Assembly (NCBI GenBank): GCA_030704615.1 | Contig: CM060731.1 | Span: 13,640,001 to 13,704,000 of the forward strand | Reading direction: 5' to 3' | Length of the DNA: 64,000 nt | Origin: Takakia lepidozioides | Taxonomy: Eukaryota > Plantae > Bryophyta | Part shown: positions 1 through 64,000 of the stretch, one piece after another | How the letters are laid out: each line of letters starts with the position of its first letter | Numbering within the stretch: the stretch's first letter is position 1 | Made by a program: the position numbers and the translations under genes | Notes under the pieces: generated by a model | What the model saw: only the letters and a program-made list of their open reading frames with translations | Told to the model about the DNA's origin: nothing | Database searches by the model: none

Positions 1-1990
1 ATGAAATAAGCTCTTGAGCCTTGCGTTTGACATGTAAATGTGCTTCTTTGGAAGCCTCTGTGCAGTAAATTTCTCTTCAATAAAGTTCCCTGTTTGCATG
101 AATTCGTAAGCTCGCATTGGAGTCACCTTGTGTGCTATGTACACAGTTGTTGGATTTCTGTAATATTTATAGAATTGTGACTCCGATTTTTGGCTGTCCG
201 AGACTCGACATGTTGCTTCTGACTTTCAAGAGAACAGATCTGTCTATCTTCTAGATGGCAGTTTCTGTACATAATATGTAGGGGCTTGACTCTGATGATT
301 GATGATTTCTCAGCAAGAGTTCGACTGAAATTAACATGTGAGGAACCTGCTGCTTCGATGCGGTATGGAAAAGTTGCAGACAAACTCTCGAACTGAGGCC
401 TCCAAAAGTGTGTGACTCCGACATCTTGAGTGCACAACTTACAGAAAATGTACATGTAGGTAGTCTGGATCACACCTCCTTGCACACTTATGCTTTTCGT
501 GATCAGGTGAAGTCCAAGTAGAGTCCGTTCAATTGAACCTCTGAGAGTTATCTTGACATTCGATCGATGTAGTCGGGTTGTAGGCATTGCCATGATATAT
601 AGAACCTTTGTCTTTCAACGGCTCAAGATTGTCGATGCAAGCCCCACTCCATGCATTTGTTTTCTAGGCTGATTCATGAACCAGTATTGATACTAGCTCT
701 TCTTCTTACTTTCGTTCTTTATGTCATGCACCACATATCAATTGACATCCTCTTACCAGAAATCTGCTCTTGCAGCGAGAAGCTGTACATGCAGTAGCCA
801 AATTTACCCCTCAAGGTATGCGTTTTCCTCCCCTGAAAGTTGAATGTGAATATTAATAAGGTCCACATTCGCATACTATAACTACAATGTGTTGCAAATT
901 CAGTTTAAATTTTCCTGTGTACGAGACAAGTTTGCACAAGTTATGAAGATTTGAGACAGCTCTGGACAGCCATGCTCCACCCTCACAAAGCCGCCCTCTG
1001 TCCACTGAAGAAACCCGACATCTGTAGTCTGTCAGTATTCTGTCGACCGCCTAACTCTGCATGTGTATTCAATTGGGATAACAGGGCCCACCTCCAAAAG
1101 GGCCAAAAAAAAGGAGAAGCACTTTGGCTCTTAGTTACGCAAGCTTCAGCCGGAGTCTTTTCTTCGGTTGGAAAATTCCTACTTACGTTCTCCAGTCTTC
1201 GAGTATTCTGGTCTTTCGAAAGCATTACAAAGTGACTCAGTTGCTTGAGTTCTTCACAGTTCACTAATTTTTTGCCAGTTGTCTGGACCTCCTCGTCCGA
1301 ACCAACGAGCCGCCTGTAGTCTGCTCAGGTTTCCCTTCGGAGAAGAAAAGCCAGCTAAGTTTAACCGGAGGGAGAGAATCCGAATATCAAGGTGAGCATA
1401 TTCACCCGCAAGTTACAGCCTCTCAGGGTGAAGACTCGTAGCCCGTGACAAGTTGGCATAGTGTTCTCTAGCCCACAAAAGAATTCCAAGCTACTGTCAC
1501 GGCCCGTGTTGCCGGTCAGAAAAGATTCTCGGTTCTCTTGGATACCTAAGACGTAAAAGGCCTCTCGGAGGGCAATTTGTTTTGGATCTCATTGGATCCA
1601 CCGGGACTGATGGCAACGGTCTCGAACCAGCCACGCTTTGGATTTCTTCATGACGGTGATTGACAGCCCTTTGATGACCCAGCAGCCAACTTTAACCGAC
1701 AGTGCAGCAATTATATTTGTTGACTCACGAATCGTCAAACCAAGGCTCTCCAACAGAAGTTTGACAACAATCCGCACCGGCCCCTCTCCCATCCGTCGGA
1801 CTGGGGCTGTTGTCTGCAGTGGTTCCAAGTTCCAACAGCAACAACTTGTAGACTCCAAGGTGAGACTCCTCCGGCTCCCCTGGGCCCTGACCCGCCACAG
1901 ATTAGCATCGGGGTTTGGGCCCAATCTTGTTCAAGTTGCAACTTTGGCTCCTGTCTCCGCAATCTCGTCACAGTTAAGAACGAGAGAGAT
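1..1990 (-). pseudogene. Highly degenerate LINE-like ORF2 remnant (possible endonuclease and RT)
   Basis: Broken minus-strand frames contain an APE-like 'NIIAALS/SWLLG' near 1680-1720 and an RT-like 'SVQGGVIQ' in ORF 135..593. Many stops and frameshifts; recognised by eye only. Confidence 0.3.
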
Positions 1991-4900
1991 GCACCTCCTT
2001 GCAAAGCGCATTGAAGAGGGAGAGAGAGAGAGTGTGTGTGTATAGAAAAGCGCAGGACAGTGAGTAGCTGGGGCCTGGGCGCGTGGGCCCAAGGCAGCGA
2101 TTGGCACCCTCGCGGGCCACGCGTCCTCTGACGGGTGTGGGGTCGGGTCGGGTCGGGTCGGGTCGGCGCAAAGATAGACATACCCTTCGCTGTGAGTCTA
2201 CGACAGGGTCCACGTCGCCGTCCGCAGCGCCGTCAACGGAGGGTCTCCGCTGACTCAGCCCGTCGCAGCGCCGACGCCGTCGCGCTACCCCAAGCGTTCC
2301 CTCCATCGCCACCCTCCGTACTGGCCATCGGACGGCCAGCGTATCCTCAATTACTGAGCGCACCGACAAAGCACGGACGGGTTCGCGACCCCGTCCGCCC
2401 CGGACGGTTTCCTCTTTGGTAGAATGAGCAAAGAGAGAAGTGTGAAGCATCGAAAGCTGGGGAGCTTTTCTTCGTCCAAGCGAGATGCCTCATGCAATTA
2501 TTCCATATCTATAACCCAACTGTGCTTATCATCCACTTGTGGTCTGAGCTATGTAGCGGCCGGAACTTAGTACAAACTACTTTCATATCACTTATGCGGA
2601 TTGTTCGCAATTGTTTGTTTGCAATTGGCGGTGGTAGAGATTCCGCTTCAATTCCCTTTGTGTTCTGAGGAGGTGTGATAAGCAAAGGAGCAAGTCAGTT
2701 CCAAATAGGTACAAATTGTCTCCAATGCAAATGGATGAGCGCATCATCCGAGGAGGCACAGAACCCAAAATGTTCATAAGCGGCATGTTGTCGTTGTTGT
2801 TGTTGTAGATATTGTGAGTCCCCGGGCAGAGTGGAAGGGGGTGGATGGTTCCCCCTCTCTCTCTCATCAGAATTATTGTGTATGAAAAGCTGAAGTTTTC
2901 GGGGCTTGTTTCGTCATGTTTTGTCGACATTCAATCAACCCACATAAATCATTTTTTATTACGTCTGCACTGTGGCCACATTGTAAGCACCCAACAAACA
3001 TTCTTTAAAAATTCCGGTCAGCATGCTGCCCCTCCAAATCATCTTTGCATTAAATTTTGTCAGTACACACAAAATTTAGTTTTTTTGTTTCGTACTAGTT
3101 TTTCGGGTCGGTGCTGTATTTTTTCTGATCTGTTAACAGAAAATGAAAGAAGCTTGCCGGCGAAGGAATCACCGGCTGCATGCCGGTGAGGCTGGACTGG
3201 GTCAAGCCAGCTGACAGGTGTCAGTGCCGAATCCCGATGGCCCGGCTGTCCTTCCTGGCTCTACCCCTGCCACGTGTTCCTGTCCAGCCCAACAGATCTG
3301 GGGATCAAGCATGTCGCCAAAACATCTAGTAGCGTACTTTTGCACATATTGCTGCGGATAATTGCTCTTAAATTGTGCCTATTAATTCAACCAAAGTGTA
3401 CTAAATTCCTTATCACTCTCGAGTCTCCCACAAACAATTCCTTCTTAAATCACCATTGGACATAAATGTGTCTGCAGATCATCAATATATATTGTGGGTG
3501 AGATTAGATCCGAGGGAGAGTGTCAGAGTGAGTCTCTGATCATCTCGTGAAACAAGGAGGTTACCTATGCAGAGACTCGATGTCTGGGGATGATGCAAAG
3601 TCGCAAACAGAAGATGAGATTAGGTGAGAGGAGACTGAAGACCTTCCCTGAATTGGGGTAGCCTAGTATGCTGCTCATGAGCTGCTCTCCCATCGATAAA
3701 GTTAGACAAGATACTCTCTGTGCGCATGAGCTCACGGCTTACGCCGACTTTCCTTGAGCTTGACTCATGTTGTCAGTCTTTTCTCTTCGACGTCTGTGTT
3801 TGTGATCTCATTCAACATCACTGTGCTCCTCACCTACTTTTCTTCCCACTGCAGTGTGGTCCATTTGTGTAATCCAGGTTTTACAACTCACTCAAACTTC
3901 TACTCGAGGTCGCATAGGTAGTCCACGGAATATAAAGGGGGGACCCGCAGCAATAAACGGTGGCCCACAGTGTGTGCAGGACCCTCAAATTTCCCGACAT
4001 GAAAGCACCTGCGCGCAAGTGAGAGAAGGTGGGAGACGACTTTGTGGTGGTAAAGCTCTGCATGGATTTTGCCCAATCTGGTCCAAAAGTACGTGTTGCA
4101 TTGGCTAAATCAGGACAGCCCATTAAAGAAGTCACACTATATTCCTTGAGCTGCGGAGTTGTACGTTTCGCATGTGCCCGTAGTACTTCCCCAGATGGCC
4201 CCCACTGCCCATGTGAAACCGAACTTCTGGTCTTGTGGAGAACCAAAATTTCCAGGCTGGCTTGGTGGGACCGGCTAGCTGGTTGTGACTTGTGAGGCTC
4301 TTGATATTTTTGAGTTGGTAGTTAGAAAAACATTCCTCTCGGCTACTTAGTAAAGTCTTTTTGGATTGGTCTATAATAAGAAGATTCAGATATCTGTTTG
4401 AGTGCAGGCAGCAGCACCGACGGAATATTAGCTTGCATTGTTTGTAGAGTTAGGGGCTAGCTAAATTTTGTGAGCCTAGCTGCTAACTTCGAGGCGTACC
4501 CGAAGCTACTCGCTTCGTTGCAAGGAAGGGAGGCATGTACGGACGGCTCCGTGTCAAACCAAGTACTGTCAATTTGCAGAGAGTCATGACGGAAACCCTG
4601 TTGCAGCTCCTCCTGATGCTTTTGCATTTGAGAAGGTTTGGTGGAGGGGAGATTGGGAGACATGATCACACCTGTCCGATTGCAGATATCAAGCGAGATT
4701 GTATCTCTTTATGTAAAGCTAGTATGTGATTCGGCTATATGTGATTGGGTGTTTGGTAGTGAAGGGTATTTGTCCAAGCACTTCGCAGGTGCAGTTTTCC
4801 CTCACTCTAATTAACCACCTTGCACTGAATCTCTGTACAAATGTCGAATACCCCGGGCGATGTCTTGCAAAATCACGTTACACAGCACCAGACCGACTCT

Positions 4901-5079
4901 GGGCCGTAGTCTGCTGCTATGCCTTGCAAGAATGATTGAAGAGACAAACATAGATTGTTTTGCGAATCCTCCCGTCTACCCACCGGATGTCAATTGCAAT
5001 TCTCGTATGATAACTACAAACCACTGAAGTTGATCTTAATGTACTAGAAAGGAAATTGGAGAAGCACACACTGGAGAGA

Positions 5080-5600
5080 ATGTACTCGTAAGATCTAGCC
5101 TCTTCGCCAAAGACCCCGCGCCCAGTTTGGGCGGAACAAAGGGAACAGATACTACCCAAGTTGTACTCAAGCAGTGGCACTCATGGCGTCTGATATAAAC
5201 AATTTGTTAGGGCATTTGATATTTCGTCTAGAAAGACCTTTACACAAGCATCAACCTGGATCTGCCCAACAGTTACCCCAACAGGGCCACGGCTTTAGCC
5301 TGAACCTCGAGATTTTGAGAGTTGGTGAACCGAGGTGCAGGGAGTATGTTCTTGATGTTCCTGAAGAGTGTGGCTCTGTGACATTGTATCAAAAAATGGA
5401 TATTGTCTTCAGGCCGCCACATCGGGCATTGACAATCCCCATTTTCTCTCGCCTCTGTTTGTTTTTCAAAACTAGACTCCCCGGCTGGAGTTTAAATTTC
5501 AGTCTTGTGCCGAGGGTGGGTAGGCCCTTCAGGTCGTCCTTAAGGTCCTCACATGTCACAGAGTGGAACAAGTTTAGGGAAGTTCTGCCTAACTTCGTTC
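5080..5600 (-). mobile_element. LINE 3' fragment (ORF2 C-terminal CCHC region)
   Basis: Frameshifted minus-strand translation gives PTLGTRLKFKL, then CPM..PEDNIHFLIQC, VDACVKVFL and AQTGRG. Homologous to 9312-9690 and 60742-61180. Confidence 0.6.
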
Positions 5601-6262
5601 AACCACCACAGAGAAAGAGAAAGAATCACCGTACATGACAACACCCAAGTCATAAACAGGGAACAGATTGGCAAATCTGTAGTCTCAGTAAAGGTTTAAA
5701 AAGGAAATGAAACGCATGAAAGATGCTGACATAACCCCACATCGCCTCCCAAAAAAACTCAAACTGAATCCTCCGTCCAAACACGTATGCCAATCTGAAT
5801 TTTCACCTCTGACACAGTAATATTCCCCGGCTCTGCAGCGAGATTCAGCTCTGGAGGTAGGATACTGCTTTTTATAGGTAGGTTGGAAATGTTTCTCGTG
5901 CCCCACTTACTATTCTGCAACTGCAGAAAAAGTCTTTCTCATAGGAAATCAAAAGGCCGTGGGTACCCACTTCTGAGGTATCGCTCGACCATGGATCGAA
6001 TGGACCACACAGTGCAAACTGCAAACCTCCAACGGGTCCCTGTTGGTATGGCGCTGTGACGGCAGGTGTCGCCTGCTTGGGTTGCTGGCAAATCCAATGT
6101 CAATGACGGTTGATCTGCTTTAAAAGACGGACCGATAAGCTTCTGGTTACGGTTCTAGGACTTTTTTACTTGACACAATAGACAGTACAGTTTCCTTTCT
6201 TTTTTTTCTTTTTCTTTTTTTTTAGTCCAACTCTTTTTTTTATTTTTTTTACCTCTTATAAC

Positions 6263-6356
6263 AGGAAGGTGGACACCTTCATGACACACCAGACGGTGGT
6301 TTGAACCCACAACCACATCAAACGTGGTATGTGCCCATTACCACTGGGCTACATGC
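6263..6356 (-). mobile_element. tRNA-derived SINE head, copy 1
   Basis: 94 bp nearly identical to 8046-8139. The minus strand has a Pol III A-box TAGCCCAGTGG and B-box GGTTCAAACC, followed by an A-rich tract. Confidence 0.65.
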
Positions 6357-6529
6357 TTTCTTTTTCTTTTCATTTTTAGTGAACAGGGGACACTGAGCGG
6401 CCCTGGATTAATTTTATTTGGAATTATTGGAGGGGAAAAAAATTAAAACCCACCATAAGGCACACACCCTTTTTTCTTTTTTATAAACAAGGGGGATGTG
6501 GCCTTGTAGATCAGAATTACTATGGATGC

Positions 6530-6900
6530 CGTTGGCCCAGTGCAATCTCCTATGTATACAAGTACATCTCCCATGTCGAGGCCCAAGTGCGACCTCTAGG
6601 GTAGCCTGCTGTTGGCCCATGTGCGAAAAATTGAAATCTAAGACCAAGTGCAATTTCCTATGTATCCCTGTGGGTCTCCTATGTTGAAGCCCATCTAAGC
6701 CCAAGTACAATCTTCTATGTAGCCAAGTGCATCTCCCATGTAGAGGCTGAAGTGTCCACTATTGTCTAAGCCCAAGTGCGATATCCTATGTATCCAAGTG
6801 TGTCTCCTATATATCCAAGGGCGTCTCCCATGTGCGTCTCCTATGTCGAGGCCCATATGAGCAATCTCCTATGTATCCAAGTGCGTCTCCCATGTCAAGG
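6530..6900. repeat. Degenerate ~20-bp tandem repeat (CCAAGTGC..CTCCYATGT)
   Basis: Recurring ccaagtgc / ctcctatgt / ctcccatgt units. Confidence 0.65.
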
Positions 6901-8045
6901 CCCCATTTATTTTATTTTTTTCATGAATTTATTGAGTAATAATATCTTGTCATTATTGATATGTCTCCCGTCTCTAGGGTAGCCTATGCCATTAGCCCAA
7001 GTGTCCAATGCCAAATGCATTTTCTTTCCACATATCCTACTACCAAATTTGAACCGGAGACCTTTCCCTTAATATCTCTCTTTGCCAAGGCTCCAACCAT
7101 TGTCCCATAAATGCCTAATTTGCAATTTTTCGTGAATTTCCAGCGACCCAAAGTACTTGAAATTCCACATCTCCCACACCGCAAGTCCAAAAATCATGAG
7201 ACCAAGCCCGTGCACCCCTTCTCGTCGAGGGCTTTCCAACGGGACCAAGCACTCAGGGTGGAGCCCCGCAGTTTGGGACATCTCAATCTACAAAACAAAA
7301 CAAAACAAACGTCTCGCTTCATATATTGATATACTCTCATATATCCTTGTTGTTGTGGCAAGACTTTGTCCAGATATGTATTTTGTTCATCCATGAACTC
7401 CCTATCTCATTGGTTGTGGCTCAAGCATGTTAGCACTTTGTCAACATGGATGGAACACGTCCCTTTATTAATTTAGTTTATCACTGGCATGTGGCATGAA
7501 GCCTCAAATAGCCAAAATGTCCACATCCTTAAGGAAAACCTCAAACTGCCTCCCCCACTTCTATGCACATATGCATTTTACAGCTATCACCTCGCTCATA
7601 CCCAAGCCACACATGGCATATGTGTTCCTCAATGTAGTTCCCATAACACGGACTTTCGGCATGCAGCAATGGCAAGTTGTTCCTATACTGCTAGCGCCAA
7701 TATTGCGTCCAGTCGACTTAGTTTTCTAACATAGGGGAAACTATGTTGTGGAGATGAAAGTGTGTTGAGTGAATGTTGCAGCCTGTAGTAGGAGAGGAGA
7801 GTAGAAAGGCGCCACAAGAGCGTAAGAAGGAGGACATGATTCTACCGTGATGTCACTCTTTACCTTGTTGGATCTTAGCGACCTATCCCTGCAGTTCAAA
7901 CCAGCCCCACCAATAAAGGGTGGGCCTACTATGGGCTATGTGGCCTGGCTATTACAGCCCAAAAAAAAAAAAGGGGTATGACGCCTCCGGAAGGAAGCGT
8001 AACTTATGGAGTCACTTCACCCCGAAGGGCTACCTGCCTTCTGCT

Positions 8046-8139
8046 AGGAAGGTGGACAGCTTCATGACACACCAGACCGTGGTTTGAACCCACAACCACA
8101 TCCAACGTGGTATGTGCCCATTACCACTGGGCTACATGC
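8046..8139 (-). mobile_element. tRNA-derived SINE head, copy 2
   Basis: Same A-box/B-box sequence as 6263-6356; continues on the minus strand to a T run at ~7961-7972. Confidence 0.65.
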
Positions 8140-9311
8140 ATGCTAGTTGACATTATAGCCCTAAATCTTAACAAGCCTCAAAGGACAATTGGCTCTCTTG
8201 CTTTGCTTTGGCACAACATAAGAGGATGGTAAGACTAGGGAGCATGACTCAGCCCAACACACCAATCAGCACAACACACCAATCGGCGCCTTGACATCGG
8301 TGTAAGGTACTTTGACCACATTTTCTCCATTGACTTGCATGTCTCCGCAAAGTTTCTCTAGGAGAGAGCCAACAAACAGAAAATTGAAAGTGGCCAATTT
8401 GCCACGGTATGACCGGATCCGGTGCCAAGCCCATCCCTGAAAGGGGGTAATACCCGCAAGGGGAAGAGGCTCTTATTTACGCTAGCTCTAACTGGCGATA
8501 TATATATCAATATATAATCAATATAGTATGTGTATGTATATAGATAAAAATAATATGAATAATTTAATAATTTAATTCAATCAGACAGTACATTTGACGG
8601 CTCCCTCAGCTCCTCTGGCGGCCCCTCTGAGCTAAAATCCTCGCAGGACTCACCATTCAATACTTTAGCATGCAATAGTTTGCAGCGATGAGTAGCCCAA
8701 TGGTAAGGTGATGGTAATGGAGGGTGGTGGGGTATAGGTTCGATTCTTGTTGGGTGTTTGAGTCACTCCAGTCTGTGTCACCCCAACTCCTTTGGTTCGA
8801 GTCTAATTCCTTTCTAGGATGTTTTATGTCAAATTTCGAGACCAAATGGGAGTTACCAAGTGGAGTGACATTCCTTTCAATGTCAGCCCATCACTCCATG
8901 TCATCCCGGTCTATGTTAGCCCAATCTGTGTCACTCTCCAAAGAGGGTGGGCGCCCCTCACTCTAGTGTCACCCCAATGTGTGTCACTCTCCAGAGGGGG
9001 TGGGGCCCGTCACTCTAGTGTCACCCCCTTCCATGTTACTCTGATCATGTCACCCCAATCTGTCACTCACAAGACAGGTAATTCTATCGTTCCTTACCAG
9101 ACCAGCCGGTATGGATAAAAAGACTCAATAAAAGAGGAATGAAAAATTATCACCCTGGTAGTTTTTCATCCGGTACGGATGGAAAAACAGGATGTTGTTG
9201 GCAACCTCCATAGAGGTAATTCTTTTCTTCCATGGTGACTCATCCGGTATGGATGAGAGTCAATAGAGGAGGAATGAAAAGGCCAAAAGAACCATCCTAG
9301 AGGTAATTCAG

Positions 9312-9690
9312 TAAACTCAGGGCAGGAAGCCTACCTTTGAACAGCAAACAGAAGCAGAGAGGAAAGGGAGAGTGCAATTGCCCGTTGTGTGGGCAATCTG
9401 AAGACAGTACTCATTTTCTGATACACTGTCCGGGGTTCTCTCACCAAAGAGACGCTCTCTTCAAATCTATCAAGGGAATTGTGCATGTACCTCTGTTTAC
9501 CTGATGCTTGTGTGAAGGGATTTCTAGAGGATATCTGGAAAACCCAGATTAATTCTATATATGAAGGTAAGTCTTACTACCAACATCAGCCCCTGACAGA
9601 GGCAGGTTCTGTCCCTTTTGTTTCCGCTCAAACTGGGCGCGGGGTCAATGGCCACAAGGCTACGGCAAACAATGTCTTATGAGTACAAAC
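9312..9690 (+). mobile_element. LINE 3' end fragment (CCHC zinc knuckle)
   Basis: Translates to KLRAGSLPLNSKQKQRGKGECNCPLCGQSEDSTHFLIHC, then DACVKGFLEDIWK and AQTGRGVNG. C-x2-C-x7-H-x4-C is typical of LINE ORF2 C-termini. Confidence 0.7.
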
Positions 9691-9762
9691 TTTTTAACTT
9701 TTTTTGCACCCTCTCTCCCCTGTGGTTTGTTTATTTTTGTGAGCAGCAAAAAACAAATGGAG

Positions 9763-11518
9763 GATATTCACGTCATTTCAAGACATGGACAAGACCCATA
9801 AGGGTCATTGTCAATTAAAGACATAAACAGCCCTAGATAGGGCACTATCTCACATTTCCAGTCTTGTCAAATCATCCCAAAAGACACCACCCAATCATCC
9901 AAGACAAAACAGGGTGGGAGGGCGGGGTTTGTTCTTGTGTGGGACAAGATAAGATATTGTTGTCCCTGTGCATGCTCCAAGGCCTCTTGGTTCAGCCTGT
10001 ACATATACCAGCAGCTTACCAATTCAGCCATTAATTATGGCAGGTCATGCATCAGCCAAGGCATAAGGACCAACCTGCATTTTGTCAGAATCTCAGTATA
10101 CCACCAAGCAGTCCAACTTGGGCCAGATGAAGTAGATTCCATATCATCTGTATTCACCCCTAGACATGTGATCATACAAGGTATCAAGGGAATGTGAATG
10201 CAGCCTGTCAGATTACAGGTTCAAGACTTGTACCAACAAACAGCATGAACAGCCGAGATCCATCCTCTTTTGTATAAAAAACAGATAGCAGGTCATAGGC
10301 TTGATGTCATGACAGATCCAAAACAATATGTAGGATTCCATTGCAGCTTACCATCCTCATCCTTCAAGAGTTTCATGCTAAGACATGCAAAGAACACCTT
10401 ACTACGATCCAGTACACATCAGAAGTAGGCCTGAAAAGGAGCAGGGCAGTACCCTACCAGGCTGCCGCCCTAAACTCAAGGCCATCAGATCCATAGTTAC
10501 CCAAAACCGCCAAAAACATACCACCAAAAACCATATCCTCTTTGGCCAAAATAACTTACAACCTAGCTTAGTAATCCACAGGTTGTGCTGTCAAAGATTA
10601 AAAGGGAGGGTATGGTTTGCATGCAAGCCTCAGGAAACAAGCCCGTCAGGCCGAGCTGCGCATCGGCGGCAGAACGACAAAGGCCAGAACGCAGGCTGGA
10701 GCATATCAAGTCAAGGGCAGTTGGGTTGAAATCGGGGCTGTAGCCAGCAGCCACCTCACAGCGCGCACAACCCTAGGTCTTCTCAGCCCATATCCCAATC
10801 TGCATGCTCAAGAAACTTCAAAGTATGTGAGGATCCTCACCTGGTCCCATCACAAGCCCCCACAAAAACCAACAGGTTAGTGAGGATTGTGGAACCCCAA
10901 GTGAATCACAGACCCTCACACTTGTCATCGATGTCAATTAAGAAACTCAAAAGCAAGAGAAAGACATAAGAACATGAGAATCCCTAAATACCAAAGGCAC
11001 CTTAAGCGATTGGGGAAGATGGTTATGTGCCATCACCATCCGCAGCAAGCCGCCTCCACAAAGCATATAAGCAATGAAGCAAAACAGGCACAATCGCAAG
11101 GCACTAGAAAAGAGAGAGAGAACTTCCCATCATAAGCATCTTTGCTAAGCACAGAAAAAGCTAGAAGAGGGATGTTGCCACTGCATTCATAGCGGTGTTT
11201 CCCGCTGCAAGAGAGACAAGGCGCCGCCTTCGCGCCCCCCCAGGCGCTCGTCCAGCATGGGTACGACACCACAAACAGGGCAGCCACCGAAGCACGCCTG
11301 CCATAACACTCTCCTCGCGAGCTCAGAAGCACATCGTGTGCTTCTAACAGCAGGAGAGACGACATAGGGTTGTCCCCCAATTATTCATCTGTGGATGAAA
11401 AATAGTAGGACGAATCCATATACCCTGATGGATTTCATCCGCAGCAAGGTTAAAAATAGGTTTTGGGGTAGGGATTAGGGTTTCCACCGTAATTAATCAT
11501 AATTAGGGGCAGTAAAGA
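9763..11518 (-). repeat. Dispersed ~1.75-kb repeat, copy 1 (possibly a non-autonomous Helitron 5' region)
   Basis: Collinear with 61211-63003. Both copies end at the same point, reading A|TCTTTACT on the minus strand (Helitron-like A^TC). No 3' hairpin-CTRR end found. Confidence 0.55.
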
Positions 11519-12529
11519 TTTTACATACTAGAAACTGGCGAACCATCCTATCAGAGATCACATACGTGCATTAAGTTCTTACATTCTAATTTATAGTTTT
11601 GAAAAAAAAACATGTATTACTTGATTAGGGTTATCTTTCGGGGAAAAGCCACTTATCTTTTGGTGAAAGCATTTTTATCAAAACAAGCACTCATTACATG
11701 TAAGATGAATATACATGTGAAATTGCTTTCGGTGCAAATTCACAACCCAAATCACAATAGATGGGATTAGAGACTCAAACGATCACCATTGTTATTAACC
11801 TATATTGCTTGTAAGAAGAAGAATGATGACACCTCCTGAAAGAAGCATAAAATGGTGCCTCTGACTTCATCCCGAGGGACTATTGCCGTCCATTGGATAG
11901 TGGACACTTTGAACCCTAGATCACCTAGGCACAAGATACAAACTTCCATCCGCTAGGCTAACTGCTCTAGTGCCTATTTCTTGTATATTGTATGTAATTG
12001 CCACTGTCACATTCTCATCACTTCTTCCACATACTTTGATTCTTATGTATATGAGACAGCATTTGTTATCCTCCAATATTTCATGATTATGCTTAGAATG
12101 AGATCATATTTTATTATTATAAATCCACACCAGGCCGTCATGTCACTTCATCATGAAAACCGCTTCCACTAATACATACTTCAGCAATATATATATTTGC
12201 ATTTATGACTACAGATTTATTTATTCATAATTGTTGTGCTGTCGGGGATACTAACTTTTGATTCAAATCCTCATGTAGATAATATGTGATAATCCTTAAC
12301 TAGCATAAAATGGAATACATCCAAGGTAGATAATTGTGTTTTTCTAGGCATATTCATCGTCAATGTATATATATATATATATAATCATCAAATATTTATT
12401 TATGTTATCAATATAAATAATTGGTACTGTAAATATTAATGACATTATATTGGTTAAATTATAATATAAAAATAAGGTGGACAAAGGTGGAGGCCTTTCG
12501 GTCCTAGAGAGAAGAAGTTTGCGAAGTTT

Positions 12530-13012
12530 GCACGCATTCCATGGCCGATGGACATCAGCAAGTTCATGTTTTCATGGGATTGACAAACTACTATCAACGG
12601 TTTATCATGAAGGGATTTAGCAGTGCTCATTGCAAAGGCTCTTTACCAAGTTGATCAAGGTGGATCAATAGTGGCAGTGGGAGAAAGAGCAGGAGCAAGC
12701 ATTTTAAACTCAAGGCCCGGTTGACTTTTGCACATATTCGAGGGAGGCCTTCTAATTACATACGGATTGGAGTATGTTGGGGATTTGAGCAGTAGTACTC
12801 ACACATGTGGATAATAAGGGAAGAGAGTTCATAATGGCATAGTCAGTCGCTCAAACAATGATTATGAGAAGAAATATAGTGCACATGATGATCTAGTGAT
12901 TAGTAAAGAGCTTGATGGTACTAAGAATGTGCATGAAGATGCAGCAATGTTGACACCGGAAAGACAGCAAATCAGTGTGACTACCAAGGAAAGAGATCGG
13001 ATTTTACAAATC
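12530..13012 (+). pseudogene. Old degenerate pol fragment (RT/RNase H) of the DNMT-gypsy family
   Basis: Broken translation VFMGLTNYYQRF..KVDQ*WQWEKEQEQAF..LHTDWSMLG..TKNVHED..TTKERDRILQ matches the 27112..28323 and 25349..27208 products. Confidence 0.75.
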
Positions 13013-13223
13013 GATTAATACATTCTACTACTAACACATTTTGGCAAGTTTTCCGGATTTTCTACCTCACAATTCTTTTGTACATGTAGCTCATCCATTT
13101 GTCACGTAAAATTATAACGATTTTCCACCACTTTTCCCTTTTCAAAACAAAAAACCGTTGTCCAAATAAGATCCTCGTCAAACACAACACTGCTAGCCAA
13201 GGAGGGGGAAGAATATAATACCA

Positions 13224-14999
13224 TGTCGTGCGCATACATATCGCTACACAACTACATCGCTGTCCAAAACCACACAACACATGTGCACACCACACACTAG
13301 TATACCACTAGTCCATCACTAGTCCAGCCATTAGTCCAACCACTAGGCTACAACTAGTCAGTCACTAGGCTGCCACTATGTTGCCCACTATGGCAGTCAC
13401 TAGTCCACACAATGATAAAGAAGAAGAATACAAGCATAAGCTCATGCGAGCTCACAAAGCTGAAGCATAAACTCATGCATATATAAACTCATCACTCAAA
13501 TACAAGTCAAGCCAAGTGCACCCCACGCCATGGGGAATCCACACTACGGCGCCATAGCTAGGCGCGGTGAGGTTCAACTCGAGAAAGATGAGCCTCCCGC
13601 TCTTGCCGTGAAGATAACCACTCCAGGGCATAAATCTGCCTTGACCCCTGGATTGACACTTGGGCCAATCCCAAATGTCAATATGTAAAAGCTAGCTATT
13701 TCTTAGCTAGTTTCACACTAATGGTAAATAACTTGACAGTTGTCGTGTGCATACATATCGCTACACAACTACATCGTTGTCCAAAACCACACAACACATG
13801 TGCACACCACACACTAGTATATCACTAGTCCATCATTAGTCCAACCACTAGTCCAACCACTAGGCTACAACTAGTCAGTCACTAGGCTGCGTACTATGCT
13901 GCCCACCATGGCAGTCACTAGTCCACACAATCGCCCCCCTAGCTGGTGCTTAGGTCCATCTAAATCCAGGTAGCCACAAGATGTGATAGTGACCATAGCC
14001 TCACTAAGTCCTCCACCACTGTCCCTACTACACTCAAACTCGATAGATCAAGAGGCCGGGTGCAAGAGTTGCCCCATCGTTAGTTGCCGTCTTGCAACCT
14101 GTGAACTTGAGCCTGGGATCTCGTGTATTGACTCCTATGAGCTTGGCCTCCCATGTCTTATTAGCTGCCTCTAGTCATGTCCACTGCCACTATCCCAAGT
14201 AGTGTGGACATAACCAATCTCCATCAGGAACCCTCTCAAGAGGTGGTGTCAAGCATCCCATATGCCAACCTCTTGAGCATCGATCACACACCAGTATGGT
14301 GGCTGCCCCTTTGGCAGACCCACAGAGCATGCACCTCAAACCTGCAGGTACCACTGCCAAGTTTGGGTCAACTCTGTCATCGACATTGGGAAGGTGACAT
14401 GGCCCACAATTACGCACATGGTCTTTCCAAGTCATGCCATCCCGACCTTCCAAGATCAGGACTCCTGAGGGCAACACCTCTCGAATCCTCAGAATAACAC
14501 GCCCTGCAGTGACATCCAGGGTCGTAGGAGCAGTCTGCTGCAAATAAACATAGTCACCAGGGCTAAACCTCCGAACCCCAGGACGATATCCTCCACCACG
14601 TATAGTGGCATACCTCAATGTATCACGGTGTTGTGCAATGGCAAGGTTCTCAAAAGCCATGGGCATGACTTTCTTGAACAACTCTGCACGCTGATCACAT
14701 GCATGTATCCACACGTCCAGATTGTCAAGGTTAAGGACTTGAGCAGTGTCCCTACGAATGGCTGTAGGCAAATTCGGCTCTCGGCCAAAGAGAAGGATAT
14801 ATGGTGAGAAGGAGGCAAGTGATGCTTGTTTGCTGAACCTGTAGCCCATGGCTAACCAAGGCACCTGAAGATCCCAATCTCCTAGGTGTCCCTTCTACAA
14901 GCCATACTTGCGCAAACCCCTCTTCACCGTCCGAACAAGTCTTTCTGCCAAGCCATCGACCTCAGGATGATCCCGAGAAGTGGTGCGGTGGTCTATCAA
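13224..14999 (-). mobile_element. Second, truncated member of the PHD-integrase gypsy family (3' end only)
   Basis: Plus-strand layout: A 13224-13413, B 13413-13738, spacer GT, A 13741-13931, PPT 13932-13941, then the integrase C-terminus. Cut at 14999/15000 by a CACTA end. Confidence 0.9.
14190..14999 (-). CDS. Gypsy integrase C-terminal part with PHD finger (partial)
   Basis: ORF 14190..14864 is very similar to the C-terminus of 25349..27208 and ends CMLCGSAKGAATILVCDRCSRGWHMGCLTPPL...WLCPHY (last PHD Cys mutated to Tyr). Confidence 0.9.
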
Positions 15000-15870
15000 C
15001 ACTAGAAAAAAAAACACAGAATAACCACTCATTTTGAGTGGTAAAAGACACTAAACCACTCTGGCCCCAGAGTGATGAAGAACCAGTGGATTAGGACAAG
15101 TGAGTGGTAAAAGACATTATGTGGCATCAGTGGTTAAAGGACAATGGTTCGAACCACTCACGTCCGGGTCCACCTGTTCGCCGACATGTCACAGTGGTAA
15201 ATTAACCACTGTGACGTGTAAACTCACCAATGTGACGTGTCAATGATGTGTCACTGAGGTAAACCAACCACTTCTGACGTGTCACAGTGGTAAAGTAACC
15301 ACTTCCGTTTTCCAGTGGACACGTAGAAGTCGGTGGTCCGTGGATGATATTGGAGATTATGTTGACACGTGGCGACACTCTCAGCATGGACACGTGTCAT
15401 GTGTCGGTGTTACGAAATGGATGGAGTGAAAAATTCAATGACTTCCGAAACCAATTGTTGAGTGATCGCAAAATGACTCACAGAGTCATTCTATGAAAAT
15501 TGAGAATATACAATATCACTCAAACCATGGTTATGTGAGTGGATGATGTCTCTCAACATGTCATTGGAATTATTACCCACATAGTGGTATCTAAGCTCTT
15601 TGAATCATCCATGGTGTCTCTCTGAGTGGGAACTATGGATTGGAATGATTACTAACAAAATGGTGTGTAAGTGATTAGGAATACCACTGGAGGAATTCAT
15701 ACCACTAATACAGTAATATATAGGTGATTACTTATACCACTACATGAGTGGTAATGGAGGCAATTATGTGTATTTGGCTACTCTTACAGTTTTAAATTAT
15801 ACCACTATTACAGTGGCGTGCAAGTGATTAGGAACATGACTAGAGGAACACATACCACTAGTGTAGTGAA
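15000..15870. mobile_element. CACTA (En/Spm) transposon end with subterminal repeats
   Basis: Starts CACTAGAAAA exactly where integrase homology stops, followed by many ACCACT/AGTGGT motifs in both orientations. Other end not found in the window. Confidence 0.75.
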
Positions 15871-18524
15871 AGAAGTACCATTGGGGATTCAAGCTCCACA
15901 AAATAAAATAAAATCCCAGAGAGTAAGTGCTGGAACACTATCAACAAAATCCAGCCATGATAAAAGTCTGAGCCTAACTTCTACACGGCGTCTCCGCATG
16001 CATGCTAGGAACACTTGACCCAGTAGGCATTCACATTTTTGCCTCGATTGTCCCACCATTGACTGGGGTCAGAAAAGTATTCCACAGCTTCAACTGTTAC
16101 CTATTTCTGGATACTTCCCTGTTGTCATATTGGCAGTACCATGTCAAATTCACTCCAAATTATCAAAGGTTCACTCAACCAGCTAACTTGCAGAATTCAA
16201 CACGAAAATTTAGGTATGACTCTGATAACAGGGGAAAACAGGCTGAAATGTGTTGAAGGTGCCTTCATTAGCAGTGTCTTGTTCAATTGTGCTGCTGCCG
16301 CTTATGTTTCCAGTTGACCATCTACCCACGCAGATTTCTTGTAGCTATTGATCCACAGGGAATCAGAAGTAATCTTATGTCTGAAATCCGGTCCTCTTGG
16401 ATGAATCTGGACCTCTATCCCTAGTCTTTTAGCTATCCCTGCCTGACAGTCCTTCAGCTCACACTGACGGCGTGGAGTTCTTCCAACAAATACCCCAACC
16501 CTAATGATGAGAGGGCAAAACAGACTGCCAAAAGGTTGAAGAAGGGTTTTGTCCTTGACCTTGTGTCATGACGCATGGAGATTTAACCGACCATCAACCC
16601 AAAATTCAACCTCGTGTGTGCTGCTTGTGTCTATAATCAGGTAATGTCGGATTGGTCGACTAGACAAGTGTTCATTCCACCGCTTCTCCTCATTCTGTTA
16701 TCTGTTTTTGGATACTTTCCTGCTGACACATCGGCAAAAACTTATCAAGTCACCCCAAACCACCACAGATCCACCCAACAAGCTAATTTACAGCATTCAA
16801 TATGCATCTTAGGGCCGAGACTGATGAGAGGGCAAAACAGGCTGAAATAGGTGGAAGAAGAAGGTGCCCTCGCCACATTATCCACGGACAAATTCAAATC
16901 CACTGGTAGCATAAAATGAATGGTTGATATACACGCCCATTTGAGGGCTTATTCTCCGGGCATTTCCATGTCTACATCCTCACATCTCCCCTACCAACAA
17001 AGTATTCAGAGAAAAAAAAAAAAAAAAAAACATTGTGATGTCAATGGAATGTCCAAAAAGCTTAGCGGACAAGAACACATGTGATATGTCATAAACACCA
17101 CAGGAAAGCCCAAAGAGATAAAGAGGGAGATCAGTACTTTTTTTTTTTGGATGCGAGTGCTGGTGGTGCTGACTGGAGTTGCAATGTTTCTCTCGGCGGC
17201 AATCAGAGTGGCTTTGTCTTTGGCAGTATCAGAAATGTTGGGAGGCAACAATGGAACAATGGGCCTAAAGTCAACAAATCCTGCTCACATACAGTTAGTC
17301 ACCAATAAGAGCCGCTCTTACAACGTCATCCATTAATCTCTTCTATATTGTCTCTGTTCTTGGTCCTGCAGCTTTTCATTGCAAACTCACAATAGTAAAA
17401 TAGATGCGAAATGATAAGGTTGTGCCTCCTGAACCCTTCAGCCTACTGGAAGTGGGCACTTTTTCATTCAAGGTTACAGTACATACTCTATAAATCACTT
17501 ACCTTTACACCATAAGTTAGTTCTAGTCATACAACAGCTTTCTTCATTTAGTTGATCAATACCTCATCGAGCTACTGCTGGTCAGATGAGACTAGAGGGA
17601 AATGAAATCATTATCCTCATCAGGATGCCACATATTTTGGGTTTCATACACTCTCAAGCTTGCTGGACTCATGCTGGGACATGTACAGTCCAGATCCTGG
17701 GGTAAGGAAATACCATGTCCAGATCTTGGGAAACGGGAAAGAAGTGGGCTACTGTTCAGACAACACTTAAGTGGATCATGCACGTGCTAAGCATTTCAAC
17801 ACCTGCAAGCTGACTCTCCCAAGAACCTTGTAAACATCAGGAAGCATACCAAATCATGGTACTAACAGGAGCCAAGAGCCCAGACCAGGTGATTCTGACA
17901 AAGCGGTTGGGCTTGAAGGCATGCTAGTATGCTCATGTCTCCACTTCTTTGAATGCCATGGCTGTTGTATCTTAACAAAACCAGGGGAGCCTAGAAATTG
18001 TGGCCAAGCATGGCAGAAGTAGGCTTAGGGCACCTTTCCATGTGACCCCCAGAAGCTGACGTCATTTAGTCAAGCCTTGGAAATGCCTTGCATTGTGATC
18101 TTTCAACCCTCTCAACACATTATGGGGTGGGGGGTTGGGAGTTGTAAACCGCCGTGGAATCTTGGGCTGTCCATGGGTCCCAGGCAGTATATCCACCCTG
18201 CCATATCAGGTCAGAATCACAGGATAACCGTCATTATTGAAAATAACAGGGTTTCGTCTTCTCGTTAAAGCAATGACCTACACAGGTCTGTCTGTCTCAT
18301 CGAGATGAAGAGACAAGTCTCCCGCGACCTGGCTAAGCGGTGGCAACCCATCACTACCTGGTATCCACAGGTGACAAAAGCAAGGCTCGTCGCCCTTTAT
18401 CCATGGACCATGTATGACCCAGACACTGCCCTATGTTATCCACATGTCACATGGAAAGAGGCGCTTATCAGGAGTAGCTTTCAGCACTCCATCTTCAATC
18501 AGCGGCACCCCATTCAACAAAGTT

Positions 18525-18600
18525 GTGACGCTCGTGCAAGCCTGGCAGCCCTGGAAAAAAGCAACGAGGTCCACGATGACATCATCAGAGCTGGATTGTC
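18525..18600 (+). pseudogene. Possible degenerate PLS-class PPR gene scrap
   Basis: ARASLAALEKSNEVHDDIIRAGL resembles the PPR L-motif pattern ACASLAALEKGKEVH..II..G. Very short. Confidence 0.35.
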
Positions 18601-19671
18601 TTCTACCATGACAACTTCCACATCCTCCACCATAATAGAATCCACTACAGCAAATGGGGGGGGGGGGTTTGCGACGTCAGCCGCGCCTCCACACCCCGCG
18701 CGGCACTGAGCTTGCGACGCCAACCCCGCGGAGCATGTTTGCGACGCCGGGCCGTCGCAACCAAACCCCGCGGGTCGCCCCCTGGCGCCGGGGCCAGGCG
18801 GCGACGCCTGGCCGTCGCAACCAAACCCCGCGGGTCGCCCCCTGGCGCCGGGGCCAGGCGGCGACGCCTGGCCGTCGCACGGGTTGATGAAGGGCAAAAG
18901 GCAGCCCTTCCGTGCGACGCACAAGCGTCGCCCCCCAGCGAAAGGTAGAAGGCAGCCTTTTCTGGCGACGGCCGGTCGTCGCACGCCGAAAAAAAAAAAC
19001 CCTGTCTTGCCCCTTCTTTCATCGCAGCCCTTTCTTGCAACGCCATGCCGTTGCATGGTGGCATGAAGGGCAAAAGGCCCCTGCGACGGCCGGGCGTCGC
19101 AAACTGCCCAGTTGCCCTATTCTTGCAAAAAAAAAAAAACAGGTCACAGTTTGCGACGGCTGGCCGTCACCGTTTGCGACCCCCGACCTCATAAATCCAT
19201 TCAAAAAAACAAGTCGCAATTGGCAATGGTTGGCCGTCGCCGTTTGCGACCCCCGGCCTCATAAATCCTAAAAAACGCGTCGCAAGTGGCGACGCGTGGG
19301 GGTTGCAGGCAGCGACGACAGGGCTTTCTAGGTTTAGGTTTAGAGCCTTTGGGGGTTCTTAGTTTTTTTTTTTTTTTCATATGGCACTGGGGTAGGGTGT
19401 TTGTTTTTCTTTATGGTTTAGCTTGTTGTTGTGGACCTTCTTGTAGATTGTGACATTCATTTTGATAATTTTCTTGATACCACATCTGTATGTGTTGCTC
19501 CAACATATTCATTGCATCTGCCTTCTTTCTTGAAAGACTACCAGCCACAGCCATATTTGATCAATCATAGAAATAAAGTACAATGTGCATGTACATGTAC
19601 AATCAATCAAAGGGATGGGTCCAGTTCGGTGCGAGAATTGTTATGTAGCTTTGATTTTGTGTCTAATCAAC

Positions 19672-22600
19672 TTAAACATCATCATCTGGAGCTTCTTCAT
19701 CCTCATCAAGCTGCAAGTCTTCTTGGTCATCGGAGTCATCGTCATAAATGGTCCGGCCCTCAAAAAGCACCTCCGAATCATCCTCCACCTCGTTGTCAAT
19801 GGCCGTGTCTTCGTCTCCTTCTCCAACATCCGTATCTTCTAGAGCTTCATCATATAGGGTCCAGGATGCATTGTTCGGGGCGTCATCATCCTCTTCTACC
19901 CCTCTACCCAACCTCCATCATCAGCATCATTATGACCAATCTCTCCGTCCACCGCAATTGCCTCACCCCATGGAGATCCGAGACCATGATAGATACGTCT
20001 TCCTCTTGGCTGAGCATGCACAACCACCTTCCAATTCCCCCCCTCTTGTTTTGTCATCGGAGAAGAAAACTTGTTCCATGTCTGAAGGCCGTGAAAAAGG
20101 CTCATCGGAGGGACGATGAGTAGGGTTGAGCCTATCTGCATTGACGCGCATGAAACCACAATCATCTTGCACTAGTGTTGCGGAGGGCCACACAAGATGT
20201 GGCTGGAACCACCTTCCCTTGAAGAGAAGAGGTCGGTACCTTGTATGCTGAAGTTGGAGTATGTTCTCAAGCTCTCCAATGTACTCAAGTTTGCTCATAG
20301 TAGGTCGTGTATCTCCCTTGCCCCACACGGAGTTTTGCCAATATGTGGCACACAAGCCAGAATCAAAGGTTGTTTTGCGCTTCATGTCAAGAGCACGAAT
20401 GCGGAAATGACGACCATGAACCCAAACCGCCGTGTATGAGGTCGAGAATTGAGAGGGGCCCCTTGCAATGTCTTGCACCAAATCTGAAAGTCCAAAGCCA
20501 CTGTTGGAATGAACTTAGAGGCTGCAATTCCATGGGTAAATTTTGTAAAGGAACATTCCGGCGGCCCGCTCCTCGTCGTGGGCGTCTAGTAACCGGCCTT
20601 GGATGGTTCCGCCTCCATGCAAGCGTCTCCTCCTCTCGTTGCTGAACAAGATTATTGTATCTTGCCTCCCACTCATGTATGGATGGGGTGTTCTTCAGTA
20701 TGAAGTCATGCGCTTGCTCAATCACCAAGGTCGGCAATTTTACCCTCTTCAATTTTTTGGGCAAAACGATGTCTTTGGTTCGTGCATCCTCCTCTACTTT
20801 CCACATCCGAGGGGCTTCCTCATCCACCCTTGCCATGTACTCCGTACAATAGAACATAGCTTCTTGCAACGTATACCCCTCCGCCATGCTACCCTCCGGG
20901 TGCTCCATTTGTCTTACAAATCCTTTCAAAGTCTTCATATAACGCTCAAGGAAGTACATCCACCGAGAATGAATGGGGCCGGCAATCGAAGCCTCTTCCA
21001 TTAAGTGCACTTGGATGTCAAAGAAGGAGGGAGGAAGGTGCATCTCCAACATATACATTACCTCCGCCGCCTCTTTCTTCATGCGTGGAAAATCTGCTTC
21101 TTCCAACTCTTTGGAGCAAATCCACATGAACAAGCCTCCCAATCTATAGATTGTCTCACGAACCTCGGGAGTCAATGTCCCACGTACTGCAATGGGCAAG
21201 ATGTCTTGCAATAGATTGTGGTAGTCATGAGACTTCAAACCATGGACCCCGTCTTCTTCGCTGAACTTCGTACGGAGGGATGACCCATAACTAGTTGGTG
21301 TTCGGACAGCACTTATGGTGGCTATCACTTTCTTGTATTCCTCTTTTGTCCATTGCCAAGGTATGCGCCTATACTTCCACCGTACAACACCATTTAGGTC
21401 CACACCATTTTGTTCGGCCCATCGATGGCGCATGCGACCCTGCTCCTCAAGCTCCTTTCTAACACCGAGAGAATCTCCTTTTGCAGCCATTCTTTTCTTT
21501 GCCGGCGTGCCATGAAGAACCCGAAAAAAGGACGAGCAAACATTCTTCTCAATATGCATGGGATCTAGAAGATGGCGAATCTTCAGGTCCTACATATATC
21601 CCCACCCACAAAGACTTACACAAAAAAATTTACGTGAAAGTGACAATGCAACGCATACCAAATGTGCAATATCACATGCATGCATATGGATATTGACGGT
21701 GTTTTTGTGGAATATGTACCGCCCAATATGGCAACTCGTAGAAGATTGAAAGTCGTTTCATGTCGGGCACGTCCACTTCACCGTCCGTGCCCCCTTCCAT
21801 CGGTCCTCCCAAAACTGCTCGGACGGTGTCATAGGGGGGGGGGGGGGGGGGACGTACTTCCTCTTTGCCATCAAACAAGTGTTTCTCTCTTCTTCTCCAT
21901 CGATGGCTCATATGAAGAAATTTGCGGTAGTTGGGATACATCATCTTGTGAAAACGGCGGGAGCTATGTGCATCAAGATCATCGCCACAATGCAAGCATA
22001 CATGGTACCCTAGTCTTGTACTACACATCCCGCCACATTAACAAAAACAAAAAGTTGTCATGTGCATGGCCCATAATGCCATCTACCCCACTACGGTGCA
22101 CAAGACTGTCGCCGCTACTTCAATCAATCCCAATCCTCATCGATATTATCTGGCATTGACAAGTGAATGTACGCAGGTTGTTCATGGGAAACATAATATA
22201 CCTAGATAATCATGCATTGTCCAAAGCAAGATGTCTCTCATCTGAAAAAATTGTCCGGCCATAGAGTCAAGTGAAGCATCCAATGTCGGGACCCCCCTAT
22301 ATAGCTCCTTAAGTTCATCAACAAGAGGTCGCAAGTACGTGTCCATGTTTGTCACTTGTTTTTTCCCTATGAGACATTCACATCATTGTTTCAATGCTCC
22401 ACCAATATGCAAATTATACTACAAAATAAATTACACGTCTTACTCCATGATTATGTCACTCATCAATATTCCATCCGAATTGCGTCAGAGATCAGAAGTT
22501 TAATGTAAAGTCTAAGGCAATAATAAACATGAAATGAGTACACTCACCTGGCACAATGACAGCCAACATGATATGGTCTTTTTTAATTGAAAGATACGGA

Positions 22601-23734
22601 GGGATGTTGTAATTCACCATGGTCACCGGCCAAGTGGAATGAATACATGACTGGACAGAGAATGGGTTGACCCCATCCGAGGAGAAGCCGAGGTGGACAT
22701 GTCGTGGGTCCTCCAAGAGAAAATGCCACATCTCTTCAATATGCCTCCATGCTTGTGAATCTTGTGGCCCGCACACCTTTCCCGGGGGGCTCCGATGCGA
22801 GGCGTGTCATCTCATGAATCTGGCCAATTCGGGGCTTCGGTATTGTGCCCTCAATCGCGGGATCATCGGAAAGTAATGCATTTTCTAGGATGAAATACCC
22901 CACGCCCCCCACATATAATCATCCCATTAGCACACATAATACAACACCCTTATGTCTTTCCCTTTATGCAGCCTCTATGAATGGTCAAAACCGAACGTCG
23001 CTCCTTCCACTCCTCACTCACTCCTTCCAAAACCACAATCAGATCTTGCATGAGTACTACTCTCTAAACCCTAAACTTTGTGGAATACACTTTACATACA
23101 TTGAGAAGATTAAAGAAATTAATGTCCATGCGAGGGGGGAATGACGCTTTTACCTTGCGTGGTACTTTTTTCCCTTGGACATCATCCCGATATCGGTCTT
23201 TCTTGCACTTTGGGCACTTGGTGAGATGCGAATCCTCTCCGTAGTATAGGGTTTTATCACATGGACATGCATGAAAAATCTTATAGCCAATCCCCACAGA
23301 GTCCAAGACTTCGCGTGCCTCTTTCCGCGACCGTGGCATCTTGGGTTTCAAGTGTGGAGCAAGGATATAGTCTGCAATAGTTCGCATTATGGCAGACATC
23401 ACAACATTACTTATGCCAAATCGAATTTGAAGATTGAGCAAAAGTAAGATTGTTGAAAGTCGACTCACTTTCGCCCATTCGTACAAGGGAGTTCTCGCCT
23501 TCCTCTCCATGTCATTTGAGGGGACCATTTCAAGATCATCGATTGGCCGGGTTCCCTCTTCATGGGATGCATCAGCGCCCACATGATGCATTAAGATATC
23601 CTCCATGGCTTGCACATCCTCCTGGTTAATTCCATGTTCATTGTTGTTGTCACTGTCACTGTCACTGTCATCGTCATCATCGTCCGGTACCGTGGGGGCG
23701 GCGTCTCGCCCACAGCTCCCACAAGATCCAGCAG

Positions 23735-23770
<36 letters not shown>

Positions 23771-23792
23771 ATTTGCCTCCCGAACGATGCAC
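19672..23792 (-). CDS. CACTA TnpD-like transposase (Transposase_21/DUF4218/DUF4216 type), spliced and partly disrupted
   Basis: Motifs HACPCDKTLY, DSQAW, GFSSDGVNPF..STWPV..NYNIPP, MHIEKNV, GLKSHDYH, FFDIQVHL, RWMYFLERYMKTLK. GT-AG introns at about 23153-22867 and 22547-22307 on the minus strand. Confidence 0.9.
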
Positions 23793-24394
23793 TCACCCTT
23801 GCACCATTTTTGAATTAAATCGAATTTAAAATAAATATTTGCATTTAGAAAATATATGATTGCGGTTTTGATGGGCGTAATGATTTTATTTTTAGCTCTA
23901 TTTTATTCTGTGACATCGGGCTTTGCACTACTACATCCATGCAAAAAATGGGACAAAAACAAAATGGAAAAAAATAAGTGTGTTTCTAGGGTCACTTTTG
24001 TAGAACTCTCTATGAAGAGTGCATGAAATTGAAGATAACTCAACTTTGGAGTACAAATGAGAGAACAAAATCTGGTTATGGGTCCAAATGACTTTTGTTT
24101 ACTCCCAAATTTTGCACGCACATTGCATATGCTATCATTAAAGCATATGGCTTGAAAATGGAATAAAAAAAAAAACATCTGCAGACGAAACACAATTTTC
24201 CGTCTCTATAACACGTAGCTGCGTTCAACACTAGAATGACCCATTGAATCAACTTGGTTCAAGCTCATATTTGGTCCACATGTGCATAAGTATGTTTAGA
24301 TCACATATGCAAAGTTGCAACCCACACGAGCAACAAGAATTTTTTTTACATCAATCGATTAATCGGATGTATACAAAGTACATCATGAGAATAT

Positions 24395-24561
24395 CTACAA
24401 TGCCCCTCTACGCGATCCATGTCTCAAAGGAACCATATTTCTATCATACACATCCCACTCACGCTGTAATCGGAGGTCCCAATCATCCCGGGAGAACTCG
24501 TATGATGCAAATAGTTCGCTATCAGCCCTAATAGTCCTACTCGCACATGTCAACACAAACA
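24395..24561 (-). CDS. SET-domain protein, C-terminal part (split by the DNMT-gypsy insertion)
   Basis: MFVLTCASRTIRADSELFASYEF resembles the SET C-terminal A.R.I..GEEL..DY motif. Rejoins in frame with 36853 upward after removing the TSD. Confidence 0.7.
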
Positions 24562-24565
24562 TGTG

Positions 24566-25090
24566 TGTCGTGCGCATACATATCGCTACACAACTACATC
24601 GCTGTCCAAACCACACCACACATATATGCACAATAAAGTAGTCTACCCCAATGATAAGAAGCATAGAAACACTGTTGACACAAAACATGTGAAATCCATC
24701 TCTATCACTCTTTATAATAGAAGTCGAGCCAGGGGCACCCCAAGCTATGGGGACTCCACCCCACAACAACCTACACTCCCATCATGAGTACACTCAGATC
24801 TAAACGCATGCAAGAGCTCGGTCGCGCAGGCTCAACTCGAGAAAGATGAGCTGCGCGACTGCCGCTCTCGTGAAGATAAAACGGACCAGGTGTCAAACTA
24901 AACTTGACACCTGATTTAACACTTGACCTAAATCCAAGTGTTAAATACAAATAGCTAGTTTTATGCTAGCTGTTTTCACACTGTGCTTATTTAACTTGAC
25001 AGCTGTCGTGCGCATACATATCGCTACACAACTACATCGCTGTCCAAACCACACCACACATATATGCACAATAAAGTAGTCTACCCCAAT
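24566..25090 (-). repeat. 3' terminal repeat block A-B-A
   Basis: A 24566-24652, B 24652-25001, spacer GC 25002-25003, A 25004-25090. The two A copies are identical by eye. Confidence 0.95.
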
Positions 25091-25100
25091 CGCCCCCCTA
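25091..25100 (-). promoter_or_regulatory. Polypurine tract (TAGGGGGGCG)
   Basis: Directly precedes AT+TG of the inner A repeat on the sense strand. Identical in copy 2 (13932-13941). Confidence 0.75.
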
Positions 25101-25348
25101 GCTGGTGGATAGGTCCCTCTACCTCTAGATAGCTACAAGATGTAATAGCCACAGCCGTACTAAGTCCTCTATCACTGTCCCTATTGTACTCAAACTCTAT
25201 AGACCAAGAGGCCGGGTACAAGAGTAGCCCCATCGTTAGTCGCCATCTTGCAATCTGTGAACTTGAGCCAGGACCTCGTGTGTTCAAGGTCTCCTAGTAG
25301 CTGGGCCTTGCGTTTCTTGTTAGCCTTCCATGGTTGTATCCACTCCCA

Positions 25349-27208
25349 CTATCCAATGCAATGTGGACATAACCAATCCCCATCCGGAACCATCTCAAGA
25401 GGTGGAGTCAAGCACCCCATATGCCAACCTCTAGAGCATCGATCACACACCAGCATGGTGGCCGCCCCTTTAGCAGACCCACACAACATGCACCTCAAAC
25501 CTGCAGATACCACTGCCAGGTTTGGGTCAATCCTGCCATCGACATTCGGAAGGTGACATGGCGCACAATTACGCACATGGTCCTTCCAAGTTATGCCATC
25601 CCGACCCTCCAAGACCAAGACGCCTGAGGGCAAGACCTCTCGAACCCTCAAAATAACACGTCCTGCAGTCACATCCAGGGTCGTAGGAGCAGTCTGCTGC
25701 AGATAGACATAGTCACCAGGGTTGAATCTCCGAACCCCAGGACGATAGCCCCCACCACGTATGGTAGCATACCTCAACGTATCACGGTGTTGTGCAATGG
25801 CAAGGTTCTCGAAAGCCATGGGCATGACTCTCTTGAACAACTCTGCACGCTGCTCACATGCACGTGCCCACACATCCGGATCGTCAAGGTTAAGAACTGT
25901 AGCAGCTTCTCTGCGAATGGATGTAGGCAAATCCGGCTCTCGGCCAAAGAGAAGAAAGTATGGTGAGAAGGAGGCAAGTGATGCTTGCTTGCTGAACCTG
26001 TAGCCCATGGCTAACCAGGGTAACTGAAGGTCCCAATCTCCTAGGTGTCCCTTCTGCAAGCCATACTTGCGCAAACCCCTCTTTACTGTCTGAACAACTC
26101 TCTCTGCCAAGCCATCGGCCTCAGGATGATCCCGAGAAGTGGTGCGGTGGTCTATCAAGGCCTTGTCACACAAAGCCTGAAACTCCCCCAAGAACTCTCT
26201 CCCTTGGTCCGTGAGTACCTCAGCTGGAGCACCGAATCGGCTAAGCACACAATCCAGGAATGCATACGCAGCTCCCTCACTAGCCTTATCAGGCAATGGA
26301 ACCAATTCAATCCACTTGGAGAAGTGCTCCACCATCACCAACACGTACTTGTTGTGGCGCATGGTCAGTGGCAACGGCCCTGCGAAGTCAAGACTCCACC
26401 TGTAGCCCAATCCCATGATCGGAAGAGGGTGCAATTGTGGAGTAGGGGCGTTGAATGAAGCACGCACCCTGTCACACACCATGCACCTAGCCACAAATTG
26501 TTGCACCTCTGTGTGCATACCACGCCACCAATACTGCCCCTGCAGTAGACTATGAGTGCGTCGCACCCCAAAATGCCCCAACTCCTCATGGGCATGCCGC
26601 ACTAACCGTGCCCGCTGTGTTGGGTGAGGCACAATCCTCACTCGACCATCCTCCCACACTCGGAGCAGGTGTGTCCCCTCCCACCTGAACCTCTTGGCTC
26701 GTTGTAGGATCCGATCCCTCTCCTTGGCAGTCATAGTGGCTGCCGTGTCTCCACTGCGGAGGTAGTCCAACACAACTGAATCCTCATGTATATCTTTGGC
26801 GCCACCCTGCTCATTGCTGGCCTCAGGGTCCTCAGACACTTGATCTACAGTCATCCCTGTTGTAGGTCCAACCTGGCCTTCCGCTGCCAAGATACACAGA
26901 AATGCAGATGCATGCCATCCGGGCACCATCTCCTCGTCCGTCTCACCATGCCACCGAGCTCCAGTGTCATCCTGCTGGCTCGTGCATGGATTGCGACTCA
27001 ACCCATCTGCATTTCGATTGACCAAACCCGGTCGATGCACCACCTGAAAGTCATACTCTTGAAGGATGAGTGCCCACCGTGCAAGCTTCCCCGTAAGCTT
27101 GTCTGACTCCATCAACCACTTGAGTGGTTGGTGATCCGTGACAAGGGTGAAGAGATTGCCGTATAATAGCACCTGAAGTGTGCCACGGCCCACACTGCAG
27201 CTAAGCAT
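25349..27208 (-). CDS. pol: RNase H C-terminus, integrase (HHCC, DDE) and C-terminal PHD finger
   Basis: VTDHQPL; HEELGH...CMVC; SLDFAG, LTDQG, GLAER; C4HC3 motif CMLC..VCDRC..WH..C..WLCPHC. Confidence 0.95.
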   Translation of the reverse strand: MLSCSVGRGTLQVLLYGNLFTLVTDHQPLKWLMESDKLTGKLARWALILQEYDFQVVHRPGLVNRNADGLSRNPCTSQQDDTGARWHGETDEEMVPGWHASAFLCILAAEGQVGPTTGMTVDQVSEDPEASNEQGGAKDIHEDSVVLDYLRSGDTAATMTAKERDRILQRAKRFRWEGTHLLRVWEDGRVRIVPHPTQRARLVRHAHEELGHFGVRRTHSLLQGQYWWRGMHTEVQQFVARCMVCDRVRASFNAPTPQLHPLPIMGLGYRWSLDFAGPLPLTMRHNKYVLVMVEHFSKWIELVPLPDKASEGAAYAFLDCVLSRFGAPAEVLTDQGREFLGEFQALCDKALIDHRTTSRDHPEADGLAERVVQTVKRGLRKYGLQKGHLGDWDLQLPWLAMGYRFSKQASLASFSPYFLLFGREPDLPTSIRREAATVLNLDDPDVWARACEQRAELFKRVMPMAFENLAIAQHRDTLRYATIRGGGYRPGVRRFNPGDYVYLQQTAPTTLDVTAGRVILRVREVLPSGVLVLEGRDGITWKDHVRNCAPCHLPNVDGRIDPNLAVVSAGLRCMLCGSAKGAATMLVCDRCSRGWHMGCLTPPLEMVPDGDWLCPHCIG

Positions 27209-28482
27209 TCTCCCTCATATGAGCTATACTTAGACTCTGCAGCATTGTTCGAGCGGCTAGCATAAGCCACTACGAACTCTCTTCCCTCATCATCCACCTG
27301 TGTGAGCACCGCTCCAAGCCCCAGCATGCTCCAATCTGTATGCAGCTGAAAAGGACGCCCCCTGATAGGTCGTCTCAAGATGGGCGCCGAGGTCAACCTC
27401 GCCTTGAGCTCTTGAAAAGCTTGTTCTTGCTCATCTTCCCACTGCCACTCCTGGTCCACCTTGGTCAGCTTGGTTAGAGCCTTTGCAATGGCACTAAATC
27501 CCTTAACAAACCGTCTGTAATAGTTTGCTAACCCCATGAAAGCTCGAACTCGGCTCACATCCGTGGGGCGTGGAACCTGTGCAATGGACTCTACCTTAGT
27601 CTGCTGTACCCCCAATCCTCCAGGATATATCATGTGACCCAGATACTCAATCTGGTTGTGGAAAAACTTGCACTTGCCCGGATGTAACTTCAATCCGTGC
27701 GTCCTCAAGCGCTCAAATACCCCCTGAAGGTGTCTCTCATGCTCCTCCACCGTAGCACTAAAGATGATGATGTCATCTATGTAGCACCGAGCAAACTCCA
27801 CCCCTGCTAGAATCCTGTCCATGACTCTTTGAAACTCAGCGGGAGCGTTTTTAAGCCCAAATGGTAAGAACCGCCACTGGTATAGGCAATCCTTCCCGTG
27901 CTCATTGATCCCCCAGAATGCCGTCTTTTGCTTATCCGCCTCCTTGATCGGCAACTGGTGATATCCGGATCGTAAATCCAACGTGCTAAAGACCTTGGAA
28001 TGCCCAATGGCATCAAAGATCTCCTCTGGTGTTGGCATGGCATACCTATCGGACTTGGTCTGACGATTTACAGGCCGGTAATCACCGCACATACGTCTCT
28101 CCGTCCAATTGCCATAGACATCCTTCTTAGCTGGCATCACTGTGGCTGAAGCATACTCTCCACCAGAGAGCTCCACCAAACCTGCCTCCCAGAGATCTTG
28201 AGTCCTCATCTGAATCAAAGACCTCTCCATGTCACTGTATCTATAGGGTCTCCGAAAGATTGGCGTGTCAGTGGCCAACTCAATACGGATCTCTTGACCC
28301 TTCAGTGCTCCCAAGTCCTTCAAACTGAAGGCAAAGCAATTCCTATAAGCCCTCAGGAACCGCCGTATACGTCGTCTCTCTCCTCCGGTGACAATGGGTC
28401 CAATGTCAGGCTCCCAATTGTCCTCCGTAACTGCAACCTTAAGTCCAGTGGGCTTAGAGGTAGAGGACGCGTCCCGTGGTTG
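27112..28482 (-). CDS. pol: reverse transcriptase and RNase H
   Basis: DYRPVN, LDLRSGYHQ, LPFGLKNAP, YIDD, LHTDWS. Same frame as the DNMT ORF, separated only by one TAG at 28483-28485. Confidence 0.97.
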   Translation of the reverse strand, partial: QPRDASSTSKPTGLKVAVTEDNWEPDIGPIVTGGERRRIRRFLRAYRNCFAFSLKDLGALKGQEIRIELATDTPIFRRPYRYSDMERSLIQMRTQDLWEAGLVELSGGEYASATVMPAKKDVYGNWTERRMCGDYRPVNRQTKSDRYAMPTPEEIFDAIGHSKVFSTLDLRSGYHQLPIKEADKQKTAFWGINEHGKDCLYQWRFLPFGLKNAPAEFQRVMDRILAGVEFARCYIDDIIIFSATVEEHERHLQGVFERLRTHGLKLHPGKCKFFHNQIEYLGHMIYPGGLGVQQTKVESIAQVPRPTDVSRVRAFMGLANYYRRFVKGFSAIAKALTKLTKVDQEWQWEDEQEQAFQELKARLTSAPILRRPIRGRPFQLHTDWSMLGLGAVLTQVDDEGREFVVAYASRSNNAAESKYSSYEGECLAAVWAVAHFRCYYTAISSPLSRITNHSSG

Positions 28483-30030
28483 CTATGCTGCAACCTCTTG
28501 AGCAGTACCCCCTTCCTGCTCAGTCAATGACAAGGCCTCATCCTGCCCCATCATCTCATCATTGAGAACCTCCTCATCCCGAGAAGAATCCCCAACCTCA
28601 TCCATCACAGCTGCCTTCGCTGCCAACTCCCTCTGAACCTCGAGCACCTCCCACATGTGCCATGGATGTCTACACCTCGTGGTCCTCACCGGCTCGCCCC
28701 CACTCGCTGCCTGTACCGTCTCGGTAGGCAGAGAGACCGTCAAGGGAAGTGCACTCCGCACTCTACGTTGCTCAGCCATAGCCAAGCTGACAATCCAGGT
28801 CAAGCAATTGAGATCCATTGCTTGCCCCAACACCTGACGACGTGATGCCTCAGAAAGAGAAGGCACCGCCGTGGTCCCAGTGGAAAACCCCATAGCCCGC
28901 TCTCGCTCGTCGGCATTAGGCTCCACTAACTGCTGCAACTGAGCATCCCACAGGAGGCCAGGTCCACCATCCCGAAAAGCATGGGATCCTGGGAAGCTGA
29001 GCAGTGTAGGTAATGCTGCTCGTGGTTGACCCACCCTGTTGACCACTGCCAAAGGCGAACGGTCATCGTGTCTCACACGTTGAGACTGCCTTCCTGTGTC
29101 CAAAATGCCATCCACGGTGAGGTGTGCTGGCCGCTGCACCCCATCAAATGCACGCTTGAGCAGTGCGGGTGGCATCAAGTTAGTCCACCATAGTCGTGGA
29201 CGATGAGCCCGTGACCCCACTGCAGCTGCATCCAGCAACACTGCTGACCCAAGCCACGACCGGACTTGATGCACACTGGCCATCACCCTGGCCCGAGAAT
29301 CACCCATCAGTGGTACATTCTCCAAGATGTATGCTGGAGATACAGCTTGATGAAGCTGCAAGCAGCGCAAAATCCGCACCATCTCCCAAAACAGACCCGT
29401 CCTCGAGTCTCGCAATCCATTGCCATGCCCGGCTGATGAATGCCCTTGGCAGGGCCAACCTGCCACTATCAGATCAATGGAGCCAACCTGCTCCAAATCT
29501 TGCGCCCCCAACAAGGAAATGTCTGCTGGCAAGGCTTGTTGGTATCCACGAACTGCAGACACAGGCAACAAGTCAGGGTACTGCTGTACCAACTGAGCCA
29601 CATGGCGCAGTGAGACGCGTCGTGCAGTCTCATCCCTCTCCACATACAGGTAACGCCTTACCCGCACACCTGCCTGTAGCACAGCAGCCAATCCGGTGCT
29701 GATCCCGCCAAACAAGTCCAGAAGGCAAATGCCTTCATCCGGCCGCTGCCACACAAGAGGTGTGGTGTCCAATGGCGACAACTGAGGTGGCCCTGGTGCA
29801 ATCACCGCACTCTCCTCCTCTCCTGACGGTACAAAAGCTTCTTCCCAAGCTTGTTGCACCCGTCCATCAGCAGCTTGCTGCAAATCCTTGCTCGTACCCC
29901 ACAACGGGGTGTGAGCAACCATGGCAGGCAACTCCGCCGTACCATGCATGTCATCCTGCTCTGCTGGAGGTGGCACATCCTCTGCATGGGCATTGCCTTC
30001 CAGCAACTCTCCAGGCCAACTAACGCAGCT
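28483..30030 (-). CDS. pol-embedded C5 DNA cytosine methyltransferase, DNMT3-like
   Basis: Motif I LLDLFGGISTG; IV DLIVAGWPCQ; VI YILENV; VIII LDAAAVGSRAHRPRLWWTNL; IX-X ERERAMGF...SEASRRQVLGQAM. Canonical, non-permuted motif order. Confidence 0.93.
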   Translation of the reverse strand, partial: SCVSWPGELLEGNAHAEDVPPPAEQDDMHGTAELPAMVAHTPLWGTSKDLQQAADGRVQQAWEEAFVPSGEEESAVIAPGPPQLSPLDTTPLVWQRPDEGICLLDLFGGISTGLAAVLQAGVRVRRYLYVERDETARRVSLRHVAQLVQQYPDLLPVSAVRGYQQALPADISLLGAQDLEQVGSIDLIVAGWPCQGHSSAGHGNGLRDSRTGLFWEMVRILRCLQLHQAVSPAYILENVPLMGDSRARVMASVHQVRSWLGSAVLLDAAAVGSRAHRPRLWWTNLMPPALLKRAFDGVQRPAHLTVDGILDTGRQSQRVRHDDRSPLAVVNRVGQPRAALPTLLSFPGSHAFRDGGPGLLWDAQLQQLVEPNADERERAMGFSTGTTAVPSLSEASRRQVLGQAMDLNCLTWIVSLAMAEQRRVRSALPLTVSLPTETVQAASGGEPVRTTRCRHPWHMWEVLEVQRELAAKAAVMDEVGDSSRDEEVLNDEMMGQDEALSLTEQEGGTAQEVAA

Positions 30031-30788
30031 GTGAAGGCGGCTAGTGTTGGCATCTTGCCCCGCTGGGCAGCTGCAATACCCCCAATGAATGTCACAGGGA
30101 GCTGTGCACGGCGACCATCCCCTGACTGCCATCCAGGCCTGTAGGATGCTGACTCCTCCCAGAAATCCAGGGTGAAGCCCATGGGGTATAACACTGCCCC
30201 ACCAACGAGGACATCGTAAGAGACCGCGTCTGTCACAATGGCCTTGGCTCGCATCACTGAGCCATCTACAGGATGATCCGGCTGCAGTCTAATAGCCAAC
30301 TGATGCCGTGTCATGCCGCGAGCCTGCTCTGATCCTCCCAGAGATGTCTGTATCTGGAAAGGACAAGGCTCCATATCCGCCTCCATGAGGCCCAAACCTG
30401 CAATAGCAGCTCTGCCCAACATCAGTGGCTGAGCTCCTGAGTCCAACAAGACCCGCAGTGGCCGGTACTTCTTGCCTGCCGGTCCACTCAAAGTGAAAAT
30501 GCCTCCCTGGTTGTCTAACAAGACAACTCCAGGTGTCACCATGGCGCGCTCAATGGCTGGCCTAGCTGGCAGCTCCGTCAACCTGGCAGCTGCAACTTGC
30601 CATGGCGCAGCCGTGGCAGTCTTGACCCTCAAATCCGAGGATCCCTCTGCCACTACACCTTCCACTAACTCCGCAGAAGATGAAGTGACCTCCCCACTCT
30701 CACAGAGTGTTGCTGCTAGTCTGAACACTGCAGCTGGTCTCACCCCCGGCGTCGCAATCATGTTGCCGAGAACAGTGGGGCCTGACAC
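30030..30788 (-). CDS. pol: aspartic protease
   Basis: VLLDSGAQ and YDVLVGG in ORF 29802..30788. Frameshifted relative to both gag and DNMT. Confidence 0.88.
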
Positions 30789-32683
30789 ACAGAGGTGGCT
30801 GCCCCCAATAACACACCGGCCGCACTAGCCTTGGCAGCAGGAGTCAATGCTGCACGTGTAGCTCTCCCCAATGGCATAGTAACCTCCGCCTCGGTAACAG
30901 TCGGGCGAGAACTAGGTGCCATGGATGGCGTCGACACAGTCTCCGCCAATGTGAATGACTGAGGAAGCCTTGCCTGACGGCTTGCCTCCCCACGCTGTGG
31001 ATCCAATTCCACCTCTGCACCTCGTGGCTCAGGAACTCGTGCTGCTCCTCGAGTCACGGCTGCAGCAGACTCCACCTGCTCTAGTGGTAGTGCTGCTCCG
31101 CACATAAATCCCATGCCTCCCATATCTCCTCCCTCAGGAGCAGGAGGTGGACCATCCCGCCTGGGAGCCGGTACCGCCTGAGCTATAGCCATGGCAGCGA
31201 GCCTCTGCTCTAGCTGCTGAAGCCGGTTGGCCATGCCTTGATCAACGCCCTGACCTCCGCGTCCTTGGCCATGTTGAGCTTGCCCTTGGCCTGCACCTCG
31301 TGCCCGACCACCTCGTCCTCTCTGGGCTGGTCCACCTCGCCCCCGGCCACCATTGTTCCCTTGGAACTGGCCTGGGCGCAACTCAGGATGCAAGTCATAA
31401 CACTGGGCATCTCCATGCCCATACTTGCCACAATGCCCACACTGCAACTGTGCAGGCTGTGCTTGTGCCGGCCTTCTGCCACTCTCTGGGCAATCTCTCT
31501 TGACATGGGGTCCTCCACATGTCCAACATATCACCCCTGGTTGCTGTTGGCCTGCAAAAGATGCCACGGGCCTCTGCACCTGAGGCCCCCTGTAAGCTCC
31601 ATGGAACTTGGGCTGGGCAACCTTGCCCCCCTGACCACGCTGTTGGGCAGTCCCTTGTGCTTGTGGGCTGACAGCTGTGCCCCGTACAGGCATGTCCTTG
31701 CCAAATCCAATTGTAACAACTCGCTCCTCCACCATGTTGAGCTCAATCCGCTCAGCCAGCAGAAACACATCTGCTAATGTGGGTTGGGCTGCTTGTAACA
31801 GGGTTGCATCTCGCACCCTTCTCTTGAGCTCCTTGTCCAGAATTCCATACCAAAACTGGATTGCCTGAGCTTCAGTAACCCCTTGGGTCACACTTATCAA
31901 GCGCCTCATACGAGTGTACGCCTCTCGCAGGCTCTCACTGGGTTTGCGCTGGAAGTCTTGCAAACTTCGCAGCTTCTCTGTCCGTACACCTTGGTAGTTC
32001 CTCCGCAACTCCTGGAAGAACTCCACCACCGGGTTGAATCTAGGCACATGTGTTGTAGTCGTGGCAGGAGAAGTAGTAGCACCTTTTGAACTGGTACCAC
32101 CTACAGAAGTACCAGCACTACTTGCTCCACTACTAGTGCTGGCAGTGGGAGCTATTGGTACTGATGCAGCTACTGGTCGCGTCGTGCCTCGAGTAATGGA
32201 GACGTAGTCAGGTGACCAATACATCCTCCACTCCTCAATCTCTGCTTCATGTCCTCGCCTGAACTCGTGGTAATCGTCCATAGGCGGGCCTTCCAAATGC
32301 TGGAACAGTCCCTTCCACGCCATGAATGGGGTGAATAGCTGTGGATTGCGCATCTGCTGCAAATCACACCAGCTGTCGAACTCCTGGATAAAGTCATCCA
32401 ACTCGATTGTGCCCACAGCTCCAGAGTACCTACGAGGCCCCTTGGTAGCTCCATACATCTCCTCCATGTCGTCCCACAACAATGGCGAATGAAAGTGCAC
32501 ACCTGTTGATGAAGCCTCCGAGTCTGTGTCTGACGCTACAGTAGTTGAGGGTGGCGGTGAAGGTGGTCTGAACCGAATACCTCGTCTTGTGAACCCACTC
32601 TCACTGTCACTGCTTGTAGCCGTACTCCCCTCAAAACCCTTGGGTAACTCCGTAATGACACTCACAATGTGCACCTCCTCCAC
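30758..32683 (-). CDS. gag (capsid plus two zinc knuckles)
   Basis: QRKPSESLREAY capsid-like motif; CWTCGGPHVKRDC and CGHCGKYGHGDAQC. Confidence 0.92.
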   Translation of the reverse strand: MEEVHIVSVITELPKGFEGSTATSSDSESGFTRRGIRFRPPSPPPSTTVASDTDSEASSTGVHFHSPLLWDDMEEMYGATKGPRRYSGAVGTIELDDFIQEFDSWCDLQQMRNPQLFTPFMAWKGLFQHLEGPPMDDYHEFRRGHEAEIEEWRMYWSPDYVSITRGTTRPVAASVPIAPTASTSSGASSAGTSVGGTSSKGATTSPATTTTHVPRFNPVVEFFQELRRNYQGVRTEKLRSLQDFQRKPSESLREAYTRMRRLISVTQGVTEAQAIQFWYGILDKELKRRVRDATLLQAAQPTLADVFLLAERIELNMVEERVVTIGFGKDMPVRGTAVSPQAQGTAQQRGQGGKVAQPKFHGAYRGPQVQRPVASFAGQQQPGVICWTCGGPHVKRDCPESGRRPAQAQPAQLQCGHCGKYGHGDAQCYDLHPELRPGQFQGNNGGRGRGGPAQRGRGGRARGAGQGQAQHGQGRGGQGVDQGMANRLQQLEQRLAAMAIAQAVPAPRRDGPPPAPEGGDMGGMGFMCGAALPLEQVESAAAVTRGAARVPEPRGAEVELDPQRGEASRQARLPQSFTLAETVSTPSMAPSSRPTVTEAEVTMPLGRATRAALTPAAKASAAGVLLGAATSVCQAPLFSAT

Positions 32684-33202
32684 GTGACACTATAAGGCTC
32701 TAGTACTAATCTAATAGTGACACGGGTGGGCACCTGTTGCAGTCTAAGGGTCATATCCCAATGGCTCAGGGCACCTGCACCTGCATCCACCGCAAGAACT
32801 CCTATGGTTGGCTGGTCATCAACCCAGCCTCACCATAGAAGAAACACTGGTGGTCTTGCTGGTCATCACTCCAGCCTCACCACCGACAGCATACTCTAGG
32901 ATTGACCGGTGATCAAATCCGGCCTAATCCCTATGAAAGCAAGCGCCCACACAAAACCAACATGGCGCACAGTCAAGCATGCAGGTGTTGGGGGGGATCC
33001 AAACACAAGAAATCAAAACATCAACACCCCCACACCAAAATCCAGCAGCCACGCTGATCCTGCAGAATATCCCAGCCCAAAACCCCGGACTGACTGGCCT
33101 CCACCAAGAGAGGCTTTGGCAACTACAAGTATAAGGTAATGAAAATAGTACAAAGATGGAGGGGAAGAATAGAAGCCCGCCCAAGCAAGATCTAACCCTG
33201 AT

Positions 33203-33952
33203 CTATGCTATCAACTTCCAGACTTCTCTCAAAGTACCTCGCTCTGCTTGATGGTAAGGTGTAGGAGGTATATCTATGTCCAGAAACCTGCCACTAACCT
33301 TGTCCCAAGCTACAGTAGCTCGCTCTAACCAACCCTCCTCCTCTTTCTGCCAGGTAGAGACAAAGCAACACTCTGCTATCTCCCGCTCACTGAACACTAA
33401 AGAAAACAAAGGTAGGGTCTGATAGTCTCTCAACTCGAAAGCTTTGAGACGGTTGCGGGTGTCTTCATTGCGAATGACTGCATCGCCTTCAAACAGAACA
33501 AACTTGTCCTCGCTAATGAACCCCCGCTCGTGGTTGCCTTGTGCAGAGCGTGTCTGTCTGCAACACTGTCTAATTGCACAAACTTGTGCAGCTCCTGCTC
33601 CTCTGCTCCAGTACACCACGGCCTTGTGGCTGAACACCTTGGTCCCTGGAGCTGTCTTTGGCTGTGTTCCAAGCCTAGCTTTCACCCACTTTGGTATTTC
33701 ACCTACAGCTGCAGAACTGCTGGCTCCAACAGAGTTCTGACTGTCCAAGGCGATATTGAGGCCCTCAATGCCAACTACAGCAGTCTGTTGTCTACTGCTA
33801 ATGCCTGACTCCCAGTATGCAATCAACTCGTCCAACTGTTCTCCACTCAAATCAGTCTGAGTTCCTTGGGAAACATAGATCCTGTCCCCTTGTGTGCACA
33901 GGCTAAGAGAAGAGACCTGCCCTTCAATTACGTCCTCATTTCCCCCAGCCAT
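33203..33952 (-). CDS. Unknown 249-aa accessory ORF upstream of gag
   Basis: Intact ATG-to-stop ORF, same strand as gag-pol, inside the element. No recognised domain. Confidence 0.5.
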   Translation of the reverse strand: MAGGNEDVIEGQVSSLSLCTQGDRIYVSQGTQTDLSGEQLDELIAYWESGISSRQQTAVVGIEGLNIALDSQNSVGASSSAAVGEIPKWVKARLGTQPKTAPGTKVFSHKAVVYWSRGAGAAQVCAIRQCCRQTRSAQGNHERGFISEDKFVLFEGDAVIRNEDTRNRLKAFELRDYQTLPLFSLVFSEREIAECCFVSTWQKEEEGWLERATVAWDKVSGRFLDIDIPPTPYHQAERGTLREVWKLIA

Positions 33953-36502
33953 ACAGGGAGTACATCCACAGGTTTGTCTCTCATATAGGCCAGCACAGGT
34001 TCTAGAAACAGGATTGTGGATATTTTATGGCACACTCACACTCTAAAAATTCCATAGATTTTTAGCAGAGTCCCAAAAACAGAAACCAGGTCTAGGTAGG
34101 TAGATTTCCCCTTTCTGCAGCTATCCCCCCAAAAACTGAGTCAAACAGAGTCCATTTGACAAAGATATGACCAATTTGGCTTTAAATCATTTAAATTAGA
34201 TCAAAAGGGCCCCTTTTTTTTTTTTTTTAAAGGGTTTTCAAATTTAAAAATTTAAAGTTACACCCAAAACATTTGGTAACTGGTTCCCGGTTCCCTAAGT
34301 TCTATATGGTTTCCTAGGTTCCCTAGCCACGTGCCCTATAATTTCTAGGATTTAGTTGTGTTTACAAATGCACCCCCCACAGCTCTTGGTTACCAGTGAC
34401 GTGCTCTCCTCCAGTCGAGATCCGTAGCTATGCCGAGCCTTAATCCTTTGCACCAATATTCCCAACAAAAGCAAGAGCACTTACAATGCAACCCCGGAAA
34501 GCACCAGAGCTAACTAGCTTGATCAAGAACGCTTACAGCCCTTCATGCGTGCTGATTTTTCAAGGTGACAACAACAGATCTGCTATCACTGATTGTGAAA
34601 GCCTTTCCATGGAGTTGGCACAGGCTGCCCTCAAGTTCTGGATTGTTCACATAGACCGAGCATGTCATGTAGTGAGCTGGGCCCCTTCTGTCTTCAAGGG
34701 ACCGGCAGTTTCAGATGACACCACATTAATGCCTAAATTGTCATCCTTCCCTGCTCCTTTTTATCTGATTCCTCCACGGTCAGATTCTTCAAGCCGCATC
34801 AGATTCCAGCTTACAAGCCTTTCAATTGACGCTCAAAGTGCCACATCCACACTTGCTTGGTTATTGGGCAGAACTGACGTCAATCAGGCAAGAAGGGAAA
34901 TTTCTGGATCAGACCAGTGCATTGATCATTTCCCAAGACCACGTATGTTGCTTCTTTCGGCGCTTCTCCAGAAGCCAGAGTCATTAAGTTATGGCGCTCC
35001 CCTCAGCAAACCATCCGCCAGCGAGCCTATTCACAGTTCTGCTCTGTCCATCTTTCGCAACAGCAGTTTTGCTCTCTTGCAAACCCTAGCTTCTAGTCAG
35101 CGCAAGTCATCCCTTCAATTCTTGATGGCCTTGCTCCCTCCTCTGGCAGGTGCATAAGTTACAAGGCTGCTTCACATGTTTGCTCATCCTCCAGCATTCA
35201 ATGAATGGACGAATGGCTGCACTGCAGGACACCACCAGGCAGTAGAATACGCCAAGTTCCTTGGTATTCCTATCTCTTGCTCATTCCACAGCCCCTCAAC
35301 ATTACCAATCACATTCGAAGCTCTTGGAGTTCCTGCTCCTGGTACGATTCAATTGCAGCAAAAGCCAGACATGCTAGCTAGAAAAACTGCCAGACTCTGA
35401 TCAGGCTAAGAAAGAAGATACAGCCACTGTGACAGCTGCCAATGTGCCCACATGCGTCAAGAAAAGCTACAGCCCAACTTCAGTGGAAAGATGTGCTTTG
35501 CCTGCAGAGGAGCCTGATACAGACAGTATGTTCAGTTTGCCACTTGCAGGACCAGGCTCTCTAATTGAGGAGCCAGAATGTGGAAATGATGAAAATGGAG
35601 AGAGTGAGGTGTGCTCTACTGCAAAGGATGTTGGAGTGGGCATCTTTCAAATTGCTACCCCAGGTACAGAGGAAGCGAAGAGAAGTTCGGAGGAAGGAAA
35701 CATGCGGGTTGCCAGTGATGGTATTGCTATTGACCAGGATGCTACCTCAGAAAATCAATTAGATTCTGCTCTTCCGCTGCCTTTCCTGACCGCACAATAC
35801 GTCACTCTTTCCCATTTCTTCCTTAACGGCTGCTGCGCCTCACTGAGGCTCGAAGAACTGCTACGATCACATGTTCGATCTCCAAGTCTTTACGTCCGCT
35901 TCCACCTCATTTCTTCCCTGCGTTTGTGGGTGTGACGAGGAGCAAGGTAAGAGGCACTTGCAGTTACCCTACACACGACCTCACTGACCGCTTCTGGTCG
36001 GTGCACATCGAACTAAGGCGAGCAGCCCATACTCTACCTCCTGACTGCCCCACCTCGCCCTCTCTGCACGCCGTTCCATTCTCCCTCATCTCCATCTCCA
36101 GGCATGGAAGTTCTACTCATCTGCTCGATTACAGGTACCCCTTTAAGTCTCGCACTTGGTCAGTTTCCGAACGGCCAATCGCTGCTACACCATGATGTCT
36201 CCTCACCGACCAAAACGAAGGCTGCTTCCCCGCAGTATAGCTCCGTCCTGCCCCGGCGGCCTCATGCCAGAACCAACGCTATCCTCAACCAGTAGAACAA
36301 GACCAGTTCTTTGCCCCTGCTTGCCATGCAGCCTGCCTCCATGGACCATCTATATACCCAGAAACCAACGATGATCGAAACCAGCATGTTTTTTTTTTTT
36401 TAAGCTTCTCAAAGTAAGCATTACTTACACACAGGTAATCATACAAGTGCTAACCCTCAACTCCTACCTTGCACTCACAGGTAAGAGGTGATCTTTCTCT
36501 AG

Positions 36503-36852
36503 TGATAAGAAGCATAGAAACACTGTTGACACAAAACATGTGAAATCCATCTCTATCACTCTTTATAATAGAAGTCGAGCCAGGGGCACCCCAAGCTATG
36601 GGGACTCCACCCCACAACAACCTACACTCCCATCATGAGTACACTCAGATCTAAACGCATGCAAGAGCTCGGTCGCGTAGGCTCAACTCGAGAAAGATGA
36701 GCTGCGCGACTGCCGCTCTCGTGAAGATAAGACGGACCAGGTGTCAAACTAAACTTGACACCTGATTTAACACTTGACCTAAATCCAAGTGTTAAATACA
36801 AATAGCTAGTTTTATGCTAGCTGTTTTCACACTGTGCTTATTTAACTTGACA
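36503..36852 (-). repeat. 5' terminal repeat (B only, 350 bp)
   Basis: Matches 24652-25001 with two substitutions noticed by eye; reads TGTCA...TATCA on the sense strand; not adjoined by an A copy. Confidence 0.95.
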
Positions 36853-37996
36853 TGTGCATCCCCTCACAGTATACTGACGTATGACCACAAAAGCTCTTAT
36901 GCCCATCGCTTCGCTCGTCCCATACTACATTGGTTCTCCTAGGATGATCAAAAGAACTATTGACCAGCCCAGCGACATTGCCGAAGATGTCGGGGTCACC
37001 TTCACAAAATCTGATCTCAATGGGAGACAACCCCCGTCTACGTACATCCTGTCCGTTGACACACAAAATGTAGGGTAGGATGTATGGGGCTTCGAGGTGT
37101 AATGTACGGAACTCCACGGAGGTGTAGTATGGACCGTAGTATGGAAACAAGTCCACTATGGTGTTTCTCCGAGGAGGAACTACAATATCATTGACTGTGA
37201 ATAAATCCCGACCCCTAGCAGGGTCTGTAGCGGCTCTCACAACATACCGTCTCCCCCAATACTCAACTCCACATTTTCTCGAATGGGGGTGGGAGAGTCG
37301 AGATGATTCTCCCAACAATGAGGCTGGACGGTCCTCAGTAACATAGTCCTATGCGCTTCCCATCGGGGGCGAGGATCCGGCTCAGGCCGCCCAAGCCGAA
37401 GGGGAGGAAACCTAGGGCGAAGCCGACCCCTCCTAGGGGTTCGGGGGGCACATGCACGTGGAGGTGGAGGTGGTACTGCTGGCAGAGGAGATAAAAGTGG
37501 AGGTGGTTGAGGATGTAATGTCGGAGGTACAGCCGGGGGTACAACGTCCGGTACTACCGAAGGTGGATCAGACAAAGAAATAGACGGGGGGGGGGAGGAG
37601 GCCACAATCAGGGGACCGCCTGAGGAAACTGGAGGGGGGGGGGGCCTGCTCGTCGCCGGCCATAATGCCTATGACACCTACCCGTTCCCACACTTAGTGC
37701 ACCAACACTCATCCTGTCCAGGGGGGGGGGGGGGGTCAAAGGTGGACGTGGTTGGACAGGGTGGCCCACGAGGGGGCAACCCGCGGCGCGCGCCGACTCG
37801 ATCCCGGAGTGTCAACATCCTCCGCATCACCTGAAATTTGGCCCCGGTCCCTTCTACAATTGTGCCCGGCAGCATGTATTGGATCAGGTGCAATGGGTGG
37901 CTCCTCACCACGAAAAAAGGTCGCTCTAGGGCCACAATCAATATGTGGTACTACCTCCCTATCCTCGAGGGAGACGGGTTGATGTTTCCTCACCAT
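36853..37996 (-). CDS. SET-domain protein, N-terminal part (Pro-rich linker plus SET N-half), frameshifted
   Basis: ATG of MVRKHQ at 37996, a Pro-rich segment, then RGRDLFTVNDI..LFPYYGP..GDPDIFGNVAGLVNSS..TNV. Confidence 0.65.
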
Positions 37997-39021
37997 TGTC
38001 GAGCGGCTTTTACTCACCCATCCCTTCGCTATCCGAGGCGGGAACTCCAAGATAGAAGAGTTAGAAATCTCTAAGCACTCAGCCCGCTCAGAATAATCTC
38101 AGTCATGACCTACGGCTAGTGTATCATGGGGGTGTTTCCTATTTGTATTCCTTCCCGTATTCATGTTAGTTACCTTACTGTTGGTATTTAAGTATCAGAT
38201 TGCTTCAGCAATCTATCGGATTCCATCAACTCATCCATTCATTCCACAGCTTCACTCAGATCTCTCTACACAGTGTGAGTATGAAGTATGTATCAGATTA
38301 ATATCTATCAAGTATCAGGCTGAAGCCATGGTGTCTCTAATCTACTTTACATTACAATTCTACAGCTTGCATTCATCAACTAACAATAGATCGTCACTTC
38401 TCCTACTGCGTGCTCTTCATCTTTCCATTCAAAGATGTGCTCTCCCCTCTATTTCCCAGCCCTGATGTAAGAAGTCCCCCCCCCAAAGTGATCCCCAGAA
38501 GTCATTTCTCGTCCTCCCTGCTCTTTGCTTTTTCCACCTACAAGCTGTTCTAACCGCTTTCCTAACTAACCGTCATTCATGTAGTACACGTTCCTTTTTC
38601 AGATGTCGTTCCCCCACCGTTGTTCCCTGCCAATGATAACTGTTCCCAGCTGTGCCGAGCTGTGACTGGCTGTATCAGGCCATGGCGGGCTGTGACTGGC
38701 TGTGTCGGGCTGTGTAGGGCTGTGCGAAGTTGTGGCGCTGTGTCGGGCTGTAACGGGCTGTGTTGGCTGTGCGAAGCTGTGATGGCTGTGTCTGACTGTG
38801 TCGGCTGTGACGGACTGTGACGGGCTGTGTTGGCTGTGCGTAGCTGTGACGGGCTGTGTTGGACTGTGACGGGCTGTGATGGACTGTGTCGGGCTGTGTA
38901 TCTCCCCCCTAAAGCCTGTTGCTGTCACCTCTAAAGCTCCTATTGGTCTTAGTCTGTGTAAAAATTAAGGGTACCCCACAGATCCCATAAAAGCGTCTAA
39001 GTCCCAAGCAGCCCTCTAACA
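37997..39021 (-). repeat. 3' LTR of gypsy element 2
   Basis: Direct repeat of 59007-59881, with a longer internal GGCTGTG tandem array (~38640-38900). Confidence 0.95.
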
Positions 39022-39151
39022 TTTACCCCTCCTCCTCTCAAAAAGCCGTGTCCTCACGGTTTACTGTTTGGGATTAGCAAACTTTTGTGAGCGAGCACCC
39101 TTGTGACGTTGAGAGTCTCGTGAAGGACTCCGTGTGCGAGCCCGTGTCCCC

Positions 39152-40610
39152 TCACTGGTTGAGTTGAGATGATTGAGCACTACCTGGAAATGTCAGTCCC
39201 TCCTTTGGCTGATATCGAGGTAATCGCTCAGGCATAGGAGACCCCCGTCGCTTCTTCTCTGCCATCTGAATTGCATAGTCCTCTGCCATGTCAAAAGAGT
39301 CCCCTGAAGAACCATCAAAATCGTCTTCCCCCCTGAGGTGTTTTAACAGTCGAACTTTAACTGAAATCCTTTGGGGCATACAATGTTGTCCCACCATGTC
39401 TGGAAGTTTAAACCGTAAAAATTGTTGTAAGCGCTGAATTGCAAAATTGGTGAAGACCTTGAACTCCTTGTCTGTCCAAGTGAGTGGTGTACCAATGACT
39501 TGTGAATTGTGCAAGTATTTCCATGCCTCATGTCCCTTAAAGAAAATATCGTCAGGGCCGAATTTCTGTGTTGACAAATTGTTCCAGGCCGCATGAAACC
39601 ATGAACGAATCTTAGAATCCTTTTGCATCATAACTTTTGCCTCATATAGGTACATATGAGGTGGCACTGAAGGTAAGACCCAATGATCCCCATTGGAATA
39701 ACTCAGAAATCGCGATTGCATTTTCTGCTACTCAATGTGATAACGTGCCAGAAAACAAGCAGCATAGTATAACCCGCAACCCATGACAATACTTGCTACC
39801 TCCTTGGTCTTGGTATAAATGAATCCATGTACAACTTGGAAGGCAATTAATTCCTTCAACATGGTACTTGTCTCATGCCAGTATTGCGCAAAGTGATGAT
39901 CCTCAATTGGTCGATTGTTCGGAAGAACTTTAGTCCTAGTTGCCACTGGCAGCCAAATGCGCATGATCTGATAGTAATGTGCCAACGACTGCGGAGGACT
40001 AAATTCCTTCCAAGCCAAATCCAACACAATGGGAATTTGGTTGAAGGCATAATCATACCCCGACTGTACTCCGTGCAGCAGGAGTTTTAGGTGGGTTAAA
40101 AGCAGCATCCCCCCATACCTCAGGCTGTGGTGGCTGTGGTGGCTGTGGTGGCTGTGGTGGCTGTGGTGTGGCTGTAGTAACAACATGGTCAGCTGCTGTC
40201 ACAGTCACTTGTTGTGGTCTTGGTGGCACTGGCTCTTGTACCACTGGCATCTCCTGCACCCCCTACGAAGAAGACTGAAAAGCCAAAGTTCTGGCTTGTA
40301 AATAAGAAGCCATCAGCTGCTCCTCAGGTACAAAGACTCTCTTGTCAATATTTGATGTCAAGTTCTCCACCTGAGTCTGCAGGCCATCTACATCCTCTTG
40401 TAGCTCCGCTATCCTACTATAGACATTGTCTATAGTAGTTGTGGCAATGTTCTGCACTTGCAGTCTGAGCTCATTCATCTCGCTTTGGGTGAGCTTTTGT
40501 GGTGCTTTGCCTTCCACCGGCCCTTGTGCTAACCAGACCTGCATAAGATGGTTATCCACCAAGTTGCTTGTGGCACCCCTGAGAGTCTGCTCCTCTGTGA
40601 GCCTGTACAC
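39152..40610 (-). CDS. Unknown fragmented 3' accessory ORF(s) of gypsy element 2
   Basis: Consecutive minus-strand ORFs 40263..40610, 39728..40186 and 39152..39721, probably one frameshifted gene. Confidence 0.45.
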
Positions 40611-40727
40611 ATCTATCTGTTGCTATAAAGCCTCCATGCGCTTTGCATGAGGTTCAACCAAACTCGCATAGGCAGCAGCCAGATTATTGGCTTCCTTCCA
40701 AGCCTTGTTAGCCACAGAGAGTTCATT

Positions 40728-42569
40728 TCAATTTACCATGAGCGTTTGTTGCAACTCCAGGATGTACCTCTCTTGGTCAGCTTCAACCTGCCTGTATTGC
40801 TTGAAAGTATTCTCATTGCGACAGATTGTATTCTTCATATCGACAATGAGTTTCGCTTGCTCGACATTCTCTGCCTTTGCCTTTGTACATCTTTCCGCTT
40901 GACTGTTAACTTCTATTGTAGCTTGCTCAAGCGTAGTTGTGAGTGTAGCATAATGTATGGCCATCCTCTCATGTACTGTCTGCAAGTCTGTATGTAGTGC
41001 ATTCACTTCTTGCAACTTGCTCTCATGTTTCACCAACATTTGGTATAGCTGTTGCTTATATGCTTCGTGCAACTGGTCCTGCGCGAGGCCTGCTTCTATC
41101 AAATGTTCCTTGGCCAACTGCAAAGCAGCTGTTGTATCCTCTAACTCTTGCTGTAATTTGAGAGTGACCTCCTCATCGACCTTGTTTGCACACTCAGTGG
41201 CAAGTCGAGCCTCAAACTCCTTCCTGAGTTCCTCCCTCAAAGCTGCCAATTGGGTAGATGGAACATGGGATTTCACATAGGTGCCCAACAAATTAAGTGT
41301 CATGCTTATGGAACTCATAAGCATGGCATGTTGAGGGTCATCATGGTGAGCTTGCTGCTGTTCTCCCTGATCCTCAATAGTGTGATGCCTCACGAACCAT
41401 TCAGGCCATTGCCCCACCAGATTTTCTTCCTGAACCACCTCATCCGCTACAGGTGCTGCAGTGTCTTGACATTCTACCTGTGGTACCTCCGTCAGAGGTG
41501 TGGGTATTACAACAACAGCAGGGTTTTCCCTGGACAACCGCTGTACCTTCGGAATCACTGTTTCCCTGACCAAACCAGAATTTTCATAGAGAAGGTCCCC
41601 CTTCTCAATTTCTGCCACCACCTGTTCTGTAGTGGGGATATCTAACTTTTCTTTCTCCAAATCAATTATTTGTGGTGGAACTGCATGGACAACTTGTGGT
41701 AACTCTGTGACAAGCCGATCATCTGGCTGGGATGGCTGTGATACTGAAGTAACCTCCTGTTCTCTCTCCACAGGTTGCGTTGTTTGTACCCACATCTCTC
41801 TGTGCTGCTGTGCCCCCTCTTGCACAAGAGTATGAGTAACTTCTTCCTCTGGCTGTCTCGTAGCCAATAGTTCTGCTTCCAATGTGATTGCTTTCCTCTG
41901 CCTCTTAGGCTGTTGATGCTCTGCGAATCCCCCTTCACCCTGTGAAGAACCTTGCTCTTTTATGACAGTGGTTGTTGTCTCAAACACTCCCATCTCCTTC
42001 CTTTCTCTCGCATCAAGTATGCACGAGTCTAGAATAATTTGTGCAATGATTGGCCCAGACACTATGATAGGAGACTTTGCGGCAGTGCCTTGTAATCTCT
42101 TCATCTCCTCTACCAGTCCGTTGTACATTATGTCCGCCCATGCTACCTCTTCTCCTCTCAGGGCTTTGAGTATTTCCTCTGTGAAGGATCTGCTCAAATA
42201 CTGTTGGTTCTGTTTCATGGCAAACAGAACGTTCAATACCTGGCCTACCTCCCTTAGCCCTGGGTACACGGCCTTGGTACAAGCATAACCCTGAGTTTTA
42301 AAGAAACTCCCTTCTTGGAATAAGTCCCCTATTTGCAGTCTTGCCCTGTGCTCCTCCACATGCACCTGACCTGATGGCAATTCAAACAATTGCTGTAGGT
42401 ATAGGGGAGTAATTTCTAATTCAACTCCCTTCACCGTTGTTGCTCCTGTCCTAGGCTCAAAGTTTTGCAAGAATTGTAACATGTACTGCCTATGGTGCAA
42501 TGTCCGATCTTTGCTTTGCAATCCTTCTAATCGCAGCTCCTTCAGTAACTGTACGCTGTGGAGTAGCAA
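40728..42569 (-). CDS. 613-aa 3' accessory ORF of gypsy element 2 (plant-transposon-protein-like N-terminus, coiled-coil C-terminus)
   Basis: Long open frame. EITPLYLQQLFELP..VAWADIMY..GPIIAQI resembles extra ORFs of Athila/Tat-type elements. Heptad-rich C-terminus. Confidence 0.6.
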   Translation of the reverse strand: MLLHSVQLLKELRLEGLQSKDRTLHHRQYMLQFLQNFEPRTGATTVKGVELEITPLYLQQLFELPSGQVHVEEHRARLQIGDLFQEGSFFKTQGYACTKAVYPGLREVGQVLNVLFAMKQNQQYLSRSFTEEILKALRGEEVAWADIMYNGLVEEMKRLQGTAAKSPIIVSGPIIAQIILDSCILDARERKEMGVFETTTTVIKEQGSSQGEGGFAEHQQPKRQRKAITLEAELLATRQPEEEVTHTLVQEGAQQHREMWVQTTQPVEREQEVTSVSQPSQPDDRLVTELPQVVHAVPPQIIDLEKEKLDIPTTEQVVAEIEKGDLLYENSGLVRETVIPKVQRLSRENPAVVVIPTPLTEVPQVECQDTAAPVADEVVQEENLVGQWPEWFVRHHTIEDQGEQQQAHHDDPQHAMLMSSISMTLNLLGTYVKSHVPSTQLAALREELRKEFEARLATECANKVDEEVTLKLQQELEDTTAALQLAKEHLIEAGLAQDQLHEAYKQQLYQMLVKHESKLQEVNALHTDLQTVHERMAIHYATLTTTLEQATIEVNSQAERCTKAKAENVEQAKLIVDMKNTICRNENTFKQYRQVEADQERYILELQQTLMVN

Positions 42570-43344
42570 TCGTTTGTTTCTACAGGATTGTGGTGCTCTT
42601 CATCCTGATTTCTTCCATTCCTCTCACTCTCTTCATTCTAGACCACAGAAAGGTTTTGGTTGTAACAATTGAAGAAATGCTGCAGGGCACAAAGCATAAA
42701 CGTATGGTTGCCACAAAATGCTATGGGTAATTTCTTGTAAGCCTGCGGGGTTTGCAAGCATCGATTAAGAGAAAAGATACTCTCTGTTCTTCTATCCCCG
42801 TGCCACTGCGTAAGTAGTATCGCGAGCGTATAGTCTGTTAGTTCCTCCATAGCTTCAAAGCTATAGGATTGATGGTCTGTCCCGTCGAGACGCCCGTTAC
42901 TTGGAACGACGCCGACTCTTGCGCTTAAAATCCCTCCAATTTCTTGATCCTGCTTCTGGCTTATGATTGGCTGTAACCGCTGTGACTGGATTTTAGATTT
43001 AATTTTCTTAGTGATTTTCCCTGCTGGACTGTCCACTAGGATAACACATGTGACAAGAATTTCGCTTTTCTGTACTTGCCGTTTGTTCCGTTACCTTTTT
43101 TCCGTATTCATTAATGGGCCCGCCATTCATCCGAATTGACGTGCTAAGTAGGTACTTTGACGGCCACTCTTGTCCTCTTTCTTGATGACACCTGTTCTTG
43201 CACTTCCTTCTCAGCTGTGTGTCGCGCCCTGACTTCCACGTGTTTATTTTTAAACGTGCCTCCGTCCATTTTTCCGCCGGCCACTGTCCGGATGTTAACC
43301 CACGTCCATATTTCACGGATCCTATGGACTGTGTAACCCCGGTA

Positions 43345-43585
43345 GGCTGTGTTGAGCTGTGACAAGCTGTGTCATACTGTGGTACGCTCTGATAGGCTGT
43401 GTGGCACTGTGGTAAGCTGTGATAGGCTGTGACACGCTGTGGTAGGTTGTGATAGGCTGTGTCACGCTGTGATGGGCTGTGATGGGCTGTGCCACACTGT
43501 GATGGGCTGTGATAGGCTGTGCTGCGTCGTGATGGGCTGTGATAGGCTGTGTCGCGCCGTGATGGGCTGTGATAGGTTGTGCCAC
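43345..43585. repeat. 30-bp tandem repeat (GTGATGGGCTGTGATAGGCTGTG...)
   Basis: About eight visible units between pol and the 3' ORFs. Confidence 0.85.
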
Positions 43586-43699
43586 ACTTGTACTGCCCAC
43601 CCTGGTCATATACGCTCGGCCTAGCGACAAGTGCTCCATACTCCGTTGGTCGTGACTGCTTCTGCGTTTCAACATGCAAATGCTGCTGGTTTGTCATGG

Positions 43700-46600
43700 A
43701 TACCACGTACCCCTTCAACTTATTGGCATTGACTCTTCCCAGGATCTCTTTGTTAATGGTTTGTAACATGGCGGTGTTGTTATCATACATTTTCTGTATG
43801 ACATAAGGTCCTTTCCATGGTGATTTAAGCTTAGAAGCTTTAATCTTTCCCTTCTTCTGCAACCAGAGAACCAAATCTTCCGTCTTAAAAGTCTTTAACT
43901 TGCCTTCATCAAACTGTTCCTTTCTCTTCATCTGAATTCTAGTCATGTTATCAGCTGCATCAGCACATACTTCTTCCACATGGTATAATTCATGTTTCCT
44001 GACCTTAATTGAATCTTGCAATTCCATTCTCTTTCCCCATTCCGTTCTCATGGTAGGTAACAGGAATTCCTAGACGTAAAGCTTCCATACCATAAACTAA
44101 TTGGAATGGTGTATACTTAGTGGTGACTTTATATGAAGTCCTGTATGACCACAGTCAGCAACTTGTATCCCAATCCGTTATGTTTGCATTGACTATCTTA
44201 GCCAAGATAGTACATAGTATTTTGTTGGTAGCCTCTGCCTGCCCATTACCCTGTGGTAATTACGTTGTACTCTTCCTATGCACAATCATGAACTCTTTAG
44301 TCAATAGTTCAATGGTCTCATTATGAAGTGACTTCCCTGATCACTGATAATTCCAAGGGACAGCCAAATCGTGTAAGTATGTTCTCATACATGAACCTTG
44401 CTGTGGACTTGGCTGTGTTGTCCCTCAAAGCTTTAGCTTCCACCCACTTCGTAGTATAATCAGTGGCAGTAATTATGTACCTGTTCTGTGTATTCTTGGC
44501 TGGTGGGTTAATTGGTCCAACAAAGTCTAGTCCTCATTTCTGAAATGGTTCCGTAGGCATTGTAGGATGCAAAGTCATCTTCCCAGATCTCTGCAAAGGT
44601 CCTAGCCTCTGACATTCATCACAACTCTGACAATACTTGTGTACATCTTTGAATAAAGTAGGCCACCAGTAACCTGCATGTAGTATCTTCCTACTAGTAG
44701 TCTCTTCTCCAAAATGACCTCCTGCCACTCCTTTATGAACTTCCTCCAAAACTTTATTAACTTCATGGTGGTATAAGCATCGCTTCAGCTCTCCATCTGG
44801 TCCTAGCTTATACATTCTGCTCCCTACCATAGTGTAAGGTAGAGCCTTGATAGCAATTCTCTTTCTCTGCTCCTTTCCATAACTTGGTGGGCACTGACCA
44901 TGAGCAAGGTAGTATCTGATTGGCCATTGCCAATCTAACCAGTCATCTGCACTTTCCTGCACCTCCACTGCAAATAGACTCGCATCTGGTAATTGATCAT
45001 CTACTCCCGTGGCTGGTTCTCCTGTTGATAACCATGACAAGTGATCCGCCGCAAGATGCAGCCTCCCAGGCTTGTAAACAACCTCGAACTCAAACTCGTG
45101 CAAGATTATCAACCATCTTGCTATTCTTCCGCTTATCAGAGGTTTGTTTACCAGGTATATCAGAGCCTGGTGATCCACATAGAACATAAACTTCTTGCCC
45201 AACAGGTAATGCCTGAATTTCTTCACTACATAGATCATTGCCAATGCTTCTCTTTCCGTTGTGCTATAATTTCTTTCGGCATTGTTCATCAATTGGCTAG
45301 CATAGTACACAGGTGAATCTGTTCTTCCTGTAACATTTTGGGCTAACACTGCTCCCAGTGCTTCTCCTGAAGCATCACAGTGAACATGAAATATTTCCTG
45401 CCAGTGAGGATTAATCAGCAAAGGTGTAGTTGTTACTGACAATGTAAGTTCTTCAAAAGCCTGTTGACATTCAGGTGTCCATGCAAACACTGCATCTTTC
45501 TTCAGAAGTTTGCTCAATGGTGCTGCTATCTGTGCATACCGTCTGACAAATCTTTCTGTAATAGCTGGTTTGTGTCCCAGGAATCTCCTTAGACTCTTTG
45601 CATTTACTGGGGGTGGAGAGCTTTAATGGCCTCTGTCTTCTGGGATCCACAAGAAGTCCCTTCTTGCACACAATGTGTCCCAGAAGCACCCCTGAGTTCA
45701 CACAGAAAGTACATTTCTTTGGATTCAAGCCCAGAGCTCTCATTCTGCATCTGGCCAGACATAACTCCAACTTATGCAAATGTTCATTCTTAGAGCTGTA
45801 CACACTGAAATCGTCCAAGAACACCTACATGAAATCATCCAGATACTCATGAAAAGATTCACTTATCACTCTCTGAAAGGTTGCTGGTGCATTACAAAGT
45901 CCAAAGGGCATGACTTTGTATGCATAAGCACCCCGTGATGAAAAGCTGTCTTTCCCTAGTCTTCTTCTGCCACTTGCACTTGATTATAACCACTGAAGCC
46001 ATCCATGAATGAGTACATCTCATGGCCTGCCACAGTGTCCAATACTGCTTCTGTGAATGGTAAAGGGAAAGGATCTTTCTTCGTACAAGCATTCAGCTTC
46101 TTGTAGTTCACACAAACTCTTAGTTTACCATTCTTCTTGGGAACTATCACAATGGGTGACAACCAAGTTGTATACTCTATTGGGTATATAAACTTAGCCT
46201 CAGCCAACTTCTTGATCTCTTCTCCAACCTTCTGTGCATAGTTGGGATTCATTCTGTACCTTGCCTGCTTGATTGGTACTGATCCTGGTTCCAGTTCAAT
46301 CTTATGCTGACAGATCTCAGGTGGTATCCCTTTTAGATCCTCGTAGCTCCAAGCAAATACATCTCTGTATTTGATGAACAAACTCTTAGCTTCTTCAAAG
46401 AATTTTGGCTCCAAATCAGCTCCTACCTTCACCATCCTTGGTTCCTCTTTAGTTCCCACATTCACTTCCCTCACCTGCTCATCAGCTGTGATTGTTCAAC
46501 CAGTCACCACTTCATCCTGTAAACTCACAGTGGCTGGTTCCTCTAGGATTTCCATTTCTCCTTCTCTTTCTTCATAGAAATGTGATGGGTAATTGCTGGT

Positions 46601-47689
46601 TTCCTCTTCAATTGGTGTTGCTAACACTACACCACAGCAGATACCTCTTAAACTACTTAGGCCTTCCAGCCGCATCTCTGCAACTTGCTCCCACTCTGGG
46701 TGTGTAGCGAACAGGGTAGCTTCTGCTCTCATCCAGTCCTCCTCTCCCAGTCATACTCTCTGACCCCTTGAGGTATTCTCGTAGCAGGTAATCTACTAGA
46801 TTTTCTTAGTGGTAATTTGTATCTCGTCGCATCCCCATTATGCACGATTAATAACTGAGAATTCCAGTCATGGAATACCCTGGCTTGTTTTCAGCCACGG
46901 ACGTCCCAATAATAAGGAGTAAGCCTCTATGACTTCATCCATCTTCAACACAGTTACTGTGATCATAAAGATCATCTTCTGTATCTGTATCTTAACTCCT
47001 CTTATCAATCCCAATGGCTGTACACTTCTTTGATCTGCCATTGTTATTGTAAATGGGGCTGGTTTCATGTTACTTAGACCAAGCTTCTTCCTTAATTGGT
47101 CTGTCATGATATTTACTCCAGAGCCTCCATCTATCAGTACATCAGTTAGTTCTGTGCTTCCAATTCTCAATTGGATTACTGGCATAGAATCATCAAAGTC
47201 CATGACTGTTTCTCGCCCTTCCGGCTTCACATTATAACTGGTCACCTTGCTGTTCAGGTCTGTGTTTCCTGTCTCCTGGGCAATTCGATTGATTGCTTGA
47301 TACAGCCTGTGTCTACAATAAGGTGCCACAGCCAATAGCTGTCCAATGGTAATCTCTGCTTTGGTCTGGCATATTACTTCAGCCAAAGTCCCTTCACTAC
47401 TTTGCATGTCTGCAACTTCTTTCTTCCTTTCATCCTCACTCACTTCTTCTTCTCCATCAGAATCAGAGGAATCTGCCACAGGAATATTACTCTTCTGCAT
47501 TTCCCTTATGGTATCTGCCACTTCCTTGTGCAGTTCCTTCTCATCTCTCCAAGCCTCATCATCTTCAAGCATATCACTGCCATCTTCATTATCATCATCT
47601 TCCTCAACTACTGGAGGTATTAGCTTGGTTACTATCATTGTACTTACTTCTGGTACAACACATGGCCTAACCATGTGAGCTGCCACCAC
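43700..47689 (-). pseudogene. pol of gypsy element 2 (PR-RT-RH-IN), frameshifted
   Basis: VLIDGGSG; [11 protein letters not shown]; FLDDF; HVHCDASG; GGHFG..CDEC; WKGPY. Confidence 0.93.
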
Positions 47690-47828
47690 TGGGCCTCATT
47701 CATAGGAGCTCTCATCTCATTCTGGTGTCTAATCCAGAACGAACAGGCTGCCTTGCGATGTCCTGGCTGATTACAATAGTAACACAATTCTTTCACCATT
47801 GGGTCCTCGCCCTTGGTCTGCTCTTGGA

Positions 47829-49030
47829 TTATTTCTGTAATCCTGATTCCCTGGCTGGTAATTCCCCTTGGATTACCCTGATAGTTGCCTCTGGAATTTC
47901 CTTGGTAATTCCCTCTGAATTACCTCTCCCTTCCATGCCATTGTTATAACCACCAGGCCTACCATAGTGGTCCTGATCATTGTTTCTTCTTGGCTGGGGT
48001 TGCACTTGATGCACCCTTACTTGCCTAGGTTCTCTTGCAGCTGTCCTTCTGTTGTAGTAACAATTCTCAGTAGAATGGTTATCCATCTTACAGATAGTAC
48101 AATGTTTCTCCTTCATGTGGCATTCATGGTGGTATGGCCTTCATTCTGGCACTTGCACACCAAACACCCTTCCTCCAATGTGTTGCAGCTCTGTGGCATA
48201 CTTCTTCAAGATTTCTTCTAATCTTTTCTCATAGTTATCCCTCTTCAACTTCTCCTTTCTCTTACTCTTCCTTTTCAGTTCTTGCTCTTCTTTCATCTGA
48301 CTCATCCTCAGAGTCATCATCATCCTTTTCTCTCTCCTGAGCATTCCCAATTGCTCAATTCTGTTTGCAGTTTCAAATGCCTCCTCCACTGTATTATGGG
48401 GTAACATATCCACTTTCTTCTGCAACTCTGGTCTTAGTCCACTCACAAACCAAGTCTTCTGTAAACCTGGTGCTGGTACAGCAGCCAGCTTTTTCATCAT
48501 CAATTCCATCTTTTCCATATACTCCACAACAGTTTCATGCTTCTTTTGCTTTAACTGTTGTAAACTTCCATACACTTCATCCTCAGTTTTACTTGTCCTG
48601 AACCTATTTCGGAATGTTGTATTCAAGCCATTCCAGATTAGGAAATGATTATCAGGGAATCTTGCATACCATTCACTTGCATTCTTGATAAGTGAACAAG
48701 GAAACAATCTCATCTTGGCATCATCGCCATTCTCATTGTTCACTATACACATGTGCTCAAATTGGCTAATGTGTACATCGGGATCCCCTTTTCCTGAATA
48801 TATTGGAAAAGGTGGTTTTGCCTGTGTTGGTTGTAACACCATTTGTGGCCCTACCTTCTGCCCACTGACAGGTGCTAGCACCCTTGCTGGTGCTGGTCCT
48901 TGATGACCTGTTGTAGTTGTGGTGGATCTTCCACCAAGTGGTGGCCCCTGAGCACTCTTTGCTACTGGCCCCACGATATTCACAGTATTCCCAGCTCCAG
49001 TTGCACTACTTCCCACACTCCCTGTCCCCC
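47829..49030 (-). CDS. gag of gypsy element 2, C-terminal part
   Basis: YSGKGDPDVH..LFPCSL..WY, QKKHETVVEY, CTICKMDNHSTENC. Joins in frame to 57968-58430 when the MULE is removed. Confidence 0.9.
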
Positions 49031-50429
49031 CAGAGCCAGGGGGGGTGCTATTCCGTGAGCCCGGAGGCGTGAGCCTGTGAGCCCAGGAAACCGTGAGCCC
49101 AGCACAGGCTCACGCCACGTCAGCATGCATACAGGGCCTATTTCCGCGGGTGTCACCTATTACCGCGGGTTGAACAGCCATTTCCCGGGAATGCAGACTG
49201 GATGTATTACATCCATTGTATCCATCCTTTGTATCCATTGCATCCATCTAGACGTTATCAAAGACTTTCCTTCATATAAAGAATTAATCCAGTTTTTCCA
49301 GATATCCTCTAGAAATCCCTTCACACAAGCATCAATCTGCTGTGTGTAATTTGCCCAAAAACTAGGCCTCAGGAGGGCCTGGGCTTTTGGCTCAGCCTCG
49401 AGACTGTCGGGAGCTTAAGGACGGAAAGCCAAACTCTGCATTGGAATGTGGGTACGTCGTGAGGAGGTGCACACTGACATCATCTAAAGCGGATCCCTGC
49501 GAAATCTTTTCTTACTCACCACCTTTGTGAACATGCCAAGTATGTGCGGGAGCATCATGGATGCTCACCAGAGATTTGAGAATGCCTGAACGATCTTTGA
49601 TCACGTGGACTTCACCTCGATGGATTCACCAAGCATTCTTCTAGCAGGAATGGTTTGGAGACAAGCGAGCAAATGATGCGAGAATGCTGTACACGAACCA
49701 AAGTCGATTGTTTGTTTTTGAAATGCACTCAAGCCTGTGAGGTCCACAAAACTCTAAATAGATTGAAGGAACAATCCGGGCAGTCCATGCAACCCCCATC
49801 TCCAATAATAGTTTGTTCCCATGAAGTTGCATCCCACGCACACATTGCAAACAGGACAACAAGGACACACAACCATCCCATTTCAAATTTGGCCCCGAAT
49901 AAAACCAAAAGAAAACTTCATATCAAGTGTCACAGTCATCAGAATCACTCTCGACCTCCTGTGCTATGTCATCATCACAAAGATTCTGGCCCCAACACCA
50001 CGTCTTCTACCACGGCCGTCAATGGGCGGACAGCGAGTGCCATGAATGGACATGCTTGTTGCGAGTGCCTCCGCATAGACAGGTTGCACGTAAGACCGAG
50101 GAGGACTTGAAAGAAGTCCAAATAGGTGTGATAGCCCACCTACTGCCCTTGTGCCTCCTTCCCCACCCCTTCCTTTCCCCACACCACCAACAACATCTTT
50201 TCCCTTTGCCTTTCAACCTCTACCCGGGGTATCCTGAGCGGAGGCTCCTTCTCTGCAAGAGTCCTCAAATTTCTATCATGAATGTCGAGGTCGGCTGCTG
50301 CGGCGGTGGCTGCTATACGCTCATTCTCTCTCCTCAAAGACACATCCTGAGCTGGGGTCTCAGAAGGAGGGCAATCCAAATACCATGGGAGTTTTGACAA
50401 CTATGGGAGTTTTGAGCATGCATACTGGC

Positions 50430-52227
50430 CCTGTTAGGCCCAATTTCACATAGAAAAACAAGCACGAAGGGGGCTCAAAACAGTGTGCGTTGCCGCACAC
50501 TGTTTGAGCTTCCAATAAAGATTGGATTCAACCTGCCAAAGTGGCCCCAGGAGACCGATTTTCACATCAAAATCAATCACATAAGGAAGCTCAAACAGTG
50601 TGCGTTGCCGCACACTGTTTGAGCTTGCAATAAGGTGTGATTTTAATATGGCATAGTGGCCATAAGTGACCAATTTGAAATAAAAGAAAAGGCAGTGAAG
50701 GGGGCTCAAACAGTGTGCGTCCGCGCACACTGTTTGAGCTTCCATTTTGGAGTCGAATGAACTTGCCAGACTAGCCGTAGGTGCACAATTTCCATATCCA
50801 TAAACAAGCAAATCAGGGGGGCTCAAACCGTGTGCGTTGACGCACACCGTTTGGGCTGCCAGGTAAGTGTGAATTGAACCTGACAGAGATGACCTTTGTG
50901 GTCGATTCTAAAATGCCAGCTGCCAGGTAAGTGTGCATTGACGCTCAAAGAGATGCCCTATGTGGCCGATTTTCAGATAAAAAAAACAATGACATGGTGG
51001 GCTGTGTTGTGCGTTGACGCACACTGTTTGAGCTGCCAGGTAAGTCTGGATTGAACCTCAATACATGCCCTATGTGGCCGATTTTCACATGAAAAAAACA
51101 ATGACAAGTTGGGCTCAAACAATGTGCGTTGACGCACACTATTTGAGCTGCCACGTAAGTGTGCATTGACGCTCAAAGAGATGCCATATGTGCCGATTTT
51201 CAGATTGAAAAATAATGACATGGTGGACTAACAGTGTGCGTTGACTCACACTACTGGAGCTGCCACGTAAGTGTGCATTAAAGCTCAAAGAGATGCCCTA
51301 TGTGGCCAATTTATTAATAAAAAATAATTAAAAAAAAAAAAAAAAACATGGTTGGCTGGAACAGTGTGCGTTGACGCACACTATTTGAGCTGCCAGGTAA
51401 GTCTGCATTGAACCTCAAATACATGCCATATGTGGCCAATTTTCACATGAAAAAAACAATGACAAGTTGGGCTCAAACAGTGTGCGTTGACGCACACTAT
51501 TTGAGCTGCCAGGTAAGTGTGCATTGACGCTCAAAGAGATGCCCTATGTGGCCGATTTTCAATAAAAAAAACAATGACATGGGGGCTGTTGTGCGTTGAC
51601 GCACACTGTTTGAGCTGCCACGTAAGTGTGCATTGAAGCTCAAAGAGATGCCATATGTGGCCGATTTTCAGATTAAAAAAATAATGACATGGTGGACTCG
51701 AACAGTGTGCGTTGACGCACACTGCTGGAGCTGCCACGTAAGTGTGCATTAAAGCTCAAAGAGATGCCCTATGTGGCCGATTTTCAAAAAAAAAAAAAAA
51801 AAAAAAAAAATGGTTGGCTGGAACAGTGTGCGTTGACGCACACTATTTGAGCTGCCAGGTAAGTCTGCATTGAACCTCAAATACATGCCCTATGTGGCCA
51901 ATTTTCACATGAAAAAAAACAATGACAAGTTGGGCTCAAACAGTGTGCGTTGACGCACACTTTGAGCTGCCACGTAAGTGTGCATTAAGCTCAAGAGATG
52001 CCCTATGTGGCCGATTTTCAGATAAAAAAAACAATGACATGGTGGGCTGTTGTGCGTTGACGCACACTGTTTGAACGTAAGTGTGCATTGAAGCTCAAAG
52101 AGATGCCATATGTGGCCGATTTTCAGATTAAAAAAATAATGACATGGCGTGTGCGTTGACGCACACTGCTGGAGCTGCCACGTAAGTGTGCATTAAAGCT
52201 CAAGAGATGCCCTATGTGGCCGATTTT

Positions 52228-52268
<41 letters not shown>

Positions 52269-53680
52269 ATGGTTGGCTGGAACAGTGTGCGTTGACGCAC
52301 ACTATTTGAGCTGCCAGGTAAGTCTGCATTGAACCTCAAATACATGCCCTATGTGGCCAATTTTCACATGAAAAAAACAATGACAAGTTGGGCTCAAACA
52401 GTGTGCGTTGACGCACACTATTTGAGCTGCCACGTAAGTGTGCATTGAAGCTCAAAGAGATGGTGGCCGATTTTCAGATTAAAAAAATAATGACATGGTG
52501 TGCTCAACAGTGTGCGTTGACGCACACTGCTGGAAGATGCCCTATGTGGCCGATTTTCAAAAAAAAAAAAAAAAAAAAAAATCTTGCAACAGTGTGCGTT
52601 GACGCACACTGTTTGAGCTGCCACGTAAGTCTGCATTGAACCTCAAATACATGCCCTATGTGGCCGATTTTCACATGAAAAAAAAATAAAGACATGTGGG
52701 GTCAAACAGTGTGCGTTGACGCACACTGTTTGAGCTGCCACGTAAGTGTGTATTGAGGCTCAAAGAGATGCCCTATGTGGCCGATTTTCATATAAAAAAA
52801 AACAATGACATGGTGGGCTGGAACAGTGTGCGTTGACGCACACTGTTTGAGCTGCCAGGTAAGTCTGCATTGAACCTCAAATACATGCCTATGTGGCCAA
52901 TTTTCACATGAAAAAAACAATGACAAGTTGGGCTCAAACAGTGTGCGTTGACGCACACTCTTTGAGCTGCCACGTAAGTGTGCATTGAAGCTCAAAGAGA
53001 TGCCTTAGGCCGATTTTCAGATTAAAAAAATAATGACATGGTGTGCTCAAACAGTGTGCGTTGACGCACACTGCTGGAGCTGCCTTGAGATGCCCTATGT
53101 GGCCGATTTTCAAAAAAAAAAAAAAAAAAAAAAAAAAAATGCTGCAACAGTGTGCGTTGACGCACACTGTTTGAGCTGCCACGTAAGTCTGCATTGAACC
53201 TCAAATACATGCCCTATGTGGCCGATTTTCACATGAAAAAAATAAAGACATGTTGGGGTCAAACAGTGTGCGTTGACGCACACTGTTTGAGCTGCCACGT
53301 AAGTGTGTATTGAGGCTCAAAGAGATGCCCTATGTGGCCGATTTTCATAAAAAAAAAAACAATGACATGGTGGGCTGGAACAGTGTGCGTTGACGCACAC
53401 TGTTTGAGCTGCCAGGTAAGTCTGCATTGAACCTCAAATACATGCCCTATGTGGCCAATTTTCACATGAAAAAAAAATGACAAGTTGGGCTCAAACAGTG
53501 TGCGTTGACGCACACTATTTGAGCTGCCACGTAAGTGTGCATTGAAGCTCAAAGAGATGCCTTATGTGGCCGATTTTCAGATTAAAAAAATAATGACATG
53601 GTGTGCTCAACAGTGTGCGTTGACGCACACTGCTGGAGCTTTGTGCATGCTCAAAGAGATGCCCTATGTGGCCGATTTTC

Positions 53681-53712
<32 letters not shown>

Positions 53713-54006
53713 GAAAGTGTGCGTTGACGCACTCTATTTGAGCTGCCAGGTAAGTCTGCATTGAACCTCAAATACATGCCCTATGTGGCCAATTTTCACA
53801 TGAAAAAAACAATGACAAGTTGGGCTCAAACAGTGTGCGTTGACGCACACTATTTGAGCTGCCACGTAAGTGTGCATTGAAGCTCAAAGAGATGCCTTAT
53901 GTGGCCGATTTTCAGATTAAAAAAATAATGACATGGTGTGCTCAACAGTGTGCGTTGACGCACACTGCTGGAGCTGCCTTGAGATGCCCTATGTGGCCGA
54001 TTTTTG

Positions 54007-54037
<31 letters not shown>

Positions 54038-54567
54038 CCGCAACAGTGTGCGTTGACGCACACTGTTTGAGCTGCCACGTAAGTCTGCATTGAACCTCAA
54101 ATACATGCCCTATGTGGCCGATTTTCACATGAAAAAAATAAAGACATGTTGGGGTCAAACAGTGTGCGTTGACGCACACTGTTTGAGCTGCCACGTAAGT
54201 GTGTATTGAGGCTCAAAGAGATGCCCTATGTGGCCGATTTTCATATAAAAAAAAACAATGACATGGTGGGCTGGAACAGTGTGCGTTGACGCACACTGTT
54301 TGAGCTGCCAGGTAAGTCTGCATTGAACCTCAAATACATGCCCTATGTGGCCAATTTTCACATGAAAAAAACAATGACAAGTTGGGCTCAAACAGTGTGC
54401 GTTGACGCACACTATTTGAGCTGCCACGTAAGTGTGCATTGAAGCTCAAAGAGATGCCTTATGTGGCCGATTTTCAGATTAAAAAAATAATGACATGGTG
54501 TGCTCAAACAGTGTGCGTTGACGCACACTGCTGGAGCTGCCTTGAGATGCCCTATGTGGCCGATTTT

Positions 54568-54610
<43 letters not shown>

Positions 54611-55140
54611 CCTGCAACAGTGTGCGTTGACGCACACTGTTTGAGCTGCCACGTAAGTCTGCATTGAACCTCAAATACATGCCCTATGTGGCCGATTTTC
54701 ACATGAAAAAAATAAAGACATGTTGGGGTCAAACAGTGTGCGTTGACGCACACTGTTTGAGCTGCCACGTAAGTGTGTATTGAGGCTCAAAGAGATGCCC
54801 TATGTGGCCGATTTTCATATAAAAAAAAACAATGACATGGTGGGCTGGAACAGTGTGCGTTGACGCACACTGTTTGAGCTGCCAGGTAAGTCTGCATTGA
54901 ACCTCAAATACATGCCCTATGTGGCCAATTTTCACATGAAAAAACAATGACAAGTTGGGCTCAAACAGTGTGCGTTGACGCACACTATTTGAGCTGCCAC
55001 GTAAGTGTGCATTGAAGCTCAAAGAGATGCCTTATGTGGCCGATTTTCAGATTAAAAAAATAATGACATGGTGTGCTCAAACAGTGTGCGTTGACGCACA
55101 CTGCTGGAGCTGCCTTGAGATGCCCTATGTGGCCGATTTT

Positions 55141-55175
<35 letters not shown>

Positions 55176-55980
55176 ATGCCTGCATAGAGTGCGTTGACGC
55201 ACACTGTTTGAGCTGCCACGTAAGTCTGCATTGAACCTCAAATACATGCCCTATGTGGCCGATTTTCACATGAAAAAAATAAAGACATGTTGGGGTCAAA
55301 CAGTGTGCGTTGATGCACACTGTTTGAGCTGCACGTAAGTGCGTATTGAGGCTCAAAGAGATGCCCTATGTGGCCGATTTTCATATAAAAAAAACAATGA
55401 CATGGTGGGCTGGAACAGTGTGCGTTGACGCACACTGTTTGAGCTGCCAGGTAAGTCTGCATTGAACCTCAAATACATGCCATATGCCAATTTTCACATG
55501 AAAAAAACAATGACAAGTTGGGCTCAAACAGTGTGCGTTGACGCACACTATTTGAGCTGCCACGTAAGTGTGCATTGAAGCTCAAAGAGATGCCCTATGT
55601 GGCCGATTTTCAGATTAAAAATATAATGACATGGTGGGCTCAAACAGTGTGCATTGACGCACGCTGCTGGAGCTACTGTGTGTTATTGAAGCTCAAAGAG
55701 ATGCCCTATGTGGCCGATTTTCACATGAAAAAAAACAATGACAAGGTGGGCTCAAATAGTGTGCGTTGACGCACACTGCTGGAGCTGCCAGGTAAGTGTG
55801 CATTGAACAACAAAGAGATGCCCTATGAGACCGATTTCCAAATGAAAAAAGAATGACAAGGTGGGCTCAAACAGTGTGCGTTGACACACACTGCTAGAGC
55901 TGCCAGGTAAGTGTGCATTGAAGCTCAAAGAGATACCCTATGAGGCCGATTCCAAATGAAAAAAACAATGACAAGGTGCA
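50430..55980. repeat. Satellite of ~118-bp monomers with a palindromic core and higher-order periodicity
   Basis: Most monomers contain CAGTGTGCGT-TG-ACGCACACTG. Poly-A-marked blocks recur every 3-5 monomers. Confidence 0.95.
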
Positions 55981-56339
55981 CAAACAACCTCATTACATTC
56001 GGGGTCTTCCTGTTTACTGCTCTCTAGGGTTGTTGTCGTCTTTCCATAATTGATGGTTTCATGTCATGTTTAGGGTTTGTTTTTCATCCAAATACAACAC
56101 GGCTTCTTGTGGCTTCTTGTCACCCTAAACAGTTTTTCTGGTTGGTGTCTCTCAGTGTGGTTGTCTGCGAAGTTCGGTGCATGTCATTCCTACATCATTT
56201 GCAGGCATCGCCCACAGTCTTTGGGTTAGTGCTAACCTTATTGACCTCAGTTTGTTTGTGGTGGATCCCCTTTCGAGAATTACGGGCTATCAGTTCGGGG
56301 ATTCCGTTGTGAATCGCAATTTTTGGTCAGTGGAGGAAA

Positions 56340-57550
56340 ACATGTCGAGGGAGCAAGATAGACTCGCTCGATTTCATTCCAATGCAGGTAGTCTTCCACT
56401 GACTACCACTACAGACGACAATGGGTTTGCAGTTGTTCATGAGGATGAGCTGGTTACAGTGTTCCCGCTGGAATTGGGTTATCTGCTTGTTCAAAAAGAG
56501 GTGTATGACGAGGATGGGAATTTGGATTCTGGGCACTTGGAGAAACCATTGGTTGGCGAGTGTGGAAGGAAGTGGAGAGTCCTTCCAGGCACATCCTATG
56601 TCCTTGGAAAAGAGAGAAGACAATCAGCAGGATCAGTAGTTACCCCTGGCACTGCAGCATCAGTCGTGCAGCAGAAGGGCACAGTTCATGTGAAACAAGA
56701 GGTGAGCACATCCACTACATTCGTGACTCTTTCAGACTCGTCCTCGGAGGATGTTTCTGAGATTCCTCCGCCAGTGCACACTCCATCTTGGATGATGACG
56801 AATTGCAGGAGATAACGAGTGTCATTCCGAAATTGAAAGCCCTCGCAGGGGTGCCTGGGTGCAAGAGCGAGTTGCGTTTTGTTGATTGGGAGTCCCTTCA
56901 TGTGCAGCGGGTTCAATACGTGCCAACAAAGTTTGATGGGGACATCTTGTTTGAGCTCAACCCTCCCACGTCTTCCAGTGGACTGGCTAGGCTTCTGCAA
57001 GGCATGGACAAGAAACATGACGGACACCCTTGGTGCATGACAAAAACATCGAACATCCACAACGACATTGGATTGAAATTTCGAAGGTCGGTTTGCGTTG
57101 GGCATTGCAAGTGCGTGAATATTTCTTGCCCTCGCTGAGAAACAGCGCTAATCGGCTGATGACGAATCGGGTGCAAATCACAAATGCAAGATGGAATCGG
57201 CTATTTTTGCAGGCTCGGGTGACTCGTATCACCGAAGTCCCTGCCCCGGGTATGGACGGATTTACACAGTGCTGTCTATTGGCTCAATTTTTCATGGCAA
57301 AGAATATCAGGTTACCGTGGGGAATTTCCCTAAATGCACTTGTCCGGATTTTGTAACGATGCGTGAGGGCGCCTCGGCATGAGAGGGAAGTGGATCCTCT
57401 GCAAGCATCAATATTACATATATCTTGTAATTATGTGTTGCGACGGTAAGAGAGACCAATTCATTCACCAAGCCACACTAGGCTACGGAGAAGTCATCAC
57501 CCTTCTGCAGCGGGACACCTCACGTGGGGCTCCGCCAAATTCTCTTTGAA
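56340..57550 (+). pseudogene. MULE transposase-related remnant: GCM-like domain plus SWIM finger, no DDE core visible
   Basis: DGHPWCMTKTSN..RRSVCVGHCKCVNISCP; YQVTVGNFPKCTCPDF..WILCKHQY. Confidence 0.65.
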
Positions 57551-57967
57551 CACATACGAGCCATGCCCGCTTCCCATGCTGGTTTCCAGGTTACCGTGTG
57601 AAGACTTTGCATTTATGACAAACACATACATTTCGTTCATGGAACCAGGGCAAATGCACATGCCATTCATTGTAAGCGTCTATCTGTGAATTCAAATAAA
57701 GTGTGTCAATCATTCTGAGCTCAAATCTGCCATATTTTCATATTCCTCTTTTGTGCAGGCATTGCAGACACGGTGCATGGTGGCCCCCTTTGTTTTGTCC
57801 ACGGTAATAGGCCCTCTTCCTGCAATCCTCGCCTATAGGACCTGCTTCTCCAGCAGATTTGTGCCGCTCACGCTTCCCTGAAGTGTGAGCTCAGCTCACG
57901 CTTTGCAGCTTCAACGTGAGCTCAGCTCCCAGGCTCACGGGGCTGGGCTCACGCCGTAGCTACGCTG

Positions 57968-58430
57968 CAGAGCCAGATCCAGGCAGCCCGCCTGATCCCC
58001 CTGAGTCGACACCTTCGTTGGCCTGTGATCCAAGTGCTCCACTTGATCCAGGTCCAACGGGTTGGGATGTCCTGGTTGTAGTCTCAACCTCAGCTGTTGG
58101 GTCTACTTCTTCATACTCTTCCTCTTCCAATTTCTTCTCTCTATTTTCATCTCTGATCTGAGGGATGTACCTCAGATCTTTCACCTCGTGATTGATCTTC
58201 TTCCCGTACCAATTCCCTTGATCTTTTTGCAAAGAAAAAGAAGGAGTGGCATCCAACTCTAGTTCTTCTTCCGGTATGGGTGATGTACTCTGTGATCTTA
58301 ATGGTGTGAGAGGTCCAGATGATTCCCCTATGTCTATTCCTCTCTCCCAAAGATATGGATAATTAGTTTTCAGATAGCTTTCTCTTTTTGTTGAATATCT
58401 CTGGAGTCTAGCTTCTCTTTCATCACTCAT
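57968..58430 (-). CDS. gag of gypsy element 2, N-terminal part
   Basis: MSDEREARL...GGLPGSGS continues as GGTGSVGSSATG across the MULE insertion. Confidence 0.8.
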
Positions 58431-59006
58431 GTCCCATGTCTTTCATTTCTTTTAATGTGGCAATAACCAAAACTCTCTTCTGTAATATCAAGCTTCAATG
58501 CACCCTTGGCTATACTAGAAGTCTCCGTTACCATATAACCATATGGCAAACAAGTCTGGAAAGCTGTTTCTTGGTGTGAGTTTGATCCACAAAATATCAG
58601 GAATCCAATTCTTTACCAGTACAAGCTCTTCATGCATATGAGTATAAACATTCACCTTCTTTCCTCCCAGCCTTCAAACTCTACTCGCTTAATGAATGCT
58701 ATCACATAAACCAGTGTTGGTAACCAACGTGCTCTTCCTCTACAGGCCACCTGATAAATCTTTATCACTCCTTTCTCCAAACCCCATTCAGGGTCAGCAT
58801 CATGCACTCTTTTAAGAATGTTTTCTTTACAACCGTCTGGCAATTCCAAGAACCTCTAAAAGAATCGTTTGGACAATCTTTCCTTCTCAGTTTCACAGGG
58901 AATTTGATTCGCATCAAATTCTTTAATTCTCCATCCACACCATGATCCCACAGATGCCTCTCACATCTGGTTGTTCATGACCCAGTTCCCCAGTATGGTC
59001 GCCAAA

Positions 59007-59881
59007 TGTCGAGCGGCTTTTACTCACCCATCCCTTCGCTATCCGAGGCGGGAACTCCAAGATAGAAGAGTTGGAAATCTCTAAGCACTCAGCCCGCTCA
59101 GAACAATCAGTCATGACCTACAGCTAGTGTATCATGGGGGTGTTTCCTATTTGTATTCCTTCCCGTATTCATGTTAGCTAGTTACCTTACTGTTGGTATT
59201 TAAGTATCAGATTGCTTCAGCAATCTATCGGATTCCATCAACTCATCCATTCATTCCACAGGCTTCACTCAGATCTCTCTACACAGTGTGAGTATGAAGT
59301 ATGTATCAGATTAATATCTATCAAGTATCAGGCTGAAGCCATGGTGTCTCTAATCTACTTTACATTACAATTACAGCTTGCATCATCAAACTAAACAATA
59401 GATCGTCACTCTCTCCTACTGCGTGCTCTCATCTTTCCATTCAAAGATGTGTGCTCTCCCCTCTATTTCCCAGCCCTGATGTAAGAGTCCCCCCCCAAAG
59501 TGATCCCCCAGAAGTCATTTCTCGTCCTCCCTGCTCTTTGCTTTTTCCACCTACAAGCTGTTCTAACCGCTTTCCTAACTAACCGTCATTCATGTAGTAC
59601 ACGTTCCTTTTTCAGATGTCGTTCCCCCACCGTTGTTCCCTGCCAATGATAACTGTTCCCAGCTGTGCCGAGCTGTGACTGGCTGTATCAGGCCATGGCG
59701 GGCTGTGACTGGCTGTATCAGGCCATGGCGGGCTGTGACTGGCTGTGTCGGGCTGTGTAGGGCTGTGCGAAGCTGTGGCGGCTGTAACCCCTAAAGCTCC
59801 TATTGGTCTTAGTCTGTGTAAAAATTAAGGGTACCCCACAGATCCCGTAAAAGCGTCTAAGTTCTAAGCAGCCCTCTAACA
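59007..59881 (-). repeat. 5' LTR of gypsy element 2
   Basis: Direct repeat of 37997-39021, followed on the sense strand by TT and the PBS. Confidence 0.95.
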
Positions 59882-60741
59882 ACCATTGCATCCTAATTAA
59901 CACACACCACCAACACTTTTAACCCCAAGACCCACAACCAAAACCGCCAATCCGAAACCCAGCACCATAAAGAAAAGCAAACACCTAACCCAATATCATA
60001 TGTAAAAAAAAAAAAAAACTAAGAAACCCAAAAGGCCCTAAACCCTAAACCCAGAAAGGCCAGCCGTCGCCTCCTGCGACACCCTCTCATCGCATTTGAC
60101 GACGAGTTTTTTTTCATTTTTTTACCTGGGGTCGCACCCCGCGACGGAAAAGCCGTCGCGGGGGCGACGTGTTTTTTTAATTTATGGGGCCAGGGGTCGC
60201 AAGCAACGACGGCCGGCCGTCGCAAATATCATTTTGACATTTCAAAAAAAGGGCGGGGCGCAGGCGTGCGACGGTCGGGCGTCACACATAGGCGCCGCGT
60301 TTTGTTTTCCCCCTAAGTGCTTGAAGCATCTCTTTCCCCTCCCGTTTTCGTTTGTTCTTTGGGAGAGAGGTAGTTCAGAGAGTGGGGCTTAGGGTGGAGG
60401 AGAAACGCACCTGCTACTGAGCCCGAGGTGGTCCCAAGGCCCCAAGGAGTTTGCCCCAACGCCGCTCCAACGCCCAAGGTAAGCACCGCCTCCTCCCTCA
60501 CTTTCTGTCTTGCTTTCTTGCCCTAAGCACGGGCTGATGTCTCTCTCCCCTGTGTGGTAGGAATGCCGCGCAGAGGCGCGACCTAACGAGCTGAAGAGAG
60601 AGAGAGCCGTGGTGAGTGGGGGAGAGACGCCCTACAACAGCAGGGACCCACGCCGCTGGCAGCTGCGACAGCACCGCAACAGCTCACCGCGCCAACTCGC
60701 TTCAAGCACCAGCAGCAGCAGTAGCAGAGGTACATCAGGGA

Positions 60742-61180
60742 AATTGCACTCTCCCTTTCCTCTCTGCTTCTGTTTACTATTCAAAGGTAGTCTTCTTGCC
60801 CTGAGTTTAAATTTAGGTCTGGTGCCAAGAGTGGGATAGACCCTTGAGCGCATCCATGACGTCCTCCCCCATGTCACAGACTGGAACCAGGTTCAAGGAA
60901 GTTTTCTTCCTAACTTCATTTTCATCAGACAATTTTCTGGTAACAGACATGGCTTTGGACACTACACTCTCTAAGTCAGGTTTATCCAGCAAGGTCAAGA
61001 CTTGCGGGTCCAGATTCAGATCCTTGAGAATCTCTTCTACTCTCTTCTCCCAAGGCTTACCCTGTTTGACAGGACAGTCATGTTTCCAAGATATAGAGTC
61101 GATTAACTTAGGATATCTGGTGTTGGACATATGTTGCAGCTGAACCCCCCATCTGACCTTGAATTTATCTCATCGGGAGC
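60742..61180 (-). mobile_element. LINE ORF2 C-terminal fragment
   Basis: MSNTRYPK..WEKRVEEILKDLNL..KTSLNL..PTLGTRPKFKLRARRLPLNSKQKQRGKGECN overlaps the 9312 and 5080 fragments. Confidence 0.65.
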
Positions 61181-61210
61181 TTAAAAGAGAGCAGCACAGA
61201 AGAGAGGGAA

Positions 61211-63003
61211 GATATTCATGTCATGTCAAGACATGGACAAGACCCACTAGGGTCATTGTCAATTAAAGACATAAACAACCCAAAACAGGGCACCATCTAA
61301 CATTTCCATTCTTGTCATAGCTTCCCATGAATTGACATCACCCAATCAGTCATAATAAACAGGGTGGGAGGGCGGGGTTTGTTCATGTAGGGGATGCAAG
61401 CATCTTGAACCCTGAGATCCGGCCATCTTGGCCATGAATCATTTGTTCATGTGTGGGACAAGATAAGATATTGTTGTCCCTATGCAGGCTGCAGCCCTCT
61501 TGGTTCAGCCTGTACACATACCAGCAGCCTACCATTTCAGCCATTAATTATGGCAGGTCATTCATCAGCCAAGGCATAAGGACCAGCCTGCAGTTTGTCA
61601 GAATCTCAGTATGCCACCAAGCAGTCCAACTTGAGCAAAATGAAATAGATTCCATATCATTTGTATTCACCCCGAGACATGTGATCATACAAGGTATCAA
61701 GGGAATGTGAATGCAGCGTGTCAAATTGCAGGTTCAAGACTTGTACCAACAAGCAGCATGAACAGCCGAGATCCAGCCTCTTTTGTATATAAAAAACCAG
61801 ATTGCAGGTCATAGGCCTGATGTCATGACAGATTCAAAACTATAGGTAGGATCCCATTGCAGCTTACCATCCTCATCCTTCAAGAGTTCCATGCTAAGAC
61901 ATGCAAAGAACACCTTACTACGATCGAGTACACATCAGAAGTAGGCCTGAAAAAGATTAGGGCAGTACCCTACCAGGTCCATAGATACCCAAAACCGCCA
62001 AAAACATACCACCAAAAACCAGATCCTCTTTGGCCAAAGAACTTATAACCTAGCTCAATAATCCAAAGTTGCTGTCAAAGATCAAAAGGGAGGGTATGGT
62101 TTGTATGCAAGCCTTAGAAAATAGGCCAGATAGGCCGAGCTGCGCATCGGCGGCAGAACGACAAAGGCCAGAACGCAGGCTGTAGCATGTCAAGCCAGGG
62201 GCAGTCGGGATGAAATCGGGCGGCAGGCAGCAGCCACCTCACAGCGCACAAACCCCTAGGTCTCCTCAGCCCATATCCCAATCTGCATGCTCAAGAAACT
62301 TCAAAGTGGGTGAGGATCCTCACCTGGTCCCATCACAAGCCCCCACAAAAACCAAAAGGTTAGTGAGGATTATGGAACCCCAGGTGAATCACAGACCCTC
62401 ACACTTGTCATCGATGTCAATTCAGAAACTCAAAAGCAAGAGAAAGACATAAGAACATGAGAATCCCTAAACTCCAAAGGCACCTTAAGCGATTGGGGAA
62501 GAGGGTTATGCGCCATCAGCCCCCGCAGCAAGCCGCCTCCACAAAGCACATAGCAATGAAGCAAAGCAGGCACAATCGCAAGGCACTAGAAAGGAGGGAG
62601 AGAACTTCTCATCATAAGCATCCTTGCTAAGCACAAAAAAAGCCATAGGAGGGAAAATGCCACTGCATTCATAGCGGTGTTTCCCGCTACAAGAGAGACA
62701 AGGCGCCGCCTTCGCGCCTCCCTAGGCGCTCGTCCAGCATGGGTACGAAACCACAAATAGGGCAGCCACCGAAGCACGTCTGCCATAACATTCTCCTCGC
62801 GAGCTCAGCAGCAGTACATCACGTGCTTCTGACAGCGGGAGAGACGACATAGGGTTGTCCCTCGATTATTCATCCGTGGATAAAAAACAGTAGGACGCAT
62901 CCGTATACCCTGACGGATTTCATCCGCATCAAGGTTAAAAATAGGTTTTGGGGTAGGGGTTAGGGTTTCCACCGTAATTAGTCATAATTAGGGGTAGTAA
63001 AGA
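61211..63003 (-). repeat. Dispersed ~1.8-kb repeat, copy 2 (possibly Helitron-like)
   Basis: Collinear with 9763-11518. Confidence 0.55.
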
Positions 63004-63100
63004 TCAATTCCATGCCATAATCACATCATCCGTAGACAAATCACTTGTGTCAGGATGAAAAAGTAGGGAATATCATCCGTGGCAGCGTCTTACCTCCATC

Positions 63101-63995
63101 TAGGTAATTCTATCATTCCTCACCAGACCATCCGGTATGGATAAAAAGAGTCAATAAAAGAGGAATGAAAAATTATCACCCTGGTAGTTTTTCATCCGGT
63201 ACGGATGGAAAAACAGGATGTTGTTGGCAACCTTCATAAGAGGTAATTCTTTTCTTCCATGGTGACTCATCCGGTATGGATGAGAGTCAATAAAGGAGGA
63301 ATGAAAAGGCCAAAAGAACCATCCTAGAGGTAATTCAGTGTCCATCCCGGTGGCTCATCCGGTATGGATGAAAAAGCCTGATAGAGGATGAGAAAACAAA
63401 AAGTCGACACTGATAGCAAACTGCCAATGCCTAGTAGAGAGGGAGATAGAGGGAGAGATGGGGCAACAATGAATAAAAATGGGTTGGTTCCATGCATATT
63501 GGGATATGAGCTGAGGAGACCTAGGGGTTTGTGCGCTGTGAGGTGGCTGCTGCCTGCAGCCCAACCCAACTGCCCCTGGCTTGACATGCTACAGCCTGCG
63601 TTCTAGCCTTTCTCGTTCTGCCACCGATGGCCTGACAGGCCTGTTTCCTGAGGCTTGCATACAAACCATACCCTCCCTTTTGATCTTTGACATGATCTTT
63701 ACTGGAACTATAAAACAAGGTACATGGTCTGGAGGTAGAAAGAGACATTTTTCCTTCAAGAGTTCCATGCTAAACATGCAAAGAACACCTTACTATGATC
63801 CAGTACACATCGGAAGCAGGCCCGAAAAGGAGCAGGGCGATGCCCTATCAGGCTGCCGCCATAACCTTCAAGGTCACCATGTCCATAGATACCCAAAACC
63901 GCCAAAAACATACCACCAAAAACCAGATCCTCTTTGGCCAAAACAAATTACAACCTAGCTCAATAATCCACAAGCCTTGCTGTCAAAGATCAAAA
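63101..63995. repeat. Rearranged pieces of the same repeat family
   Basis: 63101-63339 matches 9076-9312; ~63495-63695 is an inverted copy of ~62075-62290; ~63755-63995 is a direct copy of ~10365-10600. Confidence 0.7.
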
Positions 63996-64000
63996 GATAG

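Follow-up and report, generated by a model that had tools for sequence, protein, structure and literature searches.

The window, a 64,000-nt stretch of Takakia lepidozioides contig CM060731.1, contains a broken copy of a Ty3/Gypsy retrotransposon with split repeats, in which a DNMT3-type cytosine methyltransferase domain (DNMT) lies between protease and reverse transcriptase (RT). For intact copies of this family, we put at somewhat better than even the chance that the DNMT is made at the level of capsid protein, that pol is expressed by readthrough of the stop codon separating DNMT from RT, and that the packaged enzyme methylates the element's own cDNA.

The element spans positions 36852 to 24566 (12,287 bp; this and all other features are on the minus strand unless stated otherwise) and comprises, in order, gag, protease, DNMT, RT, RNase H, a DDE integrase and a terminal PHD finger. 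It lacks the canonical LTR form of two identical LTRs around a coding region, and has instead the layout A-coding-B-A-B, with a 350 bp repeat A and an 87 bp repeat B. Repeat A1 (36503–36852) forms the 5′ end, starts with TGTC and is 99.4% identical to A2 (24652–25001); repeats B1 (25004–25090) and B2 (24566–24652), the latter forming the 3′ end, both end with GACA and are 100% identical. The element is bounded by a 4-bp target-site duplication, CACA, at 36853–36856 on the 5′ side and at 24562–24565 on the 3′ side. When the element is removed and one CACA is left, the flanks fuse to a single 220-codon open frame, which supports these limits. The interrupted flanking frame has a SET-like look, and neither half of it has a Pfam or PDB match. 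A polypurine tract precedes B1 (25091–25100). A second copy in the window, at 13224–14999, represents the 3′ part of the element (integrase end, PHD finger, polypurine tract and B-A-B) at ~88% identity, and is cut at 15000 by a CACTA end.

We compared the element with loci from metagenomes; 72 of 80 such loci had distant DNMTs and were set aside (one of them, L026, has no retroelement domain), and the remaining eight, L001–L008, were analysed. L006, a complete copy from a related family, shares this layout and is flanked by a 4-bp duplication of AAGG, and the polypurine tract is kept in the second copy of the window, in L001 and in L006. The internal junction of B with A reads GACA-GC-TGTC (24998–25007) and is the predicted cut site of the integrase; it is the same in L001, L006 and L008. 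The 2-nt spacer is a different one in the second copy (AC) and in L007 (TA), and we rejected the central AGCT as an enzyme target on these grounds. The junction of A with B varies by copy, reading CA-T-TG, CA-AT-TG or CA-CT-TG.

Judged by its sequence, the element belongs to Ty3/Gypsy: it has the corresponding domain order, a Ty3-like RT, a DDE integrase, TG...CA ends and a short target-site duplication. Its gag frame (30758–32689; first likely ATG at 32467) carries two zinc-knuckle-like motifs and matches Pfam Retrotrans_gag below the cut-off (E 0.0013). The aspartic protease (30198–30458; DSG at 30443–30435) was identified from sequence and from relatives, two of which (P0021 and P0033) carry PF13650. 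RT (YIDD at 27783–27772) and RNase H occupy 27115–28482, with Pfam matches to RVT_1 and RT_RNaseH, and the best PDB match of RT is Ty3 RT (E 4e-64). The end of RNase H, the DDE integrase (H2C2 and rve) and the PHD finger, all assigned by Pfam, follow at 25349–27214. A tyrosine recombinase, the mark of DIRS, Ngaro and PAT elements, had no Pfam match in the nine frames scanned, which have a DDE integrase instead; nor was a chromodomain found after the integrase, as in Tcn1 and Tf1/sushi, where this element has its PHD finger (25355–25495). The best PDB matches of this finger are CHD4, PHF12, PHD1 of KDM5A/B and ATXR5; several of these fingers read unmethylated H3K4, like the ADD domain of animal DNMT3.

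Upstream of gag lies an additional frame of 273 codons (33203–34024), with high depth in the family, no Pfam match and no significant match in L001–L006. A TraN identity for this frame was not accepted, given an Atlas score <0.9 and low recognition. Further upstream, a segment with approximate limits 34200–36400 (no strand assigned) is absent from most copies of the family; its summed contig depth is ~500–2,500, as against ~1e6 over gag-pol (run X2).

The A and B repeats of the element differ at only 2 of 437 positions, so the insertion is young, as the initial annotation of this stretch had proposed. That annotation did not list three private one-base frameshifts, near 30761 (in gag), near 30024 (downstream of the protease) and near 27165 (in the RT-RNase H frame). 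Contigs from other copies differ at these three sites in three of four, four of four and four of four runs, respectively, and in relatives a single frame covers Gag, protease and DNMT. Slips of the assembly at homopolymers are a conceivable but unsupported source of the frameshifts, since the runs at these sites are only 1–2 bases long. On this sequence evidence the copy in the window is dead: with three private frameshifts, it cannot encode a working polyprotein. Sequencing depth is even across gag, DNMT and RT in four runs.

The DNMT domain itself (28750–29748) is open, with every catalytic motif present, and lies within a frame that extends over 28486–30030. All of the motifs named in the initial annotation are found there, namely motif I (DLFGG, 29718–29704), the catalytic PC (29454–29449), ENV (29322–29314), RxRxxW (29202–29185), motif IX (ERERAMGF, starting at 28908) and motif X (GQAMD, 28827–28813). 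Their order is unpermuted, with motif I first and motifs IX–X last, and so differs from the circularly permuted order of DRM. The domain matches PF00145 (E 4.4e-13; 49.8 bits, with a cut-off of 22), and its top PDB match by phmmer is DNMT3A (E 6.5e-10). A profile of 30 relatives also placed DNMT3A first, with E values of 1.9e-30 for DNMT3A, 4.5e-17 for DRM2-type proteins, 5e-10 for M.HhaI and ~1e-6 for DNMT2. DNMT3A was also the best Foldseek match (E 8.8e-17) of an AlphaFold2 model that had a mean pLDDT of 73, with the core mostly >90. We conclude that, by sequence and predicted fold, the domain is a complete, unpermuted C5 methyltransferase of DNMT3 type, and the claims of the initial annotation on this point stand. 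The DNMT has no targeting domain of its own.

Across 220 related DNMT domains, the residues expected to be needed for methyl transfer are nearly invariant: 214 of 216 aligned rows retain the catalytic Cys, 216 of 220 domains the Glu of ENV, 213 of 217 rows the Arg of motif VIII, and 192 of 194 relatives the SAM-binding Gly. Median column conservation across these domains is 0.47. The Pro of the PC motif is replaced by Glu in 69 of 216.

The DNMT frame ends with a TAG at 28485–28483, beyond which the frame runs open for 456 codons into RT. The initial annotation had described the domain as being in frame with RT apart from one TAG, which is correct, and as lying inside pol, which is not, since the TAG is the conserved end of ORF1. 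Comparison of copies indicates that this in-frame stop is conserved and likely leaky, in the context TAG-CAA-CCA (28477–28485; CAR-YYA). No variants were detected at 28477–28487 in four of four runs at a 2% threshold, with 30 variant rows in the flanks, and a contig from another organism, 87% identical, spans the stop unaltered. All five of the junction-spanning loci (L001, L002, L004, L005 and L006; L003 has no RT and falls outside this count) have TAG or TAA followed by CAA, with RT in the same frame. Moreover, 17 relatives of at least 900 aa with Gag and/or protease end 57–162 residues past the DNMT core, without RT, and several of them share matching C-termini; some of these 17 are gene models labelled 'partial' or stem from short contigs. 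We conclude from these comparisons that the TAG is a family-wide conserved feature and no lesion. Since it is conserved in copies and relatives, DNMT closes a Gag-protease-DNMT ORF1, and a stop conserved before RT means that the expected amount of DNMT enzyme differs from that of a plain Pol domain. In intact copies, DNMT is likely made at the Gag level, and RT, RNase H, integrase and PHD finger are likely made via readthrough of the stop.

Stop codons are read through in MLV gag-pol and SIRE1. In tobacco mosaic virus (TMV), CAR-YYA after UAG is the signal needed for readthrough, according to the part of the source consulted (PMC2754532). The CAA-CCA of the window fits this signal, and that hexamer occurs at 20 of 7,120 coding-region positions. 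The full CAR-YYA is limited to the window family; the five loci read CAA-CCC, which fits only the first five bases, and have an in-frame ATG two codons further on. In the window element, no in-frame Met follows the stop until residue 85, which lies inside RT. RNA 3′ of the stop showed no consistently strong fold (z -0.9 to -2.4). A 2,173-nt contig of run X5, whose RNA nature is a guess, crosses the stop with nothing skipped. For the retrotransposon Tca2, the region flanking the stop did not by itself direct readthrough, as far as the accessible text goes (PMC2194720). In at least five relatives, DNMT and RT form a fusion with no intervening stop. These fusions, together with a large clade in which DNMT lies between RNase H and integrase, imply that bulk expression of the DNMT is not required in every lineage.

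The primer-binding site (PBS) predicted from complementarity (36491–36502) lacks the TGG start and is of self-priming type. It is complementary at 11 of 12 positions to a site inside A (36687–36698) that is predicted to be both self-primer and RNA 5′ end, a match reached by one of 500 shuffles. The corresponding match is 15 of 16 for L001; for L006 it is 19 of 20, a count raised by a local hairpin; none of 500 shuffles reached either. The paired primer and PBS sequences differ between the two families, with covariation of PBS and primer in L001 and L006, and the self-primer site is kept in the second copy of the window. In minimum free energy folds of the window element, L001 and L006, the PBS is base-paired with the predicted 5′ end. 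TATAAA is found ~30 bases upstream of the primer site in the 3′ A repeat of both L001 and L006. By analogy, this predicted pattern fits Tf1-like self-priming. Self-priming has been described in plants for Tcn1 and TAR elements, according to the portion of the report available (PMC6317226).

The closest named relatives of the element, at 50–73% identity, are from Calypogeia, Marchantia, Riccia and Sphagnum, and further ones are from Closterium, Klebsormidium nitens and Scenedesmus. No fern, lycophyte or seed plant is present among the matches that bear an organism name, which are a minority of all matches. The initial annotation had pointed to a precedent in Klebsormidium and to an extension into land plants, and both points are borne out: the domains of the K. 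nitens protein GAQ93235.1 run CCHC-protease-DNMT, and its DNMT belongs to the same clade, and the bryophyte relatives place the family in land plants. It had also noted that absence of the domain from other family copies would count against it, and DNMT is found across the family. Marchantia homologs have open Gag-protease-DNMT frames (e.g., Mp_4g09160 and Mp_8g17980); they are annotated as hypothetical or DNA-methyltransferase proteins. Certain annotated gene models of Marchantia and Sphagnum cross the DNMT-RT junction.

In a quick IQ-TREE analysis of DNMTs (67 rows; SH-aLRT, no bootstrap), all 53 of the Gypsy-DNMT rows fall into a single clade (SH-aLRT 99), and the window element belongs to a group of eight with Calypogeia, Marchantia and Sphagnum (support 99), a placement that makes a bryophyte host likely. 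The sole host DNMT3 included, from a fish (P0317, on a long branch), lies outside the retroelement DNMT clade; the tree includes no plant host DNMT3 or DRM. In bryophytes, the host DNMT3 is the main de novo enzyme. Viral contigs had distant DNMTs only, with best-segment identities of 24–38%, and were used as outgroups. Elements of a second architecture, RT-RNase H-DNMT-integrase-PHD, group in a DNMT clade of their own (98), which includes Scenedesmus; L007 and L008 are of this type and have the same kind of internal junction. In a comparison of RT and DNMT trees for 83 elements, monophyly of this type had a support of 1.0 in the DNMT tree and was unsupported in the RT tree (0.115). Of the strong splits, 21 of 27 in one tree and 23 of 26 in the other are shared, and there are no strong conflicts. 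This congruence of sequence trees suggests that DNMT and RT have long been inherited together, rather than that the domain was captured in Klebsormidium only. Horizontal transfer of the element between plants is possible.

The initial annotation had proposed a check of dN/dS, and selection on the DNMT is purifying between families: between the window family and the L001 family, dN is 0.22–0.23 with dS ~3 or saturated, giving a dN/dS (w) of ~0.07 that is to be read with dS near saturation in mind. The between-family dN of DNMT is lower than that of Gag (0.30–0.35) and protease (0.35–0.36). Among close, decayed copies, w for DNMT is 0.53–1.04, somewhat higher than for RT (0.39–0.61) and integrase (0.30–0.39). 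The observed/expected ratio of CpG is 0.51 in the element and 0.19–0.27 in the other Ty3 element of the window, i.e., the element is less depleted, and this test gave no footprint of extra self-methylation in the element.

We propose the following working for intact copies. Transcription would start inside A1, and the RNA 5′ end would prime reverse transcription, as in Tf1. Most ribosomes would halt after the DNMT, giving many DNMT copies per particle, within which the protease would free the enzyme. Ordinary strand transfers would yield DNA with B+A as its LTR, and the two ends of this reverse-transcribed DNA would then be joined. We infer end-joining because the integrated form is a circular permutation of the B+A-LTR DNA; the step through a circle derives from junction sequences only. 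The integrase would cut the internal GACA-NN-TGTC, drop the 2-nt spacer and make the 4-bp duplication, giving the permuted A...B-A-B form, and the PHD finger may steer integration by reading histone H3. Finally, the DNMT would methylate the new DNA before or at integration, so that a copy would arrive marked like resident repeats. The initial annotation had likewise put forward release by the protease and methylation of new cDNA or of the target site. Methylation of the element's own cDNA is our best guess for the role of the DNMT, for which the CpG-depletion test gave no support. This explanation is weakened by the lesser CpG depletion of the element, by the w of DNMT among close, decayed copies, by the lack of methylation by the K. 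nitens domain in yeast, which its authors regard as inconclusive, and by the DNMT-RT fusions; as regards the stop, the restriction of the full CAR-YYA to the window family, the lack of a consistently strong RNA fold and the Tca2 result also count against it.

The DNMT might instead act in the nucleus on chromosomal DNA, be it the target, resident copies or competitors, and thereby dampen or shape transposition; we hold this to be unlikely, if far from negligible. Bulk production would exceed the need of the two cDNA strands in each particle, the element shows no extra CpG loss, moss has a host DNMT3b that acts de novo and is heterochromatic (PMC6453930, in part), and de Mendoza et al. raise host-level effects of retroelement DNMTs in the available text of their report (PMC5890265). 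However, an enzyme translated within the Gag precursor would be packaged by default, the DNMT lacks a targeting domain of its own, and in the chlorophyte-type clade the position of DNMT, with RNase H before it and integrase after it, links the enzyme to the cDNA complex. Improbable in our view is a role in DNA or RNA binding, such as base flipping or the holding of cDNA ends or of the internal junction, with methyl transfer incidental. Such a role would suit the inactivity of the K. nitens domain in yeast (PMC5890265) and the replacement of the PC Pro by Glu in 69 of 216 relatives, but hardly the near-invariance, green-plant-wide, of the catalytic Cys, Glu and Arg and of the SAM-binding Gly (192 of 194).

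Two further explanations concern how the DNMT came to stand where it does and how the stop is passed. With the same anatomy, an internal promoter, re-initiation or splicing could serve to bypass the stop; the gag-pol junction of Tca2 contains a promoter (PMC2194720, accessible text), in L001-type loci an ATG follows three codons behind the stop, and some Marchantia and Sphagnum gene models run over the junction. Against this, the frame is kept across the stop in six of six sequences with CAA invariant, the window family lacks any Met ahead of RT residue 85, and the 2,173-nt contig of run X5, which is RNA by guess, crosses the stop unskipped; we consider such a bypass distinctly unlikely. That the domain is a fragment of a host DNMT3 present in this copy only, through chance capture, nested insertion or an assembly chimera, would agree with the frameshifts on the protease side of the DNMT and with the low-copy 5′ segment. 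This explanation is refuted by the even depth over gag, DNMT and RT in four runs, the same domain order in many species and the congruence of the RT and DNMT trees.

DNMT3-carrying Gypsy elements are a known type, described from K. nitens, and their range as seen here, set against the available parts of the published record, extends from green algae to land plants. The literature accessible as open text gave no account of bryophyte or chlorophyte members, of the conserved stop or of self-priming; later reports mention 'streptophytes' for such elements in their accessible parts (PMC12344493; bioRxiv 10.64898/2026.05.21.726589). Tentatively, and as possible rather than probable, we suggest an unclassified, green-plant-wide Ty3/Gypsy lineage, perhaps pre-dating the chlorophyte-streptophyte split, that combines a capsid-level DNMT3 before a leaky stop, tRNA-free priming, and a DDE integrase acting on the internal palindromic junction of end-joined DNA instead of linear ends, and whose bryophyte copies write their own methylation and may feed the host methylome. 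The Marchantia relatives would make what was a peculiarity of an alga amenable to tests in model plants. Two clues bear on why retrotransposons carry the enzyme that silences them, namely its apparent Gag-level production and its inheritance with RT across green plants. Split repeats combined with a DDE integrase point to an integration route unlike that of textbook LTR elements. Standard LTR finders, which seek paired LTRs, would likely miss or misread such elements, and counts of DNMTs in bryophyte genomes may be inflated by them.

The nearest known system is KnitGypsy-Dnmt3, which the available parts of its description report from K. nitens only, as a lineage acquisition with few copies (PMC5890265). 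The window element resembles it, as far as that description goes, in its Gypsy domains, its unpermuted and intronless DNMT3-type domain, its split repeats and its purifying selection: the K. nitens element has Gypsy domains with repeats that are DIRS-like according to the legend of Fig. 4c, and a DNMT under purifying selection, with Ka/Ks <0.2 as a mark of membership (PMC5890265). In contrast to the K. nitens element as so described, the family found here is a high-copy one of land plants, with a conserved DNMT-RT stop, a self-primer, an integrase PHD finger and a 4-bp duplication, none of which is mentioned for K. nitens in the text available. The same text places DNMT in the same ORF as RT (PMC5890265), whereas here a single frame is split by the conserved stop. 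In yeast, the K. nitens domain on its own produced no methylation, a result that the authors deem inconclusive; SymbioDIRS-Dnmt3 domains, by the same partial source, methylate CG de novo (PMC5890265). SymbioDIRS-Dnmt3 of Symbiodinium shares with the window element a DNMT3-type domain in a retroelement and A-coding-B-A-B repeats, but by that source uses a tyrosine recombinase, whereas the window element relies on a DDE integrase and also features a protease and a 4-bp duplication. Two Symbiodinium DNMTs lie outside the Gypsy-DNMT clade in our quick tree, on long branches.

Other likenesses concern single features. Tf1/sushi and Tcn1 elements also have a PBS complementary to their own 5′ repeat rather than to a tRNA end (PMC6317226, available portion), but according to that portion they have ordinary paired LTRs and chromodomains, where the window element combines split repeats with a PHD finger and a DNMT. 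The in-frame stop followed by CAA-CCA resembles the TMV-type leaky stop (UAG-CAR-YYA) as the consulted part of PMC2754532 gives it; in contrast to TMV-type recoding, the stop here comes after Gag, protease and DNMT, which places the enzyme on the predicted abundant side. EpiLTRs of Cymbomonas and Euglena, which by the accessible preprint text carry a DNMT4-related enzyme, DAM and a chromodomain (bioRxiv 10.64898/2026.05.21.726589), are likewise LTR elements that unite a DNA methyltransferase with a histone reader, and their authors, in the same text, set them apart from the streptophyte Gypsy-DNMT3 elements.

The retrotransposon carrying the DNMT3 domain (the DNMT element) contains two segments outside its canonical coding regions. 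The first, at 34200-36400, is low-copy and holds two plus-strand frames (34444-35157 and 35378-35935), neither of which has a match in Pfam. A 2,927-nt contig from sequencing run X5 gives a diverged match to this segment, which may have been captured from the host or inserted as a nested element. The second is an extra frame of 273 codons on the minus strand (33203-34024); it is common to the local DNMT-element family, and no significant match to it was found in metagenome loci L001-L006, which hold related elements.

Insertion of the DNMT element split an open minus-strand frame of about 220 codons, whose halves lie at 36857-37348 and 24395-24565. Judged by its motifs and by eye, this frame looks SET-domain-like; Pfam returned no match for either half, and the PDB none for the longer one. 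Elsewhere in the window, the same family has left an old RT-RNase H fragment at 12570-12860, on the plus strand and hence opposite to the DNMT element, that is 75% identical to the corresponding region. The second, 3′-only copy is cut at 15000 by the CACTA end of a CACTA-type DNA transposon (15000-23800) with a DUF4218 transposase frame at 20387-21589.

Another Ty3-type element (38473-59785) has repeats at 37997-38770 and 59007-59785 (94.6% identical), a minus-strand gag-pol (43008-49109), an extra 623-codon frame (40728-42599), 10-bp tandem repeats and strong CpG depletion. Units of about 116 bp, each with a palindromic core, form an array at 50400-56000 that may be satellite-like or may represent subterminal repeats of a DNA transposon. 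A 1.6-kb repeat pair (9928-11519 and 61442-63004; 90% identical) is unrelated to the DNMT element.

In two metagenomic relatives, L007 (1313-9909) and L008 (699-8707), the DNMT lies between RNase H and integrase. Both also have the internal junction ACA-NN-TGTC, and the pol of L008 is open over 2,034 codons. The Klebsormidium-type proteins P0207 (K. nitens GAQ93235.1), P0142, P0087 and P0224 all reach their C-terminus no more than about 13 residues from the DNMT core. At the protein level these C-termini, including that of P0207, which is annotated as partial, hint that a stop may follow the DNMT in the Klebsormidium-type clade too.
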